From Vicinamibacterales bacterium (GTDB taxonomy: Bacteria; Acidobacteriota; Vicinamibacteria; Vicinamibacterales; UBA8438), in the NCBI GenBank assembly GCA_965116825.1, contig OZ220736.1, positions 1,403,888-1,467,887 of the forward strand: DNA of 64,000 nt. Direction: 5' to 3'. Below are positions 1 through 64,000 of this stretch, piece by piece. Under the pieces are notes generated by a model. The model saw only the letters and a program-made list of their open reading frames with translations. It made no database searches and had not been told where the DNA came from. Made by a program: the position numbers and the translations under genes. Numbering within the stretch: the first letter of the stretch is position 1; every line of letters starts with the position of its first letter.

Positions 1-49
1 CGCGACGCCCCGGACGGCCCGTCCTCGCGGCGGCTCGGGCGGTAGTGCG

Positions 50-289
50 TCATCCGGCGGCGGCAGAACGGGAGGTACGCGCGTCACCTCCGGTGGCTTC
101 ACCCGGGGTGGCGGTGGTGGTGGTGGCGGCGCCACGAGCAGCAGTGGGGGCAGCAGCAGTGGGGGCAGCAGCAGTGGGGGCAGCAGCAGCGGGGGCAGCA
201 GCAGCGGGGGCGGCCGGGCCGTCCCGCGCCGGTAACCGGAACCCGGCGTCCAGGGCCTCCTCCGCCGAGGGCGGCCCTGGACGACTCAT
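50..289 (-). CDS. small Ala/Pro/Thr-repeat protein (hypothetical), possibly coupled to the upstream cyclase gene
   Basis: The ATG at 289..287 overlaps the TGA stop of the 286..1197 gene (ATGA). The frame is the 3' part of track ORF 50..904 and reads MSRPGPPSAEEALDAGF...PAAAAPAAAAPTAAAPTAAAPTAA.... The repeat is encoded by the 15-bp tandem array. No family recognised; it may be non-coding. Confidence 0.3.
   Translation of the reverse strand: MSRPGPPSAEEALDAGFRLPARDGPAAPAAAAPAAAAPTAAAPTAAAPTAARGAATTTTATPGEATGGDARTSRSAAAG
135..209. repeat. tandem repeat, 5 copies of the 15-bp unit GCAGCAGCAGYGGGG
   Basis: Read directly. Copies are at 135-149 (two mismatches), 150-164, 165-179, 180-194 and 195-209. 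Copies 4 and 5 carry T>C. Confidence 0.9.
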
Positions 290-1197
290 TCCTCGAACGT
301 CACCTCGAACATCTTCGGCCACAGCTTGCCGGTGATGTAGAAGGTTTCGGCGCCGGGGTCGTACGCGATGCCGTTGAGCACGTCGACCCCGCGCGCTTCC
401 TCCCGCGTGAGAAGCCCCGATGCCTCGATGTAGTGCGTCACGCGGCCGGTATCCGGGTCGATGCGGACCAGGAAGTCCGTCTGATAGACGTTGGCGTAGA
501 CGGCGTCGCCGACGCACTCGAGCTCGTTGAGTTGCGTGAGCGGGAAGCCGCGCAACGTGACCGGGACGTCGCCGAGCACCTCGAACGTCCGGAGGTCGCG
601 AAACGTCAACCGGTTCGAGCCGTTGCTCATCACCAGCCGGTTGCCGTCGTTGCACAACCCCCACCCTTCCCCGTCGTAGCGAAACGTTCGCTGTTCGTCG
701 AAGCGGTCGAGGCCGAAGACGAACGCCCGCTGCGCCTTCCAGGTCAGCATGATCAGGCGGTCGTCGACCCGGGCGAGGCCCTCGCCGAAGTACGCGGGCG
801 AGATGTCGAGCTCCTGCTCGACGTCTCCGGTCTCCGGATCGAGCCGCCGCAAATCGGAGCTGCCGTACTGTCCCGTGCTCTCGTAGAGCCTTCCGCCCCA
901 CCACAGCAGACCCTGGGTGTAGGCGCTGGTGTCGTGCGGAAACGCGCGGTGGACCTTCACCGAGAGCGACTGGACGACCGATGCCGGCTGTGCGGCAGTC
1001 GTCTCGGTCGGGGCCGACGCCAGGAACACCCAGCCGCCCGCCGCCAGCGCAACCAGTCCGAGCGCCACGACCAGCGATCTCGACGTCCGCCCGCCGATCC
1101 GGCCACCGGCAGCAACCGACCCGGCCGGCCGCCCCGGACGGCTACGCGCCGCCCGCTTCTTCGCGTTGGAACTCACCGGCTTCCTCCAGCCACCCAT
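286..1197 (-). CDS. glutaminyl-peptide cyclotransferase (beta-propeller, plant/bacterial type), membrane-anchored
   Basis: Track ORF of 303 aa. It has an N-terminal hydrophobic anchor (LVVALGLVALAAGGWVFLA). QC-like sequence follows (YTQGLLWWGGRLYESTGQYG; NGIAYDP..FYITGKLWPKMFEV). Confidence 0.8.
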   Translation of the reverse strand: MGGWRKPVSSNAKKRAARSRPGRPAGSVAAGGRIGGRTSRSLVVALGLVALAAGGWVFLASAPTETTAAQPASVVQSLSVKVHRAFPHDTSAYTQGLLWWGGRLYESTGQYGSSDLRRLDPETGDVEQELDISPAYFGEGLARVDDRLIMLTWKAQRAFVFGLDRFDEQRTFRYDGEGWGLCNDGNRLVMSNGSNRLTFRDLRTFEVLGDVPVTLRGFPLTQLNELECVGDAVYANVYQTDFLVRIDPDTGRVTHYIEASGLLTREEARGVDVLNGIAYDPGAETFYITGKLWPKMFEVTFEE

Positions 1198-1215
1198 TCT
1201 GCCACAGGCCCGAAC

Positions 1216-4200
1216 CTACACCTGCATCAGCACCGCGCCGGCCGGCTCGCCGGTGGCGCGCGTGATCATCTCGGCGTAGAGAACGACCTGGCGGCGGTAG
1301 ACGTCGATGGCGCCGTCCGCTTCCTCCAGGTCGCGATCGGTCTTGTAGTCGACGACGGTCCACGCCCCCTCCTCCCGAAAGGCCACGTCGACGACCCCCT
1401 CGATCAGCACGCCGTCGTCCGCCCGCATGCTCACCGGCGCCTCGCGGCGGCACTCGCCGCGCCGTGCGGCGGCGCGCGCGCGCGCCAGGAGCGGGTGAGA
1501 CAGCACGCGCCCCGCGACGTCGGCCGCCGCGGCGACCTCGTCATCGGTCGCGCCGAACACCCGGCCGTGCAACCGCGCAATCTCTTCCACCGGCGCCGGC
1601 CGGCCGTCCGGGACGTCGAGCGGCACGCTGGCGAGCACGGCGTGGACCAGAGAGCCGAAGCGCTTGCCGGCCGGCCGCGCCGCCGCGCGTTCGAGCTCCA
1701 CCACGGTCACGGCGTGCGGCTCCGCATCCGGCCCGGCGCCACTACCCCCTCCAGCGCCGGGAAGCGCGGGGCCGCCGACCGGTGGTCCAGGGTGGCCGGT
1801 CCGCTCCGCGGTCCCCGCTCGCGCCCGCTCGGTCGCCGTCGCCAGCACGAGGCTCGGGCGAGCGGCCCGCTCGACGGTGCCCTCGCGGCGCCGCCGCCAC
1901 GTCCGGTAGCGTTCGAGATCCGCTTCGACCACGTCGTCCGGGGCATCCTTCGACAGCAGCTCCTCCCGGCGTATGCCCACCGGCGCCCCGGCGCCGAGCG
2001 CGAGCTGGTGCGGGTCCCACCAGACCGCCGCATAGGCGGCATCGTCCGATCCCGTCGCGGACGCCGCCGGGCTGCGGAACGGGACCACGTTGTCCGCGGC
2101 CGTACGGCTCTTCCGGCCGGCGCCGGGGTCTTCGCCCAGTTCCCGGAACTTGTGCAGGCCCGGCACCACCGTGTCGTTGCCGGCCGGATCGCCGTCCGAT
2201 CGGTCCAGCACGGAATCGCGGCCGAAACGAGGACACCCCGGCGCCGCCCGTGGGTTGCGCCGGCCCTGAAGCGGCGGATAGACGGCCGAATAGAGAGGAC
2301 TCGCCCACGCGCTGCGCAGGGGGTGGCGGGGGCCGGCGTCGGGCTCGCCGCCGGGGCCGATCCAGTCGTCCAGCTCCGGGGCATCGCCCACTGCGGGCAC
2401 CACCAGCAGGTCGCGCGCGCGGGTCGCGGCCACGTAGGCCAGACGCACCCCCTCCTCGCGGTCGCGCTCGATCTCCTCCTGCTGGTGATCGAGCAGGTCG
2501 AGCGGCGACCAGCCCGCGAGCCGGAGCGCGCACAGGCCGCTCGCCGAGTCGATGAAGCGGCCGGCCGTCGTCCGGTAGAGCCGCGCGGTCGGGTCGCCCA
2601 GGACGACCACCGGAAACTCCAGACCCTTGGCCCCGTGCACGGTCATGATCCGCGCGCCGTCGCTGCCCTCTTCGAGGATCGGCGCCTCGCCCGCCTGGCG
2701 TTCGGCCGCCTCGTCTCTCAGATGCTCGATGAACCCGCGGAACGAGAGCCCGCCGCCGGCCTCGTAGTCGCGCGCCAACTCACCGATCTGGAGCACGTTG
2801 GCGAGCACCTGCTCCCCGGCCCGCTGCATCACGAACGCGGCGTGCGCGCGGGTCTCCTCCAGAAGCTGCCCGATGGTCCGGGCGATCGGCACGTCGTTGC
2901 GCTGCCGGTGGAGCCGGCTCAGCAGATCGAGGGCGTCCGTGATCGGGAGGAAGCGATCCGCGCAATCCCCCTCTCCGGCCGCCGCGTCGGTGGGAATCCG
3001 GAACGGATGGAGGCGCCGGAAGCGATGCCGGTAGGCAAAGAGCGTTTCGTCGTCGACGGCGAACAGCGGCCCCCGTAGCGTCGCGAACACGGAGAGCTCG
3101 TCGTCGGGCCACTCGATCGCGGCCAGCGCCGCGCGCAGGGCTCCCACCTCTTCGCGATCGTGAAACGACCGGCCGCCGACCAGCAGATGCCGGATACCGC
3201 GCGCTTCGAAAGCGTCGACGTAGGGGCGCGTCACGTCGGCGCCCCAACTGTCGAACCGGCGGAACAGGACGGCGACGTGCCGCGGCTCGACGGGAACACG
3301 CTCCGGCGCGGCTCCCGCCGCGGCCGGCCCCGCCGTTCGCTCCGTCACCGTCCACCCGCTCTCGCGCACCATCCAGTCGACGAACGCACCGACGGCGTCG
3401 GGAAGGGACGCCTCGATGGCCCTCCCGGTCATGCGGCCCCGGAAACCGTACGGACTCGGGACCGGCAGCGCCACCACCGCCGGCTGCGACGGCTCGTCCT
3501 CGCGGTGCGGGGCCAGCGGGACGTAGCCGGGGCGCGACGCGGCCGCCGACGCGTCCTCGGCCGGGCTCATCAGCGGCGCGAACGCGCGGTTGACCAGGCG
3601 CTGGATGGCCGGCACGGCCCGAAAGCTCGTGGACAGCGCGATGCTCGCCACGCCGCACCGGCCCAGTTGCTCGGTCACTTGCCGGTAGACCCCGACGTCG
3701 GCGCGCCGGAAGCGGTAGATCGACTGCTTGGGGTCTCCGACCAGGAAGAGCTTGCCCGGCCCGGGGGTCACCTTGCGCCAGTCGCGCTCGTCGGGATCGC
3801 CCGACGCCAGCAGCAGCAGGATCTCGGCCTGCAGCGGATCGGTGTCCTGGAACTCGTCGACGAAGATGCGCGCATAGCGTTGCTGCGCGTCGTGGCGCAC
3901 GCCGTCGCGGCCGCGGATCAGATCCCGCGCCTTCAGCAGCAGATCGACGAAGTCGAGACGACCCGCCTCGATCTTCAGCCGGTCGTAGCGCTCGATGGGA
4001 TCGCGCAGCTCCGCCTGCAGGTGCGCCGCCAGATCGGCGTCGGCCACCTTCGCGAACCGTTGCAGCACGTCCACCATCTTCGTGTGTCTATCGAGCACGT
4101 GGGCGCGGGTGAGGTTGCCGCCGTACTGCGTGCCGGCACCCCGCCGGGGCTGCGTGAAGTCCCGGTTCGCGGCCAGCTCGACGAGCTGGGCCTCGATACC

Positions 4201-5052
4201 GTCGTAGTCGCGCCGGCGCGGCCGGACGGCGTCGGTCGCCCAAATCGACTGCACGAGGGCGCGGGCCGGCTGCGTGGCCAGAAACAGCCGGTCGCTCCGG
4301 CGGTTGGCGGCCTTGTCGGTCAACTCCGCGAACTCTCTGAGGTGTGCCACCACCTGGTCGACGATGGCCTCGCGCGGAAAGCTCTCCCGGCGCCAGGGCC
4401 GTGTGAAGTCGCGCCATTCCGCAAGCTGCCACGCAGCGCGGCGCAAGCGGTCGGTCGGCCCCGTGTCCGCGGCCGGGGACTCTTCGAATCGGAACAGCGC
4501 GGAGCGGCGGCGCAGGGCCCGGCGGACGCCCGGCGGCTGGTCGTCGAGGGCGCCGTGCAGCCACGTCTCGAAGGCCTGCCGGAACATGCGTTGGGCGGCC
4601 CCGTCGTCCAATACCTCGAAGCGCGGATCGACCCCCGCCTCGACCGGCCGTTCGCGCAGCAGATCCGCACAGAACCCGTGGATCGTGCTGACCTGCGCCT
4701 CCTCCAGGTGCGCGATGGCGTGGTCGAGATGCGTCGCGGCATCGCCGGCTGCCGCATCGGCCGCGGCGCCGGCGGCGTCGGGGCCCGTGGAGGACTTCCT
4801 CGCACGTTCGAGCCCCTCGCGCAAACGGAGCTTCAACTCCCCGGCGGCCTTCTCTGTAAAGGTGACGGCCAGAATCCGGTCGACCGCTGCGTCTCCACGA
4901 GCCAGCACCTCGACAATGCGGGCGACCAGCTCGCTGGTCTTGCCGGTGCCGGCAGCCGCCTCGACGACCAGCGACTCGCCGAGCGACTCCCGGATCCGCG
5001 TCCGGGCGTCGGCGTCTGCAAGCGGCGACCCGCTCATCGCGCCCCCCGCCAC
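1216..5052 (-). CDS. addA: UvrD/PcrA-family helicase with C-terminal PD-(D/E)XK nuclease (AddA-like)
   Basis: Walker A motif [14 protein letters not shown]. UvrD motifs ([26 protein letters not shown]). C-terminal nuclease motif [21 protein letters not shown]. Confidence 0.85.
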
Positions 5053-5092
5053 CGGCCCGCCGCCCCGGCCGCCCCCCGCGTCGTCGCGCCGC

Positions 5093-8000
5093 TCACGGCA
5101 AGTCCCGCAACATTGTCAGGTCAGCCAATAGAGACGCCGCCGCCGGGGCACCCGCGCCTCGCTCGGATCCGCGCCGCGGCCAGTGCTTGGCCGCCGTGCG
5201 TCGTTCTTCCCAGGGCCCGCACACGACCTGAAAGTCGCACCACCGGCACGCACCCTGCCGGGGCGCCGGCAGCAGCGCGCCGGCTTCGACCGCCCGGTCC
5301 ACGATCTCCAGCACCTCGGTCCCGGCGCGGCGCGCGCCGTCGTCGAGCGCGACGACCCGCTGCTCGTAGCGGCCCGCCGCGGTGCAGAACGACAGCCGCG
5401 ATTCGCGCACGGGGCGGCCCAGCGTCCCCTCCACGGCCAGCCCGTAGAGGACCGGCTGCAGCGTCTCGCCGCCTCCGACCACCATCCCCTCCCGCGTCCG
5501 GTTCCGGCCGGTCTTGTGATCCGTCACACGCAGCTCGCCGCGCGCCGTCGGCCTCGCCCTGGCCTCGATCAAGTCCACGACGCCGCGCAGGAGCCAGCGG
5601 CCGTCGACCTGCACCGGCTCCGGCACGCTCTCCGGATCGCGCCCGTCCCCCGGCGGCAGTCCGAAACCGAGCTCGGCGTGCATCGGAATCCACTCGCCGT
5701 CCTCGTTCGCAACGTGCCGCACCCAGCCCTTGAGATCGCCGCGCAGCGCCTCGATCTCGTCCCGCCACACGCGCTCTATCGCTGGCGCGAGCTGCTCGGC
5801 ATAGGCGGCCGCCACGCGATTCAGCACCTCGTCGACCACCCCCTCGGCGGCGGGAACGCGCGCGGGGGTCACCGGCAGCTCCGCCCGGCGTTCCAGCGTC
5901 CTTACGAGATCCGCCTGCACCTCGTGAAACAGCCGGCCGCGGGTCAACGGATCCAGGTGCTCCAGGGGCGGCTCGATCTCCTCCCGGGGGCGCAGGCGGT
6001 GCACCGACGAGAGCAGGAACTTGTACGGGCAGACCGCGAAGGTCTGCAGCGCAGACGGCGAGTAGGGCCTGGCGTCGAGCCGGTGCCCGGCGAGCATCTC
6101 CTTCGTGGCGTCGTCGATCTCGCACAGCCCGTCGTGGCGCGACCAGGCGCGCTTCCACCGGGCCCAGCGCGCGGCCAGCGCGCGCCGCAGCCCCGGGTTG
6201 AGGCGAAACAGGTACCGCGCCCGCCCGGCGACCTCGTCCTTCCCGCGTTCCGGCGCGAACAACTCTCTGAGCACGGCCAAGTCGTGCTCGGCGTCGTCGA
6301 TGGCGTGGTCCGGATCCAGCGGCGCCGGCCAGGCCAGTCGCGCCTCCACCCGCCGGAACGCCCGCCGCTCGACCTCGCGGAAGTCGGGAATGCGGCCGGT
6401 GCGCGCCCGCTCCACGTCGAGTGCGTAGAAGGACGGCACACGCGGGCGGGCCTTACCGACCTCCAGGCGCGGATACGAGAAATGGATGCGCTCCGTCGCG
6501 GCACCGACGGCCAGGCGCAGCAGCAGCTTCTCCTGGGCGTTCAGATCGTGCCGGTCGGGCAGCCCGAGCCGCGGCGTTCCGGCCGCCGCGGCGTTGATCG
6601 CGGCCCGGAGGTCGTCGAGCAGCAGGGGATCCTGGCGCCGCTTGTGGGGAAAGACCCGTTCCGCGAGGCCGGGAACGAACACGACCGAGAAACGTCGGCC
6701 CCGCACCTGTTCCGGATTCCCGACGAAGACGCGGCCGAAACGCCGCGCCGGCGGATCGGACCGCAACTCCGTCAGACGTTCGTGGAGTACGTCGCGCACG
6801 TCGGTGAGCGGCGCCGGCCCGACCTGCGCCATCGGCCGCAGATCGCCCAGCACGGCCAGCACGCGGTCGGGATCGGACAGCACCATCGGCGCCAGCTCTT
6901 CGAGGTGATCGAGCCATTCGCCCCAGAGCGCCTCCGCCGGCAACCCCGCCAGCCGGTCGATCACCGGGAGCGCGAAGCGCCGGAGATGCTCCAGATTCGC
7001 GCGGTCGCGTTCGAGGCCGGCCACGCGCGGCGATTCCGGATCCTCGGCCCGCAGCTCCGCCAGCTTCATGCCGAACTCGTGCGCCAGCCCGTTAAGCCGC
7101 CGCTCCCAGCGATCCCGGCCGCCCACGACCGCCGATTCGACCAGCAACCGCTCCCAGCGCGCCGGCGCGCGGAGCGTCCCCGCGAGGACCGGCTCGTCGT
7201 CGCCGTCGGCGCGATCCTGCCCCGGAGCATCCGCGCCGGCCGCGGGTTCCGCGAGGAGGTCGAGAAGCGACGCCTGCGCCGGACCCGGGGTCACCTCGGG
7301 GGCGCTGTCCGGCGGTACCCAGCGGCCCCGGTCGCCCGGCGGCCCCCCGTGGGCGTCGAGCCGAGGGACCTGGCCGAGGGAGAGGTACTCGGAGAAACGC
7401 CGGGCCGAGAGGCGTTCCGCGGCACAGGCAAGCAGCGCCAGGAATGCGCGGCCGGCGGGATCGGGAACGCGGGTGCCCCTGGCGAACCACGACCCGATGC
7501 CGGCGCGGTCGAGCGCCGTCTCGAGCAGTCCGGCGTACACGCCGGGCGACCGCAACAGCACCGCCATCCGATCGAAGGGCACCCCACGGGCCGCCTCCGC
7601 CAGGATGGAGCGTGCGATCTCGACCGCCTCGCGCCCCTCGCCGGGTGCCGAGAAGAAGGTGAGGGCCGGCGAGTCCGCCGCGTCGCCGGCCGGCGGCGGA
7701 TCGTCAGACGCGAACAGGAAGCGCCGGACGCGGTCCAGCGAGTCCGCCGCCGCGTCGGCCGCCGGGGCCGCGGTCTCCACCGCCCCCGGCAGGCGCCGGA
7801 GCGCGGCGAGCGTCCGGTCGTCGCCCTCCGGCACGGTCGCCAGGGCTTCTCCGGCCCGCCCGGCGAGCGCCGCCACGACGTCGAGCGTCGCCTCGTCGGC
7901 GACGGCGACGTCGAGCAGGACGAGCACACCATCGAGCGGCGCGCCCTCGCTGCCTCCGGCGCCCTCCCGCACGACCCGCGCCGCGGCGCGAAAGAGCCCG

Positions 8001-8536
8001 GCACCGTCGACGAGCCCGGCGTCGTCGAGAAGCCGGGCGTGGCGCCGAGCGAGCCGCGCGACGTCGGGGCCGCTCCGGTCCAGCTTGTGCGCGTGGTCGA
8101 CGTCGGTGTCCGCGTGGCGCAGATCGCGCAGGGTCGCCGCCAGCGTCCTGCCGAAGGAGCGGAACTCGGCGATCGGTTGCAGATAGTCGAGCGCCTCGCG
8201 CTTAGACTCCTCGAAGGCGGCGTGCGCCGCGACCGCCTCCATCGCCAGGCCGCTCGCCGGAGCGAGTCCGCGGCGGGCGAGATCGACGGTCGCAAGGCTC
8301 GCCGCGAGCTGACGCAGGCTGAACCGATGGAGCCCGAACGTCGCGCCGGCTTCCGCCGCGATATCGCGCGCGAGGTCGTCGACCGCCTCCCGGGTCTCGC
8401 CGACGAGCAACACCTCGCCACGACCGAGGCCGCGCCGAAGCGCATCGGCCGCAGCCTCGATGCGGGTCTCCGCCGCCGGGGTGGTCAGGATCGTGATACG
8501 CGGGGGCGGCGGCAAGCGGTCAGCACCTGAACACAA
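5093..8536 (-). CDS. addB: AddB-like PD-(D/E)XK nuclease subunit with Fe-S cysteine cluster
   Basis: C-terminal nuclease motif (VVDLIE...LRVTDHKTG). Cysteines FAVCPYKF...[11 protein letters not shown] are typical of the AddB iron-staple domain. It lies directly upstream of addA. The start is uncertain: the track start is a TTG immediately after the upstream stop. Confidence 0.8.
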
Positions 8537-8752
8537 CTAGAGCATGGGGTTTCGCGTCGCATCCCGCAGCGCGCGCCGGCACTGGTGGCAGAGATCGTGG
8601 CGCCGGTGCAGGTTGACCCGCCGCTTCCGCGCGTACCGGGAGCACAGCGCCTTGCGCTTGCCGCAACGGCGGCACAGCGTCTCCGGCCGTGTCGTTCTCG
8701 CCCTCGGTCCCTTCCGCTGATCGACATCTGCCGACATGTCCAGATTCACCAT
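8537..8752 (-). CDS. Arg-rich zinc-ribbon mini-protein (hypothetical)
   Basis: 71 aa with CRRCG...(~22 aa)...LCHQC. GGAGG lies about 6 nt upstream of the ATG (revcomp ...GGTGGAGGTGATCGATG). Third codon positions are strongly G/C. Its stop abuts the addB ORF. Confidence 0.55.
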   Translation of the reverse strand: MVNLDMSADVDQRKGPRARTTRPETLCRRCGKRKALCSRYARKRRVNLHRRHDLCHQCRRALRDATRNPML

Positions 8753-8810
8753 CGATCACCTCCACCGCTACACACGAACGGTCCGACGAGAGTCGTCGAC
8801 CGGATTGCCC

Positions 8811-9194
8811 TCACCCTGCCCCGATCGCGGCGCGGGCGGCCTTCTGGGCGCGCCGGCGCGATCGGGACAGCTTCCGGTACAGGGCTTCGGCCGAGAGCGC
8901 ATTCTCCCGCGACACGATCAATCCCCCCTTCGGCCGCACCGCGCCGGCCGGCTCGAGACCGGCGCGCGCCATTCGCCGTTGCCGCATGACCGCATGATGG
9001 CAACGGAGACAGAGCCGCGCCGGCCGGCGCCCGGACGCGCGTTCGATTGTCAGATGCGCCGGCACCCGCCCACAGACCACGCAGAGTCGGGCGGCGCCGC
9101 GACGCGGCTTGGCGAGAGGCCTGACCGCAACCGGCCATGGGCCATCATAGGTCAAGTCGAGCTGTGTTGCCGTCACTTCCCGGTGTTCCGCCAT
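8811..9194 (-). CDS. zinc-ribbon protein, paralogous in architecture to 8537..8752 (hypothetical)
   Basis: Internal ATG at 9194 (MAEHREVTATQ...). Contains CVVCG...(~21 aa)...LCLRCHH followed by a basic tail. An AAGGG lies upstream. Confidence 0.5.
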   Translation of the reverse strand: MAEHREVTATQLDLTYDGPWPVAVRPLAKPRRGAARLCVVCGRVPAHLTIERASGRRPARLCLRCHHAVMRQRRMARAGLEPAGAVRPKGGLIVSRENALSAEALYRKLSRSRRRAQKAARAAIGAG

Positions 9195-9401
9195 CGTCGT
9201 GCCCTTTCGATGGTCCGCGCCGCCCCACCTCCCCACACTGGAGCGTCGCCTCGCCGATTACGCCGCCCCCGGATGCCGGTGCGACCCGTTCGAGCCCTTC
9301 ACGCTACGGTCCCCTTCCCGATGAACCAAGCGTAGCGCGGGTGGGTGACAGGTCAGGTCACACCCTCGGTGGTTTTTTCGGCGGCGCCATTCGTCGCCTT
9401 T

Positions 9402-10424
9402 ATGATTGATACGCAGCCGGGGAGGGCGTGGTTGCCACGCAACGCCGAAGTCATCCGCCAGTGGACCATCCTGCGCGAGCTCGAAGCCTCGCGCGGCGTC
9501 ACCATCCGCCGGCTCGCCGAGACGACCGGGGTGACGACGCGCACGATTCGCCGCGACCTCGCGGCGCTGCAGGAGGCGGGCTTCCCGCTCTACGACGTGG
9601 CGGACGACGCGACGAAGCGGTGGAGGCTCGACACCCGCCCGTTCAGACGCCTCGACGACACGGCGTTCACGCTCGCGGAGCTGTCGGCCCTCTACTTCAG
9701 CCGCACGCTCGTCGACTGCTTCGCCGTCCCGCCGTTCGGACAGGACCTGCAAAGCGCGTTCGCCAAGCTGGAAGCCGCGCTCGGCCCGCGCATGCGGCAG
9801 TTCCTCGATCGCCTGCCGGACGTCATCCAGGCCAAGGCCGCGCCCGCGCGCCGGCTCGACGACCGGCAGCAACGTGCGAACATCGGCAGGCTGCTCGACG
9901 CGCTGTTGCACCAGCGCCGGCTGGACATGGATTACCACTCCCGCTCCAGCCGGCGCGAGAAGTCATACCGGATCGATCCCTACCGGCTGGTGTACGCCGA
10001 GGGCGGACTCTACCTCTTCGCCTACGTGCCGCGCTACGAGCAGGTACGCACGTTCGCGGTCGAGCGGATACGGCGCCTGACCCCGCTGGACGAGACCTTC
10101 GATCCGGTCGAGCAACTGGCCGAGGCCGCCTTCCCGCACTCCCTGGGCATCCATCAGGGCGCCCCCGAGCGGGTCGCGCTGGAGTTCGCGCCCGATCTGG
10201 CCCCTTATGTGCGAGAACGCATCTGGCACCCCTCGCAGAAGGTGGAGCCGCGGGAGGACGGGTCGGTCGGGGTCACGATGGACGTCTGCAACGACGGTGC
10301 GCTCCGAAGCTGGATCCTGAGCTTCGGACCGGGCGTGCGGGTGACGGCGCCGACCGCGCTCGCGCGGCAAATCGCGAACGACCTGGAGCAAGCGCGCGCC
10401 CGCTACGGCGGCCAGGAGCCCTGA
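9402..10424 (+). CDS. WYL-domain transcriptional regulator (wHTH-WYL-WCX)
   Basis: N-terminal HTH (VTIRRLAETTGVTTRTIRRDLAALQEAGFPLY). WYL-type core (YRIDPYRLVYAEGGLYLFAYVPRYEQVRTFAVERI). Start chosen at MIDTQ, since the track ORF begins at 9345. It is divergent from the Zn-ribbon/addBA genes. Confidence 0.8.
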   Translation: MIDTQPGRAWLPRNAEVIRQWTILRELEASRGVTIRRLAETTGVTTRTIRRDLAALQEAGFPLYDVADDATKRWRLDTRPFRRLDDTAFTLAELSALYFSRTLVDCFAVPPFGQDLQSAFAKLEAALGPRMRQFLDRLPDVIQAKAAPARRLDDRQQRANIGRLLDALLHQRRLDMDYHSRSSRREKSYRIDPYRLVYAEGGLYLFAYVPRYEQVRTFAVERIRRLTPLDETFDPVEQLAEAAFPHSLGIHQGAPERVALEFAPDLAPYVRERIWHPSQKVEPREDGSVGVTMDVCNDGALRSWILSFGPGVRVTAPTALARQIANDLEQARARYGGQEP

Positions 10425-10430
10425 CGCCCG

Positions 10431-12263
10431 ATGTCACGCCGCACCGTTCTCGCTCTCGTCGCGCTGGGTGGTCTGGCCGGAGCGGCTCTGGGCGGGTTCG
10501 GCGCATCGCGTTGGCCCGCGCCAGCGGCGGAGCCGGCGCGGCGCCAGGCGTTGTCGGTCGCGATTCCACCCGACCGCGTGCTCCTGGACGTGGCTGTCTC
10601 GCCCGACGCGCGCCGCATCGCCTACACGGCCGTCGCAGAGGGCCGTACCCGCCTCTTCATACGCCGGCTGGATCGCTTCGAAACGGAGGCGGCGCCGGGC
10701 ACGGAGGGCGCGAGGCAACCCTTCTTCGCACCGGACGGCGCATCCGTGGGGTTCTTCGCCGACGGTTGGCTCCGCACGCTCTCACTCGACGGTGATGCAG
10801 CGGACGAGAGAGCGGAAGAGACGCGGGACGGTGGCCGGGACAGGACGAACACCGTCTGCCGCCTGGCCGGGGAAGCCGCCGGCGGGGTGTGGGACGCGGC
10901 CGGCCGCATCATCTTCGGCGGCCCCGGCTACTCCGGCCTCCGGCAGGTGCCCGCGGCCGGCGGCGAGCCGGTGGCCCTGACCGTGGTCGATGTGGAGAAC
11001 GGCGAGACCGCGCACGGGTGGCCGCAGGTAATCGACGAGCAGTGGATGCTCTTCACCACCGGGCGGCACGGACGCGATCCGCGGCTGACCCTCCTGAACC
11101 GCCGGACCGGCGATACACGCCCCCTGCACCTCGCCGACGGAGGCGGGTGGTTCGTCGAGCCGTCCACCGTGGTCTTCGTACGGCGCGGCGAAATATTCGC
11201 CGCCCGCCTCGATCTCGAGGCCGGCCGGGAGCGGCGCGGGATGCCTTCGCCCCGGCCCGTGCTGCGGGGCGCCGCGGCCAGCGCCGCCGGCTATCGAGGC
11301 CTGGGCCGCGCGCGGTTCGCGGCCGCGCGCGACGGCACGCTGGTCTTCGTACCGCCGCCGGCAACCGGGGGAGACAACCGCGTAGTCTGGGTCGACCGGA
11401 CCGGCCGATCCGAGGCGCTCGACGACCCTGCGGCGCAGCATCAGACGCCGCGGCTCTCGCCCGACGGCCGACAGGTCGCAGTCAGCACCGTCACCGGGAT
11501 CCTGCGCCGGGATCTCTGGCTCCTCGACCTCGCACGCGGGGACCGTCGACAGTTGACCGCTCAGGCCGGGGACAACCACTCCCCGCTCTGGTCGCCCGAC
11601 GGAACCACCCTGACCTTCGCCTCGTCGCGGACCGGCCTGCAGCGGATGTTCCGCCTGCGCGTCCGCAACCTCGACGTACGCGACGCCCTGATCGGCGGCG
11701 ACCAGCGCACCCCGGGGTCATGGTCGCCCGACGGACGGCGGCTCGCCTTCCACGAGCTGCGCCCCGACCGCCTGCGCGACATCTGGACGTGGCGCGACGG
11801 CGCGGCTGACGAAGCGACGCCGTGGCTCGCGACGGACGCCAACGAACGGGCCCCGGCGTTCTCGACCAACGGCCGCTGGATCGCCTACGTATCCGACGCC
11901 GAAGCCCACGACGGCGACCAGGTGTACGTTCGCCCCGCGGCCGGACCAGGGACCGGGGCCGCGGTTCGAGTGACGCCGGCCGGCGGCGCGGAACCGGTCT
12001 GGAACAGACAGGGCGGGTCTTTGTTCTACCGCCGGGGACGGGGCCTGTACCAGGTCGCCATCGACGCCGACGGTCGCCCCGCCTCGGAACCGGAGCACCT
12101 CTTCGACAGCGCCCATGTCAGCGATCCGCTGGGCAATCTTCCGGCCTACGACGTTGCGCCCGGCGGCGAGCGGTTCCTGATGCTGGAGCTCGCGGGCCGA
12201 GCGGGCGTCGTGCACCTCCTCGGCGGCTGGCAGACCACGGTCTTCCCGCCCGACACGGATTGA
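10431..12263 (+). CDS. secreted TolB-like / PD40 beta-propeller repeat protein
   Basis: Signal peptide (MSRRTVLALVALGGLAGAALG). Repeated PD40-like segments (SPDARRIAY, FAPDGASVGF, LSPDGRQVAV, WSPDGTTLTF, WSPDGRRLAF, FSTNGRWIAYVS). Confidence 0.7.
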   Translation: MSRRTVLALVALGGLAGAALGGFGASRWPAPAAEPARRQALSVAIPPDRVLLDVAVSPDARRIAYTAVAEGRTRLFIRRLDRFETEAAPGTEGARQPFFAPDGASVGFFADGWLRTLSLDGDAADERAEETRDGGRDRTNTVCRLAGEAAGGVWDAAGRIIFGGPGYSGLRQVPAAGGEPVALTVVDVENGETAHGWPQVIDEQWMLFTTGRHGRDPRLTLLNRRTGDTRPLHLADGGGWFVEPSTVVFVRRGEIFAARLDLEAGRERRGMPSPRPVLRGAAASAAGYRGLGRARFAAARDGTLVFVPPPATGGDNRVVWVDRTGRSEALDDPAAQHQTPRLSPDGRQVAVSTVTGILRRDLWLLDLARGDRRQLTAQAGDNHSPLWSPDGTTLTFASSRTGLQRMFRLRVRNLDVRDALIGGDQRTPGSWSPDGRRLAFHELRPDRLRDIWTWRDGAADEATPWLATDANERAPAFSTNGRWIAYVSDAEAHDGDQVYVRPAAGPGTGAAVRVTPAGGAEPVWNRQGGSLFYRRGRGLYQVAIDADGRPASEPEHLFDSAHVSDPLGNLPAYDVAPGGERFLMLELAGRAGVVHLLGGWQTTVFPPDTD

Positions 12264-12393
12264 GGACGCCCCGACCGGGAACCCGCGGCGGAAGCATGCG
12301 TATCTCCAAGTACCGCGGAACGGCGGCGCCGACCTGCGCAGGCCATGGCGCCGCGACCGGAGCCCGTGACGTTGGACCACAGGAGAAGCTGAC

Positions 12394-12969
12394 ATGACCT
12401 GCAAGCACTGCCATCGCGACATTCCGGACGAAGCGTCCTACTGCCTGTTCTGCGGCCGACGGCAGCGGATCTCCGAGACGCTCTTTCCGAAGGCTCTGCG
12501 GCGTTCCCACGTCGATCGCAAGCTCGCCGGCATCTGCGGCGGCATCGCGCGGTATCTGGACACCGATCCGGTGTTCATCCGCGTGGCCTGGGTCATCCTG
12601 TCCATCTTCCCCGGCACGATCCTGCTCGGGGTCCTGGCCTACGTCGTGGCCTGGATCATCGTTCCGGAAGCGGAGCCGGGCGCGGAGCCGATCGTCGTCG
12701 GGGCCAAGCGGATGCAGCGGTCCGCGAACCACGTCACCGTGGCCGGCGTGTGCGGCGGCATCGCGGAGTACTTCGCTGTCGATGTGACGGCAATGCGCGT
12801 GCTGTGGGTCCTGCTCTCGATCTTCCCCGGGTTCGTGATCTGCGGCATATTCGCCTATGCGGCGGCCTGGTTCATCATGCCGGAGGCAACGGTGGTTCCA
12901 GTGGCCGCGCCGCCCTCGCCGCCGCCGGCGCCGGCGGCGGACCCCACGCCGGCCGCCAGCGGGGAGTAG
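12394..12969 (+). CDS. PspC-domain membrane protein (two PspC repeats) with N-terminal zinc ribbon
   Basis: CKHC...CLFCG at the N-terminus. Two copies of the PspC pattern (LAGICGGIARYLDTDPVFIRVAWVILSIFPG; VAGVCGGIAEYFAVDVTAMRVLWVLLSIFPG). AGGAGA Shine-Dalgarno sequence upstream. Confidence 0.8.
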   Translation: MTCKHCHRDIPDEASYCLFCGRRQRISETLFPKALRRSHVDRKLAGICGGIARYLDTDPVFIRVAWVILSIFPGTILLGVLAYVVAWIIVPEAEPGAEPIVVGAKRMQRSANHVTVAGVCGGIAEYFAVDVTAMRVLWVLLSIFPGFVICGIFAYAAAWFIMPEATVVPVAAPPSPPPAPAADPTPAASGE

Positions 12970-12972
12970 CAT

Positions 12973-12998
12973 CCGCGGCCCGGTCGACGGGGCCGCGG
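12973..12998 (+). terminator. GC-rich hairpin between the pspC-like gene and the next CDS
   Basis: CCGCGGCCC-ggtcgacg-GGGCCGCGG gives a 9-bp perfect stem, extendable by the GCAT/ATGC flanks. It starts 4 nt after the TAG and ends 1 nt before the ATG at 13000. There is no U-tract, so it could equally be a translational occluder. Confidence 0.35.
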
Positions 12999-12999
12999 T

Positions 13000-13743
13000 A
13001 TGCTCCACGGCTATATGACCGGTTCCGTCGACGCGATTCCGCTCTCCAACCTCAGTCTCTCGCTGCTCCCGGCGCTGGTGGTGCTCGTCATCCTCCAGCG
13101 CTGGTCGGCCGGCGCCGGTGCCGCACTCTACGGCGTCGGGCGCATGGTCGCGCAGCTCGCACTCGTCGGCTACGTGCTGACGTTCATCTTCGGCACCGCG
13201 CACCCGGCCGTCGTGCTCGGCACGCTGACGGTGATGCTCACCGCGGCGGGCTGGATCTCGCTACGGCCGGTGGCACGCCGCCGCAGGGCCGTCTATCCGC
13301 AGGCGCTGGCCGCGATCTGTGCGAGCGGAGTGTCGACCCTCGCCCTGATCACGCAGGGCGTCCTGGCCGCCGACCCCTGGCACGACCCGACGGTACTGAT
13401 CCCGCTGGGCGGCATGGTCTTCGCCGCGTCCATGAACGCGGTCAGCCTGTCGGCGGAACGGCTCGACGCGGAGCTCTCCCGCGGATCCTCGTACCACGAC
13501 GCGCGCCCCATCGCGATGCGCTCGGCGCTCATACCGCAGGTGAACACGCTGTTCGCCGTCGGCCTCGTATCGCTGCCGGGAATGATGACCGGCCAGATCC
13601 TGTCCGGGATCTCGCCGCTGATCGCGGTGCGCTACCAGGTCATGGTGATGTGCATGCTGTTCGGCGCGGCCGGCATGTCCGCGGCGTGCTTTCTGGCGCT
13701 GCAGCGTCCGCGCGGCGAGGAGTCGCCGACGCCTGTCGCTTGA
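13000..13743 (+). CDS. UPF0014 / FetB(YbbM)-like ABC-type permease
   Basis: Polytopic membrane protein of 247 aa. I recognise the sequence pattern as YbbM/FetB family (LVGYVLTFIFG..., MMTGQILSG). No partner ATPase gene is adjacent. Confidence 0.6.
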   Translation: MLHGYMTGSVDAIPLSNLSLSLLPALVVLVILQRWSAGAGAALYGVGRMVAQLALVGYVLTFIFGTAHPAVVLGTLTVMLTAAGWISLRPVARRRRAVYPQALAAICASGVSTLALITQGVLAADPWHDPTVLIPLGGMVFAASMNAVSLSAERLDAELSRGSSYHDARPIAMRSALIPQVNTLFAVGLVSLPGMMTGQILSGISPLIAVRYQVMVMCMLFGAAGMSAACFLALQRPRGEESPTPVA

Positions 13744-13770
13744 CGTCGCGGCGCCAGGAAGCCGTCGAGT

Positions 13771-14160
13771 TCACGGAACGCACTCGATACCGGGCCTCAG
13801 CGCGAACGCGGTGTCGCAGGTCAGCGCCGTCTTCAGCCCTCGACGCTCCATGACAGCCAAATGAAGGCAATCGCGCGCCGAGAGCGCATGCTGCTCGTTG
13901 GCGATTGTGTGCGCGACGGAAACGTCTTCACGGGCGATCGGGAATACCGTGGTCACCAGGCCGTCGAGAAGCCGAAATGCATCGGCGATCGCGCCGCGGC
14001 GATTGACGGCAACGTAGCGGTGCACGATCTCCTGATACACCTCCGCACTCGTGACGTAGTCGCTGGCGGCGTGCGAGTGGAGAAACTCCGCGATCCGGTC
14101 CCGGTTGGGGTGGGGCGCGCCCACCAGGTACATCGGCACGTTGGAGTCAACGAAGATCAC
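13771..14160 (-). CDS. vapC: PIN-domain toxin VapC
   Basis: GTG at 14160 gives VIFVDSNVPMYLVG... The PIN acidic residues are present (D in FVDSN, SAEVYQEI, SARDCLH, TCDTAF). It overlaps the upstream antitoxin stop by 14 nt. Confidence 0.75.
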   Translation of the reverse strand: MIFVDSNVPMYLVGAPHPNRDRIAEFLHSHAASDYVTSAEVYQEIVHRYVAVNRRGAIADAFRLLDGLVTTVFPIAREDVSVAHTIANEQHALSARDCLHLAVMERRGLKTALTCDTAFALRPGIECVP

Positions 14161-14395
14161 GGCCGCGCTCGATGTCGGCGAGCATCTCGTCGATGTCGCC
14201 GGTGGGATGACCGCAGCGCAGGGCGCGATCGAGCGCCTCCAGCCGGCTGGCCGGGCTCGGACCAGCCTGGCTGTCCCGCGCCGCACGCAGCGCTCGCCGC
14301 GCCCATTCGCTCACGGTCAAGCCGGCGCGCCGGGCGACTTGGCGCAACGACGCCACCTCGGCTGCGGACATGACGATCTGCAGGCGCGTACTCAT
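14147..14395 (-). CDS. vapB: ribbon-helix-helix antitoxin (VapB-like)
   Basis: MSTRLQIVMSAAEVASLRQVARRAGLTVSEWARRALRAA is a typical RHH N-terminus. Alternative ATGs at 14401 and 14413 lie in the ATGAGTA repeats. Confidence 0.65.
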   Translation of the reverse strand: MSTRLQIVMSAAEVASLRQVARRAGLTVSEWARRALRAARDSQAGPSPASRLEALDRALRCGHPTGDIDEMLADIERGRDLR

Positions 14396-14407
14396 ACTCA
14401 TGAGTAT
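14394..14407. promoter_or_regulatory. 14-bp perfect palindrome ATACTCATGAGTAT at the vapB start (putative autoregulatory operator)
   Basis: Read directly. It is embedded in three TACTCAT repeats that also supply the alternative vapB ATG codons. Confidence 0.55.
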
Positions 14408-14580
14408 ACTCATTCTCGACCGGTCCGCAACCACTGCGGACCACGCCGCTCCCATTACGTGCGGCGCACGGCGCTCGACCGACCACGGCCCCCGACGACC
14501 GGCTCGCCACCTCCGCGAATGGCGTATATTGGGCTCGGCGCCACGATATTGGACGACGGGCGCCTGGTGCTGAACCGGCG

Positions 14581-15870
14581 ATGCGCATCAACAGGCTGGA
14601 TATCAACAACTTTCGGTGCTTCGACGAGCGCTCGTTCACCTTTCACGAACGGTTCACCCTGCTGGTCGGCGCCAACGCCACCGGCAAGACTTCCGTCCTC
14701 GACGCGCTGGCGGTCGCCTTGGGGGCGGCGTTGATCCCGGTGCCTCACGCGTTGAGCGGCTCAATCCACCATCGGGACGTCCGTCGCACATATCAGCAGA
14801 TCGGCGAGACCGGACACTTCCGGGAACACTATCCGGCCCGCATCGAAGCGCATGGCTCGATCGAGAAACACAGCGTCATCTGGACGCGTGCCTTGAGGTC
14901 GGCGAAATCGCGGACCACGCGTGGAGGATCGCGAGCGATCCGCGAGGCAATGAACCAACTCGTACAGGGGAGCGCCAGCCACGACGACGTACTGTTGCCG
15001 TACATCGGCTACTACGGAACGGGTCGGCTTTGGCGAGAGCAGAGACTGCTCTCCGAGGGCGGCATCGATCCGGCCAGACGAAGCTCTCGCTACGTCGGAT
15101 ACCAGAACTGCCTTACCCCGAGCTCGTCGGCTCGACACCTCTCGGCCTGGGTCAAGCGCCTCGCCCTCATCGAGGCTCGGAGAGGCCCCCTCGCAACTCT
15201 CCAGGCCGTCCTTCGTGCTATTGCCGATTGCGTCGAAGAAGCTGTCTCCGCCTATTTCGATTTCGAGGAGGACGATATCGTCGTCCAGTTCGAGACCGAC
15301 CGGTTTCCGTTTCGTTCACTGAGCGATGGCCAACGCAACATGGCCGCCACCGCCGCCGACATCGCGATGCGCTGCGCACAACTCAACCCGCAACTCAAGA
15401 ACCGCGCGCGCCTCGAAACACCGGGCGTAGTCCTGATTGACGAGGTCGATCTGCACCTCCATCCTCGGCGGCAGCGCACCGTCGTTGGAGACATGACCAG
15501 AACTTTCCCCAGGCTCCAGTTCGTCGCAACCAGCCATTCGCCGTTCATCGTCCAGTCGGTAAGCGATGGCGGGGTGATCAACCTCGACAGAGAGGGCTCC
15601 GAACCGGAGACACCGCACGACCAGAGCGTCGAGGACGTCGCCGAGAACATCATGGGCGTCGATCAACCGCAACGAAGCAAGCGCTTCCAGGAGATGATGA
15701 AAGCGGCGGCAGAGTACTACCGACTTATCGAGGGCGCCACCGGAGAGACCGATCCCCGGGAAGTTCAGGCGTTGCGCGACCGGCTCGATCGGCTCGAGGA
15801 ACCCTTCGCCAACAACCCCGCCTACGTTGCGTTTCTTCGTTTGCAACGCGCGGCGAGGAATCTTCGATGA
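14581..15870 (+). CDS. ptuA: AAA/ABC-type ATPase, Septu PtuA-like (COG3950-like)
   Basis: N-terminus MRINRLDINNFRCFDE..LLVGANATGKTSVLDAL (Walker A). Signature SDGQRNM. Walker B VVLIDEVDLHLHP. It is followed by a TIGR02646-like HNH gene. Confidence 0.75.
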   Translation: MRINRLDINNFRCFDERSFTFHERFTLLVGANATGKTSVLDALAVALGAALIPVPHALSGSIHHRDVRRTYQQIGETGHFREHYPARIEAHGSIEKHSVIWTRALRSAKSRTTRGGSRAIREAMNQLVQGSASHDDVLLPYIGYYGTGRLWREQRLLSEGGIDPARRSSRYVGYQNCLTPSSSARHLSAWVKRLALIEARRGPLATLQAVLRAIADCVEEAVSAYFDFEEDDIVVQFETDRFPFRSLSDGQRNMAATAADIAMRCAQLNPQLKNRARLETPGVVLIDEVDLHLHPRRQRTVVGDMTRTFPRLQFVATSHSPFIVQSVSDGGVINLDREGSEPETPHDQSVEDVAENIMGVDQPQRSKRFQEMMKAAAEYYRLIEGATGETDPREVQALRDRLDRLEEPFANNPAYVAFLRLQRAARNLR

Positions 15871-15918
15871 GCCGCAACGGCGCGACAGAACCAGCATCCC
15901 GACGAACGGAATCATCGC

Positions 15919-16549
15919 ATGCGACGAGTCGAGCGCGGACCTCACCCGGTGGATGGAAACAACAATCCCAAGACGTTCCACCCCTACCGCAGGGCCAAGA
16001 CAGACCTTCTCGAGCGGATCGGCGGCTATTGCAGCTACTGTGAGCGAACGGGCGATCCTCATATCGAGCACGTCGCGCCCCGGCGGCAGCGGCCGGACCT
16101 GACGGAAGACTGGACGAACTTCCTGCTCGGCTGCGCGAACTGCAACGGAACGAAGGGTAACCGGGAACCAGTCGCGCGACGGCTACCTCTGGCCGGACCA
16201 GGACGATACCGAAGGCGCGTTCGAATACCTGCCGGACGGCATCGTGAAGGTGCGGAACGACCTTCCGGAACTGGAAGGTGGGAAGGCGAGAAGGTTGTTC
16301 GAACTCGTAGGCCTTGGGTGTTGCCCGGCAGGCGATCCGTGCGCGAGGGACCTGCGATGGCGCGACCGTCGTGAAGCTTGGCGGCAAGCCGCGTACGCGC
16401 GCCAGCGCGTGGAAGATGGAGCCGACATCATCGATGAGGTGATCGCGCTGGCGAAGGCGATCGGGTTCTGGTCCGTGTGGATGACCGTATTCGCAGGCCA
16501 ACCGCAAGTGTGCGATCTCCTGCGCCTGCACTTCCCGGGCACGAGATGA
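15919..16549 (+). pseudogene. ptuB: HNH endonuclease, Septu PtuB-like, interrupted by a 1-nt frameshift near 16160-16175
   Basis: Frame 1 (15919..): GGYCSYCERTGDPHIEHVAPRRQ..NFLLGCANCNGTKGN, which then runs into Arg/Pro nonsense. The homologous continuation (SRDGYLWPDQDDTEGAFEYLPDGIVKVRNDLPE...FWSVWMTVF...) is in frame 2, covering track ORF 16244..16549 and its upstream extension. Confidence 0.7.
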
Positions 16550-16617
16550 ATGGTGGCCCCGCGAACACGTCCGAGAATCGGGATCCCAATGTCGCCGGAG
16601 CGGCCTTCGAGGGTCAG

Positions 16618-17553
16618 CTACGCCAGCACCCGCGCGCCGGCGGTGTTGACCGGCCCGACGTAGCGGTCGCTCTCGAGTCCGGCCGACTCGAAGGCCGCCT
16701 CCATCACGTCGGCCACCGCGTCGGCCAAGGCATCGGACTCGGCGAACGCCAGGACGCTGGGCCCCGATCCGGAAATCGAGCAACCGAGAGCGCCGGCGTC
16801 GAGCGCGGCTTGCTTGACCTCGGCGAATGCAGGCACGAGCGGCGCACGGACCGGCTCCACCAGCGCGTCCTGGATGCTCCGGCCCAGGAGCGCCAGGTCC
16901 CCGGTGTGGAGCGCGGCGACCAGCGCTGCGACGTTCCCCAGATTGGCGACGGCCTGCCCGATGGTGAACCGCCGCTCGGCCACGAGCCGCCGCGCCTCGG
17001 CGGTCAGCACCTGCGCGTGCGGGTGAACGAGCACCACTCGCAGGGCGTCGGGCACGGGCAGCCGGATCAGGTCGAGGGGGTCGGACGCCCGAATCAGCAC
17101 AATGCCGCCCATCACGCTCGGCGCGACGTTGTCGGCGTGCGCGGTACCGGAGGCGGCCGCCTCTCCGCGCAGGGCGCAGGCCACGAGGTCGTCGGCCGAG
17201 AGCGCCCCACCGAAGAGCGCGTTGACCGCCACGGCGCCCCCGACGCTGCTGGCGGCCGAGCTGCCCAGGCCGCTCCCCAGCGGCATCTGCTTGTGCAGCC
17301 ACAGCCGGACGCCGCGGCCGGCGACGGGCAGCCGTTCGATCGCGGCGGCGGCGGCGATGCCGACCACGTTCTCGCGCGGGTTGGTGTTGAGCGAGTCGGC
17401 GCCGGACACCTCGACGATCTCCACGCCGGGCTCGTCGCGGATTTCGGCCTCCACGAGATCGCCGGGACGTTCGAGGGCCAAGCCCAGAACGTCGAATCCG
17501 GGACCGAGGTTGGAAGCGGTGGCCGGGGCGAAGACGCGTACGCGATCGGGCAT
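16618..17553 (-). CDS. thrB: homoserine kinase
   Basis: MPDRVRVFAPATASNLGPGFDVLG plus the GHMP motif MPLGSGLGSSAASS. Internal start chosen at 17553. Confidence 0.85.
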   Translation of the reverse strand: MPDRVRVFAPATASNLGPGFDVLGLALERPGDLVEAEIRDEPGVEIVEVSGADSLNTNPRENVVGIAAAAAIERLPVAGRGVRLWLHKQMPLGSGLGSSAASSVGGAVAVNALFGGALSADDLVACALRGEAAASGTAHADNVAPSVMGGIVLIRASDPLDLIRLPVPDALRVVLVHPHAQVLTAEARRLVAERRFTIGQAVANLGNVAALVAALHTGDLALLGRSIQDALVEPVRAPLVPAFAEVKQAALDAGALGCSISGSGPSVLAFAESDALADAVADVMEAAFESAGLESDRYVGPVNTAGARVLA

Positions 17554-17648
17554 CCGATGATTATCGATGATTGGCGCAAACAGCCGGCTCGGTGGCGGCG
17601 ACGAGCATTCGAGACCGAACGCTCCCACCGTGTAGTACGCTGGCGCGT

Positions 17649-18101
17649 ATGGGTAGCAGGATCAGGTCGGCCATCGCCATCGCCGCGGTAATCGCCTGCC
17701 CCGCCGCCATCGCGGCAGAGAGGGAACCAACGGCGCCTTCACTGCAGGCGAGTGGAGCGGAGCCGGCCGAACAGTTTCGGCGACAACTCCAGAACACCCG
17801 CGCCCGGCTCGCGCTGACCGCTGCCCAGGTCGAGCAGGTCGGACCGATCCTCCAGACCGCGTTCGAGGCCCGGCTCGCGGTGCTCCGCGAATACGGCATC
17901 GACCTCCGGGACGGCGCGGGACCCGCCAACGGACTCGGGTTCTTCCAGGCCCGCCGGCTGCGCCGCGATCTCGATGGCGTGCAGGAGCGAACCCTGGACG
18001 CACTCGACGACGTGCTGACGGAGGCGCAGATCGAGGCGTACGAGGAGTTCCAGGAGGAGAGGCGGGAAGCAATGCGGGAACGCCTCCGGCAGCGGCGCTG
18101 A
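17649..18101 (+). CDS. periplasmic Spy/CpxP-like (LTxxQ) protein
   Basis: Signal peptide MGSRIRSAIAIAAVIACPAAIAA. Two LTxxQ motifs (LTAAQVEQV, LTEAQIEAY). Charged helical tail. Confidence 0.55.
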   Translation: MGSRIRSAIAIAAVIACPAAIAAEREPTAPSLQASGAEPAEQFRRQLQNTRARLALTAAQVEQVGPILQTAFEARLAVLREYGIDLRDGAGPANGLGFFQARRLRRDLDGVQERTLDALDDVLTEAQIEAYEEFQEERREAMRERLRQRR

Positions 18102-18103
18102 AC

Positions 18104-18688
18104 GTGGGAAGCTCCACGAGCGTCACGATCCGGAGCGCCGGTGTCGACGACGCCGAGGCCGTCGCGGCCGTGCACAACACGAGCCTGCAGGCTTCCTATC
18201 GTCCTCTGATTCCCGAGCGGATCGCGCATCTCGTCCTCGACCCGCCGGAGGTGGCGCCGCGCATCCCCGGGTGGCGGCGATGCCTCGAGCGGCCCCGGGT
18301 CAGCACGACCCTCGTGGCCTGCGACAACACTCAGGTCGTGGGGTTCTGCACCCTGCGTTCGACGCCCGGCGGCGATGCGGAGGGAGCAACCGGAGAGATC
18401 TGGGCGCTGTTCGTGCGACCCTCGCATTGGCGTCGAGGCATCGGCCGTCTGCTGTGCGAACAATCGCTGGCCGACGCACGCCGGCAGGGATTCTCCGGCA
18501 TCGAGCTGTGGGAGCTGGAGTCCAATACGAGTGCTCGGAGGTTCTTCCACTCGATGGGGTTTCGCCCCGACGGCGGGACGCGGATCTTTCTGGAACACGC
18601 GGGCGTCTCGCTGCGCGAGCGGCGCTACCGGCGGACCACGTCGCCGATTGCCCCCGCGCCGGCACCGCAGCACGGCGCCGACTGCTGA
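18104..18688 (+). CDS. GNAT family N-acetyltransferase
   Basis: Motif A (LFVRPSHWRRGIGRLL) and the overall GNAT layout. Confidence 0.8.
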   Translation: MGSSTSVTIRSAGVDDAEAVAAVHNTSLQASYRPLIPERIAHLVLDPPEVAPRIPGWRRCLERPRVSTTLVACDNTQVVGFCTLRSTPGGDAEGATGEIWALFVRPSHWRRGIGRLLCEQSLADARRQGFSGIELWELESNTSARRFFHSMGFRPDGGTRIFLEHAGVSLRERRYRRTTSPIAPAPAPQHGADC

Positions 18689-18785
18689 TGAGCCTTGGTT
18701 GGGCGGCCAGCGGAGCCGCGGCCGACACGTGACGGGCTACACTGTCAGGAGACTCGGGGAACCGGTCAGACCGAAGGAAGACGCC

Positions 18786-19550
18786 ATGCACGCACGCCAC
18801 GCCATCGCCGGAGCACTTGCCGCCGCCCTCGCCGTCTCGGCTGCCTGCGGGGGAGCCGCCGCACCCGACGCGGACCTGCCCGATATCGTCGCGCAGTCCA
18901 TCGCGTACCACGGCGGCGACCTCTACGAGAGCGCCAGGATGACGATGACCATCACGTCGCTGTCGGGGAGCTTCGACATCGAGGCGACCCGCAACGGCGG
19001 CGAGTTCGAGTTCACCGTGACCGACCCGGCCCGGGGCGACCGGCCCGAGCGCCGCGTGCGCCTGAACAACGAAGGCGTCACCGAGTGGCGCGGCGGCGAA
19101 GAGGTCGAGCTGGACGCCGAGGACGAGCGGCGCGCCACCGCGTTCGCCAACGCCCGCGTCTTCTTCCCCCTGCTGCCGTACACGCTCAAGGGAGGCGACA
19201 TCCACTTCGAGGACCGCGGCCTCGACCGCTGGCACGGCCGCGACCTGCACCGCATGCGGGTGGCGTTCACCCCCGGCACGAGCAATGACGCCGACGACGC
19301 CTATACGTTCTGGTTCGACCCGGAGACCGGCCGCATCGAGCAGTTCGGCTATGACTTCGACAACGGGCTCCGCTTCCGGCGGGCGACCTCGTTCGAGCGG
19401 GTCGGCGGCGTGCTCTTCTCCGACCAGGACAACTACGCCGTCGACGGCGGGAAGGTGCCGGTCGACACGCTGACCCCCGACTACGTGGTCAACAGCATGC
19501 GGCTGCTGTCGCATGTGGCGATCAGCGACGTGACGGTGGAGCCGCTGTAG
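18786..19550 (+). CDS. lipoprotein, function unknown
   Basis: Internal ATG at 18786. Lipobox (ALAVSAACGG). The rest of the long track ORF upstream overlaps the GNAT gene out of frame. Confidence 0.6.
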   Translation: MHARHAIAGALAAALAVSAACGGAAAPDADLPDIVAQSIAYHGGDLYESARMTMTITSLSGSFDIEATRNGGEFEFTVTDPARGDRPERRVRLNNEGVTEWRGGEEVELDAEDERRATAFANARVFFPLLPYTLKGGDIHFEDRGLDRWHGRDLHRMRVAFTPGTSNDADDAYTFWFDPETGRIEQFGYDFDNGLRFRRATSFERVGGVLFSDQDNYAVDGGKVPVDTLTPDYVVNSMRLLSHVAISDVTVEPL

Positions 19551-19645
19551 GCCGACTCTTGCCTCGACTGCGGCCCGGAGCCGTTTCGATGTTGGCCCCG
19601 ATTCGGGGCGCGGTGCAGCGTTCGGGTCGCCGCAACGCGGTCGAC

Positions 19646-20641
19646 TCAGTCCGCTTTCGACCGCACACGCTGCCCCAGCGGTGTCAGCCGGTACTTCTGA
19701 TTCCTGGCGCTGGGTGCGTCGGGACGGGTCATCTCCAGGTACCCGCCCTGCAACGCGGGCAACAGGTACCGCTGCCGTAGCGACTTGCGGTCGCGGAGCC
19801 CGAGCGCGTGCAGGATTTCCCGCAGCGACATCTCGCCGTCCAGCACGGACAGCAGGCGCGCGACTTGGGGGGTGACCTGCGGGGGTTCCTGGGGGGTCCG
19901 CACGGCTGCAAGAATCACCTCCAGCATGAAGGCGACGAAAGCCGTGTTCTCGCCGGCCGCCGAGCTCTGCCGGATGGCCTCGTAGTACTCGCTCTGGCGG
20001 GCACGAACGAGGCTCTCGACGGGTACGTGCGCGAACAGGACCTTCCAGCGGGTCAGGATCAGCGTCTGCCAGAGCCGGCCCAGGCGTCCGTTGCCGTCCT
20101 CGAAGGGATGGATGAACTCGAACTCGTAGTGGAAGACCGAGCTCGTGACGAGCGGATGGTCGGCAGTGCTTCCGAGCCACGACAGCAGGTCGCCCATGAG
20201 CCGCGGCACCTGCCCGGCGGGCGGGCCGACGTGATGGACCCGATCCTGCCCCATCACGGCCGCGCCGCCGCGACGATAGCGGCCCGGCGCGTCCAACAGA
20301 GCGGTCATCAGGATCTCGTGTGCGGCCAGCAGGTCGCTTTCGCTGGTCGGGTTCCACTGCTCGTATCGATCGTAGGCCTGGATGGCGTTCCGGGCTTCCT
20401 GAACGTCCCGCAAGGGAGCAACGACCGGCTTGCCGTCGAGAATCGTCGAGATCTGCTCCTCGCTGAGAATATTGCCCTCGATGGCCAGCGAGCCCTGGAT
20501 CGTGCGGATGCGGTTGATGCGGCGCAGACGCAGGTCCCGCGAGAGACCGGCCGCCTCCGCACGCCCGACCGCTTCGGCGATCTGCGCGACCCGGGTCAGG
20601 ATGTCCGGAGTGATCCTGTACGGTGGCGGCGCTTCGCTCAT
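19646..20641 (-). CDS. Fic/DOC family protein with C-terminal winged helix
   Basis: Canonical Fic motif HPFEDGNGRLGRLW. C-terminal wHTH-like tail (LREILHALGL...QKYRLTPLG). Confidence 0.9.
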   Translation of the reverse strand: MSEAPPPYRITPDILTRVAQIAEAVGRAEAAGLSRDLRLRRINRIRTIQGSLAIEGNILSEEQISTILDGKPVVAPLRDVQEARNAIQAYDRYEQWNPTSESDLLAAHEILMTALLDAPGRYRRGGAAVMGQDRVHHVGPPAGQVPRLMGDLLSWLGSTADHPLVTSSVFHYEFEFIHPFEDGNGRLGRLWQTLILTRWKVLFAHVPVESLVRARQSEYYEAIRQSSAAGENTAFVAFMLEVILAAVRTPQEPPQVTPQVARLLSVLDGEMSLREILHALGLRDRKSLRQRYLLPALQGGYLEMTRPDAPSARNQKYRLTPLGQRVRSKAD

Positions 20642-20755
20642 TGCGTTCCCGGCTGACTCTGGCTCCGATCCCTTCGACTCCAGCCTCGACTACGGCCCTG
20701 ACTCCGACCTCGTCTGCGGCCCTGACTCCGGGCCCGAGAGGATGCCGCGCGGCGT

Positions 20756-23700
20756 TCAGGCCGCCGTCACGTCGTAGAACGGCGACGGCACGGTCGGGTA
20801 GGCGCGGTAGACGTGCGCGAACACGGCCTCGGTCGTAGTCGTCACGTCCTCGTCGGAATAGGCGCCAGCGGGCAGGCCCGTCTCGTCCCGGTAGAGGAAG
20901 TCGTGGATGGCGACCTTGACCGCGCTCTGGGTCGCCTCCTTCTCGCGCCACTGGTCGACCCGGAGCCTCTCCGCCTTGAGCGTCTGCAGCAGCTCCTTCG
21001 CGACGGTCTTGATGCGCCGGATGTCGGCCTTGTCCAGGTCCGGCTTCTTCAGCAGGTCGAAGATTGCCAGGGACTCCTCGTCCAGCCCCTCTCGGAGTGC
21101 GCGGTTCTCCTCTTCCTCGAGTTGCTCGAAGAACTTGAGGAGCTCCTCGAAAGTGCGCTCGATGGTCACCCGGTCCTTCTCGCGGTTGTAGTCCGCGACG
21201 ATGCGCTCGTAGTAGTGCTGCTGGAAGTCGGTCCGCAACGGATTGCGGGCCAGCAGGCGCCGGAGTCGCTCTTCCACGGTGTGCTTGAGCGCCTGCACCG
21301 CCGTCCGCTGGTTCACGCCGCGAACGTTGATGCATGCCTTGAACTTCTTGAACACCTCCCGGCACAGCACCTCGAACCGCTTGCGGGTCTCGTCGTTCTC
21401 GTTCGCGACCTCCTTGCAGGCCACGATAGCGGCGTTGCGCGCAAAGCCCGCCTTGCCGATGACGTCGTCAAGCGGCGCCCCGCCGCCGTGGAGAAAGCTC
21501 CTCACCATGGCGATCGCCTCGGCCAGGTCGGCGAGCAGCTCCTCGTCCGGTCTCGCCGGGTCGATCTCTCCGCCCGCTCCTCCTTGTCCGCCGGACGGCG
21601 TGCCGGCGAACGTCGCCAGCGCCTTGCGCAGGTGCTTGAGGACGCCGCAGTAGTCGACGATCAGGCCGTTGTTCTTGCCCTCGTTGACCCGGTTGGCGCG
21701 GGCGATGGCCTGCATCAGCGTGTGCGCCTTGAGCGGCTTGTCCAAGTAGAGGGTAGAAAGGCTGGGCACGTCGAAGCCGGTCAGCCACATGGCGCAGACG
21801 ACGGCGATGCGGAACGGGTGCTCCTGCTCCTTGAACGCGTCGTCGACGGCCATGCGCTGCAGGTTCCGGAACCGCGGCTTCGCGCGCATCTCTGCCGGCA
21901 GGTCCATGCCTTCCTTGATGATCCGCCGGTGCGGGATGATATCCAGGTCCCAGCGGCGGAACTTCTCCACCTCGCCCTGCTCTTCGCTCACCACGACCGC
22001 CGTGCGGGTGTCGCGCATCCAGTCGATCCGCCGCCGCAGGTAGATCGCCTCCTGCTCGCCGGGCGCCTTCGCGTGCTCCGCCTCCAGCTCCTCGATGCGC
22101 TCGGCCCAGTAACGCTCGATCAGCGTGTGCATCCGCACGCACGTCAGCTTGTCGATGCAGACCAGCATCGCCTTGCCGGTCTCCCACGCCGCCGAGTAGT
22201 GGCGCACGAAATCGCGGGCCACCTGGTCGAGACGCTTCTCGGCGGTGATCACGTGGTAGTCGCGCTTGAGCTCCCGCTCCAGACGCTGTGCGACGTCGAT
22301 GTCATCGGTCTCCAACTCTTCCAGCTTGTCGGCGATGCGTTCGTTCAGGTCGTCGATGGCCACGCCCAGATCGTCGCCGCGGGCGTCGTAGTAGAGCGGC
22401 ACCGTCGCGCCGTCCTCCACCGCCCGCTGAAAGTCGTAGGTGGAGACGTAGTCGCCGAACACCTTGCGCGTGATCTCGTCGTCCGTGAACAGCGGCGTGC
22501 CGGTGAAGCCGATGTAGCCGGCGTTGGGCAGGGCATTGCGCATGTTGAGGGCAAGCGTGCCGTACTGCGTGCGGTGCGCCTCGTCGCTGATGACGATGAC
22601 GTCGTCGCGCTGCGTATAGCCAGTCTCGGGATCCACGTCCTGGTTGAACTTCTGGATCAGCGAGAAAACGTGCGACTTGTGCTCGGCCAGCAGGCGGCCC
22701 AGGTGCTCTCCGCTCGATGCGCGGCACGGGTCCCGGTCGTGGTCCACCACGCCGCATCCGGCGAAGGTCTTGTATATCTGCGTGTCGAGGTCGTCGCGGT
22801 CGGTCAGCACCAGGAACGTGAAGTTGCCGCCCAGCTTCCGGCGCACCTTGCGGGTGAACAGCACCATCGAGTAGCTCTTGCCGGCCCCCTGGGTATGCCA
22901 GAAGACCCCGAGCTTCCCCGCCCGCTCCTTCCGCTCGCGCACCGCTTCCACCGCGCGGTTCACTCCCAGGAACTGGTGGTTGCGGGCCAGGATCTTCCGC
23001 GTCTCGCCGGACGACTCGTCGAAGAGGATGAAGTTCTCGACGAAGTCCAGGAAGTTGCGCTTGTCGCAGACGCCCTTGAGCAGCGTCTCCATGTCCACCG
23101 CGCCCGGCTCCTCCTCTGCCAGCCGCTTCCACTCGTGGAAGTGCCCCCACCGGCTCGTGATGGAGCCGATCTTGGCCTTCTCGCCGTTGGCGAACATCAC
23201 CACCGCGTTATGGTGGAAGAGGTGCGGGACGGTGTCGCGGTAGTCGGCGTAGTTCTTCTCGAAGGCCGCCTTCAGGTCGCGATGAATGTTCTTGCACTCG
23301 ATGAACAGCAGCGGCAGCCCGTTGACGAACCCGACGATGTCCGGCCGGCGCCGATAGAGGTCGCCCCGCACCCACATCTCGCGGACGCAGAGGAAGTGGT
23401 TCTTGTCGGGGTCGTCGAAGTCGAGCACGCGCAGGCGCCGCCGGGTCGGCCGGCCCCTGTCGTCGCGGTAGGTGACCTCGACGCCGTCGCGCAGCAGGTC
23501 GGCCTTCTCACGATTGGCGGCGACGATGGTCTGTGACCCGGTCGTCGCCGTGATCCGCCGTACCGCCTCTTGGTAGGCGTCGTCCGGCAGGCCTCGGTTC
23601 AGTTCCCGCAGTTTCTGCCGCAGAAGGCGCACCAGCACCGCCTCGCGGTCCGACTCGCGACCCAGCAGGCCGCCACCATCGAAGTCCTCCCGGTTGTGCG

Positions 23701-23791
23701 CGTAGATCGACTCCCAACCGAGCTGCTCTTCCAGGTAGTCGGCCGTGGTCTGCTGGACGAGGGTGTCCTCAGTGTAGGGGGAGGGAGTCAT
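20756..23791 (-). CDS. hsdR: Type I restriction enzyme R subunit
   Basis: 1011 aa. Contains an N-terminal nuclease region. SF2 motifs (FWHTQGAGKSYSM, VISDEAHRTQYG). Typical HsdR C-terminal domain. Confidence 0.9.
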   Translation of the reverse strand: MTPSPYTEDTLVQQTTADYLEEQLGWESIYAHNREDFDGGGLLGRESDREAVLVRLLRQKLRELNRGLPDDAYQEAVRRITATTGSQTIVAANREKADLLRDGVEVTYRDDRGRPTRRRLRVLDFDDPDKNHFLCVREMWVRGDLYRRRPDIVGFVNGLPLLFIECKNIHRDLKAAFEKNYADYRDTVPHLFHHNAVVMFANGEKAKIGSITSRWGHFHEWKRLAEEEPGAVDMETLLKGVCDKRNFLDFVENFILFDESSGETRKILARNHQFLGVNRAVEAVRERKERAGKLGVFWHTQGAGKSYSMVLFTRKVRRKLGGNFTFLVLTDRDDLDTQIYKTFAGCGVVDHDRDPCRASSGEHLGRLLAEHKSHVFSLIQKFNQDVDPETGYTQRDDVIVISDEAHRTQYGTLALNMRNALPNAGYIGFTGTPLFTDDEITRKVFGDYVSTYDFQRAVEDGATVPLYYDARGDDLGVAIDDLNERIADKLEELETDDIDVAQRLERELKRDYHVITAEKRLDQVARDFVRHYSAAWETGKAMLVCIDKLTCVRMHTLIERYWAERIEELEAEHAKAPGEQEAIYLRRRIDWMRDTRTAVVVSEEQGEVEKFRRWDLDIIPHRRIIKEGMDLPAEMRAKPRFRNLQRMAVDDAFKEQEHPFRIAVVCAMWLTGFDVPSLSTLYLDKPLKAHTLMQAIARANRVNEGKNNGLIVDYCGVLKHLRKALATFAGTPSGGQGGAGGEIDPARPDEELLADLAEAIAMVRSFLHGGGAPLDDVIGKAGFARNAAIVACKEVANENDETRKRFEVLCREVFKKFKACINVRGVNQRTAVQALKHTVEERLRRLLARNPLRTDFQQHYYERIVADYNREKDRVTIERTFEELLKFFEQLEEEENRALREGLDEESLAIFDLLKKPDLDKADIRRIKTVAKELLQTLKAERLRVDQWREKEATQSAVKVAIHDFLYRDETGLPAGAYSDEDVTTTTEAVFAHVYRAYPTVPSPFYDVTAA

Positions 23792-23939
23792 GGCCAGCGG
23801 TTGACCTTCTGTTCGCTATGGGGCGCCCGCCGCAGATCGCGCTCGCCGGCTCTGGCGATCACGACGTCCTCCCCTTCCACGCCGCCTTCACCAACCACGA
23901 GAGCTGGGCCTTCGCTTCGTTCATGTTCACAATCGCCAT
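23788..23939 (-). pseudogene. Phd/YefM-like antitoxin N-terminal fragment, frameshifted in a G-run, stop overlapping the hsdR ATG
   Basis: The revcomp reads ATG GCG ATT GTG AAC ATG AAC GAA GCG AAG GCC CAG CTC TCG..., giving MAIVNMNEAKAQLSWLVKAAWKG. After a 1-nt slip in AAGGGGAGG it continues EDVVIARAGERDL...RWP* (tail of track ORF 23788..24093). Its TGA shares ATGA with the hsdR start. Confidence 0.45.
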
Positions 23940-24103
23940 GTTGTCCCGTTCCCGCCTTCCCGACCTGCTCGCCCAAGCCAAGGCTTGCATCGCTGGCCCG
24001 GGCCGTCAAGGAACGACCGGGCCATCGTCTCCGAGCGCAATGCCCGTCCGCAGGGCCGCCCGCCACACCGTCGACCGTTGTTCCGGTCACCATGACGTGC
24101 TAT

Positions 24104-24134
24104 CTTGTTGTCAACAACAAGTTGAATAGTCAAC
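24104..24134. promoter_or_regulatory. clustered inverted repeats (GTTG/CAAC half-sites) just upstream of the cassette's first gene
   Basis: CTTGTTGT-CA-ACAACAAG (24104-24121) and GTTGA-ATAG-TCAAC (24121-24134) sit in a locally AT-rich stretch. They end 2 nt before the ATG at 24137. Confidence 0.45.
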
Positions 24135-24136
24135 AG

Positions 24137-24628
24137 ATGACAGTACGGTACACACCCGGCCAGCTTCGTGACGCGGCAGCCGTGCCGCCGGAGACCTATC
24201 GCCACTGGAAGAAGGCCCTGGCGCCGCTACGCCGCGACACGCGGCAGAGCCCCTGTTTCACCGCGGGAGATCTGCTCGCCGTAGCTGTCGTACGCAGCAT
24301 GACCCGCGCGTTCATCCGCGTGGGCGCGCTTTCCGTGATCGCCGAGGAACTGTTCCGTCTATGCAGCGACACTTCCTGGCCGGTCCTCGAACGCAGCCGG
24401 ATGATCGTCGACCTCGTCAACCAGCGTATCGAGCTACAACCTGAGTCCGAAGACGTCGATATCGACTCCCCGGCGCTCGTCTGTCCGCTGAGACCTCTGG
24501 TCGGTCAGCTCCGCGATGCACTGCTGACCGACGGCGAACCGGATCAGCAGAGACTCAATCTCCCGCCGGTTCCGCTGCCATCAACAACCGCAGGGCATCG
24601 ACAGGCGGTGGCTCGTGGACGCCGTTGA
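24137..24628 (+). CDS. small putative DNA-binding protein (MerR/excisionase-type HTH-like N-terminus)
   Basis: MTVRYTPGQLRDAAAVPPETYRHWKK resembles an HTH_17/MerR-type N-terminus. This is the 3' part of track ORF 23570..24628. Its end overlaps the MTase GTG start by 14 nt. Confidence 0.5.
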   Translation: MTVRYTPGQLRDAAAVPPETYRHWKKALAPLRRDTRQSPCFTAGDLLAVAVVRSMTRAFIRVGALSVIAEELFRLCSDTSWPVLERSRMIVDLVNQRIELQPESEDVDIDSPALVCPLRPLVGQLRDALLTDGEPDQQRLNLPPVPLPSTTAGHRQAVARGRR

Positions 24629-27104
24629 CACCATCGCCGACGCCGTCCGCCACATCGGCTATCGGCGGGAAGCGATTGTCCGCGACTACGCGTTCGCGGA
24701 CGTACTCGATTCTGCGGATACGACGAGAACGGTCGCGCTCGCCGCCTTTACACAGACGCCGCCTTCGTACCGGTCGGCCGCGCTCGCCGTCGTCCCGGCC
24801 GGCTACGGGAGCACGTTGGATTGGGTCACGGCGCACCGTTCGCTTGGTGCTCCTCTCCTCTTCGTCATCGAAGGCGATCAGGTCACCTTGTGGCAGGTGC
24901 GCGGCGACGCGCCGCCCAGCGTTCTGGAACGCCTGCTCCTGAATGAGGTCCCGGGGCTGTTCGAGCGACACCAGGAGGAGTGGCGTCCCCAGGCCATTCA
25001 CCGCGCCAAGGCGATCGGCGCCGTCAACCGGGAGTACCAGCTCGACTTCGTGGACGTCGGTCTGATGCCCGCTCTCGAGGGCGAAGTGCACCTCAAGCTC
25101 GACCGGCTGCTGAACGACACGCTCACGGCATCGTCGCAGGCGCCGTGCGAGAATCGTCCCGACACTGCGGCGCTCTTCCGCGTCGTCTTCCGGCTGCTCG
25201 CCGCGAAGATCCTGCAGGACCGCCGCCACCCGTATGCGCAACAATGGCACGCGGCCGACATCGCGTCCGTCCTTCGCGCGATCGAATCCTATTACTCCCT
25301 ACCCGCGGTTCCAGGGACCGGCCCCCGAACCACGTCTCCCGCTTTTGGGGCCGCCTGGGACCGTCTCCGTGGCGGAATCAATTTCTGCAACATCTCATCC
25401 GACGACCTGGCCTTCGTGTACGAGAACACTCTCGTCACCAGCGAAACCAGAAAAGACCTGGGTACGCACCGCACCCCGCACCAGCTCGCCGAATATGCGG
25501 TCGCCCGACTGAATCTCGATCGTCACGACCCTCGCGACCTCCACATCTACGAGCCTTTCGCCGGCGCCGGCACGTTCCTCGTGTCCGCCTTGCGGCACAT
25601 GCGGGACCTGCTGCCGGTCGACTGGACCGACCAGGAACGCCATGCGTTTCTGGTGGATCGCCTCTCCGGAGACGAAACGGATCCCTTCGCCTGCGAAGTC
25701 GCCATGCTTTCCCTGATCCTGGCCGACTACCCGAACCAGAACGGCTGGCGCATCCGCCGATCCGACCTGTTCGAGAGCGACGTCTTGAAGTCCCGCGTGG
25801 AGAACGGCGGTATCGTCCTGTGCAACCCGCCGTTCGAGGATTTTTCGAACGATGACCGCTCACGTTACCCGCTAGCGAATGAGTTCGACTCCAAACCGAA
25901 AGCGGTGTTGAACGCCGCACTCGACGCCCACCCGCGCGCGCTTGCGTTCGTTCTGCCGCGTCCCTTCATTCTGGATCGGGAATTCGGCGCAGAACGGCGC
26001 AGAATCGAGGAACTCTACGGAGACATCGAGTTGGTCGCCTTGCCGGATCGAATCTTCGCGGCATCCAAGATCGAATCGGCTCTTCTGCTCGCTCGCGACC
26101 CGAGACCGCCGGCGCCCCCCGTCATCATCGTGCGCTCGACCGAAGTAGCCGACCACGACCGCATCACCTTCCTGAGAACCGGACAGACGACGGCCGAACG
26201 TCGTGTCGAGCGTGCCGTCGGCAATCCACCCGTCGGCAACCTCTGGATCCCTCCGCTACCTGATCTCTGGCACTACCTGGAGTCAGCGGCCCGCCTGAGC
26301 GACCACTTTGATATCCATCGGGGTATCGAGTGGAAATCCTCGCAGGGCGACGCCTGGAGCAATGAACCTCGGACCGGTTACAGACGGGGGCTGCACAATG
26401 CCCGGCGGACGCGACAATTCACGCTGCAGAATCCCGTGTTTCTCGATTGCCGGCGGGAGAGACTTCGGCGCGCGCTCGACCTGCCCTGGGATCGCGCCAA
26501 GCTTGTAGTAAACGCTGCTCGCTTAAGCCGAAAATCATGGCGGATTGCGGCAATGCTCGATCGCAACGGGTTCGTATGCTCGCAGCAGTTCTTTGGACTG
26601 TGGCAGAAACAAAAGCTAACGGATGCACAGCTTCTGACATTCGCCGCGGTACTGAACGGCCCGGTTGCGAATGCTTTCCTCGCTGCTCACTCTCCAGCGA
26701 AGAGGATTCGTATTTCCGCCATCAAGCAGATTCCGATTCCATCGACGTTGCCGTTCCATGTGGAAAAACTGGTGGCGGAATATGTACGGCGCCTTCAGGA
26801 CTCAAGAAGGTCGGATGCCACCGAAGATCAAATGCAGAACCTCCTGACCCTGATCGACGCCGCAGTACTCGCGTCCTACGACTTGTCGGCACGACTCGAA
26901 CACGAACTGCTCGAGTTCTTTCGCGGTTCGGACCGACCGGTGGCACACGCGTGGCGACACTGGGACGAACACAATCCTGCTCCCGGTCTCACTCTGGCCG
27001 AGCGCGTGTCCGGGCGGTTCCATCCACACGGTTCGTGGATTCTCGACGTCTTTCAGCCGCTGCCAGCCGATGAAGCGGAGCTTCTCCGAACCTACGGAGC
27101 GTGA
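24615..27104 (+). CDS. gamma-class N6-adenine DNA methyltransferase with TaqI_C-like target-recognition domain and an unassigned ~270-aa N-terminal domain
   Basis: Motif I IYEPFAGAGTFLV. Motif IV IVLCNPPFEDF. C-terminal TRD-like region (LSDHFDIHRGIEWKS...). I could recognise no nuclease or helicase motifs. Confidence 0.85.
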   Translation: MDAVDTIADAVRHIGYRREAIVRDYAFADVLDSADTTRTVALAAFTQTPPSYRSAALAVVPAGYGSTLDWVTAHRSLGAPLLFVIEGDQVTLWQVRGDAPPSVLERLLLNEVPGLFERHQEEWRPQAIHRAKAIGAVNREYQLDFVDVGLMPALEGEVHLKLDRLLNDTLTASSQAPCENRPDTAALFRVVFRLLAAKILQDRRHPYAQQWHAADIASVLRAIESYYSLPAVPGTGPRTTSPAFGAAWDRLRGGINFCNISSDDLAFVYENTLVTSETRKDLGTHRTPHQLAEYAVARLNLDRHDPRDLHIYEPFAGAGTFLVSALRHMRDLLPVDWTDQERHAFLVDRLSGDETDPFACEVAMLSLILADYPNQNGWRIRRSDLFESDVLKSRVENGGIVLCNPPFEDFSNDDRSRYPLANEFDSKPKAVLNAALDAHPRALAFVLPRPFILDREFGAERRRIEELYGDIELVALPDRIFAASKIESALLLARDPRPPAPPVIIVRSTEVADHDRITFLRTGQTTAERRVERAVGNPPVGNLWIPPLPDLWHYLESAARLSDHFDIHRGIEWKSSQGDAWSNEPRTGYRRGLHNARRTRQFTLQNPVFLDCRRERLRRALDLPWDRAKLVVNAARLSRKSWRIAAMLDRNGFVCSQQFFGLWQKQKLTDAQLLTFAAVLNGPVANAFLAAHSPAKRIRISAIKQIPIPSTLPFHVEKLVAEYVRRLQDSRRSDATEDQMQNLLTLIDAAVLASYDLSARLEHELLEFFRGSDRPVAHAWRHWDEHNPAPGLTLAERVSGRFHPHGSWILDVFQPLPADEAELLRTYGA

Positions 27105-27110
27105 TCGGCC

Positions 27111-27614
27111 GTGTACGGGTACATTTTCGACACCAGCGCACTCTCTCCGTTGCTTGATCCCGCGCATTCCAGGCACGATGACGTGCGAGCGGCCATTGAC
27201 GCACTCGATCCGCGCTCGACGAAGTTCGTATCGGCAATAGTCGTGGCAGAGTTCGGCTACGGTATTCGCCTGGCCGAAACCGTTGCCGGATCTGCATCAC
27301 CCCACCTCCGACGGACGCTGACGAGAGCGCGCGAGTATGCAGTACTGGAAGTGACAAGACATACGTCCGCCGCATACGCCGAATTGAAGGCAAACCTTGC
27401 CGGAAAATACTTGACCAAAGCGCTGACGAAGAATCGGCCTCGCTGGGTGGAAGATTGGATCGACAGAGCCACCGGAAAAAAGCTCCAGATCGACGAGAAC
27501 GACTTGTGGATCTGCGCGCAGGCGAAGGAGCGCAACTTGACTGTCGTCACCGCCGACCGCCGTATGAATCGCGTTTCCAATGCCGACCGCGACGTTCGTC
27601 TTCACATGGTCTGA
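27111..27614 (+). CDS. PIN-domain (VapC-like) nuclease with an internal insertion
   Basis: GTG start 6 nt after the MTase stop. YIFDTSAL, VVAEFGYG, IDENDLWICAQA and VVTADRR supply the D-E-D-D acidic set. An extra segment of about 30 aa (LAGKYLTKALTKNRPRWVEDWIDRATGKK) is present. No antitoxin-sized ORF lies upstream. Confidence 0.75.
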   Translation: MYGYIFDTSALSPLLDPAHSRHDDVRAAIDALDPRSTKFVSAIVVAEFGYGIRLAETVAGSASPHLRRTLTRAREYAVLEVTRHTSAAYAELKANLAGKYLTKALTKNRPRWVEDWIDRATGKKLQIDENDLWICAQAKERNLTVVTADRRMNRVSNADRDVRLHMV

Positions 27615-27665
27615 GCCTCGTCGGCTACTGTTCATATGGCCACCACGCAGCGTACCGGGAGGACT

Positions 27666-28231
27666 TCATTTCTTAACGCCCTCGAGACCGGCCAGCAGTC
27701 GCCGCCCCGCTGCCGTCAAGCGGTACCGCTGCCTGCCGCTGCGCGGCTTGTCGGGAATCGTGAGTTCGAGTAGGTTCATCGCAAGGTGCCTCTCCATACC
27801 CTTCTTGAAGTTGCCGGTCCTGGTGGAGTACCCGCTCGCCGCGAGAAGCTCCCGCCCGGTGGCCGGCCGTTCCACACAGGCACTGAGCACGGTCGTCAGC
27901 CCACTGGACTGCCGATTTGCACCTGCCGTCCCGGGGAAGTCAGGCGGTATCTCTGATGGCGGCTTGGCGCACCCAGCCGAGCGGCCATCAGGATATCGTG
28001 AGCGTTCGCCTCGCTGCTCGGGTTCCGCTGTTCATATGCATCGCAAGCCTTGATGGCGTTCCGCACCCCTTGAACGTTCGTCAGCAGAGCGGCGACCGGC
28101 TTGCCGTCGAGAATCGCCGAGGCCTGGTGCCCGCTGAGGAGGTTGTCCTCAATGTCAAGCGAGTACGGCGGTTGCTGAATCGCGGAACCGGCGGCACCAA
28201 CGCGAACCGCTCCATGCTCAGGCATTCGCAT
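27666..28231 (-). pseudogene. Fic-family remnant lacking the catalytic Fido core
   Basis: Track ORF 27896..28231 aligns by eye with residues ~55-130 of the intact Fic (LDIEDNLLSGHQASAILDGKPVAALLTNVQGVRNAIKACDAYEQRNP versus LAIEGNILSEEQISTILDGKPVVAPLRDVQEARNAIQAYDRYEQWNP). Track ORF 27666..27890 matches the wHTH tail (GRQRYRLTAAG). No HPFxxGNGR motif is present. Confidence 0.75.
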
Positions 28232-29348
28232 CCCCGGACCCGTTCAGCTCCTTCTCGATCTCGTCGACGCTCGGCAGACTGCCCTTCAGCTCCTCCGGCA
28301 GCGACTCGACCAGGCGGGTCTCCCATTCGGCGACGCCCATCGGCTTGTCGAAGCCGCGCAGGGCGTACTCCACCACCAGCCGATCCTTGCTCTTGCAGAG
28401 CAGCAGGCCGATGGTCGGCTTGTCGTCGGCGTGGCGCAGCAGGTCGTCGACGGCGGAGAGGTACAGGTTCATCTGCCCGACGAAGGCGGCGTTGAACGGC
28501 ACGGCCTTGAGCTCGACGACCACGTAGCGGCGTAGCTTCAGGTGGTAGAAGAGCAGATCGGCGTAGAAATCCTGATCGCCGACCTCCAGCAGAACCTGCC
28601 GGCCGACGAACGCGAAGCCGGCGCCGAGCTCCAGGAGGAAGCGCTGCACGTGGTCTACGAGAGCCTGCTCGATCTCCCGTTCGGTTCGGGAGGCGGTAGC
28701 GCCCAGGAAATCGAACAGGTATGGGTCCTTGAACACGTGGGTCGCCAAGTCGGAGTCTTCGGGCGGCAGGGTGGCCGGAAAGTTGGTGATCGCCTTGCCG
28801 GTTCGCTCGTGCAGCCGCGACTCGATCTGCACTGCCAGAACGTTACGGCTCCAGCCTTCTTCATGTGCTTTCCTGACGTACCACAACCGGGTCTCGGGGT
28901 CCCGAAGCTTGTTCAGCAGGATCACGTGGTGCGCCCAGGGAATTTCTGCAACAACCTGTTGCACAATTCGGCGGTCCGGCCAGGCGGCGGCGAACGCGCG
29001 CATGTACCGCAGGTTGCGCGGCGACAGCCCCCGCATGTCAGAGAAGGCTTCTCGGAGATCGTCGGAAAGCCGATCGATTACCCTGGCGCCCCAACCCTCC
29101 CGGCCCTGGCGGTCGAGAATCGCTCGCCCTATGTCCCAGTACAGCAGCACGAGCCCCGCGTTGGCCGCCAGCACTACACGCAGGCGTTCCTTGCGAATGC
29201 GCTCCTTGATCTCGGCGAAGGCGGCCGTATAGTCCGCCGGCAGCCGGGCGCGCGACGGCCCGACCGGGAAGGACGCGTCCTCCCGCTGCCGGCCCCGGGA
29301 GCGCCGGTCGTCCGTGTCACTCGTTCGCGATCTGGTTGGCGCCGTCAT
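28218..29348 (-). CDS. YhcG/DUF1016-type PD-(D/E)XK nuclease
   Basis: Typical DUF1016 sequence (LLYWDIGRAI, LSPRNLRYMRAFA, YADLLFYHLKLRRYVVVELK). Its ATG overlaps the hsdM stop (ATGA). Confidence 0.85.
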   Translation of the reverse strand: MTAPTRSRTSDTDDRRSRGRQREDASFPVGPSRARLPADYTAAFAEIKERIRKERLRVVLAANAGLVLLYWDIGRAILDRQGREGWGARVIDRLSDDLREAFSDMRGLSPRNLRYMRAFAAAWPDRRIVQQVVAEIPWAHHVILLNKLRDPETRLWYVRKAHEEGWSRNVLAVQIESRLHERTGKAITNFPATLPPEDSDLATHVFKDPYLFDFLGATASRTEREIEQALVDHVQRFLLELGAGFAFVGRQVLLEVGDQDFYADLLFYHLKLRRYVVVELKAVPFNAAFVGQMNLYLSAVDDLLRHADDKPTIGLLLCKSKDRLVVEYALRGFDKPMGVAEWETRLVESLPEELKGSLPSVDEIEKELNGSGDANA

Positions 29349-31456
29349 ATCCCCAGCTTCTCGAAGTTCTCCTGGATTCGCGCCGCCAGGACGGCCGCCT
29401 CGGCGTTCAGGTCCGCGAGCTCGGCGTGGATCTCGCGCATCGCGGTCGCGAAGTCGAAGTCCTCGTCCTCCTCTTCAGGGGCGACGCCGACGTAGCGGCC
29501 GGGCGTCAGGCTCCAGTCGTTGGCTTCGATCTCGGTGCGGTCCACGAGCTTGACCAGCCCTTCCACGTCGCGCAGCTCGCCGTCGGGGAAGCACTCGGTG
29601 AGCCAGTGGGCCTGACGCCAGAAGTAGCGGACCTTCCCGAGCTGTTCGACGGCTTCCCGCCGCGCCTCGTCGGCGGCCTTGCGGGCGCGGGTGACGGCGC
29701 GGCCATTCCAGGCGTCGCCGGATTTGGCGCCGCACTCCTCGCAGGTCTCGATCAAGCGGGCTGCAGCCTTGTAGAGCTGATCGGCCTGCGCCGTGAGGTC
29801 ACGGCTGCTCTCGGCCAGCGGAGCGAACCGGTCCACCAGGTTGTTCAGACCGGCGTTCGTGTCGGGCGTTCGCTCCCACTGTGGAGCCGCCTTGTCGATG
29901 CGGACGCGGAAACGCTCGACCTCGCGCCGGAACCGTTTCTGCTCCCGGCCAAGTTCCGCGAGATGCGCGGCGGACGCACCGGTCTTCGGCAGAGTCTTGA
30001 GGAACGGAGACAGTTCGTCGCTGAGCGGGGCCATCGCGTCGGCGAACTCCGGAAGCGGCCGGCCGCTCTCGCCGTCGTCGCTCTCCCACTCGAAGCACCA
30101 ACCTCCCTCCTCGACGACGCGCCACAGATGCTGGAAGGCGATCTCGCGAAATCGCTCCGGCTCGCCGCGGTAGAGCCGGACGATGGCCAGCAGGTTCTGC
30201 TGCTGCTCGGGGCTGAAGTCGTAGATCTTGCGCGTCACCTTGCGGTAGACGTTGCGCGCGTCGATCATCAGCACCTTGTCGCGGTGCGCCTCCGGCTTGG
30301 CGCGGTTCAGGAACCACAGCTCGCACGGCACGGTGCGGGTGTAGAAGAAGTTCGAGCGGATGGCGATCATCACGTCGACGTCGCCCGTCTCCACCAGCTT
30401 GCGCCGCACCGCGGCCTCGCCGCCGCCGGCGCTCGACGCCTGCGAGGACATGACGAAGCCGGCCCGGCCCGTCTCGTTCAGGTAGCTGTAGAAGTAGCTG
30501 ATCCAGACGTAGTTGCCGTTGCCGACCCGCTGCTTCTTGTTGACGCCGGGCAGACCGAACGGCAGGCGCGGATCGGTCCGCACCTTGTCCGCGTCGATCT
30601 CGTCGACGTTGAACGGCGGGTTGGCCATCACGTAGTCGGCCCGGCCGAGCAGCTCGTGCGGGTCGTCGTAGTAGGTGATGGCCTGCCGGATGTCGCCTTC
30701 GAGCCCGTGGACGGCGAGGTTCATCTTCGCCAGGCGGATGGTGGTGTCGTTCTTTTCGGCGCCGCGGAAGGTGAGCCGCTCGGTCGGACTCCCGCCGTGT
30801 TCCTCCACGGTGCGCGCGCTCTGGACGAACATGCCGCCGGAACCGCAGGCCGGGTCGAGCACCGTGCCGCTGTCGGGATCGAGCACGTGGGCGATCAGCG
30901 AGACTAGCGAGACCGGCGTGAAGAACTCGCCACCGTCGTGCGCCTTCTGGTCGGCGAACTTCGTGAGGAAGTACTCGTAGATGCGCCCGAAGACGTCGCC
31001 GGAGACCTGCTTGAGCTCGTCGGGGTTCAGCTTGCGCAGGAGGTCGCCGAGGACCTCGTTGTCCAGCGCCTGGTACTCGCTCTTGGGCAGGACCCCGCGC
31101 AGGCTGTCGTAGTCCTCCTCGATGGACTCCATGGCGGCGATGATGGCCGCCGCGCGATCCTCGCCGTCCGGCAGGGCGACGAGGTGATGGAACTGCGCGT
31201 GCGGCCGCAGGAAGAGGGCGTTCTTCTGTGAGAAATCCTCCCTGGTGAGTGCCCGCGTCCTGCCGCCTCGCGTGGGCAGACCGGCCGCGATCCCGTCCTT
31301 GACGGCCAGGTAGCGGCTGTAGGCGTGGCGCAGGAATACGAGCCCCATGACCGGCAGGAAGTACTCGTTGCTGGCGTGCTCCGAGTTGGCGCGCAGCGTG
31401 TCGGCGGCGCTCCAGAGGCGCCGTTCGATGGCGTCGATGTGCTCGAGCTGAGGCAT
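29345..31456 (-). CDS. hsdM: Type I R-M DNA methyltransferase subunit (long form)
   Basis: Start chosen at MPQLEHIDAIERRLWSAADTLR, the HsdM N-terminal domain. Motif I LDPACGSGGMFV. Motif IV VMANPPFNV. C-terminal DWSLTPGRYVG motif. Confidence 0.9.
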   Translation of the reverse strand: MPQLEHIDAIERRLWSAADTLRANSEHASNEYFLPVMGLVFLRHAYSRYLAVKDGIAAGLPTRGGRTRALTREDFSQKNALFLRPHAQFHHLVALPDGEDRAAAIIAAMESIEEDYDSLRGVLPKSEYQALDNEVLGDLLRKLNPDELKQVSGDVFGRIYEYFLTKFADQKAHDGGEFFTPVSLVSLIAHVLDPDSGTVLDPACGSGGMFVQSARTVEEHGGSPTERLTFRGAEKNDTTIRLAKMNLAVHGLEGDIRQAITYYDDPHELLGRADYVMANPPFNVDEIDADKVRTDPRLPFGLPGVNKKQRVGNGNYVWISYFYSYLNETGRAGFVMSSQASSAGGGEAAVRRKLVETGDVDVMIAIRSNFFYTRTVPCELWFLNRAKPEAHRDKVLMIDARNVYRKVTRKIYDFSPEQQQNLLAIVRLYRGEPERFREIAFQHLWRVVEEGGWCFEWESDDGESGRPLPEFADAMAPLSDELSPFLKTLPKTGASAAHLAELGREQKRFRREVERFRVRIDKAAPQWERTPDTNAGLNNLVDRFAPLAESSRDLTAQADQLYKAAARLIETCEECGAKSGDAWNGRAVTRARKAADEARREAVEQLGKVRYFWRQAHWLTECFPDGELRDVEGLVKLVDRTEIEANDWSLTPGRYVGVAPEEEDEDFDFATAMREIHAELADLNAEAAVLAARIQENFEKLGI

Positions 31457-31470
31457 GTCCGTCCGCAAGT

Positions 31471-33846
31471 CTATTCCGCCGCATCGACCTCGGAAGCGGT
31501 CACCGCCGCGCGCAACGCGGCGAGCTGCGGCGCGCAGTCCGCGAGTTGCTCGCCGCCGGGCGCCGCCTCGATCAGCCCCTGCATGCACGACACGTCCTCG
31601 GCGTATTCGGCCAGACGCCGCTTGTGGCTCGCGCGGGTCTTGGTGCACACGAGCGTGAACGGCCGGCCGCGGCGTTCGGTCACATGCTCGATATCGAGTT
31701 GCTGACCGTCGATGATCTGGTGCAGGTGCGCGCGCAGGTCCTTGCGCAACGGGAACCGCGCCGTGCGGGCCGTCGGGTCCTTGCAGAAGTCCCGCAGCCG
31801 GTCGCAGTGTTCGCAACGGCAGCCGTCGTTGGCGGCGATGGTCCAGTCGGCCGGCGGTGTGGGCGGTTCCGCGCTACGCGCCAGCAGAGAGTCGGCCGCA
31901 TACCGCCACAGCCGCGCGAAGGCTGCGCTGCCTGCCGCCCCCTCCTCGGCATGCAGCTTCGCCAGCACCGCCGGCAGCGCGCGGTCCGGCGCGACGACCC
32001 GCGGCTCGGCGGCCACGGCGCCGGCGGCCGCGGCGGCCGCGTCCGGCAACCCCAGCCGCCAGGCCAATGCGAACAGGTGGTAGACGGCCGTCTCGCTGAA
32101 TCGCGTCGGACGCCGGGAGGCCGTCCACGGGACGTCCTCCTCGGGTTCCGGCGGCAGCGCGGCGGGCAGCGCCCCCAGGGCTGCGCGCACCGTTTCCCGC
32201 AGTACGACGTCCCAGTCCGGGTCGGCAGCCGCTCGGTGCGCCTCGTCGAGGCGCCACAGCAGACCGAGCATGGCCGCGGGCCGCCGCCGGAGATGCGCGC
32301 CAATCATGTCGAGCAGGAAGTACTCCCCACCGGGCGGTCCCAGCATGTCCAGCACGGCGGCCAGCGCTTCGTTCTCGCTCCCGTCGTAGCAGGCCACGAT
32401 CACGTCCCGCAGGAAGCGCGCCGCCCCCCCTTCGTCTCGCGTGTCGCACAGCAGGCGCAGCATGCGCGCGCGGCCCGTCGCATCGGACTCGTCGAAGTCA
32501 TCGCGGCCGGCCGGCCAGATGTCGATCAGTTGCGCCGTGAGCGTCCGGATACGCTCGTCCGTGCCCTCTCCGCTCCAGTCGAGCTGTTCCGCCACCCAGG
32601 CGACTGCCGTGTCGATGCCGCTGTCCGCAACGACGGTGAGCGTCCTCGACTCCGGCCACAGGACCAGCGCGGCGCGGCGGTACGTGCGCTCGACGGTCGC
32701 GCCCTCGTTGCCGGTAGCCCCTTCGACATGCTGTTCGTCCGGCTCGATACCATCGAGCGCGCCGTGCGGCAACCGCTCCTCGGGCGACAGGTCGATCTCG
32801 CCGAACGGCGGACGACCGCCGTCAGGGCCGACCCAGCCGTCCAGCCACTGGCGATAGTCCTCCACCTCCTCCATCTCCACGTCGTCGTCTTCCGATCCAT
32901 CCCAGCCCCAGTCCGCGAATCCGCCCGAATACGAGGCGGCCCCCCATTCCTCGAGATGCAGAATGGCCGCGTGCAGCGCGCAGTCGGCTCGCCCGGCGGC
33001 CGCCGCCAGAATGCGCGCCAGAGCGGCGTCGCGGTTCTTCAACGCGTCGAACGACAGACCCGCCTCGCTGTATTCGTGCTCCAGCACCCAGGCGAGCTTC
33101 TCGACCGCGTCCGGCCCGCGCCGCCACGCGGCCAGCCGCCTGGCGAGCCGGTCGACCTGCTGGTCGTAGTCGGGCGCCGTGCGGGGCGTATCGTTGTCGC
33201 CGGCGCGCAGGCACAGACTGAACACGAGCGACAGGCGGTACCCCTCGGTGACCGGCCTGACCTCGTGTTCGCAGTCGGCGTAGAACGCGGCGAACGCCAG
33301 CTCGGACGGCTCGGCTGCGTTCATGTCGATGGCGCGCTCGCGTCCACGGTGACGGACGACGATCTCGCCTCCGGTACCCGCAACGGGCAGCGAAATCGAC
33401 AGCGTGGCGATCATGCCGTCGGCCTTCTCGGTGTCGCGGTGGGAGACGAAGAAGCCTCCCGGCTCGTAGATCAACAGCTTGTAGAGATGGGCGTCCAACC
33501 GGTCCAAGGGGCAGCCGAGGCCGTCGGCCGCCGCGGTCAGGATCCTGCCGAACGTGTCATGCCACCCCGCGCCGGCCAGACGAATGCGTGCGGCGTCTAT
33601 CTGCCGGCAGTCGCGCACGTTCGGGTCGACCACCGTTGCCGGCCCCTTGCCGTACGGCGCGCGTTCCGCGACCGCGATCAGTGCCTGGAGCTGCGCTTCC
33701 GGCACCGGAAACGACAGGGCGCCGGCACCCTTCGCCTCCAGCACCGGCATGGGCGCCAGCAACCGGCCGTGGGCGCAGAAATCGCCCGGGCGGTCGACCT
33801 CCAGGAGCAACTCCTCGATCGCCTGTTCCAGCTTGCCTCGCGCCAC
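31471..33846 (-). CDS. large 2OG-Fe(II) oxygenase-domain protein with a long C-terminal extension ending in a Cys-rich module
   Basis: Double-stranded beta-helix motifs FFVSHRDTEK (HxD) and YADCEHEVRPVTEGYRLSLVF (distal His and Arg). C-terminal GCRCEHCDRLRDFC. GTG at 33846 chosen to avoid overlapping the upstream VOC gene; the start is uncertain. Its stop is 14 nt from the hsdM ATG. Confidence 0.7.
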   Translation of the reverse strand: MARGKLEQAIEELLLEVDRPGDFCAHGRLLAPMPVLEAKGAGALSFPVPEAQLQALIAVAERAPYGKGPATVVDPNVRDCRQIDAARIRLAGAGWHDTFGRILTAAADGLGCPLDRLDAHLYKLLIYEPGGFFVSHRDTEKADGMIATLSISLPVAGTGGEIVVRHRGRERAIDMNAAEPSELAFAAFYADCEHEVRPVTEGYRLSLVFSLCLRAGDNDTPRTAPDYDQQVDRLARRLAAWRRGPDAVEKLAWVLEHEYSEAGLSFDALKNRDAALARILAAAAGRADCALHAAILHLEEWGAASYSGGFADWGWDGSEDDDVEMEEVEDYRQWLDGWVGPDGGRPPFGEIDLSPEERLPHGALDGIEPDEQHVEGATGNEGATVERTYRRAALVLWPESRTLTVVADSGIDTAVAWVAEQLDWSGEGTDERIRTLTAQLIDIWPAGRDDFDESDATGRARMLRLLCDTRDEGGAARFLRDVIVACYDGSENEALAAVLDMLGPPGGEYFLLDMIGAHLRRRPAAMLGLLWRLDEAHRAAADPDWDVVLRETVRAALGALPAALPPEPEEDVPWTASRRPTRFSETAVYHLFALAWRLGLPDAAAAAAGAVAAEPRVVAPDRALPAVLAKLHAEEGAAGSAAFARLWRYAADSLLARSAEPPTPPADWTIAANDGCRCEHCDRLRDFCKDPTARTARFPLRKDLRAHLHQIIDGQQLDIEHVTERRGRPFTLVCTKTRASHKRRLAEYAEDVSCMQGLIEAAPGGEQLADCAPQLAALRAAVTASEVDAAE

Positions 33847-33877
33847 GGCCCTCCCCCGGTCCTTCGACTGCCACCGC

Positions 33878-34309
33878 CTATCCTGACCGCGGGGGCGTGT
33901 GGACAATCTCGTACTTGATTCCCTCGAGGTCCTTGAAGAAGAGCGCATAGTAGCCCGGCGGCACGTACTCCGGGTACTCCCGCGGCGGGTTCACGATCAT
34001 GGCGCCGATCTTCGTCAACTCTCGATGCAGCCGATCGACCTCGGCGCGGGACGCCGCCCTGAACGCAAGGTGGTGCAGCGCGCCGGGTCTGCGGCGATTG
34101 ACGGCATCGTCGCGAAACGCGCTTCGCGGCGAGTTGATGGCGAAGCCCAACCGCGGATGCAGGTATTCGACGACGTGCAGCTCGTGATCCTCCAGCACGG
34201 CGCTGTTCCTGCTCTTGAGGTCGAAGCCGAGGAGCGGAAGGAGCTTGTCGTAGAACGGCGCCGCGACGCGCATGTCCTGCACGGTGATCTCGATATGGTC
34301 GATGATCAT
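33878..34309 (-). CDS. VOC/glyoxalase-family protein
   Basis: MIIDHIEITVQDM...HHLAFRA...YALFFKDLEGIKYEIV is a typical VOC fold pattern. An internal ATG was chosen. Confidence 0.75.
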   Translation of the reverse strand: MIIDHIEITVQDMRVAAPFYDKLLPLLGFDLKSRNSAVLEDHELHVVEYLHPRLGFAINSPRSAFRDDAVNRRRPGALHHLAFRAASRAEVDRLHRELTKIGAMIVNPPREYPEYVPPGYYALFFKDLEGIKYEIVHTPPRSG

Positions 34310-34532
34310 GGCGCCGAGCGCCGTGAACCCACTGGAACGCAACGTCGTGCTCAATCCGGCGCACCCGGACTTCAACAAGGTGCGACCCGGCGCGATCCGG
34401 CCTTTCATCTTCGACCGCCAGGCTGGCCGTGGAGTGATGTAAGCTGTTCTGATGCGGAGCTTTCCAGGCTCTCATGACCCGATTCGCACGGACCTGCCCC
34501 TTCTTCGATAGACACGAGACAAGAGACCGACG

Positions 34533-35528
34533 ATGCACAGAAACGCCTTCGCCGCCTTCTGCACCCTGATGCTCCTCCTCGCACTGGCCGCGCCGGCCGC
34601 GCTGGCCCAGACGGGCGACCGGACGATGCCCATGCGCACGCCGGACGGACAGCCGGACGTCTCCGGCACCTTCACCTTCCGCACACTGACGCCGCTGCAG
34701 CGGCCGGAGCAGTTCGAGGGCGTGGAAACGCTCGGGGCGGAGGAAGCCGCGCAGTTCGAGGCGTCGGAGCGCATCCGGCGCAACCGCGACCTCTTCGATC
34801 CGGAGAGGGGCGCGCTCTTCTACCGGCCGCGGTCCGAGGGCGGCGTGCTCTCGTACAACGAGTTCTGGTACGAGCGGGGGATCGAGCTGACCTCCGACAA
34901 GCGGACCTCGCTGATCGTCGATCCGCCGGACGGGCGGCGGCCTCCCCGCACGCCGGAAGCCATCGCGCGCGGCCGCGAGCGGGCGGCGTACCGGCGCGAG
35001 CACATGTACGACTCCTACGAGAACCGCAGCATGTTCGACCGCTGCATCATGGGCTTCAACGCGGGCCCGCCGATGACGTCCGGCACCTACAACAACAACG
35101 TGATGATCTTCCAGGCGCCCGGCTACGTGGCCATCCTGAACGAGATGGTGCACAACGCCCGGATCATCCCGATCGACGACACCGCGAAGCCGCCGTTCGC
35201 GCAGCGCAGCGGCGTCTCCCGCGCCCACTGGGAGGGCGAGACGCTCGTCATCGAGACCGCCCAGTTCGCCGGCGGAAGCAGCAGCCTCTCGTCGACCGAC
35301 ATGCACCTGATCGAGCGCCTGACCCGGATCGATCCCGACACGGTGGCCTACGAGTACACGGTGACCGACCCGACCGTCTACACCGCGCCCTACACGGTGA
35401 TGATGCCGTTCCGGCGCACCGACGGGCCGCTCTTCGAGTACGCCTGCCACGAAGGGAACTACGGGCTGCACGGCATCCTGGCCGGGGCGCGCCGGCTGGA
35501 GCGGCTGGGCCGGGAGCTGCGTCCGTAG
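34533..35528 (+). CDS. secreted protein of unknown function
   Basis: Clear signal peptide (AFCTLMLLLALAAPAALAQ). High-complexity sequence. No family recognised. Confidence 0.6.
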   Translation: MHRNAFAAFCTLMLLLALAAPAALAQTGDRTMPMRTPDGQPDVSGTFTFRTLTPLQRPEQFEGVETLGAEEAAQFEASERIRRNRDLFDPERGALFYRPRSEGGVLSYNEFWYERGIELTSDKRTSLIVDPPDGRRPPRTPEAIARGRERAAYRREHMYDSYENRSMFDRCIMGFNAGPPMTSGTYNNNVMIFQAPGYVAILNEMVHNARIIPIDDTAKPPFAQRSGVSRAHWEGETLVIETAQFAGGSSSLSSTDMHLIERLTRIDPDTVAYEYTVTDPTVYTAPYTVMMPFRRTDGPLFEYACHEGNYGLHGILAGARRLERLGRELRP

Positions 35529-35686
35529 GGACGGGTGCCGTGTTGTCGTGAGAGACCGTGCCGTCGTGAAGTACGGCGACGGCCTGGACCGACATCCTGT
35601 CTCCCGCCGTCGTGATCGCCGTCGTCGTATCGCTGTGGCGACAGACCAACAGCCGGCTCGACGTGCTGGCGGAAAGAGAGACACCG

Positions 35687-37498
35687 ATGCGAGCACTCGA
35701 GCGCCGATGGGTCCACCTTGCAGTTGCGGCGTTCGCCGTGGCTGCGATCGCCGGCAACCCGAGCGCGAGCGCCGGGCAGCAGGGCATCACCACCCGCACG
35801 GGGCCGCCGCCCGCGATCACCGGCAGCGGCCAGACCAACTGGGCGAGCCACAACCTGGACCTCTACAACCAGCGGTTCTCGGAGCTCGACCAGATCGACA
35901 CGGAGACCGTCGGCCAACTCCAGCGGCGCTGGTCCTACGACGCGGCGCCCGGGCTGAACGTCGGCCAGACCACGCCTCTGGTGGTGAACGGCGTGATGTA
36001 CATGCACGCGGGAGCGACCGTGCTCGCCGTCAACGCGGTGACCGGCGCCGAGATCTGGAAGCTGGAGATCGACGGCGTCACCGGCGGCCCGGTGCGCGGT
36101 CCGCTCTACGTCAACGGCACGCTCTACTCGTACCACGGCGACAAGCTGGCGGCGGTCGACGCCGAGACGGGTGAGCTCGTCGAGACGTTCGGCGACGGCG
36201 GCGTGCTGCCCGTCTTCAGCCTGGCCCTGGCCAACAAGTACCCGGACACCTATCCGCCCGGCTTCGACGCCTCGTCGCTCAACTACCGCATCAACAGCTC
36301 GCCTGCCTACCACGACGACACGCTCTACGTCGCCTCCGCGATCTCCGAGGGCAACATTCCCGGCGGCCTCGTGGTGGCCGCCGACGCCACGACCGGGCGG
36401 GTCAAGTGGGTGTTCAACACGATCCCGCAACGACCGCAGGACCAGGGCTGGGAGATCGCCGAATCGACGTGGGGCGAGGGCAAGCGGGTGGGGGCCGGCG
36501 TCTGGACCCAACCGGCGATCGATATCGAGCTCGGGCTGGTCTACTTCAACACCGCCAATCCGAACCCGCCGTACGACGGCTCGGCGCGGCCCGGGGCGAA
36601 CCTGTTCACCAACTCCACGGTCGCCCTCGACCTGGAGACCGGCGCGCTGCGCTGGTACTACCAGACCATCCACCACGACCTCTGGGACTGGGACAACGTG
36701 ACCGGTCCCGTCCTCTTCGACGTCGAGCGCAACGGCGAGCTCGTCAAGGGGATCGCGGCGGCGGGCAAGAACTGCCTGCTCTACCTGTGGCGCCGCGACA
36801 CCGGCGAGCCGATCAACCCGATGGTCGAGACGCCCGTCCCGACCGAGACGAACGTGCCGGGCGAGGTGGTCTACCCGACCCAGCCGATCCCGCACAACGC
36901 GCGCGGCGTCCCGCTGACCCCGTTCTGCGCGACCTACCTCGACCTCGGCGACCCCGAGCTGCAGGCGCAGGCGCGCCAGATGTACACGCCCTACTCCACC
37001 GACGAGCACTACATCGTGGCGCACGGCGGATCGAGCTTCGGCTCGCCGTCGTTCAGCCCGCGGACCGGCCTGCTCTACATCACCGGCAAGAACGCGGGCG
37101 TGTCGCTGCTCGTCAAGCCGCTCGGCGACAGCCTCGAGCTGGGGCAGGGAGGCGGCCACCGGCGCAACCTGACCGAGATCAGCCGCATCCCCGAGTACCC
37201 GCCGACGATGACGGTGACCGCCTACGAGCCGGCCAGCGGCGAGGACGTCTGGCAGCAGGTGCTGCCGGCGCTCACCTTCGGCGCTTCCAGCGGCAGCGTC
37301 GCCACCGCCGGCGACCTCGTCTTCCAGGGCACCGAGGACGGCGGTTTCTACGCGTTCGATGCGGCCACCGGCGAGCAGCTCTTCCACTACGACGCGGGGC
37401 GCACGATCCGCTCCAGCCCGCTGGCCTACGAGGTCAACGGCACGCAGTACGTCGCGGTGATCGCATCGAGCACCGTGCTGGCGTTCGCGCTGCCTTGA
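35687..37498 (+). CDS. PQQ-dependent dehydrogenase (quinoprotein beta-propeller)
   Basis: Signal peptide. Repeated A-x-D/N-x-x-T-G-x-x-x-W blades (AVNAVTGAEIWK, AADATTGRVKWVF, ALDLETGALRWYYQTIHHDLWDWD). Confidence 0.8.
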   Translation: MRALERRWVHLAVAAFAVAAIAGNPSASAGQQGITTRTGPPPAITGSGQTNWASHNLDLYNQRFSELDQIDTETVGQLQRRWSYDAAPGLNVGQTTPLVVNGVMYMHAGATVLAVNAVTGAEIWKLEIDGVTGGPVRGPLYVNGTLYSYHGDKLAAVDAETGELVETFGDGGVLPVFSLALANKYPDTYPPGFDASSLNYRINSSPAYHDDTLYVASAISEGNIPGGLVVAADATTGRVKWVFNTIPQRPQDQGWEIAESTWGEGKRVGAGVWTQPAIDIELGLVYFNTANPNPPYDGSARPGANLFTNSTVALDLETGALRWYYQTIHHDLWDWDNVTGPVLFDVERNGELVKGIAAAGKNCLLYLWRRDTGEPINPMVETPVPTETNVPGEVVYPTQPIPHNARGVPLTPFCATYLDLGDPELQAQARQMYTPYSTDEHYIVAHGGSSFGSPSFSPRTGLLYITGKNAGVSLLVKPLGDSLELGQGGGHRRNLTEISRIPEYPPTMTVTAYEPASGEDVWQQVLPALTFGASSGSVATAGDLVFQGTEDGGFYAFDAATGEQLFHYDAGRTIRSSPLAYEVNGTQYVAVIASSTVLAFALP

Positions 37499-37598
37499 TC
37501 ATCTCGAGGCGGCCGTATCAAGGCGGTCCCGCTCGGCCCGACGCTGGAAGCAGTGACGGCCCGCCTCGTGTCTCGAGCCCGCCGATGACGAGGTCGGC

Positions 37599-38381
37599 TC
37601 AGATGCCGAGGACGAACCCCACCGCGATGCGCACCATGCCCAGATGACGGTCCGCGTCGTCCCGCATGAACACCCGCTCCGTCCCTTCGAGTGATGGCAG
37701 GCTGAGGCGCCGGTAGGCCGCCGCGACACGGAGGGCGAGTCGATCGGTGAGATGAAAGTCCACCCCGCCGCCGGCGGCCAGAGCCAGACCGGACGAGAAG
37801 GCGTCGAAGCAGCGGGAGTACGCGCCGCCGCTGTCGGCGTCCTCGGCCGTGCCGGCGAATGACGCGCGGCCAGCGAGGACCTGGACGAACCGTGTGCTGC
37901 GTCGGGCGCGCGACAGTCGGTACTGCACGCCGCCCATGAAGGTGTGGAACCCTGCGTGGATGTCCGAACACGCCGACGCCGGTCCGGCTGCGTCCGGCGT
38001 CGGCAGGCGGCCGCTCGCCCTCCACCCCCTTCCCAGTTCACCGACAACGGCCAGAGAACGGCTGAGATGCAGGCCCGCGGACAGGAATGTCGCCGCTTCC
38101 GGTTGGGCGGTCGGCCGCTGCCAGAACGACGTAGCGCCAAGGGCGAGATGGAGGCCTCCTCTATCGAAGAAAGTCGCTTGCGGTTGTTGGTCAGCCTGTG
38201 CGCCTGGCTCCATGCGCCCGCGGTGCGGTTCGACCGGGATGCGAGCGAGACGCGGCGATCCCACGGCCGGCGACGCCCGTCCGTCGACCGGCAACGACTG
38301 CGCGACGGCCGCGGATCCGCCCAGGAACCCTGTCACCGCCATCAGAATGACTCCGCCTCGAACGATGTTGCCGTCCTGCAT
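37599..38381 (-). CDS. outer-membrane beta-barrel protein (OmpA-like barrel / porin family)
   Basis: ATG at 38381 with GGGAG upstream. Signal peptide (VILMAVTGFLGGSAAVAQS). Alternating-hydrophobic strands toward the C-terminus (LALRVAAAYRRL, MVRIAVGFVLGI). The upstream part of the track ORF was judged non-coding. Confidence 0.5.
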   Translation of the reverse strand: MQDGNIVRGGVILMAVTGFLGGSAAVAQSLPVDGRASPAVGSPRLARIPVEPHRGRMEPGAQADQQPQATFFDRGGLHLALGATSFWQRPTAQPEAATFLSAGLHLSRSLAVVGELGRGWRASGRLPTPDAAGPASACSDIHAGFHTFMGGVQYRLSRARRSTRFVQVLAGRASFAGTAEDADSGGAYSRCFDAFSSGLALAAGGGVDFHLTDRLALRVAAAYRRLSLPSLEGTERVFMRDDADRHLGMVRIAVGFVLGI

Positions 38382-38844
38382 CTCGCTGCTCCCTTCACCA
38401 GTGGAACGCCACGCCTGCGGACGATCCGTGACGCTCCCGTTGACGAGGGATACACGCAAGCGGAATGCCATCGCGCCGGGAGGCCGAGCACGGCGCCGTC
38501 CGCGGTTGTGCTTGCATTGTTGACGGAGCGGACGCGGGCAGCGTCGTGACTGCAGGCGCATCAATCGGTGCGAGTTGAGGTCACAGCAGCCGTACATGCT
38601 GTGCATATGGAACGACACAGGATGTCCTGTCCTGCCAGCGAATCCGGCGCCAATCATCTTCTCGTCGACCTGACGGTTTGCAGCCCGCGCACTTGCAGAC
38701 CATCCACGGGATGGCATCGCGGCGGAGTGGTGGTGGTGACGAGCGAGAGTCAACGCGCTGGATCGGTTGCCGGCAGCGCCAGGGCTGTCAACTCCGGCAC
38801 GCGCCCGCCGCCGACGGTCAGCACGTTGGTGTCAACGAAGGCCT

Positions 38845-40407
38845 TCACGGCGCAGACGCCTGGCCCGCGGCGGCGCGCAGCCCCTTCCAGATGCTCCAGC
38901 ACATGCCGAGCAGCACCAGCGCGAAGGGGAAGCCGGTTAGCAGAGAGGCCGTCTGCAGCGCCACCAGCCCGCCGCTGACCAGCAGGGTGATGGCGACGAT
39001 CCCTTCGAACGCGCACCAGAAGACGCGCTGGGCGACCGGCGCGTCGAGCTTGCCGCCGGCGGTGATGGTGTCGATGACGAGCGAGCCGGAATCGGAGGAG
39101 GTGACGAAGAAGACGATCACCAGGACGATGCCGATCGCCGACGTGACGCCGGAGAGCGGCAGCGCCTCCAGCATCCTGAACAGGGCCATCTCCGGCTGCC
39201 CGGCCTGCACCGCCTCGACCACCGCGGTATCGCCTCCCTCGAGATGGTGCGACAGCGCGGTCTCCCCGAACGCGTGCATCCAGAGCGCCGAGAGCGACAC
39301 GGGCAGGACCAGCATGCAGCCGACGAGCTGGCGCACCGTGCGGCCGCGCGAGACGCGCGCGATGAACATGCCGACGAAAGGGGACCACGAGAGCCACCAC
39401 GCCCAGAAGAAGGTGGTCCACCCGTGCAGGAAGTCGAAGTCGTCCCGCCCCACCCAGTTGCTGAGCGGTCCGATCGCCGCGAGATAGTGGCCGATGCTGG
39501 CGGCGAAGCCGGCGAAGAGGTCGAGGGTCGGCCCCATCGCCAGCACGAACACGAGCAGCAGCAGGGCCAGGAGCAGGTTGGCCTGGCTCAGGCGCTTTAC
39601 GCCCTTGTCCAACCCGGCGACCACCGACCCCAGCGCGATGGACGTGATGCCGGCGATGATCAGCACCTTGGTCGCGTCGGTGTCCGGCACGCCGAACAGA
39701 TGCGCCAACCCCGCCGCCGTCTGCTCGGCGCCCAGGCCGAGCGAGGTGGCCAGCCCGAAGAGCGCGGCGAACACGGCGAGGACGTCGATGAGATGGCCGA
39801 ACCGGCCCCACACTCTCTCGCCCAGGACCGGATAGAAGGCCGACCGCAGCGTCAACGGCAATCCCAGGTTGTAGGCGGCGAAGGCGAGCGCGACCGCAAC
39901 GACCGCGAACATCGCCCACGGGTGCACGCCCCAGTGATAGATGGCGGAGGCAACGGCGAGACTGTGCGCAGCGGCGGTGTCCGCGGCGTCGACCCCGAGC
40001 GGCGGATTCCGGAAATGGTCGACCGGCTCCGCCACGCCGAAGAACATCAGGCCGATGCCGATGCCGGCCGCGAACAGCATGGCGAACCACGACCAGACGG
40101 AGTAGTCGGGCCTGGCGTCCGGACCGCCCAGGCGCACGCGGCCGACCGGCGTCGCCAGCAGGAGCAGGCAGAACAGGACGAAGACGTTGCCGGCGCCCAT
40201 GAACACCCAGTCGAACGTCGAGGTGAGCCAAGCGTACAGGGCGTCGAAGACGCCCGCGGCGGCGTCCCGGAACGCCAGCACCGCGGTGACGAACGCGATG
40301 ATGGTGAGGCTGGAGACGACGAAGACCGGGTTGTGGACGTCGAGGCCGAGAAACCGGATGTTGTCCCGGCCGATCCGGTAGCCGGTCTGTGCGGCGATGG
40401 TGGTCAT
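38845..40407 (-). CDS. BCCT family (betaine/carnitine/choline) transporter
   Basis: BCCT signature region GWTTFFWAWWLSWSPFVGMFIARVSRGRTVRQ. 12-TM-like hydrophobicity. Confidence 0.9.
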   Translation of the reverse strand: MTTIAAQTGYRIGRDNIRFLGLDVHNPVFVVSSLTIIAFVTAVLAFRDAAAGVFDALYAWLTSTFDWVFMGAGNVFVLFCLLLLATPVGRVRLGGPDARPDYSVWSWFAMLFAAGIGIGLMFFGVAEPVDHFRNPPLGVDAADTAAAHSLAVASAIYHWGVHPWAMFAVVAVALAFAAYNLGLPLTLRSAFYPVLGERVWGRFGHLIDVLAVFAALFGLATSLGLGAEQTAAGLAHLFGVPDTDATKVLIIAGITSIALGSVVAGLDKGVKRLSQANLLLALLLLVFVLAMGPTLDLFAGFAASIGHYLAAIGPLSNWVGRDDFDFLHGWTTFFWAWWLSWSPFVGMFIARVSRGRTVRQLVGCMLVLPVSLSALWMHAFGETALSHHLEGGDTAVVEAVQAGQPEMALFRMLEALPLSGVTSAIGIVLVIVFFVTSSDSGSLVIDTITAGGKLDAPVAQRVFWCAFEGIVAITLLVSGGLVALQTASLLTGFPFALVLLGMCWSIWKGLRAAAGQASAP

Positions 40408-40438
40408 TGGTGGGGATCTGCTCGACCGCGCCGGCGGC

Positions 40439-41176
40439 TCAGTCGAAGATCCCGAGCTGCAGCTTCGCCGCGTCCGACATCCGGTCCTTGTCCCACGGCG
40501 GCTCCCACACGAGGTCGACGCGGGCGTCGGCGACTCCTTCGACGCCCTTCACCTTGCCCTGCACCTCGGCCGGCAGGGTGACCGCGGCGGGGCAACCGGG
40601 GGCGGTGAGCGTCATCTGGATGACTGCCAGGCCGTGCCTGTCGACCGCGACGTCGTAGATCAGGCCGAGCTCGTAGATGTTGACCGGGATCTCGGGATCG
40701 AAGACGGTCGAGAGCTGCTCGACGATCTGCGGCTTGAGCTCCAGCGTCCTGACCGGGTCGGGCTCAATCGGCGGTGCGGGGTCCTTCGACGACCCGGCCG
40801 CCTGCCCGGTGGCCGGATCCGCGGGACCGGGACCGGTCAACGCACTGGTATCGAACATGGACGACCCCGGCGGTCCGTCGGGCGCCGGCAGCGGCGGCAC
40901 GGACGGCGCCTGGGGCGGCGGCGCAGAACCGTCCACGTGCGGCGGAATGACGGGCTGACCTCCCGGCGCAGGTGTCGCTCCCGGTGCGCCCCCGCCGGCC
41001 GGGGCAGATCCACTCGCACTCGGCGCGGCAGTGGATGGCCCCGCGGCGCCGGCGGTCGCCTGCCCGAACCCGACCGAACCGGTTTGCGCGGCGCCGCCGG
41101 GCGCGGTCGACCGGTCACCATCCCTGCCGACCGCGCCGAGCGGCGGCGGCACGTCGTCTATCTTCAGGATGCTCAT
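40439..41176 (-). CDS. sufT: SufT-like Fe-S assembly protein (DUF59/MIP18) with a ~130-aa Pro/Ala/Gly-rich N-terminal extension
   Basis: C-terminal 110 aa are typical (VFDPEIPVNIYELGLIYDV...MTLTAPGCPAA...VWEPPWDKDRMS). The N-terminal low-complexity part is in the same ORF. The true start might be internal, at MFDTS around 40858. Confidence 0.75.
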   Translation of the reverse strand: MSILKIDDVPPPLGAVGRDGDRSTAPGGAAQTGSVGFGQATAGAAGPSTAAPSASGSAPAGGGAPGATPAPGGQPVIPPHVDGSAPPPQAPSVPPLPAPDGPPGSSMFDTSALTGPGPADPATGQAAGSSKDPAPPIEPDPVRTLELKPQIVEQLSTVFDPEIPVNIYELGLIYDVAVDRHGLAVIQMTLTAPGCPAAVTLPAEVQGKVKGVEGVADARVDLVWEPPWDKDRMSDAAKLQLGIFD

Positions 41177-41240
41177 TCTGCGCGCTCCTTACGTAACCAC
41201 CAAGCTGCGACCACGGTCCAAGCTGTCGCGTCCGTCGGTA

Positions 41241-41690
41241 CTACTCCGTCGACACCAGCTCGTGGCGATCCTCGACGGCCGCCCGCAGCGTGTGCCAGGC
41301 AAGGCTGGCGCACTTGACCCGGGTCGGGAAGTCGCGCACGCCGGCGAACACGGCCAGCTTGCCCACCCGTGCGTCGTCGACCGCCGCGGTGTCGTCGGTG
41401 ACCAGCGCCAGGAACTGCTCGAAGAGCAGGCGCGCCTCGCCCAGCGTCTTGCCCTTGACCGCGTCGGTCATCAGCGACGCGGAAGCCTTCGAGATGGCGC
41501 AGCCGGAGCCGAGGAAGCTGACCTCGGAGATCCGGTCGCCGTCGAGGTTGACGTAGACGGCCAGCTTGTCACCGCACAACGGGTTGTAGCCGTCCGCGTG
41601 CCGGTCGGCGCCGTCGAGCTCCCCGAAGTTGTGCGGGCGCCGGTTGTGGTCGAGGATGACCTCCTGGTAGAGGTCGCGGAGGTCGCTCAT
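41241..41690 (-). CDS. sufU: SufU/IscU-like Fe-S scaffold / sulfur-transfer protein
   Basis: [39 protein letters not shown] and VKCASLAW. This is the 3' end of the 1016-aa track ORF 41241..44291. Its ATG overlaps the sufS stop. Confidence 0.85.
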
Positions 41691-42961
41691 AGGGGGAACA
41701 TCTCCCGCACGCGCTCGAGGGCGCGCACCAGCGCGTCGATCTCCTCGCGCGTGTTGTACATGGCCACCGAGGCGCGGGCCGTGGCCGGCACCCCGAAGCG
41801 GTCCATAATCGGCTGCGTGCAGTGGTGGCCGGTGCGGACGGCGACCCCCTCGGTGTCGACGATGGTGCCGACGTCGTGCGGATGCACCTTCTTCATGACG
41901 AAGGCGAGGATGCTCGCCTTGTCCTTCGCCGTGCCGATCAGCCGCAGCCCCTTGACCTCGGAGAGCGCCGCCGTCCCGTAGGCCAGCAGGTCCGCCTCGT
42001 GCGGGGCGATGGCTTCGAAGCCGACCCCCACCAGGTAGTCGATCGCCGCGCCGAGGCCGACCACCCCGGCGATGTGCGGCGTGCCCGCCTCGAACTTGTG
42101 CGGCAGGTCGGCGTAGGTCGTCTTCTCGAACGTGACCGACCGGATCATGTCGCCGCCCCCCTGGTAGGGCGGCATCCGCTCCAGCCACTCCTCGCGGCCC
42201 CACAGCACGCCGATGCCGGTCGGCCCGTAGAGCTTGTGCCCGGTGAACGCGTAGAAGTCGCAGTCGAGCGCCTGCACGTCCACCGGCATGTGATAGACCG
42301 ACTGCGACCCGTCGATGAGCACCGGCACGTCGCGGCGCTTCGCCATCGCGACGATCTCGCGCACCGGGTTGATGGTGCCGAGCGAGTTCGACAGGTGCAC
42401 CACCGAGACGAGCTTCGTCCGCGGCCCGAGCAGCCGCTCGAACTCGTCGAGCTGCAGCGTGCCGCTGTCGTCGATCGGCGCCACCCGGAGCTGCGCCCCG
42501 ACCTGCTCGCACAGGAGCTGCCACGGCACGATGTTCGAGTGGTGCTCCATATGGGTGATCAGGATCTCGTCGCCCGGTCCGACCTGCCGCCGGCCGAAGC
42601 TCTGCGCCACCAGGTTGATGCTCTCGGTGGAGTTGCGCGTGAAGATGATCTCCCGCGACGCGCGGGCGTTGAGGAACCGCTGCACCTTGATGCGCGCGGC
42701 GTCGTAGGCCGCGGTCGCCTCTCCGCTCAGCGTGTAGACGCCGCGGTGGATGTTGGCGTTGCCGTTGTCGTAGTAGCGCGCGAGCGCGTCGAGCACCTGC
42801 CGCGGCTTCTGCGTGGTGGCCGCGTTGTCGAGGTAGACGAGCGGATGTTCCCGGATCCTGCGCGCCAGGATCGGAAAGTCCTGCCGGATGCGCTCGACGT
42901 CGAGTCCCGGCGGCGCCACCGCGGCGGCAACCTCCACGGCAGCGCTCCCCGCGGCGCTCAC
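41687..42961 (-). CDS. sufS: cysteine desulfurase SufS
   Basis: Group II desulfurase pattern. PLP lysine in [13 protein letters not shown]. Catalytic Cys in RTGHHCTQP. Confidence 0.9.
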
Positions 42962-43045
42962 CGCAAGCCTCCCCGCGAACAGGCCGGGCCGCGTTGTGCC
43001 GCAACTCGCGAATCGCTGACACGCCGGCCGGCCCCGGTTTCGTTG

Positions 43046-44404
43046 TCACGCGTCCACATGGAAGGACCCTCCACCCGACCCGGGCAGTTGCGCCAGCAGG
43101 AGATCGTCGAGCTGATCGCGGATCGGCTCGATGGCGATGTGTTTCAACAGGTCGCCGGCGAAGGCATGGATGAGCACGCTGCGCGCCTGCTCCAGCCCGA
43201 GTCCGCGGGCCCGCAGGTAGAAGAGCGCGTCGTGGTCGAGCTGGCCCACCGTGGCGCCGTGCGTGCACTTGACGTCGTCGGCGAAGATCTCCAGTTCCGG
43301 CTTCGTGTTGATCTGCGCGTCCTCGGAGAGCAGCAACGCCTTGTTGGTCTGCTTCGCATCGGTCTTCTGGGCGTCGATGGCGACGATGATCTTGCCGTTG
43401 AAGACGGCCCGGGCCTCTCCGTCGAGTATTCCCTTGTACAGCTCGTGGCTCGAGCAGTGCGGCTGCGCGTGGTGGATCGTCGTGTGGTTGTCGACCAGCC
43501 GCCGGCCGTTGGCCAGATAGAGCCCGTTGAACGTGCACTCGACCCCTTCGCCGTCCAGCAGCGCCTGCGCGTCGTTGCGCACGATGGCGCCGCCCAGGGT
43601 GACCGCGTGCGACGAGAAGTTGGCCGCGCGGCCGAGCCGGACGTGCATGGAGCCGATGTGGTAGGCCGCGAGACCCTCGCGCACCAGCTTGTAGTGGTCG
43701 ACCACCGCGCCCGGCCCGGCGACGACCTCCGTCACCGTGTTCGTCAGGTACGGGGAATCGCCGCCGCCGTAGCTCTCCACCACCCGCACCTGCGCGTTCT
43801 CGCCGACGACGAGCAGCACGCGCGGATGGGTCATCACCGGCTCGCCGCCCGGAGGCGGCGACGTGACGAAGAGCAACTGGATCGGCTGCTCGACCACCGT
43901 GTTCGCCGGCACCCGGACGACGGCGCCGTCGTGCAGCAGCGCCGTGTTGAGCGCCGTGAACGCCTCGTTCCCGATGCCGGCGCCGGAGGCCAGATGCCCC
44001 TCGACCGCCGTCCGGGTCTCGCTCTCGTCCGACGCGAGCACGTCCGCCAGACTCAGCACCTCGACGCCTTGCGGCAGCCCGGAAACGTCGGAAGCCGGCG
44101 CCACGTAGCGGCCGTTGATGAACGTCAGCCCCGCCCCGACGCCCGGCAGGGCGTGCGGCGCGGCAGCGGCCTTGGCGGCCTCGCGCTCGGCCGGCGCGGC
44201 CAGCGCGAACGTGGTGCCGGCGATGGGCGCTATGTTGGTGAACCGCCACGCCTCCAGCCGCGTGGTCGGCATCCCGAGCGCGGTGAAGCACTCGAAGGCG
44301 CGGCGCCGCAGGTCGAGGACCGCGGCAGGCGCGGGCGCGGTGCGGCGAACCGCCTCGCAGGCGTCGGCGTAGGCTTCGGCAGGAGCGAGCGTCGTCATCG
44401 GCAC
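43046..44404 (-). CDS. sufD: Fe-S cluster assembly protein SufD
   Basis: 452 aa, located between sufC and sufS. Typical SufD C-terminal beta-helix (NTKPELEIFADDVKCTHGATVGQLD). Confidence 0.85.
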   Translation of the reverse strand: MPMTTLAPAEAYADACEAVRRTAPAPAAVLDLRRRAFECFTALGMPTTRLEAWRFTNIAPIAGTTFALAAPAEREAAKAAAAPHALPGVGAGLTFINGRYVAPASDVSGLPQGVEVLSLADVLASDESETRTAVEGHLASGAGIGNEAFTALNTALLHDGAVVRVPANTVVEQPIQLLFVTSPPPGGEPVMTHPRVLLVVGENAQVRVVESYGGGDSPYLTNTVTEVVAGPGAVVDHYKLVREGLAAYHIGSMHVRLGRAANFSSHAVTLGGAIVRNDAQALLDGEGVECTFNGLYLANGRRLVDNHTTIHHAQPHCSSHELYKGILDGEARAVFNGKIIVAIDAQKTDAKQTNKALLLSEDAQINTKPELEIFADDVKCTHGATVGQLDHDALFYLRARGLGLEQARSVLIHAFAGDLLKHIAIEPIRDQLDDLLLAQLPGSGGGSFHVDA

Positions 44405-44408
44405 CCCG

Positions 44409-45170
<762 letters not shown>

Positions 45171-45294
45171 GGCTGTCTGATATTCCTCCCTGCGCGGCCG
45201 GCGCGCCCCGCCGATACCGCTGCGGCGGATCCGCCCGGCCCTGGCAGCGTGGCGCAAGCCCCGCTGCATTCGAGCGGCGTTCCACCACGGATTG

Positions 45295-46737
<1,443 letters not shown>

Positions 46738-46969
46738 GACGCCTGCTCCCGGTTGACGCGACAGCTCCAGCCGGCCGGGGGCCTGCCGAGAGTCGCGGTC
46801 GATGTTCGATCCGCATTCCCGACCAGAATGGTCGGATATCGAATTCTACCGAATCGGCAGGTGCTCACGCAACCGCAGCGCCGGAGCCGGGTCCGGAGCC
46901 CGAGCGTGGAGCACGCCCTGCGCTGGCGACACCAGAGCCGCTGGGCTTCGGCTGCGCGGCCTGTGCCGT

Positions 46970-47368
46970 GAAGCCGATGCGACGCCGCCCGGCCGGTTCT
47001 CGTTCCGTCACGTCAAGCCGGGCCTGCTCTTCGGCTGTCGTCGCGTCGACCTGGGGGCCGGTCAGCACGCCTTCGTCGCCGAGCCGGAGAAGGCGCTGCT
47101 CGACATCGTCCACCTGCAGCCGGGCGGCGACGACGCTCGGGAGCGTGAACCGTCCGGCTACAGCCTGCGTGGCGGTCTGCGCGCCATCCGGAGCGACCTG
47201 TCGGCGGAGGGCTACGAGGTCGACCTGCGTGTCCGGGAACGCGCTGCGGTCCACAGCGAGATCGACGTCCGCCCGCCCGCCGGCGCTACGACGGAGGTCA
47301 ACGTGGTGCGCCGCCACGAGACGCTCCGTCTCCTCCCGTACCCCGAACGCATGGTAGGCAGCGCGTAG
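46970..47368 (+). pseudogene. possible AbiEi-like (type IV TA antitoxin) C-terminal remnant
   Basis: Within track ORF 46802..47368, GRFSFRHVKPGLLFGCRRVDLGAGQHAFVAEPEKALLDIVHL resembles the AbiEi C-terminal domain motif. There is no N-terminal wHTH and no intact partner. This is a weak call. Confidence 0.25.
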
Positions 47369-47463
47369 AGACCGTGCTATCGTGCGGAGACGTAAACGTG
47401 AAGCGGGCAGTAAATATCACATTGGCGCGGCTGCCCGCCGGCTTCCGGTCGAGGAGCACGAAC

Positions 47464-48243
47464 ATGGTTGTCACCACAACGAGGCGCCTGCTGTCGATCG
47501 CGGCCGTGCTGGCCAGCCTGGGGCTGTCGGGAGCGCCGCCGGCGCTCGCCCAGCTCGACCGGAGCCGATGCGCCGACTGTCACTTCGCCAACCCCTACAC
47601 CGAGCCGGCGCAGGACCACCTGCACGAGTGGAGCCTGTCGCCGCACCGCCGCGCCGACGTCGGATGCGACCGCTGTCACGGCGGCAACGCGGACACGTTC
47701 GAGTCGTGGCAGGCGCACCAGGGCGTGCTGGGCAGCTTCAATCCGTCGAGCCCCGTCCATCGCACCCAGTTGCCGGGCACGTGCGGCGCCTGTCATATCG
47801 GCCCCTACGTCAACTTCCAGTCGAGCCGGCATCACGAGCTGCTGACCCGGGGAGACCGCCGCGTTCCGACCTGCTCGACCTGTCACGGCAGTGTCAGCGG
47901 ACAGCTCCTGTCGCCCGAAGGGCTCGAGCGGCAGTGCGCGGAATGCCACGGCCCCGAGGGAATAGAGCCCCGTCCGGGGCGTGCGGCGGACGCGCGGCTC
48001 CTGCTGGAAGGTATCGCCGAGGTACGGGAGTCTCTCGAGGCAGCCAGTCACCTCATCGAGCGGGTCCGCGACCCCGACCGCCGAAGCACGCTCGAGGCCG
48101 CGTATCTGCAGAGCGAAGTACCATTGATCGAGGCGCGGCGGGCCGGCCACCGCTTCGTCTTCGATCAGCTCGAAGAACGCCTGGCGACGGCGAGGGAACG
48201 CGCGGCCGCACTGCTGAGTGAGCTGGTCAACCCGTCGCCATGA
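47464..48243 (+). CDS. secreted pentahaem c-type cytochrome
   Basis: Signal peptide (LLSIAAVLASLGLSGAPPALA). Five CxxCH motifs: CADCH, CDRCH, CGACH, CSTCH, CAECH. Confidence 0.8.
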   Translation: MVVTTTRRLLSIAAVLASLGLSGAPPALAQLDRSRCADCHFANPYTEPAQDHLHEWSLSPHRRADVGCDRCHGGNADTFESWQAHQGVLGSFNPSSPVHRTQLPGTCGACHIGPYVNFQSSRHHELLTRGDRRVPTCSTCHGSVSGQLLSPEGLERQCAECHGPEGIEPRPGRAADARLLLEGIAEVRESLEAASHLIERVRDPDRRSTLEAAYLQSEVPLIEARRAGHRFVFDQLEERLATARERAAALLSELVNPSP

Positions 48244-48284
48244 CGGCGTCGCAAGTACCTCCACAAACCGTCGATCGCATTGGA

Positions 48285-48622
48285 ATGACGATCAAGCGAA
48301 TCCTGCTGCCGACAGATTTCAGCGACACCGCCGCGCACACGCTCGGCTATGCCCGCGAGATGGCCGAACGGTTCGGCTCCGAGGTGCACGTGCTGCACGT
48401 CGTAGCGGACCCGACGCCGCAGGACTGGGCGATCGGGGCGGCCGCGCTGGTCGTCTCCGATCTGCTCAAGACGTGGGAGGCCGCCGCGGAACGGCGTCTC
48501 GCGAGATCTCTCTGGACGGCATCGAGACCGTGCGGGCGACCCGCGTCGGACCATCCGCAGGTACCGTGGAGAACTGCGCGGCGCAGATTGGCGGTTTCCC
48601 GATGGTTCCATCCTTATCATGA
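48285..48622 (+). pseudogene. universal stress protein (UspA family), frameshifted and 3'-degraded
   Basis: MTIKRILLPTDFSDTAAHTLGYAREMAERFGSEVHVLHVV is a canonical Usp N-terminus. The continuation (EISLDGIETVRATRVGPSAGTVENCAAQIG) is in another frame, track ORF 48218..48622. The expected DLIVMGxHGR...PVLVV end is not intact. Confidence 0.6.
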
Positions 48623-48862
48623 GAGATCTCCTTCTAATTGCATCACCCGACTAACTGGTCGTGCACGGGCGCGACGATGATGGTACGCCGGATGTGATCC
48701 GGTAAACGGGTCTCTACGTTCAGGTGCTCATCAAGCACGACGGGATGTCGTTTGGGTTGACGCCCCGAGGTCGTAGAGACTGTCGTTGACATCCGCTCCC
48801 CTCCTCAGTCTGTTGCGGTGAAGAATCCTCGGTGGTCCGGTCGCCCCTATCTTGCGCTCACC

Positions 48863-48878
48863 ATAGCCAATCGGCTAT
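48863..48878. promoter_or_regulatory. palindrome ATAGCC-AATC-GGCTAT upstream of the XRE-HTH ORF
   Basis: Read directly, 9 nt upstream of the GTG at 48888. This is typical operator geometry for XRE-family repressors. Confidence 0.4.
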
Positions 48879-48887
48879 ACAAGAGGG

Positions 48888-49473
48888 GTGGTCCTCCGCA
48901 ATCTCGTTCGCGAGGCACGCAAGCGCGCAGGGCTCACGCAGGCCGAGCTGGGGTACAGGGCCGGTGTGCCGCAATCGACGATTGCGCGCATAGAATCCGG
49001 CGCCCGTACCCCCTCGACCGTCATGGTGGAGCGCCTCGTCCGCGCAGCCGGATTCGAGGTCCGCGCGAGACTCGGCGAACCCGATCCTGACACCGGATGT
49101 TGGCCGCACTGCATGACGCCGACGTGCGTTTCGTCCTGATCGGCGGCATGGCGGCGGTCCTGCACGGCGACGTCGGCGTGACCGTCGACATCGACATCGC
49201 GCCAGCGTACGATCCCGACAATCTCGAACGGCTGGCTGCGGCGCTGCGCACCCTCGACGCACGCATTCGCACCGACCACGTTCCGCAGGGTCTGCCCCGT
49301 TCGATTGCTCCGCCGGTTTCCTGCGTAATCTCGGCCCGGACGCCATTCTCAACCTGACGACCCGGGCGGGCGCCCTCGACGTTTCCTTCACCCCGGCGGG
49401 TCCTCGAACGGACATCGACAGACCGTCGCGATTGAGTCCGTCGGTCCAAGCTCCCGAACGAGCCTGTCGCTGA
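48888..49473 (+). pseudogene. XRE-HTH plus minimal nucleotidyltransferase-like gene, decayed by at least 2 frameshifts
   Basis: Frame a: VLRNLVREARKRAGLTQAELGYRAGVPQSTIARIESGARTPS (XRE HTH). Frame b (49097..): VRFVLIGGMAAVLHGDVGVTVDIDIAP, the NTase hG[GS]..DxD pattern. Frame c: FLRNLGPDAILNLTTRAGALDVSFTPAG. Confidence 0.55.
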
Positions 49474-49494
49474 TCTCCGTCCCGCAGCTACACC

Positions 49495-51474
49495 CTACGG
49501 CAAGGCCAGCGCCACCCACTCGGGGATCTCGTCGCGGGCCCCGACAGCGACGACGATGTACTGCCGGCCCTCGTGCAGGTAGGTCATCGGGCCGCCGGTG
49601 GTGCCGGCCGGCAGCTCCGTCTCCCAGACCACCTCACCGGTGGCCTTGTCGTAGGCCCGGAACTTGCGGCCCCAGCGCCACGACTGGTCCTGCTCGGGAT
49701 CGGACGGAACGCCCTCGCCGCGGATGGTGCCAATGATGGCGTCGCTGCCCTCGCCGAGGAACAGCAGGCTGCCGGTGACGAGCGGGGCCGGTCGGTTGGG
49801 GATGCCGAGCGGCGGCAGGTCGAGGTCCCTCAGCAGCGGGTGATTGCGCGGGCCGTCGCCGTTGGGGACCATCCACGCCAGCTCGCCGCGGTTCAGGTCG
49901 AGGGCGGTGATGCGCCCGTAGGGCGGCTTGGTGATCGGCAGGCCGTGCGGTCGCGGCGTCGGTACACGCGCTTCCCCCCGGGAGGTCGCCCATGCAAGCG
50001 TGGCATCCTCGGACGTGGTCGGGGAAACGCTCCACACCGTCGGCTGCGTGTGGGACACGGCGTAGTAGATCCCGGTCTCGGGATCGAAAGCCCCGGTGTG
50101 CCAGTTGCCTGCCCCCCAGCCGCCCGGCACGGTCAACGTCCCGAGCTTGCCGCCCGGCTCGGCGCTGCGCGGCCACGGCGGCGTGAACAGCGGTCCCAGC
50201 ACCAGCGATTGCACCGCTTCGAGCGCCTCGGCGCGCAACTCCGGAGTGAAGTCGATGAGATCGTCGACGGTGACGCCCTGCCGGTCGAAGGGCGGCGGCT
50301 TCGTGGGGAACGGCTGGGTCGGCGAGGTCCACTCTCCCGGCACGATGGATTGCAGGACCTTGCGCTCCTCGATCGGCCAGACCGGCTCGCCGGTCGCGCG
50401 GTCGAACACGTACAGGAACGCCGTCTTGCTCGGCTGCATCACCGCCTCGATGCGCCGGCCGTCGACCGTGATGGCGCCGAGGATGGGCGGTCCGACCGTG
50501 TCGTACTCCCAGACGTCGTGGTGCACCATCTGAAAGTGCCACGCCCGCTGCCCGGTGGCCGCGTCGAGCGCGACAAGGCTGTCCGAGAAGAGGTTGTCGC
50601 CCGGCCGGTGGCCGCCGTAGACCATCCCGGTCGGCGCGGAGAGCGGCACGTAGACGTACCCCAGCTCGTCGTCGGCGGTCAGGCAACACCAGGACCCGAG
50701 GTCGCCCGAATAGGCCCCCGAGCCGTCGCCCCAGGTGTCCGCCCCGAACTCGCCGGCCCGCGGGACCACGTGGAACGTCCAGAGCAGCTCGCCGGTGCGC
50801 ACGTCGAAGCCGCGGACATCCTCCGGGGCCGCCTCCCGCACGACGCCGCCGTCGCCGGCCCCGCCGGTCGTGCCGGCAACCACCACGACGTCGCCGACCA
50901 CGATCGGCCCGGCCGTCCAGTCGAACTCGCCGGCGAGCGGATGCTCCCAGTCCAGGTCGACCCGGCCCTGGTCGGCGAGGCCGAACGACGCGACCCGCCG
51001 GCCGGTTTCCGCATCCAGCGCATACAGGTATCCGCCCCGGACCAGCAGCAGCCGCCGGGCCGTGCCGTCGGTCCACCAGGCGGCGCCGCGGGTGCTGCCG
51101 CCGGCCACCTCCGCGTCGGTGGCGGCGAACGGCGCCTGTCGCCAGACGGTCTCGCCGGTGGCGGGATCGAACGCCTCCAACAGCCCGTGCGCGTTGGGCG
51201 CGTAGAGCACGCCGTCGATCATGATCGGCGTCGAGCGCAGATACGCGCTGACGCCGAGGTCGGGGAACGCCGCCTGCAGCGCCGGGTCGGCCGCCGGCCG
51301 GCGCCAGGCGATCTCCAGGTCGCCGACGTTGCCGCGATCGATCTGCTCGAGCGGCGAATAGCGCGTGAACGCCTCGTCGCCGCCGAAGTAGCGCCATTCC
51401 CGGTCGAGAGACTGCGCTCCCGCGGATACGGCGACCGCCAGCAGCAGCACCGCGAAGAGGGTGAGATTGCGCAT
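49495..51474 (-). CDS. PQQ-dependent dehydrogenase (quinoprotein), paralogue of 35687..37498
   Basis: ATG at 51474 gives MRNLTLFAVLLLAVAVSAGAQ (signal peptide). Propeller blades (AFDPATGETVWRQ, ALDAETGRRV, ALDAATGQRAWHFQMVHHDVWEYD, AYDKATGEVVWE). Confidence 0.8.
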   Translation of the reverse strand: MRNLTLFAVLLLAVAVSAGAQSLDREWRYFGGDEAFTRYSPLEQIDRGNVGDLEIAWRRPAADPALQAAFPDLGVSAYLRSTPIMIDGVLYAPNAHGLLEAFDPATGETVWRQAPFAATDAEVAGGSTRGAAWWTDGTARRLLLVRGGYLYALDAETGRRVASFGLADQGRVDLDWEHPLAGEFDWTAGPIVVGDVVVVAGTTGGAGDGGVVREAAPEDVRGFDVRTGELLWTFHVVPRAGEFGADTWGDGSGAYSGDLGSWCCLTADDELGYVYVPLSAPTGMVYGGHRPGDNLFSDSLVALDAATGQRAWHFQMVHHDVWEYDTVGPPILGAITVDGRRIEAVMQPSKTAFLYVFDRATGEPVWPIEERKVLQSIVPGEWTSPTQPFPTKPPPFDRQGVTVDDLIDFTPELRAEALEAVQSLVLGPLFTPPWPRSAEPGGKLGTLTVPGGWGAGNWHTGAFDPETGIYYAVSHTQPTVWSVSPTTSEDATLAWATSRGEARVPTPRPHGLPITKPPYGRITALDLNRGELAWMVPNGDGPRNHPLLRDLDLPPLGIPNRPAPLVTGSLLFLGEGSDAIIGTIRGEGVPSDPEQDQSWRWGRKFRAYDKATGEVVWETELPAGTTGGPMTYLHEGRQYIVVAVGARDEIPEWVALALP

Positions 51475-51605
51475 TGGAACCCCCGGCCGGACATCGCCAG
51501 CTCGCAATTGCAGGTGAGGTCGGAAACGCCGTGCGCCAACGGGCGACCCACCGCTGTCGCGGCCACGCGGGGTTCCGCTACGGAGCGCCGCGGATTCCCG
51601 TCGGA

Positions 51606-52946
51606 TCACGGCTTGGCGACGTTCCAGTAGATGCCGGCGCCGCCGTAGGTCCCACCCAGCTCGGCCAGCCAGACGGCCCGCTCGATCTCCTCGGGGCTGC
51701 CGTCCAGCGTTGCGAAGGCGTAGGTGGCCTGACCCCGGTTCTGGCCGGGGGCCTCGTCGCCCGCGTAGGTGTAGACGGCGTAGCCCTTGTAGGCCCACTG
51801 GCGGCTGCCGTCGCGGCGGGTGATGACCTCCCAGAAGCCGGTCGACCGGGCTTCGTCGGAAGCATGGAACGGACGCCACGTCTGCAGGCAGGCGGCGTCC
51901 GCGCAGGCGTCGCCTCCCAACCGCTTCCCCCGGTCGTACCCGTTCTTGAAGCTGTCCCGGAGGTTGCGCCCGCCCCAGTACTTCTCGAACGCGGAGCCGG
52001 TGTACAGCGTCATGCCGTCGAGCGACAGGGCATCGCCGTAGCCCTCGAGAGCCGTCACCGCCACCCGCGGCGGCCGGAAGGTCTCCGTCAGCACGGCCAT
52101 GCTCCAGTGCCCGTCGGCGGTCCGGCCGTGCGCGTCCCCGGGGAGCAGGTCCCCGCGGTACCGGTACAGCGGCCGGCCCCGCCAGGCCCATTGCCGGGAT
52201 CCGTCCCTGCGGGTCACGACCGAGAACCGGCCCACGTCGAGGGCGAGCGCGGGCGCCGGGACGGGCAGCCAGTCCATCCGGCAGCCGGGGTCGGAGCAGG
52301 TCCGCTCGTCGCCGACGGCTTCATTGTCGGGCGCGTAGAGCGTGAAGCCCTCGAAATCCGTCAGCACGACGGCCTCGGCCGACGCTACGAGTCCGGCCTC
52401 GATGCCGGCCGGCAAATCGATGGACCGGGCGGGCTCGAAGCGGGCGACCCGCCATTCCGGAGGCGGCATCAGCCCCCCGGCCGCGGCGGCGCGTTCGGCG
52501 AGCTTCAGGTTCGCCGTCTCGGCCAGACCGACGTTGGTCGCAACTTCGCCCGGCTCCTCCTCCAGGGACCACGTGTGCAGCGGACGCGACTGGTAGGCCC
52601 ACTGCAGGCGGCCGTCCGGGCGACGGACGGGCGACCAGTCGGCGAAGGGCCGGGCATCCGCCGGCGCAAGCAGCGGGGGAAACTCCACGGCGCACTCGTC
52701 GACGCACCTCACCCCGCCGAGTCCGCCGTCCGCGCGGAACAGGAGGGTCCTGCCCTCTGCATCCCCGAGCCGGATCCAGAGCAACTGCGCCGCCGACGCG
52801 TTCAGCTCCCGGACCACCTCCACCAGAGTCACAGCGGACGGCACGGTCTGCGGCGCCGCCGTCTGCTGCTCCGCCAGTCCCGGCGACGGCCCGCCCAGGG
52901 TGAGAGCCGCCAGCACGACCGCGCAACGGACCGCCGGGCGGGTCAC
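51606..52946 (-). CDS. secreted repeat protein with Yx(F/W/Y)xxD lipoprotein-type repeats (COG4315/Lipoprotein_15-like)
   Basis: GTG at 52946 overlaps the stop of the upstream gene (GTGA). Repeats: DGRLQWAYQSRPLHTW, DGSRQWAWRGRPLYRYRGD, DGSRQWAYKGYAVYTYAGD. Confidence 0.65.
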   Translation of the reverse strand: MTRPAVRCAVVLAALTLGGPSPGLAEQQTAAPQTVPSAVTLVEVVRELNASAAQLLWIRLGDAEGRTLLFRADGGLGGVRCVDECAVEFPPLLAPADARPFADWSPVRRPDGRLQWAYQSRPLHTWSLEEEPGEVATNVGLAETANLKLAERAAAAGGLMPPPEWRVARFEPARSIDLPAGIEAGLVASAEAVVLTDFEGFTLYAPDNEAVGDERTCSDPGCRMDWLPVPAPALALDVGRFSVVTRRDGSRQWAWRGRPLYRYRGDLLPGDAHGRTADGHWSMAVLTETFRPPRVAVTALEGYGDALSLDGMTLYTGSAFEKYWGGRNLRDSFKNGYDRGKRLGGDACADAACLQTWRPFHASDEARSTGFWEVITRRDGSRQWAYKGYAVYTYAGDEAPGQNRGQATYAFATLDGSPEEIERAVWLAELGGTYGGAGIYWNVAKP

Positions 52947-54298
52947 GCCAGCACCTCGTTGAACGGCCGCGACACCTCGTTCGACTCGGTACCCCACCGG
53001 CCGCTCGCCACCCCCAGCGCCTGCTGCACGGTGAATCCGACGCGGGTGGCCGCGTCGCCCTCCGCCGCGACGTGCAGGCCCGTCTTCATCCGCCCCCCGC
53101 CGCTGCCGGCGGTGAGAATCGGATAGCGCTTCATGGAGTGCATCCGCGCCTCGCCGTGGTCGGTGAACGCGAAGATCACCGTCCGATCGAGTAGCGTGCC
53201 CTCCCCTTCGCGTATGCCGTCGAGCGTCTGCACGAGCTCGCGGAAGAAGTCCATCATCCGCTCGCCCAGCCACTTGCAGGTGGGCTGATACCCGAGCTCG
53301 GGATCGATCGGCTCCTCGTGCGTCAGGGCGTGGTACGCGTTGACTTCTCCGGGGCGGCGCAGCCGGGAGAACGCCGAGCCCATCGTGAGATTGAAGATCC
53401 GCGTCTGGCCGCACGCCATCGCGTGGGCGAGAAGCCGCGCGAACTGCCGGTGGCTGCGCTCGACCTGCTCGACCAGCGATCCGATATCTTCCGTCCCCTC
53501 CGCCGGCACGGTGCAGGCGGGCAGCGGCGCCGGCCGGTCGAGCTCGAACGCCAGCTTCTGCTCCAGGTCGCGCACGGACGAGAAGTACTCGTCCAGCCGC
53601 CGCCGGTCCGACGCCGACACCGCGGACATCAGCCTCCTGCGCTGCTCGCTGACCGCGGAGAGCACGCTGTGCCGCACCATCACCGCCGGGTCGGCCTTGA
53701 AATCCGCCACGTTCGGGTCCTGAAAGCCGTCCCCGAAGATGCGCGCGTACAGCGCCAGGGGCGACGTCTCCGACGGGTTCAGGCCGCTGGACCCGCGCGC
53801 GCTCCAGCTCGCGCTGCTGTCGCCGTCGCAGGTCGCCTCAAGGGAGCGGAACCGCGTGCCGCGCCCGATCTGCTCGCCGATGAGGGTGTCGAGGCTCGTC
53901 GAGTAGTCGCTGCCGTTGCGCGACACCATGCCGGTGGCCTGGCCCTGGGCGCCGGAGTAGTGGTTCTGGTTCACCTTGCCGTCCAGAAACACCTGCATGC
54001 CGCTGAACAGGTTGATCTTCGACTTGACGGGCTGCAGTCCGGCCAGGTGCTCCGGCAGCTCGTAGTCGGGACCGGTGGCCGCGGGCTCCCAGTGGTTGGG
54101 CGTCAGGCCGAGGCCCCAGAACCACGTGCCGAAGCAGGGCGGCAGGGGCGCGGCGGCGGCGCCGGCGGTTGCCGCGTAGGCCGTCCCGCTCGTGTTCAGG
54201 AAGCACTCCAGCACCGGCAGCCCGACGGCGACGGCTGCGCCGCCCTTCACGATGCCGCGCAGCACCGTGCGGCGGCCGATCTCGCGTGTAGCACTCAT
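52943..54298 (-). CDS. DUF1501 (sulfatase-like) protein with a Tat signal
   Basis: MSATREIGRRTVLRGIVKGGAAVAV is a twin-arginine signal. The DUF1501-like body includes a C-terminal FTDHGE..MH..RYPILTAGSGGG. Confidence 0.8.
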   Translation of the reverse strand: MSATREIGRRTVLRGIVKGGAAVAVGLPVLECFLNTSGTAYAATAGAAAAPLPPCFGTWFWGLGLTPNHWEPAATGPDYELPEHLAGLQPVKSKINLFSGMQVFLDGKVNQNHYSGAQGQATGMVSRNGSDYSTSLDTLIGEQIGRGTRFRSLEATCDGDSSASWSARGSSGLNPSETSPLALYARIFGDGFQDPNVADFKADPAVMVRHSVLSAVSEQRRRLMSAVSASDRRRLDEYFSSVRDLEQKLAFELDRPAPLPACTVPAEGTEDIGSLVEQVERSHRQFARLLAHAMACGQTRIFNLTMGSAFSRLRRPGEVNAYHALTHEEPIDPELGYQPTCKWLGERMMDFFRELVQTLDGIREGEGTLLDRTVIFAFTDHGEARMHSMKRYPILTAGSGGGRMKTGLHVAAEGDAATRVGFTVQQALGVASGRWGTESNEVSRPFNEVLA

Positions 54299-54419
54299 GT
54301 CGGTGTTCCTCTCCAACCGATCTCCGACCCACCCCGACCAGGCTCGACCCGACGCTACCGGACCCCTCTAGTTCACTGCAGCGTGAACGCGCCGGTCACG
54401 CTTCCGCCAAACGCGCCGG

Positions 54420-56099
54420 TCACGATGCTCCCGGGACCACCGTGTAGAAGTCCGGATTCCTCGCGATGCGGCGCATCAGCGCCCGCCAACGCAAACCGCC
54501 GTCCGCCAGCTCCGCCTGCACGTCGGCGAGCCAGGCCCGTTCGCCCTCCGTCGGCATCCGCGCCGCGCCGTAGGAGTACGCCCGCTCGACGAAGCAGGAG
54601 GCCGCCCGCGGCTCGTCCCGCAGCGCCTGCCCCAATCCGGGCGGCCCGTCGTAGGTCCTGCCGTTGAGCTCGCCGCTGGCGTCGATCGGCGCGCCGTTCT
54701 CGGTGGTCCGGTACCCGCCGGCCGCATCGAACACCTCCAGCGTCAGCCCGATGGGATCCGTCAGGTTGTGACAGCTCGCGCACGCCGGGTTCTCCCGATG
54801 CTCACGCAGACGGTCGCGCGTCGTCCGGAAATCGGGGTTGTACGTATCCTGCAGCAGGCTGAAGTCGACGTCCGGCGGCGGCGGCGGCACCCGCCGGCAC
54901 AGGAAGATCTCCTGCACCGCCTGTCCCCGCAGTGTCGGCGACGATCGACCGGGATGCGAGTGCAGGGCCAGGAAGCTCACCTGCGCGAGCAGCCCGACGT
55001 GGCTGTCGCCCTCGGGGAAGCGATAGGGCACCCAGGGTACGGCCCCGCCCAGCTCCTGCGAGCGCGCCAGCGGCACCCCGTAGATGGCCGCCAGCGGCGG
55101 CGTCAGGAACGTGTCGCGCGAGACGAACAGATCGCGGTAGTCGCGGTCACGGTGCAACAGGTGATCGACGACCGTCCGCAGGGTCTGCTCGCGCGCATCG
55201 TCCTCCACGTTCTTCGTGAACCGCGGGAAGAGGCTCGAATCGATGGAGAGCGTCGCGAAACGGTCGAACTGCAGCATGTCCGAGAAGAACGCCCGCAGCC
55301 CCTGCTCGACCCGCCGCGACGCCAGCAGCCGCTCCACCTGCCGGTCGAGCCCGTCCGGCGTCAGCAGCTTGCCGGACTCGGCGGCGTCGAGGAGCAGGGC
55401 GTCCGGCGCGCTGTCCCACAGGAAGAAGCTGAGCCGGGAGGCGCGCGACCACGCGTCCAGCCGCAGCTTGCCGGGATCGGTGGGATCGGGCTCGCTGCGT
55501 TCCACGCGGAACAGGAACTCCGGCGCCACCAGCATCCCGGCGAGCGCCGCGCGCAGTCCGCCGTAGTAGTCGTTCAGGGTCTCCGCCGCGTTGCGCGCCA
55601 CCGCCACGTACAGAGTGGCCTCGTCGGCGGTCAGCGGGCGCCGGAAGAGAAACCGCCCGGCCCGCGTGACGAACCGCGCCGCGCAGGCATCGTCGGGCGC
55701 GTCCTCCACCTCCGGCCGGCACCCGATGAGCGTGGCCCTCCGCGCCGGATCCGTCACCTGCGCGGCGACCTGCTGCGCCAGCGCCTCGAAGCGCTCGATC
55801 TCCGCCGCGCTCAGCGTGCTCCGCCGGGCCCCGAGCGCCAGCAGCCCCCGGTCGCGGACGCCGAGCACCGTCGTGCCTTCGTCCACCTGGATGCCGGGCC
55901 CGAATATCTCGTGGACGGCGCGCTGGTACTGCGCCGGCGTCAGGCGCAGGAAGGTCATCTCGCCCGCCGCGCCGGCCACCGCCGACGCACCCATGATCAG
56001 TCCGGCCAGCAGAGCCGCCGGCAGTCCGCGGCAAGGGCCCGCGCAGAACCGAGAGCCGCGGGGCGCCCGCGTCGCAGGCATGTGCATCCTCCCGTCCAT
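54420..56099 (-). CDS. DUF1592/DUF1588/DUF1585-family protein, the usual partner of DUF1501
   Basis: This is the 3' third of the 1216-aa track ORF, with the ATG at 56099. Motifs: ASRLSFFLWDSAPD, HSHPGRSSPTLRG, CASCHNLTDPIGLTLE. Confidence 0.75.
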   Translation of the reverse strand: MDGRMHMPATRAPRGSRFCAGPCRGLPAALLAGLIMGASAVAGAAGEMTFLRLTPAQYQRAVHEIFGPGIQVDEGTTVLGVRDRGLLALGARRSTLSAAEIERFEALAQQVAAQVTDPARRATLIGCRPEVEDAPDDACAARFVTRAGRFLFRRPLTADEATLYVAVARNAAETLNDYYGGLRAALAGMLVAPEFLFRVERSEPDPTDPGKLRLDAWSRASRLSFFLWDSAPDALLLDAAESGKLLTPDGLDRQVERLLASRRVEQGLRAFFSDMLQFDRFATLSIDSSLFPRFTKNVEDDAREQTLRTVVDHLLHRDRDYRDLFVSRDTFLTPPLAAIYGVPLARSQELGGAVPWVPYRFPEGDSHVGLLAQVSFLALHSHPGRSSPTLRGQAVQEIFLCRRVPPPPPDVDFSLLQDTYNPDFRTTRDRLREHRENPACASCHNLTDPIGLTLEVFDAAGGYRTTENGAPIDASGELNGRTYDGPPGLGQALRDEPRAASCFVERAYSYGAARMPTEGERAWLADVQAELADGGLRWRALMRRIARNPDFYTVVPGAS

Positions 56100-56104
56100 G
56101 TCGT

Positions 56105-57277
56105 TCACTCCGGATCGAGGGTCACGTTCTCGCTCACCGCGGGACCGCTGAGCAGCGGTCCGGGACCGACCGCCGCGGCCACGACCTCGCCGGAGAGGGT
56201 CGCATGGAACGCGGGGACCGCCTCCAGAAAGTAGGCGGCCGAGATTGCGGTGCTCTCCCCGGTCTCCGGGTCGGGCGCGCCGTCGGCCAGGCGCCGCAGG
56301 GCGTAGTACACCCCGGCCAGATCGACCTGCGCGTTCTCCTCGCCTCGAATCGCCAAGTAGTGGAAGTAGTCGCGCCACGGCTGGTAGCCGCCGATGATGC
56401 CCGCCGCGCCGCCGTCCTCCGCCAGCTCCAGCCGCAGGCGGGTTCCGGTGAACCGCAGGATCGCGTAGAACTGCGATTCCCCCTGAATGGAGAAGTCGCC
56501 GGGCTCGATGGTGAGCACCCGGTTCTCGATGCGCCCCCGGAACTCGCTGTGCGAGCGCGGGTCGGGATCGACCACGTAGGTGGCGCCCGACAGCACGCCG
56601 CCGCGGGCGTCCCGCATGGCGACGTTCAGCGCCCGGTCGAAGGTGACGGTGACCTCCCCGTCGCGGTCCAGGTCGTCGCCGGCGATCGACATCAGCCAGG
56701 CCGGCATCGCATCCAGCGCCGTGTCCCAGGCGATGCCCTCGTTGTACGGCCGCACGGGCCGCCGCACCTGGTAGACCTCGAAGCAGCCCAGCGCGCGCCA
56801 CATACGGTTGTCGACGCCCCGCTCGCCGCTGTCGGGGTCCTCGAACGCATCGGGCTCCACCTCGCCGTTCAGATTGAAGCCGTAGGCGAACCGGCCGTGC
56901 GCCGTGTGGATCTCCGGATCCGGGACCAGAACGGGAACATTGCCCGGGTTCACCTCGATGCCGTTCAGCTCGGGAAGCTCCGCGATCCGGACGCGGTTGC
57001 CGTCCCGGTCCACGCCGCCGTTGGCGAGAATCGCGACGGCCTCTTCCTCGCTGAAGCCCCGCCGGACCAGGCGCCGCACCTTCAGATCGGCCAGCCCGCC
57101 GTTGTATCCCCGCGGGCAGGTGTCCGGGCTTGCGTAGGTGGCCGTATGCACCATGGAGATCACGTAGCCGCGGGTCTCCGCGGACGCAGTGGCGGGCACC
57201 CCGGCGAGGACCGGCGCCAGGGTGAGGGCGGCAAGGCAAACTCCGGCGAGCCTCGGCAGAAAGGCGCTTCGATGCAT
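56105..57277 (-). CDS. secreted protein of unknown function, first gene of the DUF1592/DUF1501 cluster
   Basis: MHRSAFLPRLAGVCLAALTLAPVLAGVPATASA is a signal peptide. Non-repetitive sequence. Its stop is 5 nt from the next ATG. Confidence 0.5.
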   Translation of the reverse strand: MHRSAFLPRLAGVCLAALTLAPVLAGVPATASAETRGYVISMVHTATYASPDTCPRGYNGGLADLKVRRLVRRGFSEEEAVAILANGGVDRDGNRVRIAELPELNGIEVNPGNVPVLVPDPEIHTAHGRFAYGFNLNGEVEPDAFEDPDSGERGVDNRMWRALGCFEVYQVRRPVRPYNEGIAWDTALDAMPAWLMSIAGDDLDRDGEVTVTFDRALNVAMRDARGGVLSGATYVVDPDPRSHSEFRGRIENRVLTIEPGDFSIQGESQFYAILRFTGTRLRLELAEDGGAAGIIGGYQPWRDYFHYLAIRGEENAQVDLAGVYYALRRLADGAPDPETGESTAISAAYFLEAVPAFHATLSGEVVAAAVGPGPLLSGPAVSENVTLDPE

Positions 57278-57569
57278 CGCGCCCACGATGCCCGCACGGA
57301 TGCTTGCTGTCAAGGCCAGCCAGGGGCAGGCACTGAACCTTCGCTGTCACTTCGTGCTCTTCGGCAGACGACGTTCGTCGTCGACCAGCACGATGCGGCT
57401 CGGCCGGCGATCGCAGGCGAGCCCGTGTACTCCTCATACGCGACGGAGGATCTCCACCATCTCCCGCAACCGGGTTCTTGTGCCGCGGACGAGCGTCGGC
57501 CGATTGCCCGCCCCCTGTAACCGGTGACCGTATACTGGTGTCGTCGGACAGGCCGCGCCGGACAACCCC

Positions 57570-58358
57570 ATGAGCATCAACGAGACCGCACAGTATCTCC
57601 AGTCGCTCCGCACAGGGCGCGAACGCGTCGACGAGCTGCCGCCGGCGCTCATGCCGCCGGACCTCGCGGCGGCCTACCAGGCCCAGGCCGCGCTGGTCGA
57701 CGGGCTGTGTGCGCACTGGGGCGGCGAGACCGCGGGCTACAAGGTGGCGCTGACGAATCCCGCCGCGCAGCGCATGCTGGGCGTGCCCTATCCGGTGTTC
57801 GGCCGCCTGTTCACGGCGCGACTGCACGAGTCGGGCGTCACCCTGCGCGCCGCCGACTACGTCATCCGGCTGATCGAGGTCGAGATCGCCTTCCGCATGG
57901 CGGCCGACGTGCCGGCGATCGAAGGGGGCCACAATCGCCGGTCCATCGCCGAGCATGTCGGGGCGCTGTACCCGGCCATCGAGCTGGTCGAGCATCACTT
58001 CGCGGGCCTCGACCGGTTCACGCCGGAGTCGTTCGCGGCCGACATCGCCATTCACAGCGCCTGGATCCACGGGGCGCCGGTGGACGACTGGCGCGGGCTC
58101 GACCTCGCCGCGCAGCGGACGCGGCTGCTCGTCAACGGCGAAGAGAAGCTGACCGGCTCAGGGGGCAACGTCCTGGGCCACCCGCTCGAGGTCATGGCGT
58201 GGCTGGCCAACGAGCTGCCGCGCCACGGGCTCGCCCTCTCGCGCGGCGATTTCGTGACCACCGGGGTCACCACCGACGTCATCTACCCCGCCGAGGCGGG
58301 GGAGCGGCTGGAGGCGGACTTCCCGGGGATCGGGCGCGTCGAGCTGGGCTTCGAGTGA
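57570..58358 (+). CDS. 2-keto-4-pentenoate hydratase / MhpD-like (FAH-fold) enzyme
   Basis: 262 aa. GYKVALTNPAAQ, IEVEIAF and GDFVTTGV are patterns typical of the hydratase/decarboxylase family. Confidence 0.7.
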   Translation: MSINETAQYLQSLRTGRERVDELPPALMPPDLAAAYQAQAALVDGLCAHWGGETAGYKVALTNPAAQRMLGVPYPVFGRLFTARLHESGVTLRAADYVIRLIEVEIAFRMAADVPAIEGGHNRRSIAEHVGALYPAIELVEHHFAGLDRFTPESFAADIAIHSAWIHGAPVDDWRGLDLAAQRTRLLVNGEEKLTGSGGNVLGHPLEVMAWLANELPRHGLALSRGDFVTTGVTTDVIYPAEAGERLEADFPGIGRVELGFE

Positions 58359-58588
58359 GCGCTGCCGGCGGCCTTGCAGACGTCTGGGCGCGCACCGTGA
58401 AACGCCGCTGGTGTCGGCGAACGGCGGCGGTGACGAAGTCCTCGAACACCTCCTGCATCGGAAACAGCAGCGCCCGGTTGACGTACGGACCGGCGAACGT
58501 GGCCATCAAGAGGCGAGCCGGGAGGCGAGCTCTGCGGTCATCACTCGGCTGTAGCCTTACTCTCAAGTAAGGATTGCGGGGGAATGTA

Positions 58589-58828
58589 ATGCAAGCAACG
58601 ATTACCAGCAAGGGGCAGGTGACCTTGCCGAAGCCGATTCGCGACAGGCTGCACCTGAAGCCCGGCGACAAGATCGACTTCCTGCTGGAAGACGACGGCT
58701 GCCTGCGAGTCGCACCCGTCACGGCGTCGGTCACGCAGCTCAAGGGGATGCTGCCGCAACCGGACGCGCCGGTCACCCTCGAAGCGATGGACGACGCCAT
58801 TGCGCGCGCGGCCGCGCGCCGATCCTGA
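58589..58828 (+). CDS. AbrB/SpoVT-type antitoxin (VapB/MazE-like), apparently orphan
   Basis: MQATITSKGQVTLPKPIRDRLHLKPGDKIDF is a swapped-hairpin AbrB motif. A small inverted repeat CTTAC-TCTCAA-GTAAG lies upstream. No intact toxin ORF follows. Confidence 0.75.
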   Translation: MQATITSKGQVTLPKPIRDRLHLKPGDKIDFLLEDDGCLRVAPVTASVTQLKGMLPQPDAPVTLEAMDDAIARAAARRS

Positions 58829-58946
58829 ACCGATGCTCGGTCTCGAGCACGCGGATGTACGCGAACCTACACCCTCGATCTGCGGGCGGCCCGGGGACGT
58901 CACCTTGCGCAGGTCCCCTGAACGCCGAGTTGCCGCATGCCACGGC

Positions 58947-59318
58947 TCATCGAAGTCCCTTGAGCCGCACCGCGGGTAGTTTCTTCAGCCGCTGGTTCTG
59001 CGGATCGACCTCGATGCCGGCAGATTCCAGCGCCGTGACGCCCAGCAGCGGCTCGGCGCCGGCGTCCCCGAAGATGATGAGGCCGGCCGTGAACTCGCCC
59101 ATGAACTCGATTTCTCCGGTCGTGACGTCCATCGTGACCTCGCGGCCGTCCGCCATCTCGTAGACGCGTTGGGCCTTGGGTGCGAGGCCTATGGCTTCCA
59201 GGTGGGATCTCGGAACGAGCGAGTCTATCGCGCCGGTATCGACGAGGAACGGCCCCTCCCAGCTTCTCGAGGGATCGGCCGGGTTCCGGATGGTGACCCT
59301 TACGTGTGTAACGCCCAC
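58947..59318 (-). CDS. retropepsin-like (clan AA) aspartic protease
   Basis: 123 aa. FLVDTGAIDSLV contains the D-T-G-A active-site motif. It lies 51 nt downstream of brxL on the same strand. Confidence 0.7.
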   Translation of the reverse strand: MGVTHVRVTIRNPADPSRSWEGPFLVDTGAIDSLVPRSHLEAIGLAPKAQRVYEMADGREVTMDVTTGEIEFMGEFTAGLIIFGDAGAEPLLGVTALESAGIEVDPQNQRLKKLPAVRLKGLR

Positions 59319-59369
59319 TGCTTCTTGTCCTCTCCTTATTCTATCGATGAAGTCGGCGAGCGGACGCTC

Positions 59370-61430
59370 CTACTCCAGCAGCGCCTTGAACACGCCGTCC
59401 GCCGGGTCGCTGTAGAACTCGACGTTGATCTTCGTCCACAAGTCGTCCGGCAGGTCGTTCAGGGAGCGCCGGGCCGAGACCGGCATCAGCAGGGTGGCGG
59501 CCTGCTTGTCTACCGCGAGCTCCGCGACGGCGACGGGGTTGGGAATCGTCTCTATCGACCCGCCCAGGTTCAGCGGTCCTACGATGATGGTTCCCCCGCG
59601 TGTGCTCCGCTCCAGCAACCCGCCCACGCAGGCCACGAGGACCGGCAGCCCGAGTCCGGCCCCGGACGTGTCGGCATCGAAAGGCCGGAGCTGGATGGTG
59701 TACTCGTGGGCTCGCGGGTCGCGATCGCCGATCAGCTCCTTGGCGCGCGCGTAGAGGTTCTGCTCGCCGACCTTGACACTCTCCCGGAACGCGGGCGGGA
59801 CGGGGTGGTTCAGCACCTTCGCGCCGCTGCCGGGGCCGGCGGCGATCTCGATGCGATACAGACCCGCGCCGATCTCGCCCCGGCCGGGGCCGATCGCCCA
59901 GACCTGGCCCGGCGGCAGCGGGTCCCCGTCGATGGCTTCATCGCTGTGCAGCTCCGGCGTGGAGACGAACTGCTCGATCCCGTCGACGCCCAGCGTGAAG
60001 GAGAAGTGCGTGTTGCGGAACTCGCTCTTCAGGCACCGCTTCTGCTGTTCCTTCACGCGCCGGCGCGACTCCAGGGCCAGCCGCACGATCCATTCGAGGT
60101 CGTCGTCCGACACGGGCTGGTCGGGATCGGGGAAGAGCAGCTTCACGAGACCGGAGCAGGTCTTGTGCACGGCCTCCACGTCGCGTCCGCTGAGGGCGCC
60201 GCCCCAGAACACCCGGTTCTGAAGCACCGAGACCCGGCTGGTCTGCCGCAGGCGGGTCCAGCACTCGCTGAGGAAGTCGCTCACCAGTCCGAAATGGTCG
60301 GTCAGGTGATCGGCGGGATTGAGCTTCGGGAAGTTCCAGCCGGGCGCGTAGGCGTGGATGCGGTCGTGGAACGCGGTGTCGTCCCGCATCTCCTTCGGCA
60401 GCGGGCTCAGGAGGTGGCCGATCCGTTGCTGCTGCTCGACGTCCACCTCGAAGTTGCCGACCATGACGATGCCGCCCTCGGCGCGGATGCTCTCCTTGCC
60501 GCGGCTGAACTCGCCGGAGGCCATGTAGCCCTTCATGATGTTGACGCCGTCCTTCTGGTCGAAGGAGATCCCGGCGATCTCGTCGAAGCAGACCACGTCG
60601 TACTGGCAGAGCAGGCCGCGCTGCCCGTTGGCCATGTTCACGAACATCTTGGCGACGGTGGCCTTGCCGCCCGACAGCAGGTGCGAGTACGGGGAGAGCT
60701 GCTGGTAGATGTGGCTCTTGCCGGTGCCGCGCGGACCCAGCTCGACCAGGTTGTAGTTGCGCTCGACGAACGGCGCCATGCGCAGCAGCACGACGCGCTT
60801 GGCCGCCTCGTCCAGGCTGGCCGGCTCAAGGCCCGCGGAGCGGATGAGAAAGTCGCGCCAACGTTCGGTCGTGAACTCGCGGCGCCCCCTCGCCAGCACG
60901 TCGAGCACGTCCGGCTTCGACATCTGGATGGGACGCAACTGCGCGACGCGGAACGGGCGGCCGGATGCGTCCTGCGACTCGACCGGATCGTAGCCCAGCG
61001 TCACCTCGGCGTAGAACCCGTCGCCCAGCATGCGCTCGTTGTCCTTGACGATGGCGTCCGACACCTGCACGTCGTTCAGGTTCAGGCTCGGCAGCTCGGC
61101 GACGTAGCAGTCGTTCTTCGCGTCCAGCCTGGCGCGAACCACGTCGATCAGCTTGACGGATCCGTTCTCGCGCGCGCGGGACTTGAAGATCTCCTGGTCG
61201 CTGGTCCGCACCGTCCGGCCCCGGAGCTGCCGCTCGACGATCTCCAGCCCTTCCGCTATCTCGCGGTCGTCCACGCTCGCGCAATAGCGTCCCAGCAGGA
61301 ATTCGACCACGTAGGTCGGGACGGGATACTGCCGCGCGTACCGACGTACCAGGTCCTTGCGAACGAGGTAGCCCGGGAAGGCCTCCGCGGCAAGAGTGTC
61401 CAGTGGGTCCATTGCGACCGACTCGCTCAT
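59370..61430 (-). CDS. brxL: BREX Lon-like protease/ATPase BrxL
   Basis: The ATG at 61430 (MSESVAMDPLD...) overlaps the pglZ stop (ATGA). Walker A motif LGPRGTGKSHIY. Characteristic BrxL sequence with a Lon-protease-like C-terminus. Confidence 0.9.
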   Translation of the reverse strand: MSESVAMDPLDTLAAEAFPGYLVRKDLVRRYARQYPVPTYVVEFLLGRYCASVDDREIAEGLEIVERQLRGRTVRTSDQEIFKSRARENGSVKLIDVVRARLDAKNDCYVAELPSLNLNDVQVSDAIVKDNERMLGDGFYAEVTLGYDPVESQDASGRPFRVAQLRPIQMSKPDVLDVLARGRREFTTERWRDFLIRSAGLEPASLDEAAKRVVLLRMAPFVERNYNLVELGPRGTGKSHIYQQLSPYSHLLSGGKATVAKMFVNMANGQRGLLCQYDVVCFDEIAGISFDQKDGVNIMKGYMASGEFSRGKESIRAEGGIVMVGNFEVDVEQQQRIGHLLSPLPKEMRDDTAFHDRIHAYAPGWNFPKLNPADHLTDHFGLVSDFLSECWTRLRQTSRVSVLQNRVFWGGALSGRDVEAVHKTCSGLVKLLFPDPDQPVSDDDLEWIVRLALESRRRVKEQQKRCLKSEFRNTHFSFTLGVDGIEQFVSTPELHSDEAIDGDPLPPGQVWAIGPGRGEIGAGLYRIEIAAGPGSGAKVLNHPVPPAFRESVKVGEQNLYARAKELIGDRDPRAHEYTIQLRPFDADTSGAGLGLPVLVACVGGLLERSTRGGTIIVGPLNLGGSIETIPNPVAVAELAVDKQAATLLMPVSARRSLNDLPDDLWTKINVEFYSDPADGVFKALLE

Positions 61431-63829
61431 ACGTCCTCTCCCACACGGATCGGCCGCTGGGCCAGCACGCGGCCCGCGTCGTCCAGCAGCACCAGCACCA
61501 GCGCCGCCGCCTCGTGCTCGTCGTCGGCCAGCACCAGGCTGACGGCGCCCTCGGCGTCGACCGGTTTCGCAGCCGCGGCCACCGACTCGCCGGTAGGCCG
61601 GCCCAGGCGCAGATCGGCCGTCACGGGTCCGCCGCGGACCTCCGCTTCGATGAAGCAGCGGAGGCCGCGCCACGTCACCGACGTAATGCCGCCGGCCGTT
61701 TCTCCTCCTGCAATACGCGTCACGACGAGATCCGGGATGAGGCACTCCTGGATGCTCAGGCCGCCGTGCGCGTACTCCTCGGATCGGTTGAAGCAGGCCA
61801 CGCCGGGCGGAGTCGCGAACCACTGCGCGCCGTTCCAATGCCAGGGAGCGCGGATGACGTCGGGCGCCGATTCGCCGGCCATCGCCGCACAGCGCGCCCA
61901 GCGGCTCTCGGTGAGGTGCTTCGGCAGATCCACCTTCGGGAGTCCGCCGGGCAGCAACAGCCACCCGTGGTCCGTCACCACCCGCACCGACGTCCAGCCG
62001 GCGTCGAGCACGCGCTCGACCCGTTCAGCCACACGCTCCAGCTCCCGGTCGAGATCCCGCGCGAGCCGCCCGTCCCGCTGGTGGCCGAGCGTGTCGAACT
62101 CGCCCGTCTCCAGCCAGCCGCGCGCCGGATGCGTTCGTGGCGCGTCGGCGCCATCGCCACCCAGGATCTGGTAGCCCGCCGCCTCCAGCGCCGCGCGCAG
62201 GGCCGGCGCGTCGGCGGGGCGCGGATCGGACGCATGGGCGGGGCGCGCACCGGGGCCGGCGGCCGGTCTGCCGCCGACCCGTATCCGCGCGCCGAACGCC
62301 TGCCCCAGCGTGTCACCGTCGATCTGCTCTGCCACCGGTGTCACCGCCGGTTTGCCGGTGCCGGTCACCGTCGGGAGCGCCGCCCACCGCCGCCCCAGGT
62401 CGACGCGGAACCCGCGGCCTTCCAACCGTTCCGCCAGACGCTGCGCCAGATCGAAGCGCAGCCCGTCCACGAACACGAGACAACCGTCGTCCTCCGCCTC
62501 GACGGCCGGTTGCCCGCCAGCGCCCGGCAGGGGCCCACGTGCAAGCGCCGCCTGAAACGCCCGAGCCGAATCCTCCAGCCACGGCTGGAGCAAATGGCGT
62601 ACCGCCGCCGCCACACATGCTTCGTCGGCGACCGGCGCCGCGGCCACCGCCTGCCACGCCCCGAGGTCGGCCTGCCACCCACGCTCCAGGTACGCATCCG
62701 CCACATCGGCGGGCTCGGTGCCGCCCAGAGCCCGCTGCGCAGCAGTCGCCAGGCTCCCGAGCGGCTTCAGAATCGCCGCCATCGGCGCCAGCCCCAGGCG
62801 AGCCCACACCCACGCGCGTCGTTCCCCGTGCTTCTCTTCCAGGCCCGCCACCGCCTCGCATGCCTCTCGGTGCGAGAGATCCGGAAGCCCCTGCAGCGCG
62901 AGCCGCACCGCCTCCTCGTCCTGGTCGTTCAGGTCCGGCCACCGTTCCCGTTCCTCGAAACGGAGCGCGTCCGCGGGGGCGCTGCGCCGCAGGAGACCGG
63001 CGATGTCGCCGTAGCTGCCCGGCGCCTCGGTGAACCGCTCCCACACCGCCGCCCACGCCCCCTCGCCCTTCGCCATGCGTTCTCCGGCGACGACGTCCGC
63101 CTCCTGCCGCGGACTGAACCCCAACTCGTCCTGGCAGCGATTGCAGAACGCGTGCCAGCCGTTCTCGCCCAATCGGTTGCGCGTCGTGTCGGGATCGCCC
63201 ATCCACCGCAGGAGATCCCGGATGACGTCCCCGGCCAGCATGCGATCGAAGTCGTCCGCCTCCAGGTGACGTCCCTCGAGCTGTGCCACCGGCGTCAGCG
63301 CCACCTCTTCCAGCGCGCGCAACAGCGCCTCCGACGTGGCGCGATCCCCCGCAACGTCCAGACCCAGCGTCTTCCGGGAGGTCAGGAAGGCGTTCACGGT
63401 CCAGTCGCTCCCGTTCGGCTGGTGCCACAGGGCGCCCCGGAACAGCAGCTCCACCAGCGGCTTCAGCCCCTCCGGGCACTCCTCGCCCGCACGGAGGTCC
63501 TGCCGCGCAACGCCCGGCAGGTAGATGATCGGGGGACGGCCCTTGGGAACATTCGGCTCGCCCAGCGTTCCGTCAACGATGCAACGCAGCCAGACGGCCG
63601 GACCGGTGCGGTGCCCCGGCGCGTAGTCGCCCAGGGCGAGGTACTCCTCAAGACGCTGAAGGAACAGATCAACCAGCGGCGCCCACTCCCGCTTTGGATC
63701 CGGCCACAGGATCGCGGCCGGGCCCGTCTGGCCGTCGAGTGGCGCATTCTTCGCCCGCAGGTTGGCGATCAGACGGTCGAGGACGGTGTCAGGCGCCGGA
63801 TGCGGGCCGGGTCGCTCCGGTGCGCTCAT
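61427..63829 (-). CDS. pglZ: BREX PglZ (alkaline-phosphatase-fold) protein
   Basis: 800 aa. PglZ core LVFVDGLRFDLAQRL...ALPTVTGTGKPAVTP. Position immediately upstream of brxL. Confidence 0.9.
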   Translation of the reverse strand: MSAPERPGPHPAPDTVLDRLIANLRAKNAPLDGQTGPAAILWPDPKREWAPLVDLFLQRLEEYLALGDYAPGHRTGPAVWLRCIVDGTLGEPNVPKGRPPIIYLPGVARQDLRAGEECPEGLKPLVELLFRGALWHQPNGSDWTVNAFLTSRKTLGLDVAGDRATSEALLRALEEVALTPVAQLEGRHLEADDFDRMLAGDVIRDLLRWMGDPDTTRNRLGENGWHAFCNRCQDELGFSPRQEADVVAGERMAKGEGAWAAVWERFTEAPGSYGDIAGLLRRSAPADALRFEERERWPDLNDQDEEAVRLALQGLPDLSHREACEAVAGLEEKHGERRAWVWARLGLAPMAAILKPLGSLATAAQRALGGTEPADVADAYLERGWQADLGAWQAVAAAPVADEACVAAAVRHLLQPWLEDSARAFQAALARGPLPGAGGQPAVEAEDDGCLVFVDGLRFDLAQRLAERLEGRGFRVDLGRRWAALPTVTGTGKPAVTPVAEQIDGDTLGQAFGARIRVGGRPAAGPGARPAHASDPRPADAPALRAALEAAGYQILGGDGADAPRTHPARGWLETGEFDTLGHQRDGRLARDLDRELERVAERVERVLDAGWTSVRVVTDHGWLLLPGGLPKVDLPKHLTESRWARCAAMAGESAPDVIRAPWHWNGAQWFATPPGVACFNRSEEYAHGGLSIQECLIPDLVVTRIAGGETAGGITSVTWRGLRCFIEAEVRGGPVTADLRLGRPTGESVAAAAKPVDAEGAVSLVLADDEHEAAALVLVLLDDAGRVLAQRPIRVGEDV

Positions 63830-64000
63830 GCCCGCCCCTGCACGTGCTCCGGACCGTCGCCCACCGCTTCGCAGGCCACCATCTCCCAGCCGTGGAACAC
63901 CACGGCCAAGCCGATGTGCCGCACGGACGGATGGCGGCGGTGCAGATCCTCGTCCGCCAAGTAGCGCCGCACCTGATCGGCAGCCTCCCGCATCTTCTCC
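63826..64000 (-). CDS. 3' end of an upstream gene, truncated by the window edge and unassigned
   Basis: The revcomp reads ...EKMREAADQVRRYLADEDLHRRHPSVRHIGLAVVFHGWEMVACEAVGDGPEHVQGRA*. Its TGA overlaps the pglZ ATG. Canonical BREX-1 order predicts pglX here, but the tail loosely resembles PD-(D/E)XK (DUF1703-like) C-termini instead. Confidence 0.4.
   Translation of the reverse strand, partial: EKMREAADQVRRYLADEDLHRRHPSVRHIGLAVVFHGWEMVACEAVGDGPEHVQGRA

What the first reader, a model, noticed from the sequence alone, without database searches (positions are those of the whole stretch)
20756..31456. Type I R-M locus with hsdR and hsdM but no hsdS, split by the opposite-strand cassette
Seen:
- hsdM (29345..31456) and hsdR (20756..23791) are both intact on the minus strand but about 5.5 kb apart.
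- Between them lie only a YhcG nuclease, a Fic remnant and the plus-strand cassette.
- No ORF in any frame shows the two-TRD/coiled-coil HsdS pattern.

Established: Type I enzymes need HsdS for DNA recognition by both the M2S1 and R2M2S1 complexes.

Inference, three alternatives:
- hsdS was lost when the cassette arrived, making this a dead or decaying system.
- hsdS is supplied in trans.
- The 829-aa MTase-TRD protein, divergently transcribed from the same ~350-bp region as hsdR, now provides specificity. Motor/nuclease plus MTase-TRD would be the component set of single-chain Type ISP enzymes, here on two polypeptides.
Basis: partly seen in the sequence, partly recalled or inferred. Interest (0 to 1): 0.6.

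Follow-up and report, generated by a model that had tools for sequence, protein, structure and literature searches.

The report
Decaying Type I restriction locus without hsdS
This is an ordinary Type I restriction-modification locus in a sponge-associated acidobacterium that lost its specificity gene (hsdS) through a local deletion and is probably inactive. The methylase cassette inside it is a separate, self-contained module, not a replacement for hsdS.

Summary
hsdR (20756..23791) and hsdM (29345..31456) are real, and no hsdS or hsdS remnant exists anywhere in the 64-kb window.

The loss is exceptional. Of 73 related loci, 71 carry hsdS after hsdM. A 5.5-kb gap between hsdM and hsdR is normal for this family.

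Sister loci show what happened. One (L100) reads hsdM-YhcG-Fic-hsdS-AlbA2-[same cassette]-hsdR. The window matches that layout minus about 2.7 kb running from inside Fic to near the 3' end of AlbA2. The cassette therefore arrived before hsdS was lost and did not cause the loss.

hsdR is not fully intact. It has a 219-bp in-frame deletion (73 aa) in its C-terminal domain.

Independent short-read contigs from several sponge samples span both deletions, so they are not assembly errors.

The cassette (small protein, 829-aa Type IIG-like methylase with TRD, PIN) is found as a unit in at least 14 loci (13 distinct) with no hsdR nearby.

Verdict:
- The locus is a decaying Type I system.
- The split Type ISP idea is not supported.
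- hsdS supplied in trans could not be tested.

The parts
20756..23791 (-). hsdR, 1011 aa. Nuclease (PD...ECK), Walker A (GAGKS) and DEAH motifs are present. It carries an in-frame 73-aa deletion in the C-terminal domain.
   Evidence: Pfam and NCBIfam hits. Motifs read from the translation. Alignment with L100, L084, L003, L008 and L043.
21310..21311 (-). Deletion joint inside hsdR. Relatives have 219-223 bp here. It removes about the middle third of the T1RH-like_C domain.
   Evidence: blastn breakpoints. In L100, T1RH-like_C covers profile positions 3-304; in the window only 166-304. Independent contigs span the joint.
23792..24091 (.). Divergent intergenic region between hsdR and the first cassette gene.
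   Evidence: ORF coordinates. No flanking terminal repeats were found.
24092..24622 (+). Small cassette protein, 162-177 aa (ATG at 24092 or 24137). No known domain.
   Evidence: No Pfam, NCBIfam or PADLOC hit. Found upstream of the methylase in all 16 cassette loci checked.
24615..27104 (+). 829-aa gamma-class N6-adenine methylase with a C-terminal TRD-like domain. Type IIG/IIL-like architecture.
   Evidence: Pfam N6_Mtase. AF2 model with pLDDT 73. Best fold matches are BpuSI 3s1s and DrdV 7lo5. More than 1500 homologues of about 830 aa.
27111..27614 (+). PIN-domain (VapC-like) protein, 167 aa. Third cassette gene.
   Evidence: Pfam PIN, E = 4e-16. Found after the methylase wherever enough downstream sequence was held.
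27666..27892 (-). 3' remnant of an AlbA2/Schlafen-HATPase_c_4 gene. Only the Fic-like_C wHTH and the stop codon remain.
   Evidence: Pfam Fic-like_C, E = 8.7e-9. 81% nucleotide identity to the AlbA2 3' end of L001, in the same position next to PIN.
27896..28231 (-). 5' fragment of a Fic gene (111-aa ORF), paralogous to SoFic at 19646..20641.
   Evidence: tblastn to SoFic residues 51-124, 59% identity. blastn to SoFic of L002, L100 and L097.
27863..27960 (.). Interval holding the joint of the deletion or replacement that removed the 3' part of Fic, all of hsdS and most of AlbA2.
   Evidence: Comparison with L100 and L001. Contigs in two runs show 'skips 2728, 1455 letters between' relative to L001.
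28218..29348 (-). YhcG/DUF1016 PD-(D/E)XK nuclease (PADLOC candidate PDC-S02). Overlaps the hsdM stop by 4 bp.
   Evidence: Pfam and PADLOC hits. The same gene sits after hsdM in about 10 related loci.
29345..31456 (-). hsdM, 703 aa. Motifs I (DPACGSGGMF) and IV (NPPF) are present. The long C-terminal extension is the norm for this family.
   Evidence: Among the 80 best related loci, homologues that are not cut by a contig end align over the full 703 aa at 63-91% identity across many phyla.

Best explanation
The locus is a vertically inherited Type I R-M system of a known family (long 703-aa HsdM, HindI-like HsdR). It lies in a defence island of a sponge-associated Vicinamibacterales-like acidobacterium and is being eroded.

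Inferred order of events:
1. The ancestral operon was hsdM-(YhcG-Fic)-hsdS-AlbA2-hsdR.
2. A three-gene module (small protein, Type IIG-like methylase-TRD, PIN) inserted between AlbA2 and hsdR on the other strand.
3. In the window's lineage a deletion or recombinational replacement of about 2.7 kb removed the 3' part of Fic, all of hsdS and most of AlbA2.
4. hsdR also lost 73 codons, in frame, from its C-terminal helical domain. The order of steps 3 and 4 is unknown.

Without HsdS, neither M2S1 nor R2M2S1 can recognise DNA. The remaining hsdM and hsdR are therefore most likely non-functional relics that have not yet accumulated stop codons. The cassette works on its own.

Shown: the gene content, both deletions, their presence in independent samples, and the autonomy of the cassette.
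Inferred: the order of events, the loss of function, and the importance of the deleted HsdR segment.
For: - No hsdS in the window.
- 71 of 73 related loci have hsdS after hsdM. In 59 of 60 loci with both hsdM and hsdR an hsdS ORF was counted between them; in the 60th (L063) the hsdS ORF starts upstream of the hsdM stop and missed the positional filter.
- L100 has hsdM(704)-YhcG-Fic-hsdS(404, two Methylase_S stretches)-AlbA2(520)-cassette-hsdR(1087). Window 21311-27624 aligns continuously with it at 92%.
- The window keeps only a Fic 5' fragment abutting an AlbA2 3' remnant.
- The 219-bp in-frame hsdR deletion is absent from the relatives that reach that part of the gene, including the closest, L084. 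It removes part of T1RH-like_C.
- The C-terminal helical domain of HsdR is thought to contact the methylase and takes part in all HsdR activities (PMC5248579). HsdS is required for both methylation and restriction (PMC11411939).
- Other sister loci show independent damage: hsdM frameshifts in L097, L098 and L099; an interrupted hsdR in L098; a different in-frame hsdR deletion in L097; a split hsdS in L001 and L017.
- Single contigs from independent runs span 23069-29535 and 20500-21716 with 0-1 mismatches. No L001-like hsdS appears at the locus depth.
Against: - hsdM and hsdR are still open, with catalytic motifs intact.
- dN/dS against L100 is 0.15 for hsdR and 0.24 for hsdM, no higher than neighbouring genes. 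Relaxed selection is therefore not visible, and the loss may be recent.
- The S-less haplotype is the only form seen in several samples, which is also compatible with retained function.
- The rest of the genome could not be searched for a cognate hsdS.
- The role of the deleted HsdR segment is extrapolated from EcoR124I, which belongs to a different Type I family.
- Frameshifts in sister loci come from long-read metagenome assemblies and may be sequencing errors.
Confidence: 0.8

Rival explanations
1. hsdS is supplied in trans. Another locus in the same genome encodes an HsdS of the same family, and it assembles with this HsdM and HsdR, so the system is still active.
For: - hsdM and hsdR are open with intact motifs and low dN/dS.
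- Sponge metagenomes hold many related Type I loci. Extra contigs at 95-99% identity lie over hsdR and hsdM segments.
- Metatranscriptome contigs cover part of hsdM at low level.
Against: - No hsdS or second Type I gene occurs in 64 kb.
- In this family hsdS is encoded in cis in 71 of 73 loci.
- HsdR has lost part of its C-terminal domain.
- No L001-like hsdS sequence appears at the depth of the dominant genome in run X3. That test would only detect a similar allele.
Confidence: 0.1
2. The 829-aa methylase-TRD protein replaces HsdM/HsdS as the specificity partner of HsdR. Together they would form a two-polypeptide analogue of Type ISP enzymes.
For: - The cassette is transcribed divergently from hsdR across a 300-345 bp region.
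- The methylase has MTase and TRD-like domains.
- The cassette is intact in all six sister loci, while the hsd genes decay.
Against: - The cassette is a conserved three-gene unit in at least 14 loci (13 distinct), including Reyranella, Rhodomicrobium and Sphingobium, with no hsdR or hsdM in the sequence held.
- It coexists with a normal hsdS in L097-L100.
- In L007 only a remnant of the methylase is left while hsdM, hsdS and hsdR are complete.
- The protein matches BpuSI and DrdV, enzymes that need no motor subunit, over its full length.
- The HsdR docking domain is damaged.
- The link with hsdR is explained by one ancestral insertion, since the flanks are shared at 92% identity.
Confidence: 0.03
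3. The missing hsdS and the short hsdR are assembly artefacts: a collapsed or chimeric contig.
For: The window probably comes from a metagenome-assembled genome.
Against: - The junction region is held with 97-100% of sampled words in ten runs (100% in eight) from six studies and five organism labels, 2018-2024.
- Single Logan contigs span 23815-28359 (X1), 23069-29535 (X3) and 23741-29267 (X8). Others span the hsdR joint (X3 20500-21716, X7 21140-21656). All have 0-1 mismatches.
Confidence: 0.01

Closest known systems
Canonical three-subunit Type I R-M systems (EcoKI, EcoR124I; PADLOC MTase_I PDLC03035 / REase_I PDLC03040 subfamily)
   Same: HsdR has a PD-(D/E)XK nuclease, an SF2 motor and a helical C-terminal domain. 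HsdM has HsdM_N and a gamma-class N6-adenine MTase. Gene order and strand match 60 related loci.
   Different: There is no HsdS. HsdR lacks 73 aa of the C-terminal domain. The locus is therefore predicted to be inactive.
Type I loci with embedded defence genes (V. cholerae VPI-2 T1RM with TgvAB, PMC11411939; EcoprrI with PrrC, from my own knowledge)
   Same: Unrelated defence-type genes (YhcG/PDC-S02, Fic, AlbA2/Schlafen ATPase, the methylase-PIN cassette) sit between hsdM and hsdR. The spacing of 1.2-9.3 kb is typical of this family.
   Different: In the described cases hsdS is kept and the Type I system is active. Here the embedded region has suffered a deletion that took hsdS with it.
Type ISP single-chain enzymes (LlaGI, LlaBIII)
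   Same: The combined component list of HsdR plus the 829-aa protein would be nuclease, SF2 motor, MTase and TRD.
   Different: Here there are two divergently transcribed genes of separate origin. Their co-occurrence is not conserved. The 829-aa protein has its own N-terminal domain and its own partners (small protein, PIN).
Type IIG/IIL enzymes BpuSI (3s1s), DrdV (7lo5), MmeI. This comparison applies to the 829-aa cassette protein only.
   Same: Full-length fold match: N-terminal alpha/beta domain, helical linker, gamma-class MTase with NPPF, and a C-terminal TRD. There is also a weak MmeI_Mtase Pfam hit.
   Different: No invariant D...ExK nuclease motif occurs in the N-terminal domain. The TRD-like region is almost as conserved as the MTase domain (58% against 70%). 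The gene is always flanked by a small protein and a PIN nuclease.

Membership tests
Functional Type I R-M system | HsdR with a PD-(D/E)XK nuclease and SF2 helicase motifs | tested here: met
   HSDR_N, SWI2_SNF2 and ResIII domains, and TIGR00348 at 491 bits. PD...ECK, GAGKS and DEAH motifs read in the translation.
Functional Type I R-M system | Complete C-terminal helical domain of HsdR, for assembly with the methylase | tested here: not met
   A 73-aa in-frame deletion. T1RH-like_C matches profile positions 166-304 only, against 3-304 in L100.
Functional Type I R-M system | HsdM with AdoMet-binding motif I and catalytic NPPF/Y motif IV | tested here: met
   DPACGSGGMF and NPPF are present. N6_Mtase at 253 bits and PDLC03035 at 832 bits.
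Functional Type I R-M system | HsdS with two TRDs and conserved helices, encoded with hsdM | tested here: not met
   No hit with the cognate HsdS profile, tblastn or Pfam anywhere in the window. Present in 71 of 73 related loci.
Functional Type I R-M system | Bipartite m6A methylation motif in the genome | not testable with these tools
   No kinetic or nanopore modification data can be read here.
Type ISP (or a split version of it) | Nuclease-motor and MTase-TRD on one polypeptide, or at least a conserved gene pair | tested here: not met
   The genes are separate and divergent. The cassette occurs without hsdR in at least 14 loci, 13 of them distinct.
Type ISP (or a split version of it) | Physical coupling between the motor and the MTase-TRD | not testable with these tools
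   No multimer prediction or experiment was available.
Type IIG/IIL R-M enzyme (829-aa protein) | Gamma-class N6A MTase followed by a TRD in one chain | tested here: met
   Motif I EPFAGAGTF and motif IV NPPF. Full-length Foldseek matches to BpuSI and DrdV, E = 1e-15 to 1e-16, though TM is only about 0.3.
Type IIG/IIL R-M enzyme (829-aa protein) | N-terminal PD-(D/E)XK nuclease with catalytic D...(D/E)XK | tested here: inconclusive
   The N-terminal alpha/beta domain is modelled at pLDDT 75-88. No invariant E-x-K occurs among 26 homologues; the invariant residues are E19, D29, R38, Y52 and R53.

The most novel reading that the evidence does not exclude
The still-open hsdM and hsdR, the latter with a trimmed C-terminal domain, are kept because they work without a cis hsdS. 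They would use either a trans HsdS or the neighbouring Type IIG-like methylase-TRD as the target-recognition partner. The second option would be a naturally occurring two-chain analogue of Type ISP enzymes.
Probability: 0.05. Interest if true: 0.7.

Novelty: new member of a known kind. Interest (0 to 1): 0.25.

Why it matters
The main value is as a correction. An 'S-less Type I system' that looked like a possible new architecture turns out to be a normal locus caught in decay, with the ancestral state preserved in sister genomes.

It also illustrates two more general points:
- Type I loci act as landing pads for other defence genes, and that embedded region is where structural damage occurs.
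- The embedded methylase-PIN module outlives its host system.

That cassette, a conserved three-gene unit found in Acidobacteria and Alphaproteobacteria and absent from PADLOC and NCBIfam as a system, is the more interesting object for follow-up.

Tried and rejected
I used a home-made HsdS profile and tblastn instead. One run timed out.
- PDB sequence search with the 829-aa protein gave only a marginal HsdM hit. The fold search was informative.
- A search for terminal direct or inverted repeats flanking the cassette (23700-27760) found only short, chance-level matches, so the insertion mechanism is unknown.
- The hsdR deletion joint has only 1-2 nt of microhomology.
L001 was used instead.
- I checked whether the long C-terminal extension of HsdM could stand in for HsdS. 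This was rejected: all relatives with the same extension still have a separate HsdS, and the HsdS profile does not hit hsdM.
- dN/dS against L100 does not show relaxed selection. A lineage-specific test was not attempted because the locus looks mosaic: YhcG and SoFic have dS of about 0.6, against 0.2-0.3 for their neighbours.
- Metatranscriptome contigs were too sparse to judge expression of hsdR and hsdM.
- A literature search for PDC-S02/YhcG gave only the 2005 fold assignment.


Full report
**1. What is there**

The window has high GC (about 68%). Pfam, NCBIfam and PADLOC confirm the following genes:
- hsdR at 20756..23791(-), 1011 aa, with HSDR_N, SWI2_SNF2/ResIII, T1R_D3 and T1RH-like_C domains (TIGR00348, 491 bits).
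- hsdM at 29345..31456(-), 703 aa, with HsdM_N and N6_Mtase. It matches PADLOC MTase_I PDLC03035 over its full length (832 bits).
- YhcG/DUF1016 at 28218..29348(-), which is PADLOC candidate PDC-S02.

On the plus strand lie three cassette genes:
- a small protein with no known domain (24092 or 24137..24622);
- an 829-aa N6_Mtase protein (24615..27104);
- a PIN protein (27111..27614).

Catalytic motifs are readable in the translations. HsdR has PD...ECK, GAGKS and DEAH. HsdM has DPACGSGGMF and NPPF.

**2. Is hsdS really absent?**

I fetched 80 loci encoding relatives of the 703-aa HsdM. They are 63-91% identical and, where not cut by a contig end, align over the full length, across many phyla.

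- From these loci I collected the ORFs that follow hsdM. 76 ORFs match HsdS.
- I built a profile from the roughly 60 full-length ones and searched the six-frame translation of the whole window. There was no hit, even with all filters off (best E = 20). tblastn with each HsdS gave only noise.
- Pfam on 30 further GC3-selected ORFs, together with the ORFs of the hsd region, found no Methylase_S and no second Type I gene.

The absence is exceptional for this family:
- 71 of 73 related loci with enough downstream sequence have hsdS.
- Of the 60 loci with both hsdM and hsdR, 59 were counted with hsdS between them. In the 60th (L063) the hsdS ORF starts upstream of the hsdM stop and missed the positional filter.

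The 5.5-kb gap, by contrast, is not unusual. The median is 5.0 kb and the range 1.2-9.3 kb.

The long C-terminal extension of HsdM is a family trait. It does not substitute for HsdS.

**3. How hsdS was lost**

Homologues of the 829-aa protein led to sister loci. L100 reads:

2OG oxygenase - hsdM(704) - YhcG(384) - Fic(148) - hsdS(404, two Methylase_S stretches) - AlbA2/Schlafen-HATPase_c_4(520) - [PIN, methylase, small protein on the other strand] - hsdR(1087) - SoFic.

- Window 21311-27624 aligns continuously with L100 6704-13013 at 92%. Window 28205-33872 aligns with YhcG-hsdM-2OG.
- Between these blocks the window has only 580 bp where L100 has 3.3 kb.
- That 580 bp contains two pieces. One is a 111-aa Fic 5' fragment (27896..28231, 59% identical to SoFic residues 51-124). 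In another frame is a Fic-like_C wHTH with its stop codon (about 27666..27892; Pfam E = 8.7e-9).
- The second piece is 81% identical in DNA to the 3' end of the AlbA2 gene of L001, in the same position next to PIN.

One deletion, or a recombinational replacement, from inside Fic to near the end of AlbA2 therefore accounts for the missing hsdS.

The cassette sits at the same site, together with a full-length hsdS, in L097-L100 and with a split hsdS in L001. So the cassette arrived first and did not cause the loss.

**4. hsdR is also damaged**

- In the relatives that reach this part of hsdR, the alignment to the window breaks at 21310/21311, and each relative carries 219-223 extra bases there.
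- The protein alignment shows a clean 73-aa gap after '...INVRGVN'.
- In L100, T1RH-like_C covers profile positions 3-304. In the window it covers only 166-304.
[quoted passage not shown] Applying this to a different Type I family is an inference.
- L097 has a different, independent in-frame deletion next to this one.

**5. Are the deletions real?**

- The junction region is held with 97-100% of sampled words in ten public runs (100% in eight) from six studies and five organism labels. Further runs that hold about half of the words, and the RNA runs, are labelled sponge metagenome.
- Single contigs span 23069-29535 (X3, about 242x), 23815-28359 (X1) and 23741-29267 (X8) with 0-1 mismatches. 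Contigs also span the hsdR joint.
- Laid on L001, the dominant contigs in X3 and X7 show 'skips 2728, 1455 letters between'. Depth over the L001 hsdS is about zero in X1 and X3.

**6. State of sister loci**

Damage is scattered across the sister loci:
- hsdM frameshifts in L097, L098 and L099;
- an insertion in hsdR in L098;
- a split hsdS in L001 and L017;
- AlbA2 frameshifts in L001 and L097.

Some of these may be long-read assembly errors. The cassette is intact in all six sister loci.

dN/dS against L100 is 0.15 for hsdR and 0.24 for hsdM, similar to neighbouring genes. The loss may therefore be recent, and residual function cannot be excluded on this ground.

**7. The cassette and the 'split Type ISP' idea**

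- The small+methylase+PIN trio is conserved as a unit in 16 further loci. Fourteen of these, 13 distinct (Reyranella, Rhodomicrobium, Sphingobium, Sphingomicrobium, Bryobacterales and others), have no hsdR or hsdM in the sequence held, which ranges from about 2 kb to 10 kb per side.
- In L007 only the C-terminal third of the methylase remains, next to complete hsdM, hsdS and hsdR.
- The AF2 model (pLDDT 73) matches Type IIG BpuSI and Type IIL DrdV over its full length. It also matches CamA, M.BseCI and BREX PglX.
- The TRD-like region is nearly as conserved as the MTase domain (58% against 70% mean pairwise identity). By comparison, HsdS proteins of sister loci are only about 33% identical.
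- The cassette genes have lower GC3 (0.67-0.74) than hsdR (0.93), which points to a foreign origin.

Nothing links the methylase functionally to HsdR beyond one shared ancestral insertion.

**8. Verdict**

This is a known kind of system, a Type I R-M locus with embedded defence genes (PMC11411939), in a degenerate state. HsdS is required for both methylation and restriction (PMC11411939), so the locus is most likely inactive. A cognate hsdS elsewhere in the genome remains the only serious alternative, and it cannot be tested with a 64-kb window.

Noticed in passing
window 24092-27614 (+): A small protein, an 829-aa Type IIG-like methylase-TRD and a PIN nuclease form a conserved three-gene unit in Acidobacteria and Alphaproteobacteria. 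More than 1500 methylase homologues are all about 830 aa long. The unit is not recognised as a system by PADLOC or NCBIfam. No nuclease motif is evident in the methylase N-terminal domain, so PIN may be the effector. It is a candidate new R-M-like, defence or toxin-antitoxin module. The small gene is the part with the most consistent metatranscriptome contigs.
   Followed up: partly
window 31471-33948 (-): An 825-aa protein whose only recognisable domain is 2OG-Fe(II) oxygenase (residues 157-242) lies directly upstream of hsdM. It is present in L100 and L001 but absent from L003 and L097, so it is another variable passenger of this island.
   Followed up: no
window 19646-20641 (-) and 27896-28231 (-): A full-length SoFic-type Fic protein (PADLOC SoFic, E = 5e-41) lies just downstream of hsdR. 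The Fic fragment inside the locus is its paralogue. YhcG and SoFic are much more diverged from L100 (dS about 0.6) than their neighbours (0.2-0.3), which suggests a mosaic origin by recombination.
   Followed up: partly
L097:6119-9175 (sister locus): HsdR of this sister genome has a different in-frame deletion of about 66 aa, immediately next to the window's deletion in the same C-terminal domain. Its hsdM appears frameshifted.
   Followed up: partly
window 59370-61964 (-): A BrxL (BREX Lon-like protease) gene is present. The rest of a BREX system probably continues past the right end of the window.
   Followed up: no
window 13771-15870: A second PIN protein (13771..14286) and an AAA_15/AAA_21 (AbiEii/OLD-like) ATPase (14581..15870) extend the defence island to the left. 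AddAB-like helicase-nuclease genes (1216..8536) and a WYL regulator (9345..10424) lie further left.
   Followed up: no
window 18300-21365 (-): A 1021-aa ORF overlaps the hsdR 3' end and SoFic in another frame. It has no Pfam hit and is most likely a spurious open frame typical of high-GC DNA.
   Followed up: partly

What the first reader, a model, noticed from the sequence alone, without database searches (positions are those of the whole stretch)
23941..27614. HTH - MTase(TRD) - PIN three-gene cassette: a candidate methylation-linked defence module with a PIN effector
Seen:
- Three tightly packed same-strand genes. The small HTH-like ORF overlaps the MTase start by 14 nt, and the PIN starts 6 nt after the MTase stop.
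- The cassette is preceded by stacked GTTG/CAAC inverted repeats in an AT-rich patch.
- The 829-aa protein has MTase motifs I and IV and a TaqI_C-like TRD. I could see no nuclease or motor, and its ~270-aa N-terminal domain is unassigned.
- The PIN keeps its full acidic set, carries a ~30-aa insertion, and has no antitoxin-sized ORF in front of it.
- The 3' half of the cassette looks more AT-rich by eye than the flanks.

Established: known restriction nucleases use PD-(D/E)XK, HNH, GIY-YIG or PLD folds. PIN domains normally occur as VapC toxins with a small upstream antitoxin.

Inference, three alternatives:
- An R-M-like system whose effector is a PIN nuclease.
- A toxin module in which the MTase, perhaps through its ~60-aa post-TRD tail, or the HTH protein restrains the PIN.
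- A controller-protein-regulated MTase.

I do not know of a described system with this architecture, but I could not search.
Basis: partly seen in the sequence, partly recalled or inferred. Interest (0 to 1): 0.75.

Follow-up and report, generated by a model that had tools for sequence, protein, structure and literature searches.

The report
Methyltransferase-tethered PIN toxin cassette
A widespread, unnamed three-gene mobile cassette pairs a DNA methyltransferase with a swappable toxin (here a PIN RNase-type nuclease) under a self-regulating repressor, and probably works as a methylation-linked toxin–antitoxin or abortive-infection module rather than as a restriction enzyme.

Summary
Three coupled genes sit at 24137-27614: a 163-aa MerR/CvkR-like protein, an 829-aa N6-adenine MTase with a TRD, and a 167-aa VapC-type PIN. 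An 18-bp palindrome (24104-24121) precedes them.

The trio is conserved.
- PIN follows the MTase in 78 of 80 genomic loci across several phyla.
- The MTase precedes the PIN in 77 of 80 PIN-seeded metagenomic loci.
- The palindrome keeps a fixed position in 50 of 92 loci.
- No other neighbour is conserved. None of the 50,697 phage records searched and no IMG/VR contig carries it.

The MTase core belongs to a family of about 474 clusters whose C-terminal tails differ between members. Every tail variant whose neighbourhood I examined has a different downstream gene. In one branch the tail is an MbcA/ParS-type toxin-binding antitoxin domain followed by a RES toxin, while the small regulator stays homologous.

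This argues against the PIN being a restriction DNase. Binding, the trigger and any defence phenotype are untested.

I found no description in PADLOC, NCBIfam, Pfam or the literature held here. I rate it a new variant of TA/Abi logic built on a Type IIG-like MTase.

The parts
24078..24106 (+). Putative promoter: -35-like TTGTTC (24078-24083), 17-nt spacer, -10-like TATCTT (24101-24106).
   Evidence: This is an inference. A TTG..-17/18 nt-(T/C)ATCTT arrangement recurs upstream of the palindrome in many loci. The consensus scan tool does not call it, because it matches only 7 of 12 positions.
24104..24121 (.). 18-bp palindromic operator CTTGTTGTCAACAACAAG. It overlaps the -10 box and the probable transcription start, 15 nt upstream of the ATG of the small gene.
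   Evidence: It is unique in the window with 0 expected. It is conserved with at most 3 mismatches at a fixed distance (about -497 to -520 from the MTase start) in 50 of 92 dereplicated loci from several phyla, while the surrounding DNA is not conserved.
24137..24628 (+). Small regulator, 163 aa. It has a MerR-type N-terminal HTH (YTPGQLR..ETYRHWKK), a compact middle domain and a disordered tail (residues 134-164) with a conserved Q..L.(F/L)PP motif.
   Evidence: Pfam, NCBIfam and PADLOC give no hit. The AF2 model has pLDDT 78. The best PDB match is CvkR, a MerR-type regulator (7xn2, E 4.8e-3, TM 0.50/0.54 over 150 columns). Distant orthologues hit Pfam MerR_1. It lies upstream of the MTase in 59 loci by phmmer, plus diverged homologues in others.
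24615..27104 (+). 829-aa gamma-class N6-adenine DNA methyltransferase with a TRD and a Type IIG/IIL-like layout.
   Evidence: Pfam N6_Mtase E 2.9e-10 and weak MmeI_Mtase. The best Foldseek matches to solved structures are DrdV, BpuSI, HsdM, LlaBIII, BsaXI, MmeI and BrxX. Motif I and NPP are invariant and F407 nearly so in 65 family members. More than 1500 homologues exist, about 829-830 aa long, at 57-94% identity across phyla.
24615..24989 (+). N-terminal alpha/beta domain (aa 1-125), unassigned. It has an a-b-b-b-a-b-b-b-a topology and no (D/E)XK motif.
   Evidence: AF2 pLDDT is about 80. The conserved residues are IGY, Y25, D29, LAAF.Q.PPSYR, ALGAP and W93, with no Lys. Neither Pfam nor a PDB profile search gives a hit. 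The domain occurs only at the N-terminus of about 474 clusters of related MTases of about 820-1000 aa.
24990..25109 (+). The most conserved stretch of the protein (aa 126-165: RAK ... QLDF.D.GL.PALE ... KLD). It is predicted to be disordered in isolation.
   Evidence: Conservation is 0.83 for residues 141-160. pLDDT is about 30. It is invariant across the broad family.
25515..26144 (+). Catalytic MTase domain (aa ~301-510), with motif I E313-P-F-A-G-A-G and motif IV N404-P-P-F.
26145..26939 (+). TaqI_C-like target recognition region plus helical end (aa ~511-775). It is not hypervariable.
   Evidence: TaqI_C is weak here and clearer in homologues. Mean pairwise distance is 0.53, against 0.40 for the catalytic domain and 0.49 for the N-domain.
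26940..27101 (+). C-terminal tail (aa 776-829; pattern H.W..W....PGL.LAE....GSW....F.PLP..EA..LR.YG). This is the module that is swapped between branches of the family and is the predicted PIN-binding, antitoxin-like element.
   Evidence: Homology to other branches stops at residues ~769-802. Tail classes among 74 sequences (73 representatives plus the window protein): 22 of this type, 3 MbcA-like, 49 other. The MbcA/ParS-like tail pairs with a RES toxin. Binding to the PIN is inferred, not shown.
27111..27614 (+). 167-aa VapC-type PIN nuclease with a conserved insertion. It is the predicted toxin or effector.
   Evidence: Pfam PIN E 4e-16. A family profile hits VapC5, VapC2, FitB and VapC1 in the PDB. 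The acidic set is conserved. This clade lies immediately downstream of the MTase in 78 of 80 and 77 of 80 loci.

Best explanation
The cassette is a self-contained, horizontally mobile operon with three parts.

1. A MerR/CvkR-like repressor binds an 18-bp palindrome that overlaps its own promoter and sets the operon's expression level.
2. An active N6-adenine DNA methyltransferase has a Type IIG/IIL-like layout, but its N-terminal domain lacks nuclease catalytic residues. It ends in a short C-terminal module.
3. A VapC-type PIN toxin is translationally coupled to the MTase.

The MTase is the toxin's partner. Its C-terminal module holds the toxin inactive, as an antitoxin domain does. The rest of the protein reads and writes the methylation state of DNA. 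The PIN is a generic growth-arrest effector, most likely an RNase acting on tRNA or rRNA. It is not a sequence-specific restriction DNase.

The most likely working cycle is as follows.
- In a resident cell the genome's target sites are methylated and the MTase-PIN complex is silent.
- The toxin is freed when the MTase is engaged by many unmodified sites on incoming DNA, when it is attacked by an anti-restriction protein, or when it is lost together with the cassette.
- The cell then stops growing. This is abortive infection or post-segregational killing.

What is shown:
- gene order and coupling;
- two-way obligate linkage of the MTase and the PIN;
- a conserved operator;
- conserved catalytic residues in both enzymes;
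- tail swapping between branches, with a different downstream gene in each variant examined, including an MbcA-like tail paired with a RES toxin.

What is inferred:
- physical neutralisation of the PIN by the tail;
- the RNA target;
- the trigger;
- any phage-defence phenotype.
For: Linkage.
- The PIN lies directly downstream of the MTase in 78 of 80 genomic loci from Acidobacteriota and Alpha-, Beta-, Gamma- and Deltaproteobacteria.
- The MTase lies directly upstream in 77 of 80 PIN-seeded metagenomic loci. Two of the three exceptions have under 40 nt of upstream sequence, and the third carries a 5'-truncated PIN.
- No fourth gene is conserved.

Modularity.
- The N-domain/MTase/TRD core is shared by about 474 clusters.
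- Similarity to the window protein ends at residues ~769-802, and the tails differ.
- In Rhizobium plasmid LR606151 and in marine contigs the tail matches Xre_MbcA_ParS_C (E 9.3e-5) and the _M domain (E 6e-4). Its profile finds MbcA (6fkg, E 0.0015), Rv2175c and ParS as the top PDB hits.
- There the next gene, overlapping or 3 nt away, is a RES toxin (E 1.5e-16).
- Other tails are followed by other overlapping small ORFs.
- The small regulator of the RES-type cassette is a full-length homologue of the window's (hhalign 99.9%). What co-varies with the toxin is therefore the MTase tail, not the small protein.

Effector type.
- The PIN profile hits VapC/FitB toxins and its acidic residues are conserved.
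- Known RES toxins act on NAD+ or proteins (established knowledge of MbcT and ParT). Interchangeable effectors therefore imply generic toxicity.

MTase activity. Motifs I and IV are invariant or nearly so across the family.

Regulation.
- The palindrome is unique in the window and positionally conserved in 50 of 92 loci.
- The small protein resembles CvkR, a MerR-type regulator. Distant orthologues hit MerR_1.

Context.
- In the window and its closest relatives the cassette is inserted in a type I R-M locus next to Fic, DUF1016 (PADLOC PDC-S02) and SLFN/HATPase genes.
- Elsewhere it sits by integrases, IS elements, Shedu, ApeA, nSTAND3, Type IIG and Tn7-like genes.
- Its GC content is lower than the flanks.
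- It is absent from phage collections.
Against: - There is no direct evidence that the tail binds or inhibits the PIN.
- A crude mirror-tree test found no tail-specific covariation with the PIN. The partial correlation was -0.07, against 0.47 for the helical region and 0.41 for the linker.
- The MbcA-like Pfam hits lie below the gathering scores (22.8 vs 24.5 bits and 19.9 vs 27.8 bits). They rest on four sequences, so the case depends on the convergence of three weak signals with the RES neighbour.
- Several loci (L045, L052, L059, L082, L169) have a frameshifted MTase ORF with an intact PIN. At least L082 looks like an assembly artefact, since its DNA matches the window's almost exactly. If any are real, they argue against an essential antitoxin role.
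- An 829-aa enzyme is an unusual antitoxin, and nothing suggests it is labile.
- Why catalytic methylation is conserved is explained only by inference.
- Neighbours include defence genes but are not overwhelmingly defence genes.
- The promoter is not called by the consensus scan.
Confidence: 0.5

Rival explanations
1. Addiction module only. The cassette is a toxin-antitoxin system that stabilises plasmids and genomic islands by post-segregational killing. The MTase-antitoxin fusion decays or is diluted after loss of the cassette. It has no role in phage defence, and methylation is a side activity or an epigenetic mark.
For: The architecture evidence is the same as for the best explanation. The cassette occurs on plasmids and next to integrases, IS and Tn7-like genes. 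An autoregulatory operator overlapping the promoter is typical of type II TA operons.
Against: This reading does not explain why motifs I and IV and a full TRD are kept across about 474 clusters. It does not explain the repeated insertion into defence islands such as the type I R-M locus. Nothing indicates that the large MTase is unstable.
Confidence: 0.25
2. R-M-like system with a PIN restriction nuclease. The MTase-TRD recognises a site and recruits the PIN to cut unmethylated DNA. The PIN replaces the lost N-terminal PD-(D/E)XK domain of a Type IIG/IIL ancestor.
For: The structural neighbours are Type IIG/IIL enzymes (DrdV, BpuSI, MmeI). The N-terminal domain sits where their nuclease sits but lacks catalytic residues. 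The MTase is tightly coupled to a nuclease, and a controller-like regulator is present.
Against: The effector slot is filled by a RES toxin with an MbcA-type antitoxin tail, or by unrelated small proteins, in sister branches. That is incompatible with a dedicated DNA-cleavage subunit. The PIN's nearest solved relatives are VapC/FitB toxins of toxin-antitoxin pairs. The TRD is not hypervariable. The published PIN survey saw no PIN in type II R-M contexts and noted that PIN-like nucleases had not been shown to act as restriction modules (PMC5499597).
Confidence: 0.08
3. Tripartite TA. The small MerR-like protein is the real PIN antitoxin, with an N-terminal DNA-binding domain and a disordered C-terminal toxin-binding tail as in VapB. 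The MTase is a passenger or an accessory factor.
For: The small protein has an antitoxin-like build. It has an HTH, a disordered tail with a conserved Q..L.FPP motif, and an operator overlapping the promoter.
Against: The same small protein, tail motif included, accompanies RES-type cassettes. Some branches appear to lack an upstream same-strand small gene. The MTase, not the small gene, is adjacent and translationally coupled to the toxin in every locus.
Confidence: 0.1
4. Regulated orphan MTase with an epigenetic or housekeeping role. The PIN is a harmless RNA-processing enzyme that happens to be co-transcribed.
For: There is no recognisable restriction nuclease, the TRD is conserved, and a transcription factor heads the operon.
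Against: The distribution is patchy and horizontally mobile, in variable islands and on plasmids. The cassette has lower GC than its flanks. The toxin families are interchangeable. The PIN clade is never found apart from the MTase.
Confidence: 0.04

Closest known systems
PrrC-EcoprrI (anticodon nuclease kept latent by a type Ic R-M enzyme)
   Same: An RNase toxin is genetically and physically tied to a DNA methylation/restriction enzyme that silences it. It is released when a phage attacks the R-M enzyme (PMC1484252 abstract). The logic is 'R-M protein guards a suicide RNase'.
   Different: PrrC is an ABC-ATPase fused to an anticodon nuclease, and it sits inside a complete HsdMSR system. Here the partner is a single MTase-TRD polypeptide without a restriction subunit. 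The toxin is a VapC-type PIN or RES, and the MTase carries a fused antitoxin-like tail.
VapBC type II toxin-antitoxin systems
   Same: The toxin is a PIN with a conserved acidic set. The nearest solved structures are VapC5, VapC2, FitB and VapC1. The operon is autoregulated through a palindromic operator.
   Different: There is no small VapB gene in front of the toxin. An 829-aa MTase occupies that position, and the DNA-binding regulator is a separate MerR-like protein at the head of the operon. The PIN carries a clade-specific insertion.
Xre-RES systems (MbcTA, ParST)
   Same: Sister cassettes have a RES toxin preceded by a protein ending in MbcA/ParS-type middle and C-terminal toxin-binding domains.
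   Different: The Xre HTH of the antitoxin is replaced by the whole N-domain/MTase/TRD core. The window's own cassette has a PIN and a different tail.
Type IIG/IIL R-M enzymes (MmeI, DrdV, BpuSI) and BREX PglX/BrxX
   Same: They are the best structural matches. They share the order N-terminal domain, helical spacer, gamma N6A MTase, TRD in one chain.
   Different: The N-terminal domain has no D...(D/E)XK motif. No Pfam MmeI_N, MmeI_hel or MmeI_TRD match is found. No BREX partner genes are present. A separate toxin gene is obligatory.
C-protein-controlled Type II R-M systems
   Same: A small DNA-binding protein heads the operon, with a palindromic operator upstream of its own gene. This would delay or limit expression after transfer.
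   Different: The regulator is MerR/CvkR-like, not an Xre-type C protein. The gene order is C-M-toxin in one operon. The operator overlaps the -10 box, so the regulator is predicted to act as a repressor only.

Membership tests
Type IIG/IIL restriction-modification enzymes (MmeI/DrdV/BpuSI type) | Gamma-class N6-adenine MTase domain with motifs I and IV | tested here: met
   N6_Mtase E 2.9e-10. EPFAGAG and NPPF are invariant or nearly so.
Type IIG/IIL restriction-modification enzymes (MmeI/DrdV/BpuSI type) | TRD in the same polypeptide | tested here: met
   TaqI_C is weak here (E 0.094) and reaches E 3.7e-6 in homologues. Foldseek alignments to DrdV and BpuSI span about 650-690 columns.
Type IIG/IIL restriction-modification enzymes (MmeI/DrdV/BpuSI type) | N-terminal PD-(D/E)XK nuclease with catalytic D...(D/E)XK | tested here: not met
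   No conserved acidic-X-Lys motif exists in residues 1-125 in 65 close or 74 distant members. There is no MmeI_N hit and no PDB profile hit.
Type IIG/IIL restriction-modification enzymes (MmeI/DrdV/BpuSI type) | Cleaves unmodified DNA at or near its site | not testable with these tools
   This needs biochemistry.
VapBC type II toxin-antitoxin | PIN toxin with four conserved acidic residues | tested here: met
   D7, E47, D128/D131 and D149 are conserved. Pfam PIN E 4e-16. VapC structures are the top profile hits.
VapBC type II toxin-antitoxin | Small antitoxin gene immediately upstream of the toxin | tested here: not met
   The upstream gene is the 829-aa MTase in 78 of 80 and 77 of 80 loci, with gaps of at most about 10 nt or overlaps.
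VapBC type II toxin-antitoxin | Antitoxin neutralises the toxin by direct binding | not testable with these tools
   No co-folding tool was available. Binding is inferred from the MbcA-like tail in RES-type relatives.
VapBC type II toxin-antitoxin | Operon autoregulated through an operator at the promoter | tested here: inconclusive
   A conserved palindrome overlaps the putative -10 box. The binding protein is inferred.
Xre-RES (MbcTA/ParST) toxin-antitoxin | RES-domain toxin | tested here: not met
   The window has a PIN. RES occurs only in the sister cassettes L175 and L180.
MerR-family transcription regulators | N-terminal winged-HTH of MerR type | tested here: inconclusive
   The window protein gives no Pfam or NCBIfam hit. 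Foldseek's best hit is the MerR-type CvkR at E 4.8e-3. Distant orthologues hit MerR_1 and HspR.
MerR-family transcription regulators | Operator lies between the -35 and -10 boxes of a promoter with a long spacer (activator mode) | tested here: not met
   The palindrome overlaps and follows the -10-like box, and the spacer is 17 nt. This geometry is that of a repressor.
PrrC/RloC R-M-linked anticodon nucleases | ABC-ATPase N-domain plus C-terminal anticodon nuclease | tested here: not met
   The effector is a 167-aa PIN with no NTPase domain.
BREX | PglX accompanied by BrxA/B/C, PglZ and BrxL | tested here: not met
   PADLOC gives no BREX model for the eight window proteins scanned (the cassette and its five neighbours). 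No conserved additional neighbours are found in 80 loci.
Known defence systems in PADLOC-DB 2.0.0 / NCBIfam 20.0 | A specific model matches the PIN or the small protein | tested here: not met
   The small protein gives no hit in either library. The PIN gives none in PADLOC and only a sub-threshold generic VapC match in NCBIfam. The MTase matches only generic MTase models.

The most novel reading that the evidence does not exclude
This is a new class of immune sensor. A DNA methyltransferase marks self DNA. When it meets unmodified foreign DNA or an anti-restriction protein, it releases a toxin held by its own C-terminal antitoxin module. The toxin can be a PIN, a RES domain or others, exchanged like cassettes. 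That would be restriction-modification logic with an abortive-infection output, and the first family in which an MTase is the antitoxin of a toxin-antitoxin pair.
Probability: 0.3. Interest if true: 0.85.

Novelty: new variant of a known kind. Interest (0 to 1): 0.72.

Why it matters
If the MTase is both the self-marker and the toxin's keeper, this family links two separate pillars of prokaryotic conflict biology: epigenetic self/non-self discrimination and toxin-antitoxin/abortive infection. It does so in one polypeptide and without any DNA-cutting step.

It would also explain a large set of 'orphan' N-6 DNA methylases, about 474 clusters at 50% identity across many phyla. These are currently annotated only as 'N-6 DNA methylase', 'PIN domain-containing protein' and 'hypothetical protein'.

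The swappable tail/toxin pairs give a natural experiment for how antitoxin modules are grafted onto sensors. Several downstream effectors (136-212 aa) have no recognisable family and are candidate new toxins.

Practically, the cassette is compact (3.5 kb), carries its own regulator and operator, and is easy to test in heterologous hosts.

Tried and rejected
- Small protein. Pfam, NCBIfam and PADLOC gave nothing. Only structure prediction and distant orthologues identified it as MerR-like.
- N-terminal domain. Pfam at E up to 10 gave only chance hits. A 25-sequence profile against the PDB gave only a chance thioredoxin hit. I could not crop the AF2 model for a domain-level fold search, so 'degenerate PD-(D/E)XK' remains a guess from topology.
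- TRD hypervariability as an R-M signature. None was found.
- Mirror-tree covariation between the tail and the PIN. There was no signal.
- Apparent loss of the PIN and the small gene in close relatives L085-L090. This was a gene-calling artefact, and tblastn shows all three genes intact.
- DinG/DEAD-like helicase as a fourth component. It is adjacent in only about 5 of about 165 loci, so I rejected it as a core part.
- Phage carriage. No hits in IMG/VR or INPHARED.
- The 3,725-bp contig shared by eight MAGs as a possible mini-plasmid. It has no terminal repeats and its PIN is truncated.
- Unknown effectors of other branches. Pfam, NCBIfam and PDB sequence searches gave no credible hits.
- Consensus promoter scan. 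It did not call the proposed promoter.
- Literature. Seven full-text searches found no description of an MTase-PIN or MTase-RES cassette.

Full report
**What is in the window.**

The region lies in high-GC DNA (0.66-0.75 overall). The cassette itself is lower, at 0.60-0.65.

On the + strand there are three genes.
- A small ORF, best read from ATG 24137 to 24628 (163 aa).
- An 829-aa ORF at 24615-27104, overlapping the small ORF by 14 nt.
- A 167-aa ORF at 27111-27614, starting 6 nt after the previous stop.

Fifteen nucleotides upstream of the first ATG lies an 18-bp palindrome, CTTGTTGT-CA-ACAACAAG (24104-24121). It occurs once in the window, with none expected by chance.

The flanks are a type I R-M locus on the opposite strand.
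- Fic, 19646-20641.
- HsdR, 20756-23791.
- Fic-like remnants, 27666-28231.
- DUF1016/YhcG, 28218-29348.
- HsdM, from 29345.
- A 2OG-Fe(II) oxygenase protein, 31471-33948.

**What the three proteins are.**

The 829-aa protein is a gamma-class N6-adenine DNA MTase.
- Pfam N6_Mtase E 2.9e-10, with a weak MmeI_Mtase match.
- It has EPFAGAG and NPPF motifs and a weak TaqI_C-like TRD.
- Its AF2 model has mean pLDDT 64.5. The N-terminal 125 residues reach about 80 and the TRD is poor.
- The model is closest to DrdV (Type IIL), BpuSI (Type IIG), HsdM subunits, LlaBIII, BsaXI, MmeI and BrxX/PglX.
- The N-terminal alpha/beta domain sits where Type IIG/IIL enzymes carry their nuclease. It has no conserved (D/E)XK in 65 close or 74 distant relatives.
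- It matches nothing in Pfam or, as a profile, in the PDB.

The 167-aa protein is a PIN (Pfam E 4e-16).
- A family profile finds VapC5, VapC2, FitB and VapC1.
- The acidic residues are conserved, as is a clade-specific insertion.

The small protein has no Pfam, NCBIfam or PADLOC hit.
- Its model (pLDDT 78) best matches CvkR, a MerR-type regulator (7xn2, E 4.8e-3, TM about 0.5 over the whole chain).
- Distant orthologues hit Pfam MerR_1 and NCBIfam HspR.
- Its last 30 residues are disordered and carry a conserved Q..L.(F/L)PP motif.

**Is the trio a unit?**

Yes.
- A genome-wide scan with an MTase alignment returned 80 loci from Acidobacteriota and Alpha-, Beta-, Gamma- and Deltaproteobacteria.
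- The PIN is immediately downstream in 78 of them. The small protein is upstream in 59 by phmmer.
- In a further 19 loci a diverged ORF occupies that position, and hhalign shows these upstream ORFs to be homologous.
- A reciprocal scan of metagenomes seeded with the PIN returned 80 loci. The MTase is directly upstream in 77. Two exceptions have under 40 nt of upstream sequence, and the third has a 5'-truncated PIN.
- Nothing else is conserved around the trio.

Neighbours are variable. They include:
- integrases, IS elements and Tn7-like genes;
- UvrD/AAA proteins and nSTAND3;
- Shedu and ApeA;
- Type IIG and type I genes.

Three plasmids carry the cassette. No phage record or IMG/VR contig does. 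NCBI annotates the genes only as hypothetical protein, N-6 DNA methylase and PIN domain-containing protein.

**The operator.**

The palindrome is conserved with at most 3 mismatches at a fixed distance from the MTase start. This holds in 50 of 92 dereplicated loci across phyla, in otherwise unconserved DNA.

It overlaps a recurrent (T/C)ATCTT box that lies 17-18 nt downstream of a TTG-containing hexamer. I read these as the -10 and -35 boxes. That is my inference, because the consensus scanner does not call them.

An operator that overlaps the -10 box and the transcription start predicts simple autorepression.

**The key result: the MTase core is constant, and the tail and the toxin change together.**

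- The first 165 residues find about 474 clusters (at 50% identity) in 1.84 billion proteins. The match is always at the N-terminus of proteins of about 820-1000 aa.
- Similarity of these proteins to the window MTase runs through the TRD and stops at residues ~769-802. The remaining 30-225 residues differ.
- Of 74 sequences (73 representatives plus the window protein), 22 have the window-type tail, 3 have an MbcA-like tail and 49 have other tails.

The RES-type variants are the most informative.
- On Rhizobium sp. Q54 plasmid 8 the homologue is 945 aa. Its tail hits Pfam Xre_MbcA_ParS_C, and the overlapping next gene is a RES toxin (E 1.5e-16).
- The same arrangement occurs on marine contigs: a 153-aa small ORF, a 935-aa MTase and a RES gene.
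- A profile of four such tails hits Xre_MbcA_ParS_C (E 9.3e-5) and the middle domain (E 6e-4). Its three best PDB matches are MbcA, Rv2175c and ParS.
- Each hit is weak and lies below Pfam's thresholds. They agree with each other and with the RES neighbour.

Other tails are followed by other overlapping ORFs of 136, 163 and 212 aa with no recognisable family.

The small regulator of the RES-type cassette is a full-length homologue of the window's, tail motif included (hhalign 99.9%). A 40%-identical MTase with a different tail is still followed by a homologous PIN that keeps the insertion.

**What this implies.**

Known RES toxins act on NAD+ or ADP-ribosylate a protein (established knowledge of MbcT and ParT), and VapC-type PINs cut RNA. 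If both fit the same slot, the effector's job is generic toxicity, not site-specific DNA cleavage.

The element that changes with the toxin is the MTase's C-terminus. In one branch that element is recognisably a toxin-binding antitoxin domain. The simplest reading is that the MTase is the toxin's neutralising partner, and that the window's 54-aa tail is the PIN-specific version.

MTase motifs I and IV are invariant or nearly so across the family, so methylation matters. Methylation cannot protect the targets of a PIN or a RES toxin. It most plausibly sets the state of the sensor. Self DNA is modified, and unmodified incoming DNA or an anti-restriction protein perturbs the MTase and frees the toxin. 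PrrC, kept latent by EcoprrI and activated by a T4 inhibitor of that enzyme, is the closest precedent (PMC1484252). A pure addiction role cannot be excluded.

**Weak points.**

- Binding is not shown.
- A crude mirror-tree analysis found no tail-specific covariation with the PIN. It gave -0.07, against 0.47 for the helical region. The interface could therefore lie elsewhere, for example at the highly conserved but low-confidence linker 126-165.
- Five loci show a frameshifted MTase with an intact PIN. At least one of them (L082) looks like an assembly artefact, since its DNA otherwise matches the window's almost exactly; I cannot tell for the rest.
- The N-terminal domain remains unassigned.

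**Comparison with what is known.**

The cassette fails the defining tests for the following.
- A Type IIG/IIL enzyme, because it has no nuclease motif.
- VapBC, because it has no small antitoxin gene.
- A C-protein R-M system, because the regulator is MerR-like and the gene order differs.
- PrrC, because it has no ABC-ATPase.
- BREX, because it has no partner genes.

PADLOC 2.0.0 has no model that matches the PIN or the small protein. NCBIfam 20.0 gives the PIN only a sub-threshold generic VapC match and the small protein nothing. The 2017 PIN superfamily survey stated that no PIN had been seen in type II R-M contexts (PMC5499597). Seven full-text searches found no description.

I therefore file it as a new variant that combines TA/Abi logic with a Type IIG-like MTase. 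Function is inferred, not shown.

**The window's own locus.**

Close relatives (91% MTase identity) have the cassette at the same place, between hsdR and an SLFN/HATPase gene. In them hsdS and a Fic gene are still present. The window has lost that segment, leaving Fic-like fragments at 27666-28231 and no hsdS between hsdM and hsdR. The cassette itself is intact. Metagenomic contigs with the same arrangement encode a PIN 100% identical to the window's.

Noticed in passing
window 27666-28231 (- strand), compared with L089:12991-16207: The type I R-M locus that hosts the cassette has no hsdS between hsdM and hsdR. Relatives with 91% MTase identity keep SLFN_AlbA_2/HATPase, hsdS and Fic genes there. 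The window retains only Fic-like fragments (74-aa and 111-aa ORFs). A deletion of about 2.4 kb has probably inactivated the type I system.
   Followed up: partly
window 31471-33948 (- strand); L089:19686-22088: An 825-aa protein with a 2OG-Fe(II) oxygenase domain sits directly next to hsdM, both in the window and in the related loci. It may be a conserved accessory gene of this type I locus. Its function is unknown.
   Followed up: no
window 19646-20641 and 28218-29348 (- strand): A full-length Fic protein (PADLOC SoFic model, E 4.7e-41) lies downstream of hsdR. A DUF1016/YhcG PD-(D/E)XK protein (PADLOC candidate PDC-S02, E 2.7e-149) is embedded between hsdM and the cassette. The locus is therefore a small defence island.
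   Followed up: partly
L171:5538-8012, L180:255-2768, L041:13176-15683, L012:1-822: A DEAD/ResIII/Helicase_C_2 (DinG-like) helicase of about 830 aa lies next to both PIN-type and RES-type cassettes in about 5 loci. The helicases are 26-55% identical to each other. This is too rare for a core component, but it may be an optional partner.
   Followed up: partly
L022-L029 (whole loci, 3725 bp each): An identical 3,725-bp contig carrying the cassette, with its PIN truncated after residue 83, is assigned to eight MAGs of different genera from one study. It has no terminal repeats. Cross-bin contamination or a shared multi-copy element is likely.
   Followed up: partly
L176:3071-3709, L177:6119-6529, L173:9000-9491: In other branches of the MTase family the gene that overlaps the MTase stop encodes a protein of 212, 136 or 163 aa. 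None has a Pfam, NCBIfam or PDB sequence match. They are candidate new toxin families.
   Followed up: partly
L085-L090 around 9520-10011 and 12497-13000: The stored gene calls miss the small regulator and/or the PIN, or call a shadow ORF on the opposite strand. tblastn shows intact genes. Automated annotation may therefore under-report this cassette in high-GC genomes.
   Followed up: yes
L172:17917-20466 (Sinorhizobium plasmid pSchITTGS70c): About 6 kb downstream of the cassette lies a cluster of a nucleotide-kinase-domain protein, a TylF-like O-methyltransferase and a thymidylate synthase. This is reminiscent of nucleotide or DNA modification modules.
   Followed up: no
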